Notes: generated by a model from the letters alone, not told the origin. A stretch of 64,000 bases of DNA from Eledone cirrhosa (GCA_964016885.1 OZ024752.1:18414001-18478000), one strand, 5' to 3'; counted from the first letter of the stretch, positions 1-64,000 are shown. Translations and numbers: made by a program.

Positions 1-186
1 TATGCTTGAAATTCTTTGAAAAAATTTTTTTAAATATATATATTTGAATTTGCAAAATGATTTCATTTGATGACAAAAACAAAAAAAAAATGTTCTGTTA
101 ACTGAATAATTTTATGAAAATAAAATATATTTTGCTTAAATATATTTTGCTAAAATATATTTTGCTATCTCTTTTGTATTGCAAAT

Positions 187-333
187 GGGTGGTGGATTGG
201 CAGTGTCGGTAGTGTCGGACACCCTGCTTTACAGCAGAGGGTTGCGACCCTTTATATTTTGAGTTCGAATCCCGCAGAGGTCAGCTTTGCCTTTCATTCT
301 TACGGTGGTCAATAAAATAAAGTACCTGTAATG
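187..333 (+). mobile_element. tRNA-derived SINE (family with GCCTTTCATCCTTACGGGGTCGATAAAATAAAGTACCAG core)
   Basis: A-box-like TGGCAGTGTCGG and B-box GAGTTCGAATCCC, followed by the core shared with copies at 33442, 39012, 42434, 43022 and 53665. Confidence 0.8.
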
Positions 334-929
334 ACAATTACATTTTTAAAATTTTTTTTTATTGCTATTGTGTATATTCCTTATTGTCTTGTTTTAATTT
401 GGTTATCAATATCACCCCACCATGAATATATATATAAATATCATCGTCATTATCATGATATATATATATGTAGATATTGTTATTATAGACTATTCTAGAA
501 TCTAACTAACTTTTCTCTTTCAGAATTTTGTTTTGTCCATACTTTTTTGTTATTTATTATTTCTCTCACGTTTGAAAATATGCTCACACTCCTAAAGTTA
601 CCCATTTCCTTCCAGCCCACCCCACTCACCACCGTAGTTATTTAGTCCAATCAAAACTCAGCGGTTTCTAACACAAATCTCTATCACAAAGCCACCGCTT
701 TGGCTATTACTCCTTAAGTTTAGACCTGGTTGTTGTTTGATATGACAAATGGACTACAGAGATGGAGAGTCTGAGCAGTCACAATGACAAAGATAGATTC
801 ACCTCCCATCTATGGACGATCATGCAAGCATTTTTATTTTAGACATAGAAGATGAGCATAATTCCGTCTCCTACACCCCTCGCTGTGCCCCCATCCCATC
901 CCTTCCTCCCTCCCAGTGAAATCCAAAAC

Positions 930-2430
930 TTCAGAGTTGGTACCATGAACGTAGGCACATAGAAAGGTCACTTGAATGTATGGAAGTTGATGTTTGTTGT
1001 GTTCAAGAGACTAGGTGGAGGGGTGGGTCTGCTAGATTCATTGTGAGTAAAAAATGATGTTATAAACTTTTCTGGATGGGTAATGACAACGAGTTGGGTG
1101 GAGTAGGAATTATGTTAGCAGAAAAATGGGTAGATAAGGTAATTGCCGTAAATATAGTGAACGACAGAATAATTAAAATAAGACTAGTTCTAAAGAGAAC
1201 AACTGTGACAATAATATCCGCTTATGCACCTCAATCTGGCCTACTTGACGCTATGAAAGGCATGTTCTATGAGTCGCTAATGCTCACTACTTCCCAAATA
1301 ACTGATAGTGACTATATAATTATTGCTGGTGACCCTAATGAGCATGTTGGACAACATTGTGATGGCTATGACGGAATCCATGTAGGCTATGGGTTTGGTA
1401 CTAGAAATGAGGAAGACTTCAGGATCCTGGAATTCTGTGATGCCAATAACCCAACTATCTGTAACATGAACTTCAAAAAACAAGGAGACAATCACTTGAT
1501 CACCTATAGATCAGGGGAGCACACCAGCCAGATAGATTTTATCCTTACAAGAAGACGTGACTGTCTATTATAAATACTGTCCCTCCCCCATGAAGAATAC
1601 CCCTCCCAACATAGTCTAATAGTTAGTGATCTCATAGTCAGAACTAGATGACAGAGGACAACCTTGAGGAGAAGAATGTGGAAGGACCACACAGCTAGTA
1701 ACACATTTAAAGGTATATTACTTGATGCTTTTGACAGTAAGGAAGAGCAATTAGAGACATACAATATAGAGGAACTGGGAATTCCTGAAAGTTAACCTGC
1801 TGAAGGGGACAGATGAAATCTGTGGCAGGAGCAGACCTTTAGGCAGGGTGAGAGTAACTTGGTGGTGGAACAGTAAGGTGGAGGAGACAAGGCCAAAAAG
1901 CAGGCTTGGAAAGAATGGCGGGATGGGGGAAGTAGAGAACACTATTAGGTGGCTAGGAGAGAAGTTAGGCGACAAGTGTACTTTGCAAGAAGGGAAGCAG
2001 AGGATAGAAAGTTTAAGCATGTTCTACAATGTGAGGCTCAAACACATGAGGTGTTCAGGATTGCAAGACAATGTGTCAAGGAAAACTGATATTGTCGGGG
2101 AGAAGTGTGTCCGTAATGATGATGGTATACTTGCCCTCACTGATACTGATGAGAAGGTAGCTTGGAAGTGTCACTACAAGAGATTACTAAATGTGGAGAA
2201 TGAATGGTATAAAGATAGTCTGCCCCAAATTGATCGAATAGAGGGACAAGCGGTGCAAGTTAATGGTAGTATAATAAGTAAGGCAATCAAAGATATGAAG
2301 GCAGGCAAAGCAGCTGGGCCTTCGGAGATAGTTACTGAAATGTTGAAGGCATCTGGAATGGTGGGACACACTATGGTTACTCGGATGGTAAACCAAGTAA
2401 TACAGGTTGACTTTGAGAAAGCCTTTGACA
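930..2430 (+). mobile_element. Decayed RTE-clade LINE: AP endonuclease plus start of reverse transcriptase, with stops, frameshifts and internal deletion
   Basis: FRVGTMNVGT, CCVQETRW, ISAYAPQ, IIAGDPNEHVG and TSQIDFIL endonuclease motifs (ORF 1076-1573); then MKAGKAAGPSEI joined directly to VDFEKAFD (ORF 1848-2456). Confidence 0.9.
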
Positions 2431-2628
2431 TCCTTATCATATCCTACACTCAATGACGGTAAGAATGACGTCCCGAGTAGTGGTTGTAGTGACCGATGTA
2501 AGGTAATGACTGGTTATGATGGCTATTTCTAAATTACAATATGGTCGATGATATGAGTTCTGACTATAAGGAGAGGACTGCATTTGACCATAACGCCGCT
2601 GGAATGAAAGAAAGAACAAATTGATATA

Positions 2629-3273
2629 CCTATATATTAATACCTACGTACCGTGTGTGTCACACTTTCAGTAATATAAATAAAAGTTGAATGACGTCAG
2701 TGAAACGTGCTAAAACAATGGAAGGAGGGTGGAAAACAATCTACGAAAATCTATGGCGAAAGAAAATCAAAGCGTTGCTACGTTTGGAAAGGAGAGGGAG
2801 AGGGGGTTATAATATATTTAGAGAGAGGGGGTTACAATATATTTAGAGAGAGGGGGTTATAATATAAAGAAAGGGATGGGTTATATATATATACAGAAGG
2901 GGGTTATAATATATATAGAGAGAGGGGGTTGTACTATATATATATAGAGAGGGGGGTTATGCTATATTTAAAGAGAGGGGTTTATAATATAGAGAAAGGG
3001 ATGGGTTATAATATATAGAGAGGAGGGGGTTATAATATATAGAGAGGGGGTTATAATATAGAGAAAGGAGGGTTGAAATATATATAGGGAGAGGGGGTTA
3101 AATATATATATAGAGAGAGGGGTGTTATAATATATAGAGAGGGTGGTTTTAATATATAGAGAAAGGGATAGGTTTATATAGAATGAGGGGGGGGGTTATA
3201 ATATATTTAGAGAGAGAGGGTTATAATATAGAGAGAAGGGGTTATCCGCGAATTTTTTCACGGGTCCTGCTAG
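2629..3273 (+). mobile_element. Non-autonomous Helitron carrying an internal GA/TA-rich minisatellite
   Basis: 5' end A|CCTATATATTAAT (TC variant; same head as the element at 3390). 3' hairpin CCGCGAA..TTCACGG, then CTAG|T at 3270-3274. Confidence 0.65.
2790..3245. repeat. Degenerate ~20-bp minisatellite (GAGAGGGGGTTATAATATATA)n
   Basis: Directly visible tandem units of variable length. Confidence 0.9.
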
Positions 3274-4404
3274 TATATATAAAAGCAACAAAATCAGTAA
3301 ATAACTGAACTACAAGGGGGAAATATGTAAATAAGATCGTTATTTGTTATGTCCTTATGGATAAACGAATACACTGCAACAGTGTAATATCTATATATTA
3401 ATTTCAACAACGTCATTATTCCGTGTGTCATAATTCTCGATTATCATTGGTTCATAGGTTTCAAGCGACTCCGCCCACCTCAACGACGCCAAAACTATCA
3501 ATATGTGTGAGTGCGTGCGTGTGTAAATTTGCGTGCGTGTGCGCGTTTCCATGCGTGTATGTGTGTGGCGTTCCACAATCGCCACGCAGTTTATCTGTCT
3601 ATGTGCCTGTCTGTCAGTCTAACATACACAGAGTTGTGAAGGGAGTAAATAGGGACCTTTTTTTACATTGACAGACATCTTTTATATTTATTATTGTCAT
3701 TTTCTGACAATTTCTCGAAATGAATACTGATAATAAAAGCAATTCGACTTTATCAAACAGTGAACCACAGCGGCGACGGCGTGCAGCCAGAAATGAAGAA
3801 AAACGGGCTGAACAGCGCTATCGGAACGCTGAACTTCAGTTGCCAAGACGTGCCGCCATGAATGAAAAGGAGCTGGCTGAACAACGCCAACGAAACACTG
3901 GAGCCAAGCAGCGACGGCGTGCTGCGATGGTTGAAGACGAACTGGGTGAGCATGATCAGCAGATGGCCAGAATTCAGCAGCAACGGCGTGCTGCGATGGA
4001 TGAAGAGGAGCTGGCTGAACAGCCCCAGCGCAATACAGATGTTCAGAGAATTGTCGCCAAAGTGCTCCTCATTCCAGTAAAGAGGCTAGAAAGCGAACGA
4101 ATGATATTAAAAATGGATCATGGCAACCGTGTCATTTTCAGATTGGTGGACGAGCAGAGTGTCCACATTGTGGAGCATTGCTTTGGAGGCACGAAAAGAC
4201 GTGAACCACAATGTGCTGTCATAAAGGAGCAGTTCAACTAGAACCCTTGCGAATGCCGGATGATGGGGAGTTACCGGAGTTTAAAATACTAAGTATGTGG
4301 GGTGATCAAGGAGACCGAGGTAGATTACTGTGCAAATATTCGCGGAAAATTAACAATTCATTAGCAGAGAGTTAGTGAGATGTTTGAGAGTGGAGCATGG
4401 CAAC

Positions 4405-6344
4405 TGTAGCAGTTGCCTCCCTTTTTGTGACATTCACAACACCATCTAGACAGGAAGTAGAACCCTTTCTGTAACTTCCGGTCAGAACCCTATAAAACTA
4501 ACAACTTTAAGTTCTCCCTATCTCATTTGCCCTTCCGGCGCCTGGCCTTCGCCAGGCGTCTCGCGTTTGCCTGGCAATCAAAACGGTAACTACTAACTTT
4601 GCTTCATTCTATGATCTATTTCTTTGACATTTCAACTATACTGTTAAATTGCTGATTAAATATTATACACACAAACGAAGTCTCCTTGTTACATTCATAC
4701 ACCGCTAGTATATCCGCTATATTGGTGACCCCGACGTGATACGAACACGCAGCCGTTCATTGTTATAAGTGGTCACCCCGAAAAAAGAAAAAAATAGCAG
4801 AATCTGGTTTTGTGTGAGTAACATTACAAATACACAGCAAATTTTATTGACAAACTATGAAAATACGCAGTCAAAGAAACGCACATGTGAAATTTTCGCA
4901 CAGACAGACCTTTTCTCTCACGCATCAACTAACTGTCGCATTTCACGATATATATATGTTTCTCGTTTCTTACAACGAACACCTTCAAAACAAAAAAACA
5001 AAAAAAAAGAAATTTGATATTTTTTTTTTTTTAAAAACATTTCAACAGGAACATTTATTTTCGATGAACCATTGCCTTTTTTTTTTTCATCGTTTTCTTC
5101 ATCGTTCAAGTTTTTTTCCAAAGTTCACACCAATAATAATGCTGAGTAAAGCCTTTCTTTTTCATCATTGTCACTTTCACACTTGCACTATCATTTTCTC
5201 GCGCGTTAGAAATATTATTTTTTCAACCTAACTTAACCTTGTATTGGCACGTGTAGGCAGCACAAATTCTCAACTCACGGAGATATCTCGACTCACAGAG
5301 ATAGCCGCACGCCAGAGATAACGTTTCTCGCTAAGGATTCTTCAGCCTTAAGCTATATTCTCCTATTTGCCGGTTTAAAAATTTACCACGTAAATTTGCC
5401 GTTGAAAACTGCGCATTTATTCAGAATGCTTATTTCTTTGGTCGCTGGCCTCTTGACCATTCCAGGTCAACGCATTCTCAACATCGACCATCAACTTCGG
5501 CTGTTATTTCTAACACTTTGCGCAACTCATTTTTTCCGAAAAATTTTTTTTTACTGTGAATTTAAACACCGAATACGCTCACTCCGCGAGACAACAACAT
5601 CAACAGCAACACAGCTTCACCAACAACCAAAACCAGCAGAACAAGCCAGAGAATTTATTTTTGCAGCACTCTTCCTGTGAGAAAATCCATTCGGAGGTTG
5701 GAAATTTCACGATATACCGTAGAACAGAAACCACCTGCATTCATTCTCTGGAACACACTTCTTTCCTGCTGTCATGTGATTGCACACCTGTGAACTATAT
5801 TTTGTATATTTGAACTTTGAGCTCTTCTCTTACTTTATTACATTGTTTCTTTGGGTGATGGATAGATAGATGTCCAGTCGTTCTCTGGCCAAGAGCGGTT
5901 GGCTACCTTGATATCTATCATTGATTTTTGCAAACATTCTTTTGTCGTAGTTTTCATGCCTGTTACAACATTCTCGCCAACTTGCTACATATTTCATTCG
6001 ATTTTTATATTCTAAAATTCTGGCGGGAGGTTATGTAGCAGTTGCTTCCCTTGTTGTGACATTCACAACACCATCTAGACAGGAAGTAGAACCCTTTCTG
6101 TAACTTCCGGTCAGAACCCTATAAAACTAACAACTTTAAGTTCTCACTCTCTCATTTGCCCTTCCGGCGCCTGGCCTTCGCGTTTGCCTGGCAATCAAAA
6201 CGGTAACTACTAACTTTGCTTCATTCTTTCGTTTATTCATTGACATGTCAACTATACTGTTAAATTGTTGATTAAATATTATACACACAAACGAAGTCTC
6301 CTTGTTACATTCATACACCGCTAGTATATCCGCTATCCGCTATA
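4405..6344 (+). mobile_element. Non-autonomous LTR retrotransposon (Gypsy-like, tRNA-Trp primed)
   Basis: Direct LTRs 4405-4721 and 6034-6344 (TGTAGC...GCTATA); 4-bp TSD CAAC at 4401-4404 and 6345-6348; PBS TGGTGACCCCGACGTGAT from 4723; purine-rich GGCGGGAGG before the 3' LTR; no recognisable coding domain inside. Confidence 0.93.
4723..4754 (+). promoter_or_regulatory. Extended primer-binding site complementary to the tRNA-Trp 3' end
   Basis: TGGTGACCCCGACGTGAT-a-CGAACACGCAGCC is the reverse complement of the eukaryotic tRNA-Trp acceptor stem and T arm (from recalled sequence). Confidence 0.85.
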
Positions 6345-7029
6345 CAACCGAATGTAGTCATTCAAGGCCGTTTGTATCATTGTATCAGTAATTTAGAAGT
6401 TACCCCAGGAGAGAGGCCTCGATTCGCTCAAATTGACGTTAACGATCCTGATTATAGTGAATCGGAGGAGGATATCAGGATCGGTTGGATGAAGTTGCCG
6501 GGAAATATAACTGAACTTGAACGGCAAAGGTTAAGTGATTTGATCCGTGATTTGCTATCACGGCTTAGACAGTGTAATCCTTAGACAGTGTAATCCTTAT
6601 GTTATGGATTTCATGTTGGTGGCTGAACTGCAAAATGTTCAGCAGCAAACATTGGTGATTAAGGCTGACGCAGTGCCAAGGGATCAGCACGAACGGCGAT
6701 ATAATGCCCCTGAAGGATTTCGTGAAGTTGCTGTGTTGACGGACGATAAGCCTGGATCGAGAGATATCGTCCTCAATCGCAGAGATGGTGGTCTCAAGAC
6801 TATCAATGAGTCAAATAGGGCATACGATCCATTGCATTGTGTTCTTTTATTCCCATGTCTACTTGAATGATCCAACATTTAGCCATGGGCAACTGTATGT
6901 TGCTGCATCTCGAATGTGCGATCCTGATGGTATAAAATTTGCAATTGATACTACTAACAGAGGAACGACCCTGAATATTGTCTATAATGAAGCTTTGAGC
7001 TGATGTATGCATATCTTTAATGCTATCAA

Positions 7030-7370
7030 TAAGCGACGTAAATGATTCGGACATTGGTGTCCTTTGATCAGTATTGTGAGCTTTGACAGAGTTATCTTTT
7101 ATGTTCAATGTCATTTAATGTCGTTATGAGCAATAAAAACAAACAAGTATTGGTAAAAATTGCTTTCACTGCTATGTTGCGCAATAAATACCAACAAGTG
7201 TTGGTAGAAATTGCCTTCACTGCTTTGAATATTCGACGTAAAGGATTCAGACATTGGTGTCCTTTGATCAGTATTGTGAGCTTTGACAGAGTTATCATTT
7301 CTGTTCAATGTCATTTATTGTCGATAATGAGCAATAAAAACCAACAAGTATTGGTAGAAATTGCCTTCAA
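7030..7370. repeat. ~200-bp tandem duplication in the Helitron 3' region
   Basis: GACATTGGTGTCCTTTGATCAGTATTGTGAGCTTTGACAGAGTTATC occurs at ~7050 and ~7250. Confidence 0.85.
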
Positions 7371-7767
7371 ATTTATCGCTTCTGATTGCGGTGGTAATAA
7401 AACCTCATCATGTGATGAGTCTGGCAAAAAGGTTGGATCCTATGGCCGGCCAGAGCTAGAGTAATATTGAAAAACGATTATATTTTCGAAGTAGAAGAAT
7501 CCGCCATTTAGAGTCAAACCAGGCCACCTCCCCGAATTGAACTCTGGGCAATATTGACTGTCTATTACTCATTGGCTAAGAGCCTGGAAATTACTGAATA
7601 CATTTTTGTGTCATATAATTTGTTGTTTTATTATTATAGCTGACCACGTATAGATAAGCATGTTATCCATATCCATATTAATTTGGCATTTGTATAAACC
7701 ATTTCAAGTAAATAGGGACCTTTTTTACATTGACGGACATCTTTTATATAAATTATCTATATCTATA

Positions 7768-8114
7768 TCTACATATAATATAAAAGATCGGAACTTCCAT
7801 CATCCTTTTGAAAAACGTGGAACAACCACGTCTATGCAATGATACACGTTTTACAGTCAGGCAGAAGATGAACCATCTCCTAGAGGTCACTATTCTAGGT
7901 GGGAGCACCTAGAATTGTTCATATACTATGCACAAACGGTACAACGAAGAATCTGGTATATCTGGAAGATTTTTTTTACTGTTTATTGTATCACACACAC
8001 ACCACGGACTAGCCTCATACTGTAATCAAACAAACATCCAATACAGTCATTTTCTCTTTTACCTGGCTTCTCTTATCATCTGTTTACCCGGGCGAAGCTG
8101 TTAACGTCAGCTAG
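7768..8114 (+). mobile_element. Short non-autonomous Helitron
   Basis: 5' A|TCTACATATAATATAAAAG; 3' ACCCGGGCGAAGC..CAGCTAG|T terminus typical of animal non-autonomous Helitrons. Confidence 0.75.
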
Positions 8115-8172
8115 TAACAATATAATGGGAAACAAACGTAACGGAACAACAATCTTTTAAGAACCAACAATC

Positions 8173-11100
8173 CAACACACCAACTGTGGAACTAGTACCA
8201 ACTTTGACTATCAACACACAGACTGTGGAACTAGTACCAACTTTGACTATTAACACACCAACTGTCTGTGGAACTAGTACCAACTTTGACGATCGACACA
8301 CGAACTGTGGAACTAGTACCAACTTTGACTATCGACACACGAACTGTGGAACTAGTACAAACTTTGACTATCGACACACGAACTGTGGAACTAGTACCAA
8401 CTTTGACTAACAACACACAGACTGTGGAACTAGTACTAAATTTGACTATCAACACACCAACTGTGGAACTAGTACCAACTTTGAATATCAACACACCAAC
8501 TGTGAAACTAGTACCAACTTTGAATATCAACACACCAACTGTGGAACTAGCACCAACTTTGACTATCAACACACGAACTGTGGAACTAGTACGGACATTG
8601 ACTATCAACACACGAACTGTGGAACTAGTATCAACTCCGACTATTAATACACCAACTGTGGAACTAGTACCAACTTTGACTATCAACACACCAACTGTGG
8701 AACTATTACCAATTTTGACTATCAACACACCAAGTGTGGAACTAGTACCAACTACGACTATCAACACACCATCTGTGGAACTAGTAACAACTTTGACTAT
8801 CAACACACTGTGGAACTAGTACCATCTTTGACTATCAACACACGGACTGTGGAATTAGTACCAACTTTGACTATCAACACACGAACAGTGGCACTAGTAT
8901 CAACTCCGATTATCAACACACCAACTATGGAACTAGTATCAACTTTGACTATCAACACACCAACTGCGGAACTAGTACCTACTTTGACTATCAACACACG
9001 AACTGTGGAACTAGTACGTACTTTGACTATAAACACACGAACTGTGGAACTAGTATCAACTCCGACTATTAATACACCAACTGTGGAACTAGTAGTAAAT
9101 TTGACTATCAACACACCAACTGTGGAACTAGTACCAACTTTGAATATCAACACACCAACTGTGAAACTAGTACCAACTTTGAATATCAACACACCAACTG
9201 TGGAACTAGTACCAACTTTGACTATCAACACACGAACTGTGGAACTAGTACGTACTTTGACTATCAACACACGAACTGTGGAACTAGTATCAACTCCGAC
9301 TATTAATACACCAACTGTGGAACTAGTACCAACTTTGACTATCAACACACCAACTGTGGAACAAGTACGAACTTTGACTATCAACACACCAACTGTGGAA
9401 CTATTACCAATTTTTGACTATAAACACACCAACTATGGAACTAGTACCAACTTTGACTATCAACACACCAACTGTGGAACTAGTGCCAACTTTGACTATC
9501 AACACACCAACTGTGGAACTATTACCAACTTTGACTATCAACACACCAAGTGTGGAACTAGTAACAACTTTGACTATCAACACACTGTGGAACTAGTACC
9601 ATCTTTGACTATCAAAATACTGTGGAACTAGTAGCAACTTTGACTATCAACACACGGACTGTGGAATTAGTACCAAATTTGACTATCAACACACGGACTG
9701 GGGAACTAGTACCAACTTTGACTATCAACACACCAACTATGGAACTAGTAACAACTACGACTATCAACACACCAACTGGGGAACTAGTACCAACTTTGAC
9801 TATCAACACACCAACTGTGGAACTATTACCAACTTTGACTATCAACACACCAAGTGTGGAACTAGTACCAACTTTGACTATAAACACACCAACTGTGGAA
9901 CTAGTACCAACTTTGACTATCAACACACCAACTGTGGAACTAGTACTAACTTTGTCTATCAACACACCAACTGTGGAACTAGTACCAACTTTGACTATCA
10001 ACACACCAACTGTGGAACTAGTACAAACTTTGACTATCAACACACCAACTGTGGAACTAGTACAAACTTTGACTATCAACACACCAACTGCGGAACTAGT
10101 ACCAACTACGACTATCAACACACCATCTGTGGAACTAGTAACAACATTGACTATCAACACACCAACTGTGGAACTAGTACCAACTTTGAATATCAACACA
10201 CGGACTGTGGACCTAGTACCAACTTTGACTATCAACACACCAACTATGGAACTAGTACCAACTTTGACTATATACACACCAACTGAGGAACTAGTACCAA
10301 CTTTGAATATCAACACACCAACTGTGGAACTAGTACCAAATTTGAATATCAACAGGCCAACTGTGGAACTAGTACCAACTTTGACTATCAACACACCAAC
10401 TGTTGAACTAGTACCAACTTTGAATATCAACACACCAACTGTGGAACTGGTACCAACTTTGAATATCAACAGGCCAACTGTGGAACTAGTACCAACTTTG
10501 ACTATCAACACACCAACTGTGGAACTAGTACCAACTTTGACTATTAACACACCAACTGTGGAACTAGTACCAACATTGACTATCAACACACCAACTGTGG
10601 AACTAGTACCAACTTTGAATATCAACACACCAACTGTGGAACTAGTACCAACTTTGAATATCAACACACCAACTGTGGAACTAGTACCCAATTTGACTAT
10701 CAACACACCAACTGTGGAACTAGTACCAACTTTGAATATCAACACACCAACTGTGGAACTAGTACCAACTTTGAATATCAACACACCAACTGTGGAACTA
10801 GTACCAACTTTGACTATCAACACACCAACTGTGGAACTAGTACCAACTTTGAATATCAACACACCAACTGTGGAACTAGTACCAACTTTGACTATCAACA
10901 CACCAACTGTGGAACTGGTACCAACTTTGACTATCAACACACCAACTGTGGAACTAGTACCAACATTGACTATGAACACACCAACTGTGGAACTAGTACC
11001 AACTTTGAATATCAACACACCAACTGTGGAACTAGTACCAACTTTGAATATCAACACACCAACTGTGGAACTAGTACCAACTTTGAATATCAACACACCA

Positions 11101-14100
11101 ACTGTGGAACTAGTACCATCTTTGACTATCAACACACCAACTGTGGAACTAGTACCAACTTTGAATATCAACACACCAACTGTAGAACTAGGACCAACTT
11201 TGAATATCAACACACCAACTGTGGAACTAGTATCAACTTTGAATATCAACACACGAACTGTGGAACTAGTACCAACTTTGACAATCAACACACGGACTGT
11301 GGAACTAGTATCAACTCCGACTATTAATACACCAACTGTGGAACTAGTACCAACTTTCACTATCAACACACCAACTGTGGAACTAGTACCAACTTTGACT
11401 ATCAACACACCAATTGTGGAACTAGTACCAACTTTGACTATCGACACACTGTGGAACTAGTACCATCTTTGACTATCAACACGCGGACTGTGTAATTAGT
11501 ACCAACTTTGACTTTCAACATACGAACAGTGGCACTAGTACCAACTTTGACTATCAACACAAGGACTGTGGAACTAGTACCAACTTTGACTATCAACACA
11601 CCAACTATGGAACTAGTACCAACTTTGACTATCAACACACAAACTGCGGAACTAGTACCAACTTTGACTATGAACACACCAACTGTGGAACTAGTACCAA
11701 CTTTGACTATCGACACACGAACTGTGGAACTAGTAGCAACTTTGACTATCGACACACGAACTGTGGAACTAGTACCAACTTTGAATATCAACACACCAAC
11801 TGTGGAACTAGTACCAACTTTGACTATAAACACACCAACTGTGGAACTAGTACCAACTTTGAATATTAACACACCAACTGTGGAACTAGTACCAACTTTG
11901 ACTATCAACACACCAACTGTGGAATTAGTACCAACTTTGACTATCAACACACCAACTGTGGAACTAGTACCAACTTTGAGTATCAACACACCAACTGTGG
12001 AACTAGTACCAACTTTGATTATCGACACACTGTGGAACTACTACCAACTTTGAATATCAACACACCAACTGTGGAACTAGTACCAACTTTGACTATCAAC
12101 ACACGGACTGTGGAACTAGTACTAAATTTGACTATCAACACACCAACTGTGGAACTAGGACCAACTTTGACTATCAACACACCAACTGTGGAACTAGTAC
12201 CAACTTTGAATATCAACACACCAACTGTGGAACTAGTACCAACTTTGACTATGAACACACGAACAGTGGCACTTGTATCAACTCTGACTATCAACACACC
12301 AACTGTGGAACTAGTACCAACTTTGACTATCAACACACGAACTGTGGAACTAGTACCAACTACGACTATCAACACACCAACTGTGGAACTAGTACCAACT
12401 TTGACTATCAACACACGGACTGTGGAACTAGTACGGACTTTGACTATCAACGCACGAACTGTGGAACTAGTACCAACTACGACTATCAACACACAATCTG
12501 TGGAACTAGTACCAACTTTGACTATGAACACACCAACTGTGGAACTAGTACTAAATTTGATTATCAACACACCAACTGTGGAACTAGTACCAACTTTGAC
12601 TATAAACACACCAACTGTGGAACTAGTACCAAATTTGAATATCAACTCACCAACTGTGGAACTAGAACCAACTTTGAATATCAACACACCAACTGTGGAA
12701 CTAGTACCAACTTTGAATATCAACACACCATCTGTGGAACTAGTACCAACTTTGAATATCAACACACCAACTGTGGAACTAGTACGGACTTTGACTATAA
12801 ACACACCAACTGTGGAACTAGTACCAACTTTGACTATCAACACACCAACTGTGGAACTAGTACCAACTTTGACTATCGACACACTGTGGAACTAGTACCA
12901 TCTTTGACTATCAACACACCAACTGTGGAATTAGTACGGACTTTGACTATAAACACACCAACTGTGGAACTAGTACCAACTTTGACTATCAACACACCAA
13001 CTGTGGAACTAGTACCAACTTTGACTATCAACACACCAACTGTGGAACTAGTACCAACTTTGACTATCGACACACTGTGGAACTAGTACCAACTTTGGCT
13101 ATCAACACACGAACAGTGGAACGATTACCAACTTTGACTATCAACACACGGACTGTGGAACTAGTACCAACTTTGACTATCAACACACCAACTGTGGAAC
13201 TAGGACCAACTTTGAATATCAACACACCAACTGTGGAACTAGTACCAACTTTGACTATCAACACACGAACTGTGGAACTAGTACCAACTTTGACTATCAA
13301 CACACGAACTGTGGAACTAGTACCAACTTTGACTATCAACACACCAACTGTGGAACTAATACCAACTTTCACTATCAACACAGGAACTGTGGAACTAGTA
13401 TCAACTCAGACTATTAATACACCAACTGTGGAACTAGTACCAACTTTCACTATCAACACACCAACTGTGGAACTAGTACCAACTTTGACTATCGACACAC
13501 TGTGGAACTAGTACCATCTTTGACTATCAACACGCGGACGGTGGAATTAGTACCAACTTTGACTATCAACACACGAACAGTGGCACTAGTACCAACTTTG
13601 ACTATCAAGACAAGGACTGTGGAACTAGTACCAACTTTGACTATCAACACACCAACTATGGAACTAGTACCAACTTTGACTATCAACACACAAACTGCGG
13701 AACTAGTACCAACTTTGACTATGAACACACCAACTGTGGAACTAGTACCAACTTTGAATATCAACACACCAACTGTGGAACTAGTACCAACTTTGACTAT
13801 CGACACACTGTGGAACTAGTACCATCTTTGACTATCAACACACGGACTGTGGAATTAGTACCAACTTTGACTATCAACACACGGACTGTGGAACTAGTAC
13901 CAACTTTGACTATCAACACACGAACTGTGGAACTAGTACCAACTACGACTATCAACACACCAACTGTGGAACTAGTACCAACTTTGACTATCAACACACG
14001 GACTGTGGAACTAGTACGGACTTTGACTATCAACGCACGAACTGTGGAACTAGTACCAACTACGACTATCAACACACAATCTGTGGAACTAGTATCAACT

Positions 14101-17100
14101 TTGACTATGAACACACCAACTGTGGAACTAGTACTAAATTTGATTATCAACACACCAACTGTGGAACTAGTACCAACTTTGACTATAAACACACCAACTG
14201 TGGAACTAGTACCAAATTTGAATATCAACTCACCAACTGTGGAACTAGAACCAACTTTGAATATCAACACACCAACTGTGGAACTAGTACCAACTTTGAA
14301 TATCAACACACCATCTGTGGAACTAGTACCAACTTTGAATATCAACACACCAACTGTGGAACTAGTACGGACTTTGACTATAAACACACCAACTGTGGAA
14401 CTAGTACCAACTTTGACTATCAACACACCAACTGTGGAACTAGTACCAACTTTGACTATCGACACACTGTGGAACTAGTACCATCTTTGACTATCAACAC
14501 ACCAACTGTGGAATTAGTACGGACTTTGACTATAAACACACCAACTGTGGAACTAGTACCAACTTTGACTATCAACACACCAACTGTGGAACTAGTACCA
14601 ACTTTGACTATCAACACACCAACTGTGGAACTAGTACCAACTTTGACTATCGACACACTGTGGAACTAGTACCAACTTTGGCTATCAACACACGAACAGT
14701 GGAACGATTACCAACTTTGACTATCAACACACGGACTGTGGAACTAGTACCAACTTTGACTATCAACACACCAACTGTGGAACTAGGACCAACTTTGAAT
14801 ATCAACACACCAACTGTGGAACTAGTACCAACTTTGACTATCAACACACGAACTGTGGAACTAGTACCAACTTTGACTATGAACACACGAACTGTGGAAC
14901 TAGTACCAACTTTGACTATCAACACACCAACTGTGGAACTAATACCAACTTTCACTATCAACACAGGAACTGTGGAACTAGTATCAACTCAGACTATTAA
15001 TACACCAACTGTGGAACTAGTACCAACTTTCACTATCAACACACCAACTGTGGAACTAGTACCAACTTTGACTATCGACACACTGTGGAACTAGTACCAT
15101 CTTTGACTATCAACACGCGGACGGTGGAATTAGTACCAACTTTGACTATCAACACACGAACAGTGGCACTAGTACCAACTTTGACTATCAAGACAAGGAC
15201 TGTGGAACTAGTACCAACTTTGACTATCAACACACCAACTATGGAACTAGTACCAACTTTGACTATCAACACACAAACTGCGGAACTAGTACCAACTTTG
15301 ACTATGAACACACCAACTGTGGAACTAGTACCAACTTTGAATATCAACACACCAACTGTGGAACTAGTACCAACTTTGACTATCGACACACTGTGGAACT
15401 AGTACCATCTTTGACTATCAACACACGGACTGTGGAATTAGTACCAACTTTGACTATCAACACACGGACTGTGGAACTAGTACCAACTTTGACTATCAAC
15501 ACACCAACTATGGAAACTAGTACCAACTTTGACTATCAACACACCAACTGTGGAACTAGTACCAACTTTGAATATCGACACACGAACTGTGGAACTAGTA
15601 CCAACTTTGTCTATCGACACACGAAATGTGGAACTAGTACTAAATTTGACTATCAACACACCAACTGTGGAACTAGTACCAACTTTGAATATCAACACAC
15701 CAACTGTGGAAATAGTACCAACTTTGACTATCAACACACGAACTGTGGAACTAGTACCAACTTTGAATATCAACACACTAACTGTGGAACTAGTACCAAC
15801 TTTGACTATCAAGACAAGGACTGTGGAACTAGTACCAACTTTGACTATCAACACACCAACTATGGAACTAGTACCAACTTTGACTATCAACACACAAACT
15901 GCGGAACTAGTACCAACTTTGACTATGAACACACCAACTGTGGAATTGTACCAACTTTGAATATCAACACACCAACTGTGGAACTAGTACCAACTTTGAC
16001 TATCGACACACTGTGGAACTAGTACCATCTTTGACTATCAACACACGGACTGTGGAATTAGTACCAACTTTGACTATCAACACACGAACAGTGGCACGAT
16101 TACCAACTTTGACTATCAACACACGGACTGTGGAACTAGTACCAACTTTGACTATCAACACACCAACTGTGGAACTAGTACCAACTTTGACTATCGACAC
16201 ACGAACTGTGGAACTAGTACCAATTTTGACTATCGACACACGAACTGTGGAACTAGTACCAACTTTGACTATCAACACACCAACTGTGGAACTAGTACTA
16301 AATTTGACTATCAACACACCAACTATGGAACTAGTACCAACTACGACTATCAACACACAATCTGTGGAACTAGTACCAACTTTGAATATCAACACACCAA
16401 CTGTGGAACTAGTACCAACTTTGAATATCAACACACCTACTGTGGCACTAGTATCAACTCCGACTAACAACACACCAACTGTGGAACTAGTACCAACTTT
16501 GACTATCAACACACCAACTGTGGAACTAGTACCAACTACGACTATCAACACACCAACTGTGGAACTAGTACCAACTTTGACTATCAACACACGGACTGTG
16601 GAACTAGTACGGACTTTGACTATCAACACACCAACTGTGGAACTAGTACCAACTTTGACTATCAACACACCAACTGTGGAAATAGTACCAACTTTGACTA
16701 TCAATACACCAACTGTGGAACTAGTATCAACTCCGACTATCAACACACCAACTGTGGAACTAGTACCAACTACAACTATCAACACACCAATTGTGGAACT
16801 AGTACCAACTTTGAATATCAACACACCAACTGTGGAACTAGTACCATCTTTGACTATCAACACACCAACTGTGGAACTAGTACCAACTTTGAATATCAAC
16901 ACACCAACTGTGGAACTAGGACCAACTTTGAATATCAACACACCAACTGTGGAACTAGTACCAACTTTGAATATCAACACACGAACTGTGGACCTAGTAC
17001 CAACTTTGACTATCAACACACGGACTGTGGAACTAGTATCAACTCCGACTATTAATACACCAACTGTGGAACTAGTACCAACTTTCACTATCAACACACC

Positions 17101-20100
17101 AATTGTGGAACTAGTACCAACTTTGACTATCGACACACTGTGGAACTAGTACCATCTTTGACTATCAACACGCGGACTGTGGAATTAGTACCAACTTTGA
17201 CTTTCAACACACGAACAGTGGCACTAGTACCAACTTTGACTATCAACACGAGGACTGTGGAACTAGTACCAACTTTGACTATCAACACACAAACTGCGGA
17301 ACTAGTACCAACTTTGACTATGAACACACCAACTGTGGAACTAGTAGCAACTTTGACTATCGACACACGAACTGTGGAACTAGTACCAACTTTGACTATC
17401 AACACACGGACTGTGGAACTAGTACTAAATTTGATTATCAACACACCAACTGTGGAACTAGTACCAACTTTGACTATAAACACACCAACTGTGGAACTAG
17501 TACCAACTTTGAATATCAACTCACCAACTGTGGAACTAGTACCAACTTTGAATATCAACACACCAACTGTGGAACTAGTACCAACTTTGAATATCAACAC
17601 ACCATCTGTGGAACTAGTACCAACTTTGAATATCAACACACCAACTGTGGAACTAGTACGGACTTTGACTATAAACACACCAACTGTGGAACTAGTACCA
17701 ACTTTGACTATCAACACACCAACTGTGGAACTAGTACCAACTTTGACTATCGACACACTGTGGAACTAGTACCATCTTTGACTATCAACACACCAACTGT
17801 GGAATTAGTACCAACTTTGGCTATCAACACACGAACAGTGGAACGATTACCAACTTTGACTATCAACACACGGACTGTGGAACTAGTATCAACTCCGACT
17901 ATTAATACACCAACTGTGGAACTAGTACCAACTTTCACTATCAACACACCAACTGTGGAACTACTACCAACTTTGACTATCAACACACCAACTGTGGAAC
18001 TAGTACCAACTTTGACTATCGACACACTGTGGAACTAGTACCATCTTTGACTATCAACACGCGGACGGTGGAATTAGTACCAACTTTGACTATCAACACA
18101 CGAACAGTGGCACTAGTACCAACTTTGACTATCAAGACAAGGACTGTGGAACTAGTACCAACTTTGACTATCAACACACCAACTATGGAACTAGTACCAA
18201 CTTTGACTATCAACACACAAACTGCGGAACTAGTACCAACTTTGACTATGAACACACCAACTGTGGAACTAGTACCAACTTTGAATATCAACATACCAAC
18301 TGTGGAACTAGTACCAACTTTGACTATCGACACACCCTGGAACTAGTACCATCTTTGACTATCAACACACGGACTGTGGAATTAGTACCAACTTTGACTA
18401 TCAACACACGAACAGTGGCACGATTACCAACTTTGACTATCAACACACGGACTGTGGAACTAGTACCAACTTTGACTATCAACACACCAACTATGGAACT
18501 AGTACCAACTTTGACTATCAACACACCAACTGTGGAACTAGTACCAACTTTGACTATCGACACACGAACTGTGGAACTAGTACCAACTTTATCTATCGAC
18601 ACACGAACTGTGGAACTAGTACCAACTTTGACTATCAACACACGGACTGTGGAACTAGTACTAAATTTGACTATCAACACACCAACTGTGGAACTAGTAC
18701 CAACTTTGAATATCAACAGACCAACTGTGGAACTAGTACCAACTTTGACTATCAACACACGAACTGTGGAACTAGTACCAACTTTGAATATCAACACACT
18801 AACTGTGGAACTAGTACCAACTTTGACTATCAACACACGAAATGTGGAACTAGTACCAACTTTGACTATCAACACACCAACTGTGGAACCAGTACCAACT
18901 TTGAATATCAACACACCAACTGTGGAACTAGTATCAACATTGACTATCAACACACCAACTGTGGAAATAGTACCAACTTTGACTATCAACACACCAACTG
19001 TGGAACTAGTACCAACTTTGAATATCAACACACCAACTGTGGAACTAGTACCAACTTTGACTATCAACACACCAACTGTGGAACTAGTACCAAATTTGAC
19101 TATCAAGACACCAACTGTGGAAATAGTACCAACTTTGAATATCAACACACCAACTGTGGAACTAGTACCAACTTTGACTATCAACACACGAACAGTGGCA
19201 CTTGTATCAACTCTGACTATCAACACACCAACTGTGGAACTAGTACCAACTTTGACTATCAACACACGAACTGTGGAACTAGTACCAACTACGACTATCA
19301 ACACACCAACTGTGGAACTAGTACCAACTTTGACTATCAACACACGGACTGTGGAACTAGCACGGACTTTGACTATCAACACACGAACTGTGGAACTAGT
19401 ACCAACTACGACTATCAACAGACCAACTGTGGAACTAGTACCAACTTTGACTATCAACACACCAACTTTTGAACTAGTACCAACTTTCACTATCAACACA
19501 CCAACTGTGGAACTAGTACCAACTACGACTATCAACACACCAACTGAGGAACTAGTACCAACTCTGACTATCAACACACGGACTGTGGAACTAGTACGGA
19601 CTTTGACTATCAACACACCAACTGTGGAACTAGTACCAACTTTGACTATCAACACACGAACTGTGGAACTAGTACCAACTACGACTATCAACACACCAAC
19701 AGTGGAACTAGTATCAACTTTGACTATCAACACACGAACTGTGGAACTAGTACCAACTTTGACTATCAACACACGAACAGTGGCACTAGTATCAACTCCG
19801 ACTATCAACATACCAACTGTGGAACTAGTACCAACTTTGACTATCAACACACCAACTGTGGAACTAGTACCAACTCCGACTATCAACACACGAACAGTGG
19901 CACTAATACCAACTTTGACTATCAACACACCAACTGTGGAACTTGTACCCACTTTGACTATCAACACACCAACTGTGGAAATAGTACCAACTTTGACTAT
20001 CGACACACTGTGGAACTAGTACCATCTTTGACTATCAACACGCGGACTGTGGAATTAGTACCAACTTTGACTATCAACACACGAACAGTGGCACTAGTAC

Positions 20101-23100
20101 CAACTTTGACTATCAAGACAAGGACTGTGGAACTACTACCAACTTTGACTATCAACACACCAACTATGGAACTAGTACCAACTTTGACTATCAACACACC
20201 AACTGTGGAACTAGTACCAACTTTGACTATCGACACACGAACTGTGGAACTAGTACCAACTTTGTCTATCGACACACGAACTGTGGAACTAGTACCAACT
20301 TTGACTATCGACACACGAACTGTGGAACTAGTACCAACTTTGACTATCAACACACGGACTGTGGAACTAGTACTAAATTTGACTATCAACACACCAACTG
20401 TGGAACTAGTACCAACTTTGAATATCAACAGACCAACTGTGGAACTAGTACCAACTTTGACTATCAACACACGAACTGTGGAACTAGTACCAACTTTGAC
20501 TATCAACACACCAACTGTGGAACCAGTACCAACTTTGAATATCAACACACCAACTGTGGAACTAGTATCAACATTGACTATCAACACACCAACTGTGCAA
20601 ATAGTACCAACTTTGAATATCAACACACCAACTGTGGAACTAGTACCAACTTTGAATATCAACACACCAACTGTGGAACTAGTACCAACTTTGACTATCA
20701 ACACACGAACAGTGGCACTTGTATCAACTCTGACTATCAACACACGGACTGTGGAACTAGTACTAAATTTGATTATCAACACACCAACTGTGGAACTAGT
20801 ACCAACTTTGACTATAAACACACCAACTGTGGAACTAGTACCAACTTTGAATATCAACTCACCAACTGTGGAACTAGTACCAACTTTGAATATCAACACA
20901 CCAACTGTGGAACTAGTACCAACTTTGAATATCAACACACCATCTGTGGAACTAGTACCAACTTTGAATATCAACACACCAACTGTGGAACTAGTACGGA
21001 CTTTGACTATAAACACACCAACTGTGGAACTAGTACCAACTTTGACTATCAACACACCAACTGTGGAACTAGTACCAACTTTGACTATCGACACACTGTG
21101 GAACTAGTACCATCTTTGACTATCAACACACCAACTGTGGAATTAGTACCAACTTTGGCTATCAACACACGAACAGTGGAACGATTACCAACTTTGACTA
21201 TCAACACACGGACTGTGGAACTAGTATCAACTCCGACTATTAATACACCAACTGTGGAACTAGTACCAACTTTCACTATCAACACACCAACTGTGGAACT
21301 ACTACCAACTTTGACTATCAACACACCAACTGTGGAACTAGTACCAACTTTGACTATCGACACACTGTGGAACTAGTACCATCTTTGACTATCAACACGC
21401 GGACGGTGGAATTAGTACCAACTTTGACTATCAACACACGAACAGTGGCACTAGTACCAACTTTGACTATCAAGACAAGGACTGTGGAACTAGTACCAAC
21501 TTTGACTATCAACACACCAACTATGGAACTAGTACCAACTTTGACTATCAACACACAAACTGCGGAACTAGTACCAACTTTGACTATGAACACACCAACT
21601 GTGGAACTAGTACCAACTTTGAATATCAACATACCAACTGTGGAACTAGTACCAACTTTGACTATCGACACACCCTGGAACTAGTACCATCTTTGACTAT
21701 CAACACACGGACTGTGGAATTAGTACCAACTTTGACTATCAACACACGAACAGTGGCACGATTACCAACTTTGACTATCAACACACGGACTGTGGAACTA
21801 GTACCAACTTTGACTATCAACACACCAACTATGGAACTAGTACCAACTTTGACTATCAACACACCAACTGTGGAACTAGTACCAACTTTGACTATCGACA
21901 CACGAACTGTGGAACTAGTACCAACTTTATCTATCGACACACGAACTGTGGAACTAGTACCAACTTTGACTATCAACACACGGACTGTGGAACTAGTACT
22001 AAATTTGACTATCAACACACCAACTGTGGAACTAGTACCAACTTTGAATATCAACAGACCAACTGTGGAACTAGTACCAACTTTGACTATCAACACACGA
22101 ACTGTGGAACTAGTACCAACTTTGAATATCAACACACTAACTGTGGAACTAGTACCAACTTTGACTATCAACACACGAAATGTGGAACTAGTACCAACTT
22201 TGACTATCAACACACCAACTGTGGAACCAGTACCAACTTTGAATATCAACACACCAACTGTGGAACTAGTATCAACCTTGACTATCAACACACCAACTGT
22301 GGAAATAGTACCAACTTTGACTATCAACACACCAACTGTGGAACTAGTACCAACTTTGAATATCAACACACCAACTGTGGAACTAGTACCAAATTTGACT
22401 ATCAACACACCAACTGTGGAAATAGTACCAACTTTGAATATCAACACACCAACTGTGGAACTAGTACCAACTTTGACTATCAACACACGAACAGTGGCAC
22501 TTGTATCAACTCTGACTATCAACACACCAACTGTGGAACTAGTACCAACTTTGACTATCAACACACGAACTGTGGAACTAGTACCAACTACGACTATCAA
22601 CACACCAACTGTGGAACTAGTACCAACTTTGACTATCAACACACGGACTGTGGAACTAGCACGGACTTTGACTATCAACACACGAACTGTGGAACTAGTA
22701 CCAACTACGACTATCAACAGACCAACTGTGGAACTAGTACCAACTTTGACTATCAACACACCAACTTTTGAACTAGTACCAACTTTCACTATCAACACAC
22801 CAACTGTGGAACTAGTACCAACTACGACTATCAACACACCAACTGAGGAACTAGTACCAACTCTGACTATCAACACACGGACTGTGGAACTAGTACGGAC
22901 TTTGACTATCAACACACCAACTGTGGAACTAGTACCAACTTTGACTATCAACACACGAACTGTGGAACTAGTACCAACTACGACTATCAACACACCAACA
23001 GTGGAACTAGTATCAACTTTGACTATCAACACACGAACTGTGGAACTAGTACCAACTTTGACTATCAACACACGAACAGTGGCACTAGTATCAACTCCGA

Positions 23101-26100
23101 CTATCAACATACCAACTGTGGAACTAGTACCAACTTTGACTATCAACACACCAACTGTGGAACTAGTACCAACTCCGACTATCAACACACGAACAGTGGC
23201 ACTAATACCAACTTTGACTATCAACACACCAACTGTGGAACTTGTACCCACTTTGACTATCAACACACCAACTGTGGAACTAGTACCAACTTTGACTATC
23301 GACACACTGTGGAACTAGTACCATCTTTGACTATCAACACGCGGACTGTGGAATTAGTACCAACTTTGACTATCAACACACGAACAGTGGCACTAGTACC
23401 AACTTTGACTATCAAGACAAGGACTGTGGAACTACTACCAACTTTGACTATCAACACACCAACTATGGAACTAGTACCAACTTTGACTATCAACACACCA
23501 ACTGTGGAACTAGTACCAACTTTGACTATCGACACACGAACTGTGGAACTAGTACCAACTTTGTCTATCGACACACGAACTGTGGAACTAGTACCAACTT
23601 TGACTATCGACACACGAACTGTGGAACTAGTACCAACTTTGACTATCAACACACGGACTGTGGAACTAGTACTAAATTTGACTATCAACACACCAACTGT
23701 GGAACTAGTACCAACTTTGAATATCAACAGACCAACTGTGGAACTAGTACCAACTTTGACTATCAACACACGAACTGTGGAACTAGTACCAACTTTGACT
23801 ATCAACACACCAACTGTGGAACCAGTACCAACTTTGAATATCAACACACCAACTGTGGAACTAGTATCAACATTGACTATCAACACACCAACTGTGCAAA
23901 TAGTACCAACTTTGAATATCAACACACCAACTGTGGAACTAGTACCAACTTTGAATATCAACACACCAACTGTGGAACTAGTACCAACTTTGACTATCAA
24001 CACACGAACAGTGGCACTTGTATCAACTCTGACTATCAACACACCAACTGTGGAACTAGTACCAACTTTGACTATCAACACACGAACTGTGGAACTAGTA
24101 CCAACTACGACTATCAACACACCAACTGTGGAACTAGTACCAACTTTGACTATCAACACACGGACTGTGGAACTAGTACGGACTTTGACTATCAACACAC
24201 GAACTGTGGAACTAGTACCAACTACGACTATCAACACACCAACTGTGGAACTAGTACCAACTACGACTATCAACACACAATCTGTGGAACTAGTACCAAC
24301 TTTGAATATCAACACACCAACTGTGGAACTAGTACCAACTTTGAATATCAACACACCAACTGTGGCACTAGTATCAACTCCGACTAACAACACACCAACT
24401 GTTGAACTAGTACCAACTTTGACTATCAACACACCAACTGTGGAACTAGTACCAACTACGACTATCAACACACCAACTGTGGAACTAGTACCAACTTTGA
24501 CTATCAACACACGGACTGTGGAACTAGTACGGACTTTGACTATCAACACACCAACTGTGGAACTAGTACCAACTTTGACTATCAACACACCAACTGTGGA
24601 AATAGTACCAACTTTGACTATCAATACACTAACTGTGGAACTAGTATCAACTCCGACTATCAACACACCAACTGTGGAACTAGTACCAACTACGACTATC
24701 AACACACCAACTGTGGAAATAGTACCAACTTTGACTATCAACACACGAACAGTGGCACTAGTATCAACTCCGTCTATCAACACACCAACTGTGGAACTAG
24801 TACCAACTTTGACTATCAACACACCAACTGTGGAACTAGTACCAACTTTGACTATGAACACACCAACTGTGGAACTAGTACCAACTTTCACTATCAACAC
24901 ACCAACTGTGGAACTAGTACCAACTTTGACTATCAACACACCAACTGTGGAACTAGTACCAACTTTGACTATCAACACACCAACTGTGGAACTAGTACCA
25001 ATTTTGACTATCAACACACCAACTGTGGAACTAGTACCAACTTTGACTATCAACAAACCAACTGTGGAACTAGTACCAACTTTGAATATCAACACACCAA
25101 CTGTGGCACTAGTATCAACTCCGACTAACAACACACCAACTGTGGAACTAGTACCAACTTTGACTATCAACACACCAACTGTGGAACTAGTACCAACTAC
25201 GACTATCAACACACCAACTGTGGAACTAGTACCAACTTTGACTATCAACACACGGACTGTGGAACTAGTACGGACTTTGACTATCAACACACCAACTGTG
25301 GAACTAGTACCAACTTTGACTATCTACACACCAACTGTGGAACTAGTACCAACTTTGACTATCAACACACCAACTGTGGAACTAGTACCAACTTTGACTA
25401 TCAACACACCAACTGTGGAACTAGTACCAATTTTGACTATCAACACACCAACTGTGGAACTAGTACCAACTACGACTATCAACACACCAACTGAGGAACT
25501 AGTACCAACTTTGACTATCAACACACGGACTGTGGAACTAGTACGGACTTTTTCTATCAAAACACCAACTGTGGAACTAGTACCAACTTTGACTATCAAC
25601 ACACCAACTGTGGAACCAGTACCAACTTTGAATATCAACACACCAACTGTGGAACTAGTATCAACATTGACTATCAACACACCAACTGTGGAAATAGTAC
25701 CAACTTTGACTATCAACACACCAACTGTGGAACTAGTACCAACTTTGAATATCAACACACCAACTGTGGAACTAGTACCAACTTTGACTATCAACACACC
25801 AACTGTGGAACTAGTACCAAATTTGACTATCAACACACCAACTGTGGAAATAGTACCAACTTTGAATATCAACACACCAACTGTGGAACTAGTAGCAACT
25901 TTGAATATCAACACACCAACTGTGGAACTAGTACCAACTTTGACTATCAACACACGAACAGTGGCACTTGTATCAACTCTGACTATCAACACACCAACTG
26001 TGGAACTAGTACCAACTTTGACTATCAACACACCAACTGTGGAACTAGTACCAACTTTGACTATCAACACACGGACTGTGGAACTAGTACAGACTTTGAC

Positions 26101-29100
26101 TATCAACACACGAACTGTGGAACTAGTACCAACTACGACTATCAACACACCAACTGTGGAACTAGTACCAACTACGACTATCAACACACAATCTGTGGAA
26201 CTAGTACCAACTTTGAATATCAACACACCAACTGTGGAACTAGTACCAACTTTGAATATCAACACACCTACTGTGGCACTAGTATCAACTCCGACTAACA
26301 ACACACCAACTGTGGAACTAGTACCAACTTTGACTATCAACACACCATCTGTGGAACTAGTACCAACTACGACTATCAACACACCAACTGTGGAACTAGT
26401 ACCAACTTTGACTATCAACACACGGACTGTGGAACTAGTACGGACTTTGACTATCAACACACCAACTGTGGAACTAGTACCAACTTTGACTATCAACACA
26501 CCAACTGTGGAAATAGTACCAACTTTGACTATCAATACACTAACTGTGGAACTAGTATCAACTCCGACTATCAACACACCAACTGTGCAACTAGTACCAA
26601 CTACGACTATCAACACACCAACTGTGGAAATAGTACCAACTTTGACTATCAACACACGAACAGTGGCACTAGTATCAACTCCGTCTATCAACACACCAAC
26701 TGGGAAACTAGTACCAACTTTGACTATCAACACACCAACTGTGGAACTAGTACCAACTTTGACTATGAACACACCAACTGTGGAACTAGTACCAACTTTC
26801 ACTATCAACACACCAACTGTGGAACTAGTACCAACTTTGACTATCAACACACCAACTGTGGAACTAGTACCAACTCCGACTATCAACACACGAACAGTGG
26901 CACTAATACCAACTTTGACTATCAACACACCAACTGTGGAACTTGTACCCACTTTGACTATCAACACACCAACTGAGGAACTAGTACCAACTATGACTAT
27001 CAACACACCAACTGTGGAACTAGTACCAACTCCGACTATCAACACACGAACAGTGGCACTAATACCAACTTTCACTATCAACACACCAACTGTGGAACTA
27101 CTACCAACTTTGACTATCAACACACCAACTGTGGAACTAGTACCAACTTTGACTATCGACACACTGTGGAACTAGTACCATCTTTGACTATCAACACGCG
27201 GACTGTGGAATTAGTACCAACTTTGACTATCAACACACGAACAGTGGCACTAGTACCAACTTTGACTATCAAGACAAGGACTGTGGAACTAGTACCAACT
27301 TTGACTATCAACACACCAACTATGGAACTAGTACCAACTTTGACTATCAACACACCAACTGTGGAACTAGTACCAACTTTGACTATCGACACACGAACTG
27401 TGGAACTAGTACCAACTTTGTCTATCGACACACGAACTGTGGAACTAGTATCAACTTTGACTATCAACACACGAACTGTGGAACTAGTACCAACTTTGAC
27501 TATCAACACACGAACAGTGGCACTAGTATCAACTCCGACTATCAACATACCAACTGTGGAACTAGTACCAACTTTGACTATCAACACACCAACTGTGGAA
27601 CTAGTACCAACTCCGACTATCAACACACGAACAGTGGCACTAATACCAACTTTGACTATCAACACACCAACTGTGGAACTTGTACCCACTTTGACTATCA
27701 ACACACCAACTGTGGAACTAGTACCAACTTTGACTATCGACACACTGTGGAACTAGTACCATCTTTGACTATCAACACGCGGACTGTGGAATTAGTACCA
27801 ACTTTGACTATCAACACACGAACAGTGGCACTAGTACCAACTTTGACTATCAAGACAAGGACTGTGGAACTACTACCAACTTTGACTATCAACACACCAA
27901 CTATGGAACTAGTACCAACTTTGACTATCAACACACCAACTGTGGAACTAGTACCAACTTTGACTATCGACACACCAACTGTGCAACTAGTACCAACTAC
28001 GACTATCAACACACCAACTGTGGAAATAGTACCAACTTTGACTATCAACACACGAACAGTGGCACTAGTATCAACTCCGTCTATCAACACACCAACTGGG
28101 AAACTAGTACCAACTTTGACTATCAACACACCAACTGTGGAACTAGTACCAACTTTGACTATGAACACACCAACTGTGGAACTAGTACCAACTTTCACTA
28201 TCAACACACCAACTGTGGAACTAGTACCAACTTTGACTATCAACACACCAACTGTGGAACTAGTACCAACTCCGACTATCAACACACGAACAGTGGCACT
28301 AATACCAACTTTGACTATCAACACACCAACTGTGGAACTTGTACCCACTTTGACTATCAACACACCAACTGAGGAACTAGTACCAACTATGACTATCAAC
28401 ACACCAACTGTGGAACTAGTACCAACTCCGACTATCAACACACGAACAGTGGCACTAATACCAACTTTCACTATCAACACACCAACTGTGGAACTACTAC
28501 CAACTTTGACTATCAACACACCAACTGTGGAACTAGTACCAACTTTGACTATCGACACACTGTGGAACTAGTACCATCTTTGACTATCAACACGCGGACT
28601 GTGGAATTAGTACCAACTTTGACTATCAACACACGAACAGTGGCACTAGTACCAACTTTGACTATCAAGACAAGGACTGTGGAACTAGTACCAACTTTGA
28701 CTATCAACACACGGACTGTGGAACTAGTACGGACTTTGACTATCAACACACCAACTGTGGAACTAGTACCAACTTTGACTATCAACACACGAACTGTGGA
28801 ACTAGTACCAACTACGACTATCAACACACCAACAGTGGAACTAGTATCAACTTTGACTATCAACACACGAACTGTGGAACTAGTACCAACTTTGACTATC
28901 AACACACGAACAGTGGCACTAGTATCAACTCCGACTATCAACATACCAACTGTGGAACTAGTACCAACTTTGACTATCAACACACCAACTGTGGAACTAG
29001 TACCAACTCCGACTATCAACACACGAACAGTGGCACTAATACCAACTTTGACTATCAACACACCAACTGTGGAACTTGTACCCACTTTGACTATCAACAC

Positions 29101-30704
29101 ACCAACTGTGGAACTAGTACCAACTTTGACTATCGACACACTGTGGAACTAGTACCATCTTTGACTATCAACACGCGGACTGTGGAATTAGTACCAACTT
29201 TGACTATCAACACACGAACAGTGGCACTAGTACCAACTTTGACTATCAAGACAAGGACTGTGGAACTACTACCAACTTTGACTATCAACACACCAACTAT
29301 GGAACTAGTACCAACTTTGACTATCAACACACCAACTGTGGAACTAGTACCAACTTTGACTATCGACACACGAACTGTGGAACTAGTACCAACTTTGTCT
29401 ATCGACACACGAACTGTGGAACTAGTACCAACTTTGACTATCGACACACGAACTGTGGAACTAGTACCAACTTTGACTATCAACACACGGACTGTGGAAC
29501 TAGTACTAAATTTGACTATCAACACACCAACTGTGGAACTAGTACCAACTTTGACTATCAACACACGAACTGTGGAACTAGTACCAACTTTGACTATCAA
29601 CACATCAACTGTGGAACCAGTACCAACTTTGAATATCAACACACCAACTGTGGAACTAGTATCAACATTGACTATCAACACACCAACTGTGGAACTAGTA
29701 CCAACTTTGAATATCAACACACCAACTGTGGAACTAGTACCAACTTTGAATATCAACACACCACCTGTGGAACTAGTACCAACTTTGAATATCAACACAC
29801 CAACTGTGGCACTAGTATCAACTCCGACTAACAACACACCAACTGTGGAACTAGTACCAACTACGACTATCAACACACCAACTGTGGAACTAGTACCAAC
29901 TTTGACTATCAACACACGGACTGTGGAACTAGTACGGACTTTGACTATCAACACACCAACTGTGGAACTAGTACCAACTTTGACTATCAACACACCAACT
30001 ATGGAAATAGTACCAACTTTGACTATCAATACACTAACTGTGGAACTAGTATCAACTCCGACTATCAACACACCAACTGTGGAACTAGTACCAACTACGA
30101 CTATCAACACACCAACTGTGGAAATAGTACCAACTTTGACTATCAACACACGAACAGTGGCACTAGTATCAACTCCGTCTATCAACATACCAACTGGGGA
30201 ACTAGTACCAACTTTGACTATCAACACACCAACTGTGGAACTAGTACCAACTTTGACTATGAACACACCAACTGTGGAACTAGTACCAACTTTCACTATC
30301 AACACACCAACTGTGGAACTAGTACCAACTTTGACTATCAACACACCAACTGTGGAACTAGTACCAACTTTGACTATCAACACACCAACTGTGGAACTAG
30401 TACCAATTTTGACTATCAACACACCAACTGTGGAACTAGTACCAACTTTGACTATCAACACACCAACTGTGGAACTAGTACCAACTTTGAATATCAACAC
30501 ACCAACTGTGGCACTAGTATCAACTCCGACTAACAACACACCAACTGTGGAACTAGTACCAACTTTGACTATCAACACACCAACTGTGGAACTAGTACCA
30601 ACTACGACTATCAACACACCAACTGTGGAACTAGTACCAACTTTGACTATCAACACACCAACTGTGGAACTAGTACCAACTCCGACTATCAATACACCAA
30701 CTGT
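8173..30704. repeat. 39-bp satellite array, roughly 575-580 monomers, consensus AACTGTGGAACTAGTACCAACTTTGACTATCAACACACC
   Basis: Continuous tandem array. Recurrent 35-bp monomers (…ATCGACACACTGTGG…) delimit higher-order blocks. Confidence 0.99.
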
Positions 30705-32555
30705 GTCCTACACGAGTGAAAGTATAAGGAAAAAAAGATGAAATCGAAAATGCAACTGGAGTCTTATTTTAAAAAATATATATATATTTATTTGGTTCCT
30801 TTACCGGTTTCGCAGTTCAGCTTTTCAAAAGTAGAGTTGAGATGGAGGGTCTGTGGTTTTTCTCACATCTGGTTGGTCTCTGAATGTTACTTGTTTTATA
30901 TGGAAAAAGTGGCTCGAAATGCCAGGTTTTTCGAGAAGTAATTTGATTGGTTGGTCAATAATTATAATAAATTTCGCGCCAGTTCGCGTTACAAAGTTCT
31001 TCAAACAAGGGTGGGGGGAGGGGTGTCGCAGGTTGTTTTTTTCATATATGAGTGTTTGAATTTCTTTTTACTTAAAAAGGGGGCCCACGAAAGCTTTTTT
31101 TTAATAAACGTATATTGATTGGTTATAAATGAAATTATGGCTGTCACGTGAACAAGTTTTCATTAAATTTTCGCGCCCTTATTTGGAAATCCATTCTGTA
31201 GACTTTTTAGAGAATTTTATGATAATTAAAAGATAATGGTCAAGAGAAATGGGATGGGAGAATTGTTCTGGTTCAGTGAATATGGTTAGTTCGCTGGGGT
31301 GTCAGAATTCAGATTTTCTATTGAATAAAGAAAGTAAAGATATGTATGTTTATTTGTGTGCTTGTGTGTGTGTGTGTTGTGTGTGTGTATTTGAATTTCT
31401 TTTTACTTAAAAAAAGGGGCTCACGAAGGCTTTTTTTTAATAAACGTAATTTGATTGGTTATAAATGGAATTATGGCTGTCACGTAAACAAATTTTCATT
31501 AAATTTTCACGCCCTTATTTGGAAATCTATTCTGTAGCCTATTTAGAGAATTTTATGACAAGCAAAAGTCAACACACAACCCAAGAAATGCGGAAGCTTA
31601 CAACACTTTTCACAAGAACATCCCACTACTAAAACAAAACCCAAGAATGAAAAAAGCCCTTGAAACACACAAAATAATCAAAAGCAAAAGACAACCGAAA
31701 TCACTGAAAACATTACTCACCAATGCCAAATTACCTACCACAAACCCACAACCAAGTGTCAAAAAACGTGGTCGCTCTAATTGTGGAACCTGCACTCACA
31801 TAACACCCATATACACACACACACAACTCCCTCCCCCATTTCTACTAATAGAATCATCTTCCAATACACACACACACACACACAAGCACACAAATAAACA
31901 TACATATCTTTACTTTCTTTATTCAATAGAAAATCTGAATTCTGACACCCCAGCGAACTAACCATATTCACTGAACCAGAACAATTCTCCCATCCCATTT
32001 CTCTTGACCATTATCTTTTAGTTATCATAAAATTCTCTAAAAAGTCTACAGAATGGATTTCCAAATAAGGGCGCGAAAATTTAATGAAAACTTGTTCACG
32101 TGACAGCCATAATTTCATTTATAACCAATCAAATTACGTTTATTTAAAAAAAAAGCCTTCGTGCGCCCCCTTTTTAAGTAAAAAGAAATTCAAACACTCA
32201 TATATGAAAAAACAACCTGTGACCCCCCCCCCCCCCCCCTCCCCCACCCTTGTTTGAAGAACTTTGTAACGCGAACTGGCGCGAAATTTATTATAATTAT
32301 TGACCAACCAATTAAATTACTTCTCGAAAAACCTGGCATTTCGAGCCACTTTTTCCATATAAAACAAGTAACATTCAGAGACCAACCAGATGTGAGAAAA
32401 ACCACAGACGCTCCATCTCAACTCTACTTTTGAAAAGCTGAACTGCGAAACCGGTAAAGGAACCAAATAAATATATATATATTTTTTAAAATAAGACTCC
32501 AGTTGCATTTTCGATTTCATCTTTTTTTCTTTATACTTTCACTCGTGTAGGACAC
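30703..32555. repeat. Long inverted repeat (arms ~30703-31385 and ~31865-32555) of a Penelope-like element terminus
   Basis: GTGTCCTACACGAGTGAAAGTATAAG at the left end is mirrored by CTTATACTTTCACTCGTGTAGGACAC at the right end; ORFs 30738(+) and 32520(-) translate almost identically. Confidence 0.92.
31557..31805 (+). pseudogene. Penelope-like element ORF fragment (RT C-terminal linker leading into the GIY-YIG zinc knuckle)
   Basis: THNPRN..NIPLLKQNPRMKKAL..IIKSKRQPKSLKTLLTNAKL..SVKKRGRSNCGTCTHI matches the PLE R.P.NL..LL...C....C..C..I pattern. Confidence 0.75.
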
Positions 32556-32591
32556 CTCGGTTACTTTTCATTTTGTAAAAAAAAACTCACT

Positions 32592-32595
<4 letters not shown>

Positions 32596-32653
<58 letters not shown>

Positions 32654-32893
32654 GTGGTAACAAATTATTGTTATAGGTAGTCCACTTAGATGTAGTCCAG
32701 TTAGGGTACTCCGGGTAGTGGATGAATCTCACAAGCTCCGATGAATTTACTGGTTATAACTTTGTATTGGTGATCGAATAACGTGAAAACAAGCGGGTAG
32801 CGATCTCTAGACCTACCAGTTCAGAGAAACAATTGTCAGCAATGCGATTAAAAACCCTTTTTGTATAGCAAACCGTGTCATTCTTCTTTCCTG

Positions 32894-32966
<73 letters not shown>
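32596..32966. repeat. Two (TA)n microsatellites (32596-32652, 32897-32966) flanking an unclassified repeat fragment
   Basis: Directly visible. Confidence 0.9.
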
Positions 32967-32967
<1 letters not shown>

Positions 32968-33358
32968 TGGTACCCATCTGTTGATGGTAGGGCCATTAAC
33001 GGAGTTAGAACTCCGTGCAATCTTGAAGAGATGATTCCAACGAGATCATGCAGTGTGAATTATAGTTTTTGTAGAGGGCTTTCATCTTATAAGGTTCCAT
33101 CAAAGGTTCTAATCGAGCTACAGTCATGTATATATTCAATCGAGGGTTTTTCCATTATTGGAACTCCTCCCTGATTCACCTCCACCGCTTTCTGTTTTGG
33201 TCATATCAAGGGTGTAGCGTACTCACCACGCTTAGCCAGTTGTCATGTCAAGGGTAAGTTCAAATAGTGAGTACACACTGTTTTCATTTCACACGCACCA
33301 TTTCCGTTTGTCACATTGTATCTTTCAGATACAATACAATTATATTATAATCGTGTTC

Positions 33359-33666
33359 TGTGAAGAGCCACCAAATTATTGTACGAATATTTCATGTTAT
33401 AGATTTTATCATTCAATATTCAAATTGAATATTGTTATAATTGTTTCTACTTTTGGCACGAGGCCAGCAATCACCCAGTGCATTACAGGTACTTTATTTT
33501 ATCGACCCCGTAAGGATGAAAGGCAAAGTCAACCTCGGCGGGATTTGAACTCAGATCGTAACGGGTTGTTATAATAAAATAAACTTTGTAACAACACAAT
33601 CCTGGTATTATTCTTTGCATTGAAACCATCATACCAACAATTCCATCTATTCACTTATCCGTTACA
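33359..33666 (+). mobile_element. 5' LTR of a Gypsy-type element (contains an antisense SINE)
   Basis: TGTGAAG...GTTACA followed by AC and the tRNA-Trp PBS TGGTGACCCCGACGTGAT (33669-33686); second copy at 38888-39248. Confidence 0.88.
33442..33565 (-). mobile_element. 5'-truncated SINE with 10-bp TSD
   Basis: TTGTTATAAT at 33432-33441 and 33566-33575; the empty site is seen in the LTR copy at ~38960. Confidence 0.9.
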
Positions 33667-35037
33667 ACTGGTGACCCCGACGTGATTTTAAAAAAAAAAG
33701 AACAACACGTGGTTTAACTTTCATGAACCCGCCTACGACAACATCTTTGGAAGGAAAAAAATTAGCTATATTTTCAAAATTATAGCACGGAAACATTTTT
33801 CTTTCGATACGGCTTCCTGCAATATCAACAAACAAGCAAACACCGAACTCACGTAGTGACTTACGGCTCTTCAACGCTCGACTTCACTTTGATAGCAACA
33901 GCAACAACAATTCTACTAGCTTCCCAAAGAAATTTCAAAGAAAAGAAAAGGCGAACTTTTTGTTAAAAAACAATTCTTTCTTTCTTCTCTTTTTACAGGC
34001 AATGTTTGGACATTTATTTCTTTTAAACTGTATAATATGAAAATTCATTTTTTTTTCTATCATTGTATATATGACTGCACGCACACATTTTCTTTGCTGC
34101 ATTACATGCCTGCATATGCACGCACATTTCTTCGTCACACACCGACATGTTGTTGTCTATGGTATATGATCTCCAAGTGTCGTAATATTATGCGAGATCC
34201 CTTTTCACCTGGTGGAGGTACCAAAACATGCTGTCGACACTTGCAGCTTAACTCACCTGCACCACAACACGAGAATGCTAATTGCAGCTGGATTCAAACA
34301 GTTTCGCATCTCGTTGCACACTAATCGTCCTATAGCATAACAACCTCCATCTTGTTGCTTTACCCGACTCACTGGAAAAACAACAAATGAAACTAGACCT
34401 GGCAGCATTTCCACCATTTCTCCTATGGATTCGCCAGAAATATGGAATTTCCATTTCAACTGCTACCCACCTACAGATTCAACTTGCTCTTTTCTTTTCA
34501 AAGCAACTAGCCATATATTTTCCTGGCTGCCTAGCACTTCCGGCAATTCATCTGGGAGGCCGACATTTTCTCGTCTACCCATCATCTTCTTGCCAGCTCT
34601 GCTATAACATTTACCATAACAGCTCTGGTATAACACTTACCATAACAGCTATACAGCTCTGGTAAAGCATGAATAGCACCATCATTGACAACACCTACTG
34701 GTAAACTACCATAACAGCTTCATCCACAGCTCTGATACAACACTTACCATCAACATTTAATGCAAGAACAGCAACTTTTCCCATGTCAGACTTTATCCGT
34801 TTTCTGTTAGACCCCTGATGGTCACGTATAAATAGCAAAACAGCTAGTTATTTTACACAGCAGCTCAACATGGCCCTTAGCGCCTCATTTTTCTTCTTAC
34901 AGGCATTTTTTTGTTCAATTTTTTTCATTGATGTGCTCTTTCAGCATTTTTCCTGCTGATTCAATTTTATATATCGTCTTGCGACTAGGAAGGGCGTTCA
35001 ACGCCAAGCCTGACCAGGGAGGTCCGACATCTGGACT

Positions 35038-36393
35038 TCATTTCTCAGTATACTACTGATATTCGGTACATTAAGGGTGCCACCAACTCAGCAGCTGATG
35101 CCCTATCGCGCATGGAGCTTAACTCAATCCACACCACTGCCACTATCGATCTCCAGAAGATTGCAGCGGATCAACAGAATGACGAGGAACTTCTGCAGCT
35201 CCGGAAATCATCCTTGAAATTGCAAGAATACTCGCTGCCCTCTTCTTCAGGATATATTTGGTGCGACATCTCCACAGGCCACGAGCGCCCATACGTGCCC
35301 CAGAAACTTCGACGCGACGTTTTTTCGGCACTGCATTCTCTGGCACATCCTGGCATCCGTGCCACGCAGAAACTGATGGTTGCCCGCTTTGTGTGGCCCA
35401 ACATCAACAAGGACACCCGCGTGCCAGAAGGCGAAAATTCACCGGCACATCAAAGCCCCGATCGGTTCTTTCGCAACACCTGATGCACGGTTCCAACATG
35501 TACACATAGACCTCGTTGGATCTTTGCCTCCTTCTCACAACTACACTCATCTTCTCACCTGTGTCGACCGATTTTCTCGCTGGCCAGAAGCTTTTCCCCT
35601 AACGGATATTACTGCGGAAACTGTCGCTAAAACGCTAGTTTTTCACTGGGTTTCGCGTTTCGGCATATCCGTGACCATCACTACGGATAGAGGACATCAG
35701 TTCGATTCGCACCTCTTTACCGAGCTGACTCGTCTCCTCGGGTGTAAACACATCCGTACAACGGCGTATCACCCTGCATCTAACGGCATGGTAGAACGTT
35801 TCCACCGACAGCTAAAAGCAGCCATCAAGGCTTACGGAGACTCCACTAACTGGTTCGAATACCTCCCACTCATTCTTCTCGGTATTCGTTCCACTGTTAA
35901 GGAGGGAGTCGGACATTCTCCGGCTGAAATGTTGTATGGCACCGTACTCGCTCTACCCGGGTAAATGATCGCTCCTGTTTCGCCACAAGAACTTCCAGAT
36001 CCAACAAAATATGTGCACCGTTTACGGTCATCGATGTCGCATCTGTCTCCTTCGGGCTCTAAACACGTTACTTCACACATACCAAAAGACATCGATACAT
36101 GGACGCATGTTTTCGTTAGAAATGACGGTATTCCATCGCAACTTCGTCCGCCGTATTCCGGGCCCTATAAGGTGATACAGAAACGCCCTAAGTATTTCGT
36201 CCTCGACTTGAACGGGAAACGAAATACCGTCTCCATTGACCGTTTAAAAAAAGCGTTCATAGAACAGGAATTGCCACCAGTACCCACCGTTTCTCCAGCA
36301 GACTCACCAACAACTTTGCCCGACACAATCACGACAAATTCTGCACAACCCCGACACACCAAATCTGGGAGAACAGTTCGATGGCCCACGTGA
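35038..36393 (+). pseudogene. Ty3/Gypsy pol remnant: end of RNase H plus integrase (HHCC, DDE core, GPY motif), with a frameshift and a stop
   Basis: FISQYTTDIRYIKGATNSAADALSR; LHSLAHPGIRATQKL; [27 protein letters not shown]; PPYSGPYKV..TVSIDRLK. Frame break at ~35415 and TAA at 35962-35964. Confidence 0.95.
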
Positions 36394-37515
36394 TACGTAC
36401 AAGTTTATCGGGTAAGTACAAATTATGTACCTGGTCGATATTTCGGCTAATTTGTACATTTCAACGAATCGGCCAATTTCTGTGGTCATGAACTATTGCT
36501 ACACACAAATCAATTGACTCTGTACATCATACACATCAAAAGAAGAGACAAAAGAACATTTTTATATTGAACATTTTCAATATTATGTAACATCACAGTA
36601 CATTTTCCTGCATGTAAATTTGTTTTGTTTTGCATGTTTTCTTTCATTTCGCCTGTTTGTAAATGACTTTAATGTATTTTTTTTTTTCTGATTTTCTCCA
36701 ACAACACACCTAGTCATACCTATATTAATTTCACAGACATCTAGATCAAAGGTTCTCAACCCATTTCGGCCAAATCGAAATCACGAAACGCCTCCCTACT
36801 CCATTTTTCAATATACTACTAATTTTGATATCAGTAGATTACTGGGCCAAATCAAGTTATCTTAGAATCTTTAAAAAATACTCGTACGAATTAAATACAA
36901 AAAAGTTTCAGTCCAAAATAAAAGCAAGCTATTTCAAATTATATATTTTTGAAATAAAAAAAAAAGATTTGATCTCAGTCGAAAAAGCTTTTTTTTTTTT
37001 TAATTCTATATTTCACTGTTAGCTGATGTAATATTTTGAGTGGATAGACAATTGAAACTGTAAAGTCAAAATACAAAAGATGCAAAATATGAAGAATTTC
37101 TTACCTTTCTCTGAAATCACAAACTCAGGGAAAAAATAGTACCTTGCAAAATAATATACCTCGTAGCAAAATAAAATACTTAGTAGCAAGAAATGAATTG
37201 AGAAGCTTGGTGACTGAGAAAGCAATATCTGTATCCTTTATATATATACATAGATATCCCTTATATATATACATAGATATATACACACACACATAAACGT
37301 GCACGCACGCACACACACACACATACACACACACAAACGTGTGTGTGTGTGCCTTGGTTTTGGTACAGAAATAATTTTGTCTCCAGTTTTTATTGCCAGG
37401 TCAAAAGCCACTGCTCTTTTCAACAACACCAAATAACAACGCCATATATATATATATATTTCGTTTCTGAATTTGTTTAGCAAGATTCTTTATCTGAAAT
37501 CGTGTGTTGAAACCG

Positions 37516-37843
37516 ATATTGTTATACTTTGGGAGGGTCATGTTGCCAATAAGAAACACACGCACCAGTTGCTTTCACTTCAATTTATTATAATAAATTT
37601 ATAATAAATTTATAAATTTATAAATTTCTGGTTGGTTGGTTGGTTCCACAACCAGATAGCTGTTTATATATTGTCATAGTTCTTTCGTCACACACGAACT
37701 ATGACAATATATAAACAACTATCTGGTTGTGGAACCAACCAACCAACCAGAAATTTATAAATTTATTATAATAAATTGAAGTGAAAGCAACTGGTGCGTG
37801 TGTTTCTTATTGGCAACATGACCCTCCCAAAGTATAACAATAT
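37516..37843. repeat. ~165-bp-arm palindrome next to (TA)n
   Basis: ATATTGTTATACTTTGGGAGGGTCATG... mirrored by ...CATGACCCTCCCAAAGTATAACAATAT; centre ~37688. Confidence 0.9.
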
Positions 37844-37898
37844 ATATATATATGAAAATATAAATATTAATAAAATAGATGTTCTTTTGATCAATTAC

Positions 37899-37950
37899 AT
37901 TTTATTATACATATTCGGATGTACAACAGTACGTCCTCATCAGACAAAAT
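37899..37950 (-). ncRNA. Mirror hammerhead copy with a defective core (GAA instead of GAAA)
   Basis: Reverse complement reads ATTTTGT CTGATGA GGACGTACTGTTGTACATCC GAA TATGTATAATAAAAT. Confidence 0.6.
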
Positions 37951-38057
37951 ATAATGATACATGACATACCCTGAGATGTTAAATGGTTAAGATTTAATCA
38001 ACTCCCTTGATTAAATCTTAACCATTTAACATCTCAGAGTATGTCATGAATCATTAT

Positions 38058-38110
38058 ATTTTGTCTGATGAGGACGTACTGTTGTACATCCGAAATATGT
38101 ATAATAAAAT
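38058..38110 (+). ncRNA. Minimal type I hammerhead ribozyme
   Basis: Stem I ATTTTGT / CTGATGA / stem II GGACGTAC-TGTT-GTACATCC / GAAA / short palindromic TATGTA / TA cleavage site / stem I' ATAAAAT. Confidence 0.8.
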
Positions 38111-38887
38111 GTAATTGATCAAAAGAACATCTATTTCATTAATATTTATATTTTAATATTAATAACTCCGGAAAATTATTTTTCCAGTAGAGTGCTTCCA
38201 ATCTACTGTAAAACTCATTCTTTGACATAATCATTGAATATCGTTTAACACTTTAATATATATATATATATATGTAAGTATTTATACGTACATACATATA
38301 TGTATACAGACGTACAGTAGTATGTATATATATACATACATGCACACATATATATATGTACGTATGGATTCACCGAACATTTATTATAATGCTCGGTGTG
38401 TTTGTAAACAAACATCCCGTATAAAGCCGCAGTGTCTAGCAACCATCGTTGCTCATTTGTTCAACACTGACAAAGGAACACTGTACTAGTTTCAAGCTTA
38501 TTAGCTATCGTCAGCAACGTATACCTTCCTGCCAGATGATTGAAAGTCTGGAAGTATATACTTTCCTTATGCATATTAACGGCTGAGCAGCCTAATTTGC
38601 ATATCGAGTGAGTTAATCGGCCGGGGTACCGAAAACGATAAACGGAAAAAATGAAACGAAATTTCATTTCTCTCTCTTAGTACGGCTGTTACTTAAATAT
38701 AAGTATGTATACGTACATACATATATGTATACAGACGTACAGTAGTATGTATATATATATACATACATGAATCCATACGTACATATATATATATGTGTGC
38801 ATGTATGTATATATATATACATCCTGTATATATATATATACACAGTATGTATATATATATACTGTATATATATATACAGTATGTATA

Positions 38888-39248
38888 TGTGAAGAGCCAC
38901 CAAATTATTCTACGAATATTTCATGTTATAGATTTTATCATCCAATATTCAAATTGAATATTGTTATAATAAAATAAACTTTGTAACAACACAATCCTGG
39001 TATTATTCTTTTTGGCAGTATTGGTAGAGGGTCGGACACCATGCTTTGTAGCATAGAGTTACCTCCCTTTATGATCTGAGTTCAAATCCCGCCGAGGTTA
39101 ACTTTACCTTTCATCCTTACGGGGTCGATAAAATAAAGTACCAGTAATGCACTGGGTAATTTATGGCCTTGTGCCAAAAGTAGAAACAATTATTCTTTGC
39201 ATTGAAACCATCATCCCAACAATTCCATCTATTCACTTATCCGTTACA
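38888..39248 (+). mobile_element. Second copy of the Gypsy LTR (contains a sense SINE)
   Basis: Same TGTGAAGAGCCACC...TTATCCGTTACA sequence as 33359-33666. Confidence 0.88.
39012..39188 (+). mobile_element. Near full-length tRNA-derived SINE with 10-bp TSD
   Basis: TSD ATTATTCTTT at 39002-39011 and 39189-39198; B-box GAGTTCAAATCCC; empty site in the first LTR at ~33607. Confidence 0.92.
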
Positions 39249-40413
39249 ACTGGATTATTCGCTACAGCTGAGAGAAAAGTGTATACAAAAGTAGAGTTTT
39301 AATATTCATTTTATTAAGGTTAGTGTTAGGACTTCCGTTTTCTGGAGAAAGCGTCAATTGCAAGCATTTCGGATGTTTAGATAATTATTTCTCACCAAAC
39401 GTGAGAGGTGTGTAGTTCTGCATGACCTCGATAGTCTTTTCGCACCCTTTCACCGCCCCCTTTTTTCTAGCAATCTAGTCGTTTCTGACTAGTTTTGGAG
39501 GTCATATACGTTGATAACGCGCGAAAAATAAAAAAGGTAGAGAAAATTCCAGGAAAAAGTCGATTACGAGAACCTTGGAGGACAGATAAGTTGAAAGCAC
39601 AATTTTTTCTCCACTGAAATCGAGGTGGTTGGTCTATAGATCTACCTTTTCCTTTAATCATTATCAAACATAATTTAATTTTAATCATTTTTCTGTCACT
39701 AATAAGTCAAATTCCTGTGTATACGGTAGGTAAAAAAAAAGAAGAAACTAATTGATGTCCATATTGGGCGATATCCAATTTTAGCGGCCTAAATGCCGCT
39801 TACTTGCTGCAGTTGCTGCTTACTTCAATGTATGAGGCTATTCCAACAAATTTACATTCCCCTTTTTTTAGCCGTTAAAAGAAATATAGATTTATTTATT
39901 GTTTTTTTTTTTGCGATTTATTTGCCACTGGGGCATAGATTTCTTTATTTGCCCCTTTTTTGTTTGTTTGTTTGTTTTTTGGCGATTTATTAGCCTTTTG
40001 GGGTCACACACGCCCCCGTAGAAAGTGTGCGACCTTTCTGCCAGGGAGCACAGAGAGAGGGGGGTGCTCCCTTCTTCTCTTACCTGTACAAGCCGATATA
40101 GAGAGATGGCCCACTTACACGGGCCATTATTGTTACTTTCACCCATCTTTCATGGAATTGGCTGGGACTGAGTGCCTTTTTCTCCACCTTGATCCTTCTT
40201 TCGAAGTGGTATCGGAAGAAGAGGACCATTTGTTGGCCGGCGACATATCCCCATAGTTTCCTCGTTGCAAACGCATCTGGGACATTTCTTTTCCAAGGGG
40301 TTTCCGTCCCGGAATCCGTGTCTGTAGAGCCTTTCCCGAACGGGCAGGGCCCCTCGGTATAATAGTAAGTATTAGTGGTTGTAATAAAAATGCAATCAAA
40401 ATGTAATAAATAC

Positions 40414-40549
40414 CTTCACTGATTTCTTTCCTTATATTATCAACAGAAGTTGGTATGTCACCCAAAGTTCGCTTTGTATGTTCCCGAATAGCAGTGAATT
40501 TTGATAAAACTGTTTCTAATTCCTTCTCCACAGTAAGACAAATATCCAT
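40414..40549 (-). pseudogene. RMND5: Captured first coding exon of RMND5/GID2, left-arm copy
   Basis: MDICLTVEKELETVLSKF...KEISE followed by a GT donor at 40413-40412; mirror image of the right-arm copy. Confidence 0.75.
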
Positions 40550-40721
40550 GTGTAGTTGAAGAGGATAAGTATGAAAGAACAGTCATTTAAATTTACAGAT
40601 GGACAGATGTGGTGTTTGGCAGGGTTTGAGATATATAGAAAAATAATTATTTACAGAAAAAGAAAATAATAATAAAGAATTATTATAATTTTTTAAAGAT
40701 TTATATCTTTTTTGACTACAC

Positions 40722-40857
40722 ATGGATATTTTTCTTACTGTGGAGAAGGAATTAGAAACAGTTTTATCAAAATTCACTGCTATTCGGGAACATACAAAGC
40801 GAACTTTGGGTGACATACCAACTTCTGTTGATAATATAAGGAAAGAAATCAGTGAAG
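40722..40857 (+). pseudogene. RMND5: Captured first coding exon of RMND5/GID2 (CTLH E3 ligase subunit), right-arm copy
   Basis: MDIFLTVEKELETVLSKFTAIREHTKRTLGDIPTSVDNIRKEISE resembles the recalled RMND5A N-terminus MDQCVTVERELEKVLHKF; similarity stops at a G|GTATTT donor followed by AT-rich intron-like sequence. Confidence 0.75.
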
Positions 40858-42213
40858 GTATTTATTACATTTTGATTGCATTTTTATTACAACCACTAAT
40901 ACTTACTATTATACCGAGGGGCCCTGCCCGTTCGGGAAAGGCTCTACAGACACGGATTCCGGGACGGAAACCCCTTGGAAAAGAAATGCCCCAGATGCGT
41001 TTGCAACGAGGAAACTGTGGGGATATGTCGCCGGCCAACAAATGGTCCTCTTCTTCCGATACTACTTCGAAAGAAGGATCAAGGTGGAGAAAAAGGCACT
41101 CAGTCCCAGCCAATTCCATGAAAGATGGGTGAAAGTAGCAATAATGGCCCGTGTAAGTGGGCCATCTCTCTATATCGACTTGTACAGGTAAGAGAAGAAG
41201 GGAGCACCCCCCTCTCTCTGTGCTCCCTGGCAGAAAGGTCGCACACTTTCTACGGGGGTGTGTGTGACCCCAAAAGGCTAATAAATCGCCAAAAAACAAA
41301 CAAACAAAAAAAGGGGCAAATAAAGAAATCTATGCCCCAGTGGCAAATAAATCGCAAAAAAAAAACAATAAATAAATCTATATTTCTTTTAACGGCTAAA
41401 AAAAGGGGAATGTAAATTTGTTGGAATAGCCTCATACATTGAAGTAAGCAGCAACTGCAGCAAAATTGGATATCGCCCAATATTGTGATATCTCTATCAT
41501 ATATACAAACATTTCACAGAGCAACAATTTTAGCAGAGATTTAATTTGTTTGGCTGAAAATTTCTTTGACGTCACAGATGTATCCGGTTGTAGAGAAGTG
41601 ATTTCTTTTAATGTCGACCACAATTCTCCTACCTTCTTCTTATTTCATTATTATTAACGAGGGACAAAGCTTAAAGTAAGTAATATTGTTTCTTTATTTA
41701 AATATTTCAACTATTAACTTGTATGTTTTAATAACACTGAAAGTATATATTGTTAATCTACTATGTTTACATCTGCATCGCTGATTCACCTTAACTGGCT
41801 TGCTTTTAATTTTTATTTATTTTTCTCAAAAGTATAGATAGCTTTACTCATTTGCTGCTGTTAATGTTAAAAATTATATGATGTTAAATATTGTGTATAG
41901 ATACAAAGAGAACAAAATCGCATTTTAGCTATAATTGTTGCAAATTGTGAATCTAAATCCAAACCTTGTTCGAGCAGGAAATACACCTAAGCAATGGCAA
42001 TCGGGATTAATAACTCCAGAGTAATAAGACTCACTATTTAGAATTAATAATATATATATATATATTCGTTACCTTGGATCTATCAACTTTGGTAGAAATA
42101 TCAAAGGGTAAGAGCACTTAGTCCATAGGACGAGTTAAGTATAATTAGTTACTTTTGTAACTAAATATATAAGCTAGACATGGCCTGGGCCAATACTGGC
42201 CGAAACCTATCAA

Positions 42214-42252
<39 letters not shown>

Positions 42253-42349
42253 ATATAATATATCCCAAACTACATAGGATAATTTACAAACACATGATAA
42301 ACAACACGTACGTTGTATATAGTGAATGTCAAACTCTTACATTTCTGGC

Positions 42350-42898
42350 CACTACCATGCTGTTAGCTGTCAGAAGTGAAAGTTTCGTCAACCTTCTCAA
42401 TCGTAAACATCCTTTATTTCCGGATTACCACGCAGGTTGACTTTGTCTTTCATCCTTACGGGGTCGATAAAATAAAGTACCAGTAATGCACTTTGTAATT
42501 GCTGGCCTTGTCCCAAAAGTAGAAACAGTTATTTTAATAAAGCATATCGATGTAAGCGGAGTTACTTAAATGAAAATATAGGTGGCCCTTAAAAGGGCCA
42601 AATTAGAAAACAAATATATGGTTATCAAATTTTTTTCACCAACCCTATACATGAAATTGATAACCATGACTATGAAAATATAAATGATTAAATCCAATTT
42701 ATTTGATAACCATGACTTGTTTTCTAATTAACTTAAATTTGTTTTCTAATTTGGCCCTTTTAAGGGCCACCTATATTTTCATTTAAGTAACTCCACTGAC
42801 ATCGATATGCTTTATTAAAATAACGCGTGGTAATACGGAAATAAAGGATGTTTACGATTGAGAAGGTTGACGAAACTTTCACTTATAGCATGGTAGTG
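42350..42898. repeat. Palindromic element with a SINE fragment (42434-42527, +) inserted in the left arm only
   Basis: CACTACCATGCT..GAAAGTTTCGTCAACC..CCACGC[SINE]GTTATTTTAATAAAGC.. mirrored from ~42737 to 42898. Confidence 0.85.
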
Positions 42899-43021
42899 CC
42901 TAATTCTCTTATCCTTACACCATACATATACACGCACACATACAGGCTGTCCCAAAAATGTAGACACACTTCAATCTTTAAAAATTGCACTAAAATAAAT
43001 TCTGTTTTATATGCATTTGGG

Positions 43022-43128
43022 CAAATCCCGCCGAGGTTCATTTTGCCTTTCATCCTTACTTGGTCGATAAAATAAAGTACCAGTAATGCACTGAGATAAT
43101 TGCTGGCCTTGTGCCAAAAGTAGAAACA
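43022..43128 (+). mobile_element. 5'-truncated SINE
   Basis: CAAATCCCGCCGAGG..GCCTTTCATCCTTAC..AAAATAAAGTACCAG..TAGAAACA, same family as 39012. Confidence 0.85.
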
Positions 43129-43357
43129 ATTATTTAAATTATGTAAACATTTTTGGGTGTTTACATATAATTGAATTGTGTCTGTAGATCATTTTATTTT
43201 TAGGAAAGGCTGTGCACTCTAATAAATATTGCCTGTATGTATATATATATATATATAAAATGAAATGATGATGATGATGATATGTGTGTATATGTGTACA
43301 TATACACACATATATATGTTGTACATGTGTATATACATCTATAAGTTGGTGGATGTG

Positions 43358-43885
43358 GGCGATATCCAAGTGTGCGACCTTTCTGCCAGGGAGTACAGAG
43401 AGAGGGGGGTGCTCCCTTCTTCTCTTACCTGTACAAGCCGATATAGAGAGATGGCCCACTTACACGGGCCATTATTGCTACTTTCACCCGAAAAAGGCAC
43501 TCAGTCCCAGCCAATTCCATGAAAGATGGGTGAAAGTAGCAATAATGGCCCGTGTAAGTGGGCCATCTCTCTATATCGGCTTGTACAGGTAAGAGAAGAA
43601 GGGAGCACCCCCCTCTCTCTGTGCTCCCTGGCAGAAAGGTCGCACACTTTCTACGGGGGCGTGTGTGACCCCAAAAGGCTAATAAATCGCAAAAAAGGGG
43701 CAAATAAAGAAATCTATGCCCCAGTGGCAAATAAATCGCAAAAAAATAAAAATAAATAAATCTATATTTCTTTTAACGGCTAAAAAAAGGGGGAATGTAA
43801 ATTTGTTGGAATAGCCTCATACATTGAAGTAAACAGCAACTGCAGCAAGTAAGCGGCATTTAGGCCGCTAAAATTGGATATCGCC
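43358..43885. mobile_element. Shorter deletion derivative of the same Merlin-like foldback element
   Basis: GGCGATATCCAA...TTGGATATCGCC with perfect 8-bp TSD TGGATGTG (43350-43357, 43886-43893); sequence nearly identical to the outer arms of 39767-41477; lacks the RMND5 exon. Confidence 0.9.
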
Positions 43886-44492
43886 TGGATGTGTGTAAAA
43901 AAATATCACGTATTCACAATCCAAATTGAAAATAATGACGTACGTAACTGTCAAAAATTAGTTTCACTTTTGAGACCGGCCGTTTTGACGTATGCCAAAA
44001 TTTGAATCTTAATGTTAAAACTCATTAATTTAGCAAATCATAAAAAAAAAGAATGCTTATTTTTATGTCTTTTGGTAATCGGTATGTAGCACTCCAATAA
44101 TATTTGTAGATTCGCAGCAAATCACACAAACCCACATATTTATATATGTATGTGTTTGACAAATATATATTCCAGGCTTGAAAAAATAAATATAACACAC
44201 ACACTGGTGATGATATGTATGTATATATATATTTAAAATATGTTTCTTCCTCTATGCTTTTCTTTTCTTTCCTCTATGCTTTTCTTTTCTTTCCTCTTTC
44301 TTCAATAATTTAAATTATTTAACTGTTATATTGATGCCAAGTATTTTTTAAGCTGTCTCTATTGTATGTATTATATACTTTTCTCGTGTTCTCAATATTA
44401 AGGTATATAAATATTGAGTTTTGTCATATATTACTCACTACCATGACTGAATCTTAACCATCTACCATGTCAGGGTATGTCATGCATCATCT

Positions 44493-44559
44493 TATTTTAT
44501 CTGATGAGGACGTACTGTTGAAGTTAACTCAGTACCTCTGAAATATGTATAATAAAATA
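44493..44559 (+). ncRNA. Minimal type I hammerhead ribozyme (second, diverged family member)
   Basis: TATTTTAT / CTGATGA / GGACGTACTG-TTGAAGTTAACT-CAGTACCTCT / GAAA / TATGTA / TA / ATAAAATA. Confidence 0.72.
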
Positions 44560-44599
44560 TACTTGATCACAAGAATATCTATTTTGTTAATATTTTGAA

Positions 44600-44639
<40 letters not shown>

Positions 44640-44642
<3 letters not shown>

Positions 44643-44971
44643 CTATCGCCGTATTTTGACTAAAGAAATCAAAGAAATTATTTAGCCTGATAGTGGGGTT
44701 AAGAACTCTCGGAGAAATGGAAAAAGATGAGTATTGACGTATATGGGAGTCGAACCCACATCTGCGGTTATCCAAACTACTGTGCTACCATTTACACCAA
44801 CACATCAATATTTGGTGTAATGGTAGCACAGTGGTCTGGATAACAAAAGATGTGGGTTCGACTCCCATGTACGTCAATACTCATCTTTTTCCATTTCTCC
44901 GAGGGTTCTTAACCCCACTATCAGGCTAAATAATTTCTTTAATTTCTTTAGTCAAAATACGGCGATAGCTT
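44640..44971. repeat. Palindrome of two back-to-back tRNA-like heads
   Basis: AAGCTATCGCCGTATTTTGAC... mirrored by ...GTCAAAATACGGCGATAGCTT. Each arm has TGGTGTAATGGTAGCAC (A-box) and GGTTCGACTCC (B-box) pointing outward from the centre at ~44805. Confidence 0.85.
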
Positions 44972-46087
44972 ACATTTCTAATTTCAAACCCGCTCGCTGT
45001 TTCGAAATTATTCTTACTTGACATATATATATTTAAACGCATGTTTTAATAAACCTGTGTATAATTTTTATCGTAATTGTTTTCTCTAGAATACAATCTT
45101 TAAAAACTATCAATGTCTTTTCTGTGTGATATGGGAATATTTAGATGTCATTTCTAAAATATTCTACGACAGGGGAGACTCGTATCTGAGGGCTATTTAA
45201 CAGTGTTTTGGACTACTATTTCTAGCATAAAATGTTTTTTTGGCAGGGCGGTTAGTTGGTTCTCTGGGTTATCTCCCTTCGACCACAAACCGATCTAAAA
45301 TGCCTGACCCACCCTTTACGCCAATTGACTTGTTTCTTCGTGACTTTTTTAACAATGCATTTTTTTAAGTTTTGCGGACAAATGTGTAATTTAGGTTTCT
45401 GAAGAGAAAATTAAAGCATACATTCAAGGGAAGTGTTAACAAGACTAGAATATGGGATTATAGGTAGATTTGGCTGCTATTTTGTATTTTGTAACATATT
45501 AAAATTAATACTTTGAAAGATATCTTGTTGATGTTTCTAGCGTAGTGAAAGGGATCGATTTTAGTTATTTGACTGGTGTTGCCAGCAAGGTTCTTTGTTT
45601 GGGAAGCTTTCTATGGCTGGATGTTCTTCCTATCACTAGCTATTTTACAGAGTGTGTCTATCGTGTAGATCACCAACACTAGAGATGTTGTCATGTCTTT
45701 GACACGACAGAAGGATTCTCTCGAACCTTTTTTGGCATGGCTTCTACAACAGGACACCCTTTCTACATTGCCAACAACCTTACAAGGTGTGATGTGCAGC
45801 TTTCGTGGCACCAGCACTAGAGAGTTTGCCATCGTCATTGACTCCACTAAAGAGCTCTCTCCACTCCACGTATGGATAGAATGTGTGAGTGGGTCTTAAA
45901 TATAAGTATGATGTCATGGGTGCATATCAAGTGTAGTATTTGATAGGATGATATGGGGGGGGGGGGGCTGATGCAGATAATTACAAGGGGCTGATAGTGG
46001 TGGAGGATCAGAGGGTGGATGATCATTATATATATAAATATATACACATGTGCATATATTTATATATACATATGTACACACATATAC

Positions 46088-46515
46088 ATCATCATTAAAA
46101 TCATCGTTTATACGTCTGTTTTTCCACACTTGCATCAGTTGGATGGGTCCTTCTCAGCATAGCATCTCTCCACTCACCATGTTCCTTCATCATCTCCTCT
46201 CTGATTTCAGAAATTTGAAATCAGCTCTCACTCCCTCTGCTCAGGTCTTTCTTGGTCTACCTCTACTGCCGTTTCCTCCCTAGCATTTCTTCACCCAGTG
46301 ATGATCATTCCAGCTTTTCTGTCAGCTCATCCAGGCTCTGCCTTACCCTCACACTTACATTGCCTTACTCTCATACGTACCATGCAATATTACACTTTAC
46401 ACACAGGTGTCATACAGTTGTCTTTTTGCATATAGGGAGAAACCTTTTTTGTAGTCAAAGTGGGAGTAACTCTCTAAACTTTTTCTATTCTATCCTTATT
46501 TTAGCTACTATGCTA
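46088..46515 (-). mobile_element. RTE LINE 3' fragments, antisense
   Basis: (CAT)n tail at the left end; reverse strand shows GRPRKT-type and KFRELLPLL-type RTE C-terminal sequence. Confidence 0.65.
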
Positions 46516-47789
46516 CTATGGGCTATTATAGAGGAGTTTAAGACCGGCTGCCCGTGGGAACTTCTGTATGTGGATGATCTTACACTTATAGCTGAATCTA
46601 TGGTGGAACTAGAGAAGAAATTCAAAACATGGAAGCAGGGACTAGAAAGAAGGGGTCCTAGATTCAACCTGACAAAGACTAAGGTCCTCGTAAATAGATG
46701 AGAAAACAGAACCCCTCAGGGAAATGGCTTTGCTCAGTATGCAGGAAAGGTGTAGGTAGAAATTCCATCCTCTGGCCCAAATGCTAACTATGGGTACACA
46801 AGAGATGTAGTGGGATCTCAGGAAGTTTAGTTAAGAATATAGGCTTTACATGTTGCAGCTGCACCAAGACAGTAAACAGCAAACGGCCACAGGAAACAAG
46901 CACTACCAAATTCTGGGAGGGCTATAAAGAAACAGTAGATAGCTTTTGCTACCTAGGTGACCAGGATAAGAACGGGATGGAAGAAGTTCAGGGAGCTACT
47001 ACCACTGCTAGCTGCAAAAGACTTTTCCCTCAAAATGAAAGGCAGACTGTATGATGCGTGCATATGAACAGCAATGTTACATGGTAGTGAGACATGGGCG
47101 TTGTGTGCAGAAGACTTGCATAGATTAGAAACGAAGCTTGCATGCTCCGATGGATGTGTAATAGTAATATACGCGAATGTCAAAGCACAAACGAAGTGAG
47201 AGAGAGAGTCTGAGCATAAGAGGTATCAAATGTTGCATGCAGGAGAGGAGATTGCGTTATTATGGACATGTGATGCGTATGAAGGATGACAGTTGCATAA
47301 AAAGGTGCAAAGCACTAAAAGCCGATGGAAGCCATGGAGTGGGGAGAACCAAGAAGACCTGGGATGAGGTGATAAAAGCTGACCTCGCCCAAATGCACCT
47401 CTCAAAGGCGATGACACAGGTCCGAGACCTCTGGCATTACACAGTAATACAGAAGACCCGAGTTCCCATGGGTACATGCCAAAGCTGAAGCATATAGACA
47501 ATATGCTGCCATCCCCTCCCACTGTAAAGTGGTCGTTGAGGTGTCATGACAAAAAGCACCCAGCCCACACTGTAAAGTGGGCATGTAGGCGCCACGATAA
47601 AAAAGCACCTAGTACTCACTGTAAATGAGGTTGGTGTTAGGAAGGGCATCTAGCTGTAGAAACCGAGGCAAAAATCAGTCCTGTATGGGCAAGACATGGT
47701 CACATGATCTGGCATTGCCCACAATAGGACAATCCGTCTAACCCATGCTAGCGTGGAGACATCGACTTAAAACGGTGATGATGATGATG
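46516..47789 (+). mobile_element. 5'-truncated decayed RTE LINE (RT C-terminal half and 3' UTR)
   Basis: CPWELLYVDDL (RT catalytic motif), NLTKTKVL, Cys-rich CSVCRKGVGRNSI..WVHKRC, KKFRELLPLL, RRLRYYGHVMR, GRTKKTW; 3' UTR with GTTAGGAAGGGCATC and a (GAT)n tail. Confidence 0.9.
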
Positions 47790-47995
47790 CCCTCAGAGCA
47801 CCCTCCTCTACTGTCAATTAAGTCACCTAGATAGTTGAAGCTCTCAACCACTTCTATAGACCCTTTTTGGGACTCAAAAAGGTTTATGTCACTGGCGTTC
47901 TTCCCTTTGATTTCCCCTGTACATCTACATACAAAGTCTTCCCTTCCTGTTAGTTTACTCATTATCCCACTACATCTCTTGTGTACCCTAAATTT
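47790..47995 (-). mobile_element. RTE LINE internal fragment, antisense
   Basis: EVVESFNYLGDLIDSRGGCSE in ORF 47738-47962(-). Confidence 0.75.
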
Positions 47996-48807
47996 ACATG
48001 TGTGTATTTGTATATATATAAATGAGAAAACTCATCGCTAGAACAGCTGTTAAAACAGCTAAATGCTGTGAAAAACAGCGATGGGCCAAAATGCCTCTCC
48101 AGGTCTGTATATAGCAGATTTCTTCCAGTACTAGACTGGTACTTTTTTTTATCAACTCGAATGGATGAAAGGCAAAGTTGACCTCGGCAGTACATGAACT
48201 GAGAGAACAGAAAGCCAAAACGAATACTGCAAAGCATTCTATCCAACATTCTAATGACTCTGCTAATTTACCACCTCTTTAGTTCCACTACAGAAAGACA
48301 AGATGGTCAAAGCCTTTCATCAGAGTTCTGCTTGATCAAATTTAACCTTGGGTTAAACAATAACAACTAAAGAATATTCAATTTCTAGCTTACCATTTCA
48401 TTTTAAACTTTGCTTTCTGCATTTGATTAACTTCATCTCCAGTGACCTCAATCCACACACTGAGGCTTCTTGGTGGACATTGTTCTCAAAGTTAAGAGTT
48501 CTCTGTGTTATATATATATAATATTCTATGTACTATACATGCACCTTTGATGAGTTGTAGTGCACCTGAGCACTGTACACAATAATTTCATTATTATTAT
48601 TATAAACATAATTCCGAGTAACATTGGTTTATCCATTAATTGACTGACTGTTGTGTAAACAGATGTAAACACTTCACAATGGAGTGTCAGTATTATAAAG
48701 AAGAGAGATGGTTTTATAATATATCTATATATCTATTTACTTGCAGATAGGAAAGTACATTGCAGCTTGTTGATTTATGAAGTGATACACCTGATTAAAT
48801 ATTAGCT

Positions 48808-48951
48808 ATGGATTTTAAGGATGTCCCTTTTTCCTTTGTGCCCCACGAAGTAAAACTAAAACTACTGAATTTAGATCGACCAAGCAGGGGTTATGGAAAC
48901 AACTGGAAATTTTTGGCTGGGCAATTTGGCTTTAATGCCAAACAAGTTTTA
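48808..48951 (+). CDS. Coding exon 1 (death domain N-half); the exon probably starts at acceptor 48747, implying an upstream non-coding exon
   Basis: ATG at 48808; MDFKDVPFSFVPHEVKLKLLNLDRPSRGYGNNWKFLAGQFGFNAKQVL then GTAAGT; upstream TACTTGCAG acceptor. Not in the ORF track. Confidence 0.82.
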
Positions 48952-51900
48952 GTAAGTATATTTTCTGTAAAATAATCTAATACAATGAAATTCCGTTATA
49001 TCACGGGGTATAAAAAAAAATTTGTTGTATCGAGATCGACTGAAACAAGTATTTGTTATTACCTCAGGGATTGAAAAATTTGTAATAATGAAATTTTGCT
49101 GTACATATCTTTTAAGGGTAACTTACATGAAGCTTTCCATGTGACAGAACTTCAGTGATCATTCAAAGAAAAAAGATATATGCAATTTTTTTCTTTACTA
49201 AGGAAGAAATTTTATGAAAATATAATATAAAGACTTATCTTTGACAAATGAAGTTAGCAATTTGTTAGTAAAAAGTGCAAGAATTGCAAAAGTTGGTGCA
49301 GTAATATGCCAGCTTTAGCATTCAATAATTAGAAGAAGGTGGTGCAGTTGCCACAACAAAAATCACCCTGTCTAGCCTGTAAGGTAGCAGTGATAAAATG
49401 CTCTCAGTACACAGCTCTAAAGTGGTTGGCATTAGGAAGGGCATCCAGCCATAGAAGCCATGTGAAAAACAGGTCATGCAGGCATGGAAATTTGATGTTA
49501 GCCGGTGTTGTTGATTAACAGGCTATTGTTTGGTAAGATTTCTGAATAAATATTCTTGTTTTCAGACTTTAGAAATAATGGAGACATCTCATGGAAGCAA
49601 CACATTAAAATTACTTGATAAATATTCGAAGGACCCAACCAATACAGTTGGGAAACTTATTGAAGCTTTGAATCAAATTAACAGACCCAGGGAAATTAAA
49701 GAACTTCAAGATTCAGAGTATCGTGAGTATTGTGTTAAAAAATTCTCTTAGTTGAGTGTCCTAATTTGTGTAATAAGTAGCTACCAACATTGCTGCGTAT
49801 AGTTTAGAATAGCTACACTGTATCCCTACATGTTATAGGAGGCAACTAAACTAGGGTCAATTAACACCAAGAAAGACATCAGGTTATAAAACATTGCTCA
49901 AAAAGGACCTTATGATAGGTAAAAAATCTGTCATGGGGTTTGCAAGGCTAATCTCTGCTTTAGCAGGGAAAATGGCCTTAAAATGTTTGTTGTTTTTTAT
50001 TGTAGATACCAATCCTAACAGAACAGGCAATGACTAGAAGTTTAGAAAACAAAATACAAAATACATAATGTAGTGTGCATATTGATATTATATGCAAATA
50101 TACATACATGTAATGATACGACAAATAAAATCATAATTGACAATATGCACAGAAATTGAAGTGAGACTGTGTTACACTGTCTTATGTAATCAGTAAAGTA
50201 ATCCATGATACATTTAAAAAGACAATATTATGTATAAACTGCATTACGGTGAAATGTAATGAAAACGAAAAAGGAGAAAATTAGTGACGGAAATATAAAC
50301 GTTATATAACGATGCAAATATATGCACGTTTATATAAGTGATATGGTATAGCATCCATTGTATCATAACCGAAAGTATTGACATTTGAAAATTTTAAAGA
50401 AGTGAATATATATATAAGCACTCATTATATATAAGAATATTTATGTTTAATCAACAGCTACGAAATTTAGTAGATAAATTATGTAATATTCATTCATGAT
50501 TTATTCAAAATAATGCAACTTATTTTACTAACGTGTTCAGTCCTCCAATCATTATATATTAGATAATGTCATTGATAAACACAAATATAGCAAATACAGT
50601 TAGCTATTGCTAGGAAGCTCACAAGGAAAGCAGATGTCTTCTTTATCGAAGGAAAGACCAATACAGCTTGACATCAGTATTGTTATCAGCTCAGAGGAAT
50701 GGAGTATATCAAGCATTGTTGTAGGACATAAACATGCTACTAGGTCTAAGAATAGAACTCCTGCAGTGCCAGATTTACCGTTATACTTAGGTGTATTTAA
50801 GCACAGGGCCCCATTGGCCAGGAGGCCCATTTTCCTGCAAAAAAAATGTTTACAATGAATTTTTCAAATGTTTGGGGCCTTATAACTTAACTAGCTCAAG
50901 GCCTCATTTGTCCTAAATCTGGCGCCAAACTTCTGACCTTAAAGTCATCACCCCAAAACTAATTACTAGGCCACATGCCTTCACTATCTTTTGTAGGAGA
51001 TGTATAGATAAAGTTGTCATACTGTTAATATTCCTATTCTAATATGTTTATTGCAATTCTTTAACCCTTTAGTGTATCCAGCCAGAATTCTCTCAGCTCT
51101 TTCTGTTGAAACCGACCACTCATACTGATGTTAAGGCATTGTTCTTTAAATAATATCAAAATCTCATAGATTCGATATTATGTGAGGATAAAGCCTTGAC
51201 TGAAAATACTATAGTAAATATTTCAATCCAGGGCTTTTTTTCAATCGCTGATCTCCACTGTTTTCTGTTTAGGTTTTGATCATGTCAGGGGTGTAGCCAT
51301 ATTTACCAGGCTTGGCCAATTGCGGACTGGTGAGGCTATTTAACCTATAATTGGGTAAACTCATTTCTACAGCTGAGTGAACTGGAGCAATGTGAAATAA
51401 AGTGTTTTGCTCAAGAACACAACGCAAAGCCCAGTCTGAGAATCGATCTGACAACCTCAGGATTGTAAGCTCGACGTTCTAACCACTAAACCATGTACCT
51501 TCACAATAGTAAATATAGAATTATGTAAATGCTAAAGGGTTAAACCATCCATTTATGTCTTTTTCAGAAATTCTCCAGTCATATCAGGATTGTAACATTT
51601 CTACAGATTTTTCTTTTGATACTGAAGACAAGACATCAAGAAGCCAATATATTTACAATTCACAAAATGATGAAAAATCTAACAATTTAGACAATTATTA
51701 CAGAAATTTTGACACAGTCACCAGCATCTCAGGATATCAACATATTCCTCAAAAATCATACGATTATAAAAAAAGCTTTGATTATATCTCTCAGCAAAAT
51801 TCTCTTCTAAATTCTTCCAAGTATTTTTGTGAAGACAAGGATGACAACTCTGCTATATTTCGTCAGAAAATTCCAGAAAAATATTCAAGTATGGGTTTAA

Positions 51901-54830
51901 AAGTTAGTTTTCCATTTGAAGATCACATATCACCTAAAAGTAAGTTATCCATATTTTTAATTTATTTTGCTGAAACTGTAAATGTTATTGAGTTTAGTTT
52001 TATAAAGACACATGTAGAAGTGATACGAGAAGTTAAGTTGTAGCTAAGTAGCTACTAAGAAGAAAAACAAATTCCTGAAACAAAGGATTATTTGATAAGT
52101 AATTTGGTGATAGGAAGGGCATCCAGCCATAGAAAATCTGCCAAACAAATGGTTGACAGGACCTTTCAGTTGTGTCAAAGACATGGCAGCCTCTCTAATG
52201 TTGGTGATCTACAAGCACTCAATACACACTGTAAAGTGGTTGGTGATAGAAAGGACATCCAGAAAGCCTGCCAAACAAAGGGTTGACAGACCCTTCAGTT
52301 CCAGAAAGGGCATCCAGTTATAAAACGTTGCCTCAAAAAGAGACCCCATGTTAGGTAGGGGAGCCTGTGTGGCTAACTGTTACTGTAGTAGAGCAAATGG
52401 CCTTAAAATGTCTCTTGTACTAATCATCATCATCATCATCTAATATTATAACTAGTCAAATTATGTATTGTTTTTTTCATTGTAAAATTTTTCTTTATTC
52501 ATCAATTTTCTTAGAGGATGAAAATGTTCGGCTATTTATTTCTTATGGTGATGGAGATAAATTTTTCCATCGTGATGTCCTGAGATTCTGTCAGCATCTT
52601 GACGAGTTATTCCACTGCAATGTTGACCTAAAGAACCATCGATTAAGTAAACAGAAAGTGAAAGATTATTTCCAATTTGTAAGTTAATTTCTTTGTTTTT
52701 CTTGTTTTTTTTAAAAATTATTTAAAAAAAGAAATTGGGCATTTAATATTAAAATTCTATATACTCTTTTACTGGTTTCAGTAATTAAATTGTGGCCATG
52801 CTAGGGCACTGCTTTGAAGGGGTTTAATCGATCGTATTGATTCCAGTATAGGCAGTGAATTGGCAGTCTTTAGAACATTGGATAGAATACTTTGCGGTAT
52901 TTGTTTCAGCTCTCTGAGTTCAAATCCTGCCATGGTCAACTTTGCCTTTCATCTATTCAAGGTCGATAAAATAAAGTCCCAGCCTGGTACTAGGGTCAAT
53001 TCTTTTTCTATGTCCTTTTCACTTCCTTTCTCTCACACACTATCCTTCTCTTGAAGAAATCTACTGTATTCAGACTTGGAGAGGAGATGGGCTCTGCCAG
53101 GTTGTCAAAATGCCCTAGAAACGCTGTATGTCAATATGGCGTCCTTGCGACTCCCTCACGAGTAACGGGTCTGATTGACTCCAGTACGTATGTTCTCAAC
53201 TCTGGTTCTTACTTTATTACTCTTTTTTTGCCAAATTACTAACACACACACACATTACTGGTCAACCCAGGACTATAGAAACTGGCAGTTACTCAAGCTA
53301 CCACACATTTGGTTGAACCTGAATCTGTATGGTTGCAAAGTAAACTTCTTAACTATACAGACATGTGTTCATGTAAGTTGGTTAATATTGATGAACTTAA
53401 GCTACCAGTGAAAAGTGACTAGGATTCTATCAATAATTATTATTGATTGGTAGAGCCATTAGAGTTTCAAGGAATCCTTTCGGCTGTGTATGTTCTGAGT
53501 TCAAATCTCACCAATGTCAACTTGGCCTTTCACCTTTCTGAGGTTAATAAAATATCAATCAACTAATGATGTAAATTTAATCAACTAATCCTTCTTTCTA
53601 AATTTCTGGCCTTGCACTTCTGGTAAAAATGAATATTATTATTATTATTATTAATAATAATAATTGTTTCTACTTTTTGGCACATGGCCAGCAATTATTC
53701 CAGTGTATTACTGGTACTTTATTTTATCGACCCCGTAAGGATGAAAGGCAAAGTTAACCTCGGCAGGATTTGAACTCAGTCCATAAAGGGACGTAACTGT
53801 GCTACAAAGCATGGCGTCCGACCCTCTACCGAATGGACTGAAGTCAATTTCACCTTACATCGTTCTGGGATCAGTAAAATAAGTGCCAGTTATGTACTGA
53901 GGTCAGTCTAATAGACTATGTCCCTCTCCCCCACCAAAAAGACATGTTAAGAGATGATTATTATTATTGGCATCTATAATGTTGCCAGGTGCTCCACTGT
54001 ATTAGCTAGACAATGTGAAGGCCAGAAAACAACACTTTCTATAGAGGGTTTGTGGAGTGGTAATGGAAGGGGTTCTGGGCAGCAGAATCTTCTGGCAAAC
54101 TTTCAAGTTTGAACTGAGGGAGCAGAGAGCCAGAATGAATACCACAACATTCCATCCGACATTCTAACAACTGCCTTTTTTTTTACTACTTTAATATATA
54201 ATAATAATAATAATGAAATTATTGTGTACAGTGCTCAGGTGCACTACAACTCATCAAAGGTGCATGTATTGTACATAGAATAATGTACAAATCTCAGGAA
54301 AGTGAACAGTGCTTGAGTCATGATATATACACAGATACATGCATGAGTGTGTATGGAAGGGGAATATCAGGTGTAATGTTGGCGAATTTCGGAAAGCATG
54401 GAGGATTTGAAGGATGCAGTGTCCCGATAGCTAACAACCAATGCAAGAATGCAAGTAGTTGGATCCATGCTTCAGCAACTCTGAGCGTGAAAAAAATGTT
54501 TCCGAAAGTCATGTATAATTTTTCATCTCTTTCCAGGCTGATTTTGTGATCGTTTGTTGTAATAATGAATACAAAAAAACTGTGGAATCTCACTCAAGTT
54601 TAATTAACGAAGAAGACCCTCAAGCTCTTCATACAAGATTAATATATAAAAACATGTATAAGCTGTATAAGGCAGGCCACAGTATTGAACATTTCATCCC
54701 GGTGCTCCTCAATGGATGTAATGAATCTGATATACCTGATTGGTTGAAAAAAACTGAGTTCTTTAAATGGCCAAGCCAGAAAGACAACATTATTTCATAT
54801 ATCAGATTTAACAAAAAACTGATGAAATAA
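48808..54830 (+). CDS. TRAF3IP2: DEATH-domain + SEFIR-domain adaptor, Act1/CIKS (TRAF3IP2)-like; join(48808..48951,49566..49722,51568..51939,52515..52678,54537..54830), 376 aa
   Basis: All four introns are GT-AG with compatible phases (0,1,1,0); 1131 nt with no internal stop. The N-terminus has death-fold signatures (LD....GNNWKFLAGQFGF; TVGKLIEALNQINRP). The C-terminus matches the Act1 SEFIR pattern (LFISY; ADFVIVCC..Y; EEDPQALHTRLIY; FIPVL; IPDWL...FFKWP). The symbol denotes homology; orthology is unproven. Confidence 0.85.
49566..49722 (+). CDS. Coding exon 2 (death domain C-half)
   Basis: TTTTCAG acceptor; TLEIMETSHGSNTLKLLDKYSKDPTNTVGKLIEALNQINRPREIKELQDSEY; GTGAGT donor. Confidence 0.85.
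50765..50927. mobile_element. Possible degenerate hAT-type MITE in intron 2
   Basis: CAGTGCCAGATTTA ... TAAATCTGGCGCC imperfect TIRs with internal GGGCCCC motifs; no TSD confirmed. Confidence 0.4.
51065..51539. mobile_element. piggyBac-type MITE with a nested antisense tRNA-SINE (~51355-51503)
   Basis: TTAA|CCCTTTAG ... CTAAAGGG|TTAA. The nested segment reads, on the minus strand, ATGGTTTAGTGGTTAG..TGTGTTCTTGAGCAAAACACTTTATTTCACATTGCTCCAG. Confidence 0.75.
51568..51939 (+). CDS. Coding exon 3 (Ser/Asp/Asn-rich linker)
   Basis: TTTTCAG acceptor, 372-nt open frame, GTAAGT donor; phase 1-1. Confidence 0.8.
52515..52678 (+). CDS. Coding exon 4 (SEFIR N-part)
   Basis: TTTTCTTAG acceptor; NVRLFISYGDGDKFFHRDVLRFCQHL; GTAAGT donor. 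Confidence 0.88.
53665..53832 (-). mobile_element. tRNA-derived SINE in intron 4 (older copies at ~52857-52990, ~53445-53555, ~48135-48275)
   Basis: Reverse complement of the 39012 family, with an (ATT)n/(AAT)n tail. Confidence 0.88.
54203..54514 (-). mobile_element. CR1/L2-type LINE 3' end, antisense in intron 4
   Basis: Minus strand FFTLRVAEAW.QL (CR1-like C-terminal FF..RV...WN.L), a 3' UTR and a (TTA)n tail; the same tail occurs in sense at ~48524-48603. Confidence 0.75.
54537..54830 (+). CDS. Coding exon 5 (SEFIR C-part, stop TAA)
   Basis: CTCTTTCCAG acceptor; ADFVIVCCNNEYKK..LHTRLIY..FIPVLL..IPDWLKKTEFFKWP. Confidence 0.9.
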   Translation, partial: ADFVIVCCNNEYKKTVESHSSLINEEDPQALHTRLIYKNMYKLYKAGHSIEHFIPVLLNGCNESDIPDWLKKTEFFKWPSQKDNIISYIRFNKKLMK

Positions 54831-54864
54831 TCGATGTTATTTTCACAGAAACATTTTACTAATG

Positions 54865-54916
<52 letters not shown>

Positions 54917-54963
54917 CATGAAGTTATGGTTTTACTAAATTGTATTTAGTTATATATTTACAG

Positions 54964-54969
54964 AATAAA
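54964..54969 (+). terminator. Candidate polyadenylation signal
   Basis: AATAAA 134 nt after the stop codon, followed by T-rich sequence. Confidence 0.45.
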
Positions 54970-55109
54970 TTATACCATGATTCTTGTTTTTAAAGAAATG
55001 TATTTATTGTAGTTTTTTTTGCATTCTTGGTTTATCTTGTTAAACCAAGAAAAATTATATTGCATTTAATATTAATGTTTATATGTTAGATAGTACCTGT
55101 GAAATATCT

Positions 55110-55512
55110 GCTGGTGATTAACACAGAAAAGCACCCAGTACACCCTGTAAAGTGATTGGTGTTAGGAAGGGTATCCAGCTGTTAGAAAGCTTGTCAAAAA
55201 AGGGGTTATGAGGACCCTTCAATTGTGTCAAGGACATGACAGCCTCCCTAATGTTGGTGATCTACACAATAAAAGTGCCCAGTACACATTGTAAAGTGGC
55301 TGGTGTTAGGAATGGTATCCAGTCAGAAAGCTTGCCAAACAAGGAGTTAGGAGGATCTGACTACTTCTCTGCATTTGACATGACCACACATAAGGAGGAT
55401 ACAGACACTCGAGCCTGTCTGGGAGGTCAGTAGCCCCACTTCAGTACTGACTTTGTCTATGTAATCCCAACCAACCCTTGCTAGCAGGGAAAGTGGACGT
55501 TAATTGATGATT
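55110..55512 (+). mobile_element. RTE 3'-UTR-related repeat (other copies at ~49385-49505 and ~52100-52440)
   Basis: CACCCAGTACAC..TGTAAAGTG.TTGGTGTTAGGAAGGG.ATCCAG and CCTTGCTAGCAGGGAAAGTGGACGTTAA..GATGAT tail, shared with 47520-47789. Confidence 0.7.
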
Positions 55513-56087
55513 GAGACATGTTGTATGGAGAAGATGGACCAGACTTGGTGACAGTAGCTAGAGTGTGATGTGAATGGAAGAAGTACCAAGATCTGTATAG
55601 TGTGTTAATGATGAGAGCTGTCTTATCGAAACTACTTGTGAGAAGTGCCATGATTTATGGGGTGAAACATGGATGATGAATGAGGAGCAAGAGAGAAATC
55701 TAGAAAGAATGGCAAATGAGAATGATTTTGTGGATGAGTGGAATATCAGTTGGAGAGAGGAAGACAATGAATTATAGAGGATGGTGAGAATAGAGCAATA
55801 CTGGCAACATATAATAATATTAGTTTCAACTCGTGATTTCATATTAAAAATCTTGCAAAACAAATACCATTTTTAATATCTACAAATGTTTCTATACAGG
55901 TGATAAGGATACATGCAAACAACGAGTCACTGAGAAACAACAATTATGTACACAATATATAAATATCTGCATATCATCAGAATTATCAAAAGGGATTGAA
56001 TTTCACCAAATACTTATATCAAGAACATTGACATTATCAAATGTTGAATATAGATGTTGTAAAAAGCAGGACACATTATTGTTTCTT

Positions 56088-59000
56088 CACTCGAGATGTA
56101 TAACAGTGTTAGCTGTTCACTACCAGTGAACTGAGGTAACACCCCTTATCTCAGCTTCTAACACTAGAGATGTATTACAGTGTTAACTGTTCACTACCAG
56201 TGAACTGAGGTAACACCCCTTATCTCAGCTTCTAACACTGGAGATGTATTACAGTGTTAACTGTTCACTGCCAGTGATCTGAGGTAACACCCCTTATCTC
56301 AGCTTCTAATGCTGGAGATGTATTACAGTGTTAACTGTTCACTACCAGTGAACTGAGGTAACACCCCTTATCTCAGCTTCTAATACTAGAGATGTATTAC
56401 AGTGTTAACTGTTCACTGCCAGTGAACTGAGGTAACACCCCTTATCTTAGCTTCTAATGCTGGAGATGTATTACAGTGTTAACTGTTCACTACCAGTGGA
56501 CTGAGGTAACACCCCTTTTCTCAGCTTCTAACACTAGAGATGTATTACAGTGTTAACTGTTCACTACCAGTGAACTGAGGTAACACCCCTTATCTCAGCT
56601 TCTAATGCTGGAGATGTATTACAGTGTTAACTGTTCACTGCCAGTGAACTGAGGTAACACCCCTTATCTCAGCTTCTAACACTGGAGATGTATTACAGTG
56701 TTAGCTGTTCACTGCCAGTGAACTGAGGTAACACCCCTTATCTCAGCTTCTAACACTGGAGATGTATTACAGTGTTAACTGTTCACTGCCAGTGAACTGA
56801 GGTAACACCCCTTATCTCAGCTTCTAATGCTGGAGATGTATTACAGTGTTAACTGTTCACTGCCAGTGAACTGAGGTAACACCCCTTATCTCAGCTTCTA
56901 ACACTGGAGATGTATTACAGTGTTAGCTGTTCACTACCAGTGAACTGAGGTAACACCCCTTATCTCAGCTTCTAACACTGGAGATGTATTACAGTGTTAA
57001 CTGTTCACTACCAGTGAACTGAGGTAACACCCCTTATCTCAGCTTCTAATGCTGGAGATGTATTACAGTGTTAACTGTTCACTGCCAGTAAACTGAGGCA
57101 ACACTCCTTATCTCAGCTTCTAACACTGGAGATGTATTACAGTGTTAGTTGTTCACTACCAGTGAACTGAGGTAACACCCCTTATCTCAGCTTCTCACAC
57201 TGGAGATGTATTACAGTGTTAACTGTTCACTACCAGTGAACTGAGGTAACACCCCTTATCTCAGCTTCTAATGCTGGAGATGTATTACAGCGTTAACTGT
57301 TCACTACCAGTGAACTGAGGTAACACCCCTTATCTCAGCTTCTCACACTAGAGATGTATTACAGTGTTAACTGTTCACTACCAGTGAACTGAGGTAACAC
57401 CCCTTATCTCAGCTTCTAATGCTGGAGATGTATTACAGTGTTAACTGTTCACTACCAGTGAACTGTGGTAACATCCCTTATCTCAGCTTCTAACACTAGA
57501 GATGTATTACAGTGTTAACTGTTCACTACCAGTGAACTGAGGTAACACCCCTTATCTCAGCTTCTAATGCTGGAGATGTATTACAGTGTTAACTGTTCAC
57601 TACCAGTGGACTGAGGTAACACCCCTTATCTCAGCTTCTAACACTAGTGATTTATTACAGTGTTAACTGTTCACTACCAGTGAACTGAGGTAACACCCCT
57701 TATCTCAGCTTCTAACACTGGAGATGTATTACAGTGTTAACTGTTCACTGCCAGTGAACTGAGGTAACACCCCTTATCTCAGCTTCTAACACTAGAGATG
57801 TATTACAGTGCTAACTGTTCACTGCCAGTGAACTGAGGTAATACCCCTTATCTCAGCTTCTAATGCTGGAGATGTACTACAGTGTTAACTGTTCACTGCC
57901 AGTGAACTGAGGTAACACCCCTTATCTCAGCTTCTAATGCTGGAGATGTACCACAGTGTTAACTGTTCACTGCCAGTGAACTGAGGTAACACCCCTTATC
58001 TCAGCTTCTAATGCTGGAGATGTACTACAGTGTTAACTGTTCACTGCCAGTGAACTGAGGTAACACCCCTTATCTCAGCTTCTAACACTGGAGATGTATT
58101 ACAGTGTTAACTGTTCACTACCAGTGAACTGAGGTAACACCCCTTATCTCAGCTTCTAATGCTGGAGATGTATTACAGTGTTAACTGTTCACTACCAGTG
58201 AACTGAGGTAACATCCCTTATCTCAGCTTCTAACACTAGAGATGTATTACAGTGTTAACTGTTCACTACCAGTGAACTGAGGTAACACCCCTTATCTCAG
58301 CTTCTAACACTAGAGATGTATTAGTGTTAACTGTTCACTACCAGTGAACTGAGGTAACATCCCTTATCTCAGCTTCTAACACTAGAGATGTATTACAGTG
58401 TTAACTGTTCACTACCAGTGAACTGAGGTAACACCCCTTATCTCAGCTTCTAATGCTGGAGATGTATTACAGTGTTAACTGTTCACTACCAGTGAACTGA
58501 GGTAACACCCCTTATCTCAGCTTCTAACACTGGAGATGTATTACAGTGTTAACTGTTTACTACCAGTGAACTGAGGTAACACCCCTTATCTCAGCTTCTA
58601 ATGCTGGAGATGTATTACAGTGTTAAGTGTTCACTACCAGTGAACTGAGGTAACACCCCTTATCTCAGCTTCTAACACTAGAGATGTATTACAGTGTTAA
58701 CTGTTCACTACAAGTGAACTGAGGTAACACCCCTTATCTCAGCTTCTAACACTGGAGATGTATTACATTGTTAACTGTTCACTGCCGGTGAACTGAGGTA
58801 ACACCCCGTATCTCAGCTTCTAACACTCGAGATGTATTACAGTGTTAACTGTTCACTACCAGTGAACTGAGGTAACACCCCTTATCTCAGCTTCTAACAC
58901 TAGAGATGTATTACAGTGTTAGCTGTTCACTACCAGTGAACTGAGGTAACACCCCTTATCTCAGCTTCTAACACTAGAGATGTATTACAGTGTTAACTGT

Positions 59001-62000
59001 TCACTACCAGTGAACTGAGGTAACACCCCTTATCTCAGCTTCTAACACTAGAGATGTATTACAGTGTTAACTATTCACTACAAGTGACCTGAGGTAACAC
59101 CCCTTATCTCAGCTTCTAACACTGGAGATGTATTACAGTGTTAACTGTTCACTACAAGTGACCTGAGGTAACACCCCTTATCTCAGCTTCTAACACTGGA
59201 GATGTATTACAGTGTTAACTGTTCACTACCAGTGAACTGAGGTAACACCCCTTATCTCAGCTTCTAACACTAGAGATGTATTACAGTGTTAGCTGTTCAC
59301 TGCCAGTGAACTGAGGTAACATCCCTTATCTCAGCTTCTAACACTAGAGATGTATTACAGTGTTAACTGTTCACTACCAGTGAACTGAGGTAACACCCCT
59401 TATCTCAGCTTCTAACACTAGAGATGTATTACAGTGTTAACTGTTCACTACAAGTGACCTGAGGTAACACACCTTATCTCAGCTTCTACTACTGGAGATG
59501 TATAACAGTGTTAACTGTTCACTGCCAGTGAACTGAGGTAACACCCCTTATCTCAGCTTCTAACACTAGAGATGTATTACAGTGTTAACTGTTCACTACA
59601 AGTGACCTGAGGTAACACCCCTTATCTCAGCTTCTAACACTGGAGATGTATTACAGTGTTAACTGTTCACTACAAGTGACCTGAGGTAACACCCCTTATC
59701 TCAGCTTCTAACACTGGAGATGTATTACAGTGTTAACTGTTCACTACCAGTGAACTGAGGTAACACCCCTTATCTCAGCTTCTTACACTAGAGATGTATT
59801 ACAGTGTTAGCTGTTCACTGCCAGTGAACTGAGGTAACACCCCTTATCTCAGCTTCTAACACTAGAGATGTATTACAGTGTTAACTGTTCACTACCAGTG
59901 AACTGAGGTAACACCCCTTATCTCAGCTTCTAACACTAGAGATGTATTACAGTGTTAACTGTTCACTACAAGTGACCTGAGGTAACACCCCTTATCTCAG
60001 CTTCTAACACTGGAGATGTATTACAGTGTTAACTGTTCACTGCCAGTGAACTGAGGTAACACCCCTTATCTCAGCTTCTAACACTGGAGATGTATTACAG
60101 TGTTAACTGTTCACTACCAGTGAACTGAGGTAACATCTCTTATCTCAGCTTCTAACACTAGAGATGTATTACAGTGTTAGCTGTTCACTACCAGTGAACT
60201 GAGGTAACACCCCTTATCTCAGCTTCTAATGCTGGAGATGTATTACAGTGTTAGCTGTTCACTACCAGTGAACTGAGGTAACATCCCTTATCTCAGCTTC
60301 TAACACTAGAGATGTATTACAGTGTTAACTGTTCACTACCAGTGAACTGAGGTAACACCCCTTATCTCAGCCTCTAATGCTGGAGATGTATTACAGTGTT
60401 AACTGTTCACTACCAGTGGACTGAGGTAACACCCCTTATCTCAGCTTCTAACACTAGTGATGTATTACAGTGTTAACTGTTCACTACTAGTGAACTGAGG
60501 TAACACCCCTTATCTCAGCTTCTAACACTGGAGATGTATTACAGTGTTAACTGTTTACTACCAGTGAACTGAGGTAACACCCCTTATCTCAGCTTCTAAT
60601 GCTGGAGATGTATTACAGTGTTAAGTGTTCACTACCAGTGAACTGAGGTAACACCCCTTATCTCAGCTTCTAACACTAGACATGTATTACAGTGTTAACT
60701 GTTCACTACAAGTGAACTGAGGTAACACCCCTTATCTCAGCTTCTAACACTGGAGATGTATTACAGTGTTAACTGTTCACTACCAGTGAACTGAGGTAAC
60801 ACCCCTTATCTCAGCTTCTAATGCTTGAGATGTATTACAGTGTTAGTTGTTCACTGCCAGTAAACTGAGGTAACATCCCTTATCTCAGCTTCTAACACTG
60901 GAGATGTATTACAGTGTTAACTGTTCACTACCAGTGAACTGAGGTAACACCCCTTATCTCAGCTTCTAACACTGGAGATGTATTACAGTGTTAACTGTTC
61001 ACTACCAGTGAACTGAGGTAACACCCCTTATCTCAGCTTCTAACACTGGAGATGTATTACAGTGTTAACTGTTCACTACCAGTGAACTGAGGTAACACCC
61101 CTTATCTCAGCTTCTAATGCTGGAGATGTATCACAGTGTTAGTTGTTCACTGCCAGTAAACTAAGGTAACACCCCTTATCTCAGCTTCTAACACTAGAGA
61201 TGTATTACAGTGTTAACTGTTCACTACAAGTGACCTGAGGTAACATCCCTTATCTCAGCTTCTAACACTGGAGATGTATTACAGTGTTAACTGTTCACTA
61301 CAAGTGACCTGAGGTAACACCCCATATCTCAGCTTCTAACACTGGAGATGTATTACAGTGTTAACTGTTCACTACCAGTGAACTGAGGTAACACCCCTTA
61401 TCTCAGCTTCTAACACTAGAGATGTATTACAGTGTTAGCTGTTCACTGCCAGTGAACTGAGGTAACATCCCTTATCTCAGCTTCTAACACTAGAGATGTA
61501 TTACAGTGTTAACTGTTCACTACCAGTGAACTGAGGTAACACCCCTTATCTCAGCTTCTAACACTGGAGATGTATTACAGTGTTAACTGTTCACTACAAG
61601 TGACCTGAGGTAACACCCCTTATCTCAGCTTCTAACACTGGAGATGTATTACAGTGTTAACTGTTCACTGCCAGTGAACTGAGGTAACACCCCTTATCTC
61701 AGCTTCTAACACTAGAGATGTATTACAGTGTTAACTGTTCACTACAAGTGACCTGAGGTAACACCCCTTATCTCAGCTTCTAACACTGGAGATGTATTAC
61801 AGTGTTAACTGTTCACTACCAGTGAACTGAGGTAACACCCCTTACCTCAGCTTCTTACACTAGAGATGTATTACAGTGTTAGCTGTTCACTGCCAGTGAA
61901 CTGAGGTAACATCCCTTATCCCAGCTTCTAACACTAGAGATGTATTACAGTGTTAACTGTTCACTACCAGTGAACTGAGGTAACACCCCTTATCTCAGCT

Positions 62001-64000
62001 TCTAACACTAGAGATGTATTACAGTGTTAACTGTTCACTACCAGTGAACTGAGGTAACACCCCTTATCTCAGCTTCTAACACTAGAGATGTATTACAGTG
62101 TTAACTGTTCACTACCAGTGAACTGAGGTAACACCCCTTATCTCAGCTTCTAACACTGGAGATGTATTACAGTGTTAACTGTTCACTACCAGTTAACTGA
62201 GGTTACACCCCTTATCTCAGCTTCTAATGCTGGAGGTGTATTACAGTGTTAACTGTTCACTACCAGTGAACTGAGGTAACACCCCTTATCTCAGCTTCTA
62301 ATGCTGGAGATGTATTACAGTGTTAGCTGTTCACTACCAGTGAACTGAGGTAACATCCCTTATCTCAGCTTCTAACACTAGAGATGTATTACAGTGTTAA
62401 CTGTTCACTACCAGTGAACTGAGGTAACACCCCTTATCTCAGCTTCTAATGCTGGAGATGTATTACAGCGTTAACTGTTCACTACCAGTGAACTGAGGTA
62501 ACACCCCTTATCTCAGCATCTCACACTAGATATGTATTTAAGTGTTAACTGTTCACTACCAGTGAACTGAGGTAACACCCCTTATCTCAGCTTCTAACAC
62601 TAGAGATGTATTACAGTGTTAACTGTTCACTACCAGTGAACTGAGGTAACACCCCTTATCTCAGCTTCTAACACTGGAGATGTATTACAGTGTTAGCTGT
62701 TCACTACCAGTGAACTGAGGTAACACCCCTTATCTCAGCTTCTAACACTGGAGATGTATTACAGTGTTAACTGTTCACTACCAGTGAACTGAGGTAACAC
62801 CCCTTATCTCAGCTTCTAACACTGGAGATGTATTACAGTGTTAGTTGTTCACTACCAGTGAACTGAGGTAACACCCCTTATCTCAGCTTCTAATGCTGGA
62901 GATGTATTACAGCGTTAACTGTTCACTACAAGTGAACTGAGGTAACACCCCTTATCTCAGCTTCTAACACTGGAGATGTATTACAGTGTTAATTGTTCAC
63001 TACCAGTGAACTGAGGTAACACCCCTTATCTCAGCTTCTAATGCTGGAGATGTATTACAGCGTTAACTGTTCACTACCAGTGAACTGAGGTTACACCCCT
63101 TATCTCAGCTTCTAACACTAGAGATGTATTACAGTGTTAACTGTTCACTACCAGTGAACTGAGGTAACACCCCTTATCTCAGCTTCTAACACTAGAGATG
63201 TATTACAGCGTTAACTGTTCACTACCAGTGAACTGAGGTTACACCCCTTATCTCAGCTTCTAACACTGGAGATGTATTACAGTGTTAACTGTTCACTACC
63301 AGTGAACTGAGGTAACATCCCTTATCTCAGCTTCTAACACTAGAGATGTATTACAGTGTTAACTGTTCACTACCAGTGAACTGAGGTAACACCCCTTATC
63401 TCAGCTTCTAATGCTGGAGATGTATTACAGTGTTAGCTGTTCAATACCAGTGGACTGAGGTAACACCCCTTATCTCAGCTTCTAACACTAGTGATGTATT
63501 ACAGTGTTAACTGTTCACTACCAGTGAACTGAGGTAACACCCCTTATCTCAGCTTCTAACACTGGAGATGTATTACAGTGTTAACTGTTTACTACCAGTG
63601 AACTGAGGTAACACCCCTTATCTCAGCTTCTAATGCTGGAGATGTATTACAGTTTTAAGTGTTCACTACCCGTGAACTGAGGTAACAACCCTTATCTCAG
63701 CTTCTAACACTAGAGATGTATTACAGTGTTAACTGTTCACTACAAGTGAACTGAGGTAACACCCCTTATCTCAGCTTTTAACACTGGAGATGTATTACAG
63801 TGTTAGCTGTTCACTACCAGTGAACTGAGGTAACACCCCTTATCTCAGCTTCTAACACTGGAGATGTATTACAGTGTTAACTGTTCACTACCAGTGAACT
63901 GAGGTAACACCCCTTATCTCAGCTTCTAACACTGGAGATGTATTACAGTGTTAACTGTTCACTACCAGTGAACTGAGGTAACACCCCTTATCTCAGCTTC
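56088..64000. repeat. 74-bp satellite array, ~107 monomers in window, truncated by the window end; consensus TTACAGTGTTAACTGTTCACTACCAGTGAACTGAGGTAACACCCCTTATCTCAGCTTCTAACACTRGAGATGTA
   Basis: Continuous tandem array with period 74 (e.g. 56101 to 56175); no ORFs in the track. Confidence 0.99.

What the first reader, a model, noticed from the sequence alone, without database searches (positions are those of the whole stretch)
39767..41477. Merlin-like foldback transposon carrying a host RMND5/GID2 exon in both arms ('Pack-Merlin' hairpin)
Seen: a 1.7-kb element with GGCGATATCC termini, an 8-bp TSD and ~790-bp near-identical inverted arms around a ~150-bp spacer. The inner ~200 bp of each arm is an ATG-initiated 136-nt exon, a GT donor and intron-like sequence. 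Knowledge: the peptide resembles the N-terminus of RMND5A/B (CTLH/GID E3 ligase); GGNRM termini with an 8-bp TSD are Merlin hallmarks; gene capture is well known for Pack-MULEs, CACTA and Helitrons, but I know of few Merlin cases. Inference: the retained intron sequence means DNA-level capture, and the fragment became part of the inverted repeat. Any read-through transcript would fold into ~790 bp of dsRNA containing RMND5 coding sequence, a possible source of trans-acting small RNAs or an ADAR substrate.
Basis: partly seen in the sequence, partly recalled or inferred. Interest (0 to 1): 0.82.

Follow-up and report, generated by a model that had tools for sequence, protein, structure and literature searches.

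The report
Merlin transposon carrying mirrored host exon
A family of cut-and-paste jumping genes in an octopus-like genome carries the first coding exon of the host gene RMND5 in its mirror-image ends and has spread it to over 100 copies; the exon is likely a neutral passenger, although transcripts through a whole copy would fold into long double-stranded RNA matching the host message.

Summary
Confirmed and extended. The 1,711-bp element has 764-bp arms (98% alike), GGCGATATCC ends and an 8-bp target duplication (7/8 here; perfect in 10 of 14 copies). Each arm holds RMND5 exon 1; the real gene lies on another contig. A 20-mer of the exon has 115 exact matches in the genome. The same ends and cargo flank Merlin (PF12762) transposase genes: all 14 fetched coding elements of this family carry RMND5 sequence, 12 loci of more distant Merlins do not. 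Intermediates survive: one-sided copies branch first, two-sided copies with ~1-kb arms follow, and the window copy is an internal deletion. The exon evolves neutrally (26 replacement, 7 silent, 3 stop variants). 'Intron, therefore DNA-level capture' is not established: a LINE/pre-mRNA chimeric insertion fits at least as well. No RNA editing was seen; small RNAs could not be tested. This copy's right end lies in a spliced contig of a Death+SEFIR immune-adaptor gene. New variant of Pack-type transposons; function unproven.

The parts
39759..39766 (+). left target-site duplication CCATATTG
   Evidence: 7 of 8 identical to the right copy
39767..41477 (.). whole non-autonomous Merlin element (internal-deletion derivative), 1,711 bp
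39767..39934 (+). left terminal and subterminal Merlin sequence (GGCGATATCC end; AT-rich AAATAAATC-type repeats on the - strand)
   Evidence: inner border approximate
39935..40359 (-). LINE 3'-end cargo, left arm (zf-RVT remnant, 3' UTR, LINE terminus), internally deleted
   Evidence: borders approximate
40360..40717 (-). RMND5 cargo, left arm: ~160 nt upstream of ATG, exon 1 CDS, ~50 nt of intron 1; includes the 'spacer'
40414..40549 (-). RMND5 exon 1 coding part, left copy (136 nt, ATG to donor)
40568..40703 (-). unpaired 136-bp 'spacer' = RMND5 5' leader left over from the longer left arm
40704..40911 (+). RMND5 cargo, right arm (exon CDS 40722-40857, GT donor 40858)
40912..41335 (+). LINE 3'-end cargo, right arm
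   Evidence: borders approximate
41336..41477 (+). right subterminal and terminal Merlin sequence, with a copy-specific 23-bp deletion
41478..41485 (+). right target-site duplication CAATATTG
41434..41675 (+). non-coding first exon (true 5' end unknown) of the Death+SEFIR gene, including at least the last 44 bp of the element; GTAAGT donor at 41676
   Evidence: (run X4, record 32)
43358..43885 (.). second, 528-bp member of the same family (LINE cargo, no RMND5), perfect TSD TGGATGTG, in intron 1 of the Death+SEFIR gene
48747..54830 (+). coding exons of a Death + SEFIR domain gene (ATG 48808); nearest named relatives Octopus vulgaris and Argonauta LOC115212340

Best explanation
This is a gene-less deletion copy of a young Merlin DNA transposon family whose ends contain RMND5 exon 1 and a LINE 3' end; the family likely took up this cargo once, beside its transposase gene, likely copied that whole end over the other end, and then spread, with the exon likely riding as a neutral passenger. 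Steps: (1) shown: the cargo derives from the host RMND5 locus at G000 C5:79.536 Mb and from an abundant LINE; (2) inferred, about even odds: it arrived as one chimeric LINE insertion, the reverse transcriptase moving from LINE RNA onto unspliced RMND5 pre-mRNA; (3) shown as surviving structures, order inferred from a tree: one-sided copies (short TIR, transposase, RMND5, LINE, end), then two-sided copies with 0.5-1.1 kb arms around the transposase, then deletion derivatives such as this one; (4) shown by 8-bp duplications at unrelated sites: dispersal by transposition; (5) predicted: any transcript through a whole copy folds into about 770 base pairs; (6) shown at contig level: this copy's right end is part of a spliced Death+SEFIR transcript, whether as start site or by read-in is open.
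For: Host locus: tblastn/blastn and nine-exon map; CTLH exon is RMND5A-like, E 2e-16; exon 1 to exon 2 splice seen in X4 and matched to an AG acceptor. Merlin link: PF12762 46.3 bits (cut-off 27) in the ORF between the same ends, D-D-E residues aligned; 14 of 14 fetched elements with transposase at 84% identity or more carry RMND5 sequence, 0 of 12 loci at 45-71% do. TSD: perfect 8 bp in 10 of 14, 9 bp in 0 of 14. Single capture: copies share the same derived bases against the host (host base in 0 of 61 arms at four of six sites, 2 and 1 of 61 at the other two), also in a divergent subfamily. Order: one-sided copies fall outside a clade of two-sided copies, support 94/91. Neutral cargo: 26 replacement, 7 silent, 3 stop, 3 gap variants in 61 arms, against 105 and 30 sites, ratio about 1.05; mean 0.75% from the commonest base. 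LINE piece runs to the LINE's own 3' terminus and joins the RMND5 intron at a short shared GACAT stretch, same strand.
Against: No empty Merlin of this family and no target duplication around the RMND5+LINE block was found, so the capture route is not shown. The base of the tree is unresolved, the 94/91 clade misses the tool's starred threshold, and it holds one copy (L152) that may be one-sided. No intact transposase of this family among the fetched hits: the best ORF stops about 40 aa early, others have stops or frameshifts, so present mobility is unproven. Neutral protein evolution says nothing about selection on the RNA. 2 of 14 elements lack a clear TSD.
Confidence: 0.75

Rival explanations
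1. Same family and history, but RMND5 was captured at DNA level (gap repair or replication template switch, as for Pack-TIRs) into a Merlin that already held a LINE insertion, or later deletion brought the two pieces together.
For: Intron sequence retained; internal deletions with short homologies are common in this family; gap-filling and FoSTeST are the published routes for animal Pack-TIRs; no TSD around the composite.
Against: No host intron sequence beyond the LINE; the join falls exactly at the LINE's 5' truncation, on the same strand; putative promoter motifs (CCAAT-like, CCGGAAGT; motif names recalled) about 110 bp upstream were not taken; first-exon/LINE sense chimeras are documented in human.
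Confidence: 0.42
2. The hairpin copies are a trans-acting regulator: element transcripts are diced or edited and the products lower or tune RMND5 (CTLH/GID E3 ligase) expression.
For: Predicted 771 left-right base pairs; 58 of 276 21-mers of the host exon-1 region match the element perfectly; element-type exon, leader and junction contigs are present in the apparently RNA-derived run X4 at depth 23-32 against 99.5 for the host mRNA contig, and junction contigs of two other copies occur there; 34 of 63 loci among the first 100 listed matches have the exon 20-mer in both arms (counted by hand).
Against: No editing signal; RMND5 mRNA is plainly present in the same run; multi-copy signal at that depth could be pre-mRNA or trace DNA from about 114 copies; X4 shows almost no cover of the left junction of this copy (depth 0.74 at 39652-39735); many family members have lost the exon.
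Confidence: 0.15
3. This copy has been co-opted as the promoter or first exon of the Death+SEFIR (Act1/CIKS-like; name recalled from domain content) gene.
For: X4 contig 32 (depth 110) starts inside the element, crosses the junction and splices 41675 to 48747; the intron beyond has no cover; the junction contig is unbroken in all four runs, which hints that the insertion is on both chromosomes.
Against: Only 44 bp of the contig lie in the element, depth is one figure per contig, and contigs cannot show a start. The unique flank has its own promoter-like motifs (TGACGTCA at 41566, CCGGTTGT at 41583; names recalled), so the main start may lie there. Splicing the RMND5 donor to exon 2 would give an upstream ORF ending just before the gene's ATG, not a fusion, and no such join was listed.
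Confidence: 0.25
4. It is the real RMND5 gene, or an assembly fold-back artefact.
For: None beyond the intact ATG and donor.
Against: The real gene with all exons is on C5; arms differ by 2% and by a 23-bp deletion; dozens of independent insertions with their own TSDs; read depth agrees with about 100 copies.
Confidence: 0.01

Closest known systems
Merlin superfamily (IS1016/IS1595-related; properties as summarised in PMC8101967, passages read; Feschotte 2004 not read)
   Same: 5'-GG ends, 8-bp TSD, DDE_Tnp_IS1595 transposase between the same ends
   Different: Arms of 0.5-1.1 kb exceed the 24-462 bp TIR range cited there, and consist largely of host-gene and LINE sequence
Animal Pack-TIRs and Drosophila Ssk-FB4 (PMC8277862; passages, supplement list and a supplement word search)
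   Same: Host gene fragment of a few hundred bp moved by a TIR transposon, far from its parent, with chimeric transcription at an insertion site
   Different: None of the 370 listed is labelled Merlin ('Merlin' occurs once in 12 supplement files, as a column head); most are single-copy; here over 100 exon copies, cargo inside both arms and also in transposase-bearing copies
Plant Pack-MULEs (PMC3310237, passages)
   Same: Gene fragments carried by long-TIR elements, proposed to regulate parental genes
   Different: Defined there as non-autonomous MULEs with 9-11 bp TSD and cargo between the TIRs; here Merlin, 8 bp, cargo within the TIRs
Galileo TIR extension in Drosophila mojavensis (PMC3573991, passages)
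   Same: Formerly unique sequence next to one TIR is copied in inverted orientation to the other end, giving TIRs over 1 kb, and central regions are swapped between subfamilies
   Different: Galileo is P-superfamily and recruits its own internal sequence; its longest TIRs were never in near-complete copies, whereas here arms of about 1 kb flank transposase genes and recruit host exon sequence
mRNA first-exon/LINE-1 chimeric insertions (bioRxiv 10.1101/2025.02.02.635956, passages)
   Same: Gene 5' piece in sense, fused to the 5' side of a LINE 3' end
   Different: Those are verified by TSDs, often end at splice sites and are not inside a DNA transposon; here the join is about 85 nt into the intron and no TSD could be found
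hAT element carrying histone H3 in Pseudocercospora (bioRxiv 10.1101/550798; abstract and section headings only)
   Same: Housekeeping-gene sequence captured by a complete DNA transposon and amplified to many copies
   Different: Fungal, hAT, inactivated by RIP; mirrored cargo not mentioned in what I saw

Membership tests
Merlin superfamily | TIRs begin with 5'-GG | tested here: met
   GGCGATATCC at both ends; 214 + 230 exact 17-mer matches, control 0
Merlin superfamily | 8- or 9-bp TSD | tested here: met
   perfect 8 bp in 10 of 14, 7/8 in 2, unclear in 2; 9 bp in 0 of 14
Merlin superfamily | IS1595-type DDE transposase between the same termini | tested here: met
   PF12762 46.3 bits, cut-off 27, in L112; D, D, E aligned; same ends and cargo
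Merlin superfamily | TIR length in the described range (24-462 bp; descriptive rather than defining) | tested here: not met
   764 bp here, 526-1121 bp in coding copies; about 70-90 bp in one-sided copy L115
Merlin superfamily | An intact autonomous partner exists | tested here: inconclusive
   none intact among 30 fetched of 137 matches; a sister family with different ends (GGCGATCCTTGG) has an open 316-aa ORF (L146)
Pack-TIR / Pack-MULE-like | Host gene fragment with a parental locus elsewhere | tested here: met
   C5:79,536,166-519, about 90% with gaps; exon 130 of 136 identical
Pack-TIR / Pack-MULE-like | Fragment moved by transposition (several loci, own TSDs) | tested here: met
Pack-MULE sensu stricto | Mutator transposase family, 9-11 bp TSD, non-autonomous only | tested here: not met
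   Merlin transposase, 8-bp TSD, cargo also in coding copies
Pack-TIR / Pack-MULE-like | Capture by DNA gap filling or template switch | tested here: inconclusive
   short homology at the 3' join, but the join is to a LINE; no empty ancestor
LINE chimeric insertion | 3'-intact, 5'-truncated LINE with a cellular-RNA piece on its 5' side in sense | tested here: met
LINE chimeric insertion | One TSD bracketing both pieces | tested here: inconclusive
   flanks are rearranged AT-rich repeats; no cargo-free relative among 30 fetched of 66 matches (12 inspected) or 21 further loci
LINE chimeric insertion | 5' piece begins at the gene's transcription start | not testable with these tools
   only contigs available; the single read-laying run went to the window
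Foldback-type TIR extension (Galileo-like) | Unique subterminal sequence duplicated in inverted orientation at the other end | tested here: met
   one-sided L115/L135 versus two-sided L087, L111, L112, L128, L132; transposase in both halves in L120, identical over the aligned columns
Hairpin RNA / ADAR substrate | Transcript spanning both arms, small RNAs or A-to-I edits | tested here: inconclusive
   fold predicted; no edit beyond genomic variants; no raw or small-RNA reads offered

The most novel reading that the evidence does not exclude
A retrotransposon delivered the first exon of a housekeeping gene into a still-coding DNA transposon by an RNA route; the DNA transposon turned it into part of both terminal repeats and scattered over 100 copies, many as ready-made hairpins, creating a dispersed source of double-stranded RNA that acts in trans on RMND5/CTLH ligase levels, while single copies donate 5' ends to neighbouring genes such as the Death+SEFIR adaptor.
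Probability: 0.1. Interest if true: 0.85.

Novelty: new variant of a known kind. Interest (0 to 1): 0.57.

Why it matters
It is a gene-capturing Merlin family, which I did not find described in my searches, and it preserves every stage from one-sided capture to mirror-image arms to miniature derivatives in one genome. Because the cargo became part of the terminal repeats of the coding element, it is inherited by default, which can explain a copy number far above that of most animal Pack-TIRs. It gives a sharp test of whether transposon-borne host exons create trans-acting RNAs in an animal: element and host reads differ at six known exon positions. It also warns that a retained intron does not prove DNA-level capture, and that RMND5 read mapping and gene models in this genome can be confused by over 100 decoys.

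Tried and rejected
Pfam on the 45-aa peptides: nothing; large-database search with the element peptide: 9 candidates, none at E<=0.1. Real gene next door or artefact: rejected. Protein-level selection on the cargo: rejected (the first count had imperfect removal of duplicates and is used only for site numbers, k-mers and the fold). RNA editing: 41063, 41091, 41178 are alleles of other copies, 41067 occurs in a copy on C4, 41404 also in run X2, 40468 is the host allele. No RNA holder listed by the run search; X4 is judged RNA-derived only from two spliced contigs. The element-type exon contig in X4 ends exactly at the donor (40414), which could mean the captured donor is used, but a copy variant at +1 explains it as well (2 of 61 arms have AT). 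A stand-alone RMND5+LINE piece without Merlin ends (L177) is not the founder: it has the derived bases, lacks both outer parts and has no TSD. RMND5 exon as promoter or first exon of the transposase: rejected, it lies 3' of the transposase or points away from it. Bacterial promoter scan: irrelevant to this genome. Arms within an element (1.8%) are only slightly closer than arms of different elements (2.1%), so ongoing conversion is not shown (16 elements). Literature searches with no hit on a gene-capturing Merlin: (0 papers); one search gave 0 papers; most subscription papers and Repbase/Dfam entries are not covered. Earlier-findings look-ups were blank.

Full report
OBSERVATION. The element spans 39767-41477 with GGCGATATCC at both ends. 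Its arms align over 764 bp at 98.0%; the right arm lacks 23 bp near its end; 136 bp lie between the arms. The flanks are CCATATTG and CAATATTG, a 7/8 duplication. Each arm has a 136-nt ATG exon and a GT donor, both reading outwards. The peptide alone is weakly informative (Pfam none; human RMND5A E 0.036; large database none).

THE HOST GENE. The window is G000:C12:18,414,001-18,478,000 in a 3.0-Gb assembly. A CTLH search gave 7 exon matches; those on C5 are RMND5 (PDB RMND5A E 2e-16; named relative Babylonia RMND5A-like 69%). 9.3 kb upstream lies exon 1, C5:79,536,336-471, matching the element peptide at 39 of 45 residues. A 401-aa relative maps there in nine pieces, and a contig of run X4 joins this exon to an AG-preceded exon 2. 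The element carries about 160 nt upstream of the ATG, the exon and about 50 nt of intron; older-type copies carry about 85 nt of intron. The 'spacer' is this upstream sequence. Putative promoter motifs about 110 bp further up were not taken (motif names recalled). The six exon differences are all replacements; at five the outgroup protein P0001 has the host residue, so they arose in the element.

SECOND CARGO. Between RMND5 and the end, each arm holds a LINE fragment: zf-RVT scores 31.1 bits (cut-off 27.5) in the longer copy L115; 37 of 40 scored matches are free LINE copies at 89-91% (2,593 candidates), with RVT_1 upstream. The fragment runs to the LINE's 3' terminus and begins exactly where the RMND5 intron piece ends, at a short shared GACAT stretch, on the same strand.

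FAMILY. The terminal 17-mer has 214 + 230 exact matches, control 0; the exon 20-mer has 115 including the host. The first 100 listed are the host and 99 arms at 63 loci, 34 of which have it in both arms (counted by hand). Of the 30 loci fetched, 14 have one exact end on each side; 10 have a perfect 8-bp duplication, 2 have 7/8, none a 9-bp one. Depth in three runs of one sample agrees with about 100 copies. PF12762 matches lie inside elements with these ends, with D, D and E in place. Among the 30 fetched of 137 transposase matches, all 14 elements at 84% identity or more carry RMND5 sequence (one only 58 bp of leader) and none of 12 loci at 45-71% does; a few unfetched short matches above 80% were not checked. 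No fetched copy of this family has a full open transposase; a sister family with different ends has one (L146).

HISTORY. L115 and L135 are one-sided: short TIR, transposase, RMND5, LINE, end; they hold the longest cargo. L087, L111, L112, L128 and L132 have the 3' arm mirrored on the 5' side, 526-1,121 bp; L120 holds the transposase in both halves. In a 20-row transposase tree rooted on five sister-family rows, the one-sided L115 and L135 types and a truncated copy fall outside a clade (94/91) that holds the two-sided copies; the base is unresolved and L152 in the clade may be one-sided. The window copy equals the left 951 bp of a two-sided element joined to a shortened right arm. A divergent subfamily with a 45-bp exon deletion shares the same derived bases, so capture happened once; its six inspected copies share flanks and TSD and were probably multiplied inside another element. 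Copying of unique subterminal sequence to the other end is described for Galileo (PMC3573991, passages).

CAPTURE ROUTE. Unspliced pre-mRNA also has it. Sense orientation, the join at the LINE's truncation point, the intact LINE 3' end, the missing promoter and the lack of host sequence beyond the LINE fit one chimeric LINE insertion, a class documented for human first exons (bioRxiv 10.1101/2025.02.02.635956, passages). DNA gap filling into a Merlin that already held a LINE fits too (PMC8277862, passages). The deciding evidence, an empty ancestor with a TSD, was sought and not found. I put the RNA route at about 0.5 and the DNA route at about 0.4.

FUNCTION. In 61 full exon arms from about 40 elements there are 26 replacement, 7 silent, 3 stop and 3 gap variants against 105 and 30 sites, a ratio near 1; arms differ from the commonest base by 0.75% on average. 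The peptide is not under selection and the burst is young. The element is predicted to fold with 771 left-right pairs, and 58 of 276 21-mers of the host exon-1 region match it perfectly, so trans action is possible. Evidence from RNA is thin: no run is on record as RNA; X4 looks RNA-derived because it has spliced contigs. There, element-type exon, leader and junction contigs have depth 23-32 against 99.5 for host mRNA, which pre-mRNA or trace DNA from about 114 copies could also give. Every A>G or T>C difference listed for X4 is a genomic variant or host allele.

LOCAL CONTEXT. X4 contig 32 (depth 110) starts at 41434 inside the element, crosses into unique flank, leaves at the GTAAGT donor at 41676 and continues at 48747 after an AG. 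The gene has Death and SEFIR domains; nearest named relatives are Octopus vulgaris and Argonauta LOC115212340, which places the genome among octopods by inference. So the element sits at this gene's 5' end and at least some transcripts include its last 44 bp; whether it supplies the start is unknown. A second, RMND5-free family member lies in intron 1 (43358-43885).

KNOWN SYSTEMS. It is a Merlin by ends, TSD and transposase (PMC8101967, passages). It works like a Pack-TIR but differs in superfamily, copy number, cargo within the arms and cargo in coding copies; none of the 370 Pack-TIRs is labelled Merlin in the 12 supplement files searched. Merlins are reported from cephalopods (PMC10294476, PMC13282606, passages) without gene capture in the passages seen; their supplements and repeat libraries were not read. 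My searches found no gene-capturing Merlin; the library lacks most subscription papers.

VERDICT. Real, well-supported, a new variant of gene-carrying TIR transposons with an unusually complete set of intermediates; regulatory function is unproven and probably absent. Interest 0.57.

Noticed in passing
window 8173-30705: 22.5-kb array of a 39-bp unit (580 copies, 89% matches) with long open frames of 13-residue repeats running to its right edge; could be a satellite or a mucin-like exon.
   Followed up: no
window 56088-64000: 74-bp tandem array, 107 or more copies at 94%, starting about 1.3 kb after the Death+SEFIR stop codon.
   Followed up: no
window 30703-32555: Another long inverted-repeat element (321-bp and 283-bp arms, 98-99%) directly abutting the 39-bp array.
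   Followed up: no
L119 (C1:45.54 Mb), L121 (C4:282.85 Mb): Unrelated Merlin families also have two inverted transposase matches within long arms (745 bp at 98%; 1,111 bp at 88%), so fold-back duplication may be common among Merlins in this genome.
   Followed up: partly
L124-L127, L134, L136: Subfamily with ends GGCGATATCCAAAAATAC: two outward-facing RMND5 exons (45-bp in-frame deletion) around the palindromic region that lies upstream of the transposase; same TSD and flanks in all six, so nested in and multiplied by another element.
   Followed up: partly
G000 C1:45,384,207 and C28:55,919,342: Junctions of two other family copies are present in contigs of run X4; no host gene was identified within the 20 kb fetched for each.
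   Followed up: partly
window 39547-39555: TTCCAGGAA, a STAT-type motif (recalled consensus; expected often by chance), 210 bp left of the insertion; the insertion may have pushed upstream promoter sequence 1.7 kb away from the Death+SEFIR first exon.
   Followed up: no
L113:2562-3179, L012/L013: Family members inserted into the RMND5 cargo or arms of other members (self-nesting); L113 also holds an inverted pair of Penelope-like endonuclease fragments (label recalled).
   Followed up: no
window 34989-36393: Decayed LTR-retrotransposon integrase-like frames (label recalled from motifs).
   Followed up: no
L161:2428-3480: Intronless 351-aa ORF resembling a Brix-domain ribosome-biogenesis protein (label recalled) about 330 bp outside a sister-family Merlin.
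   Followed up: no
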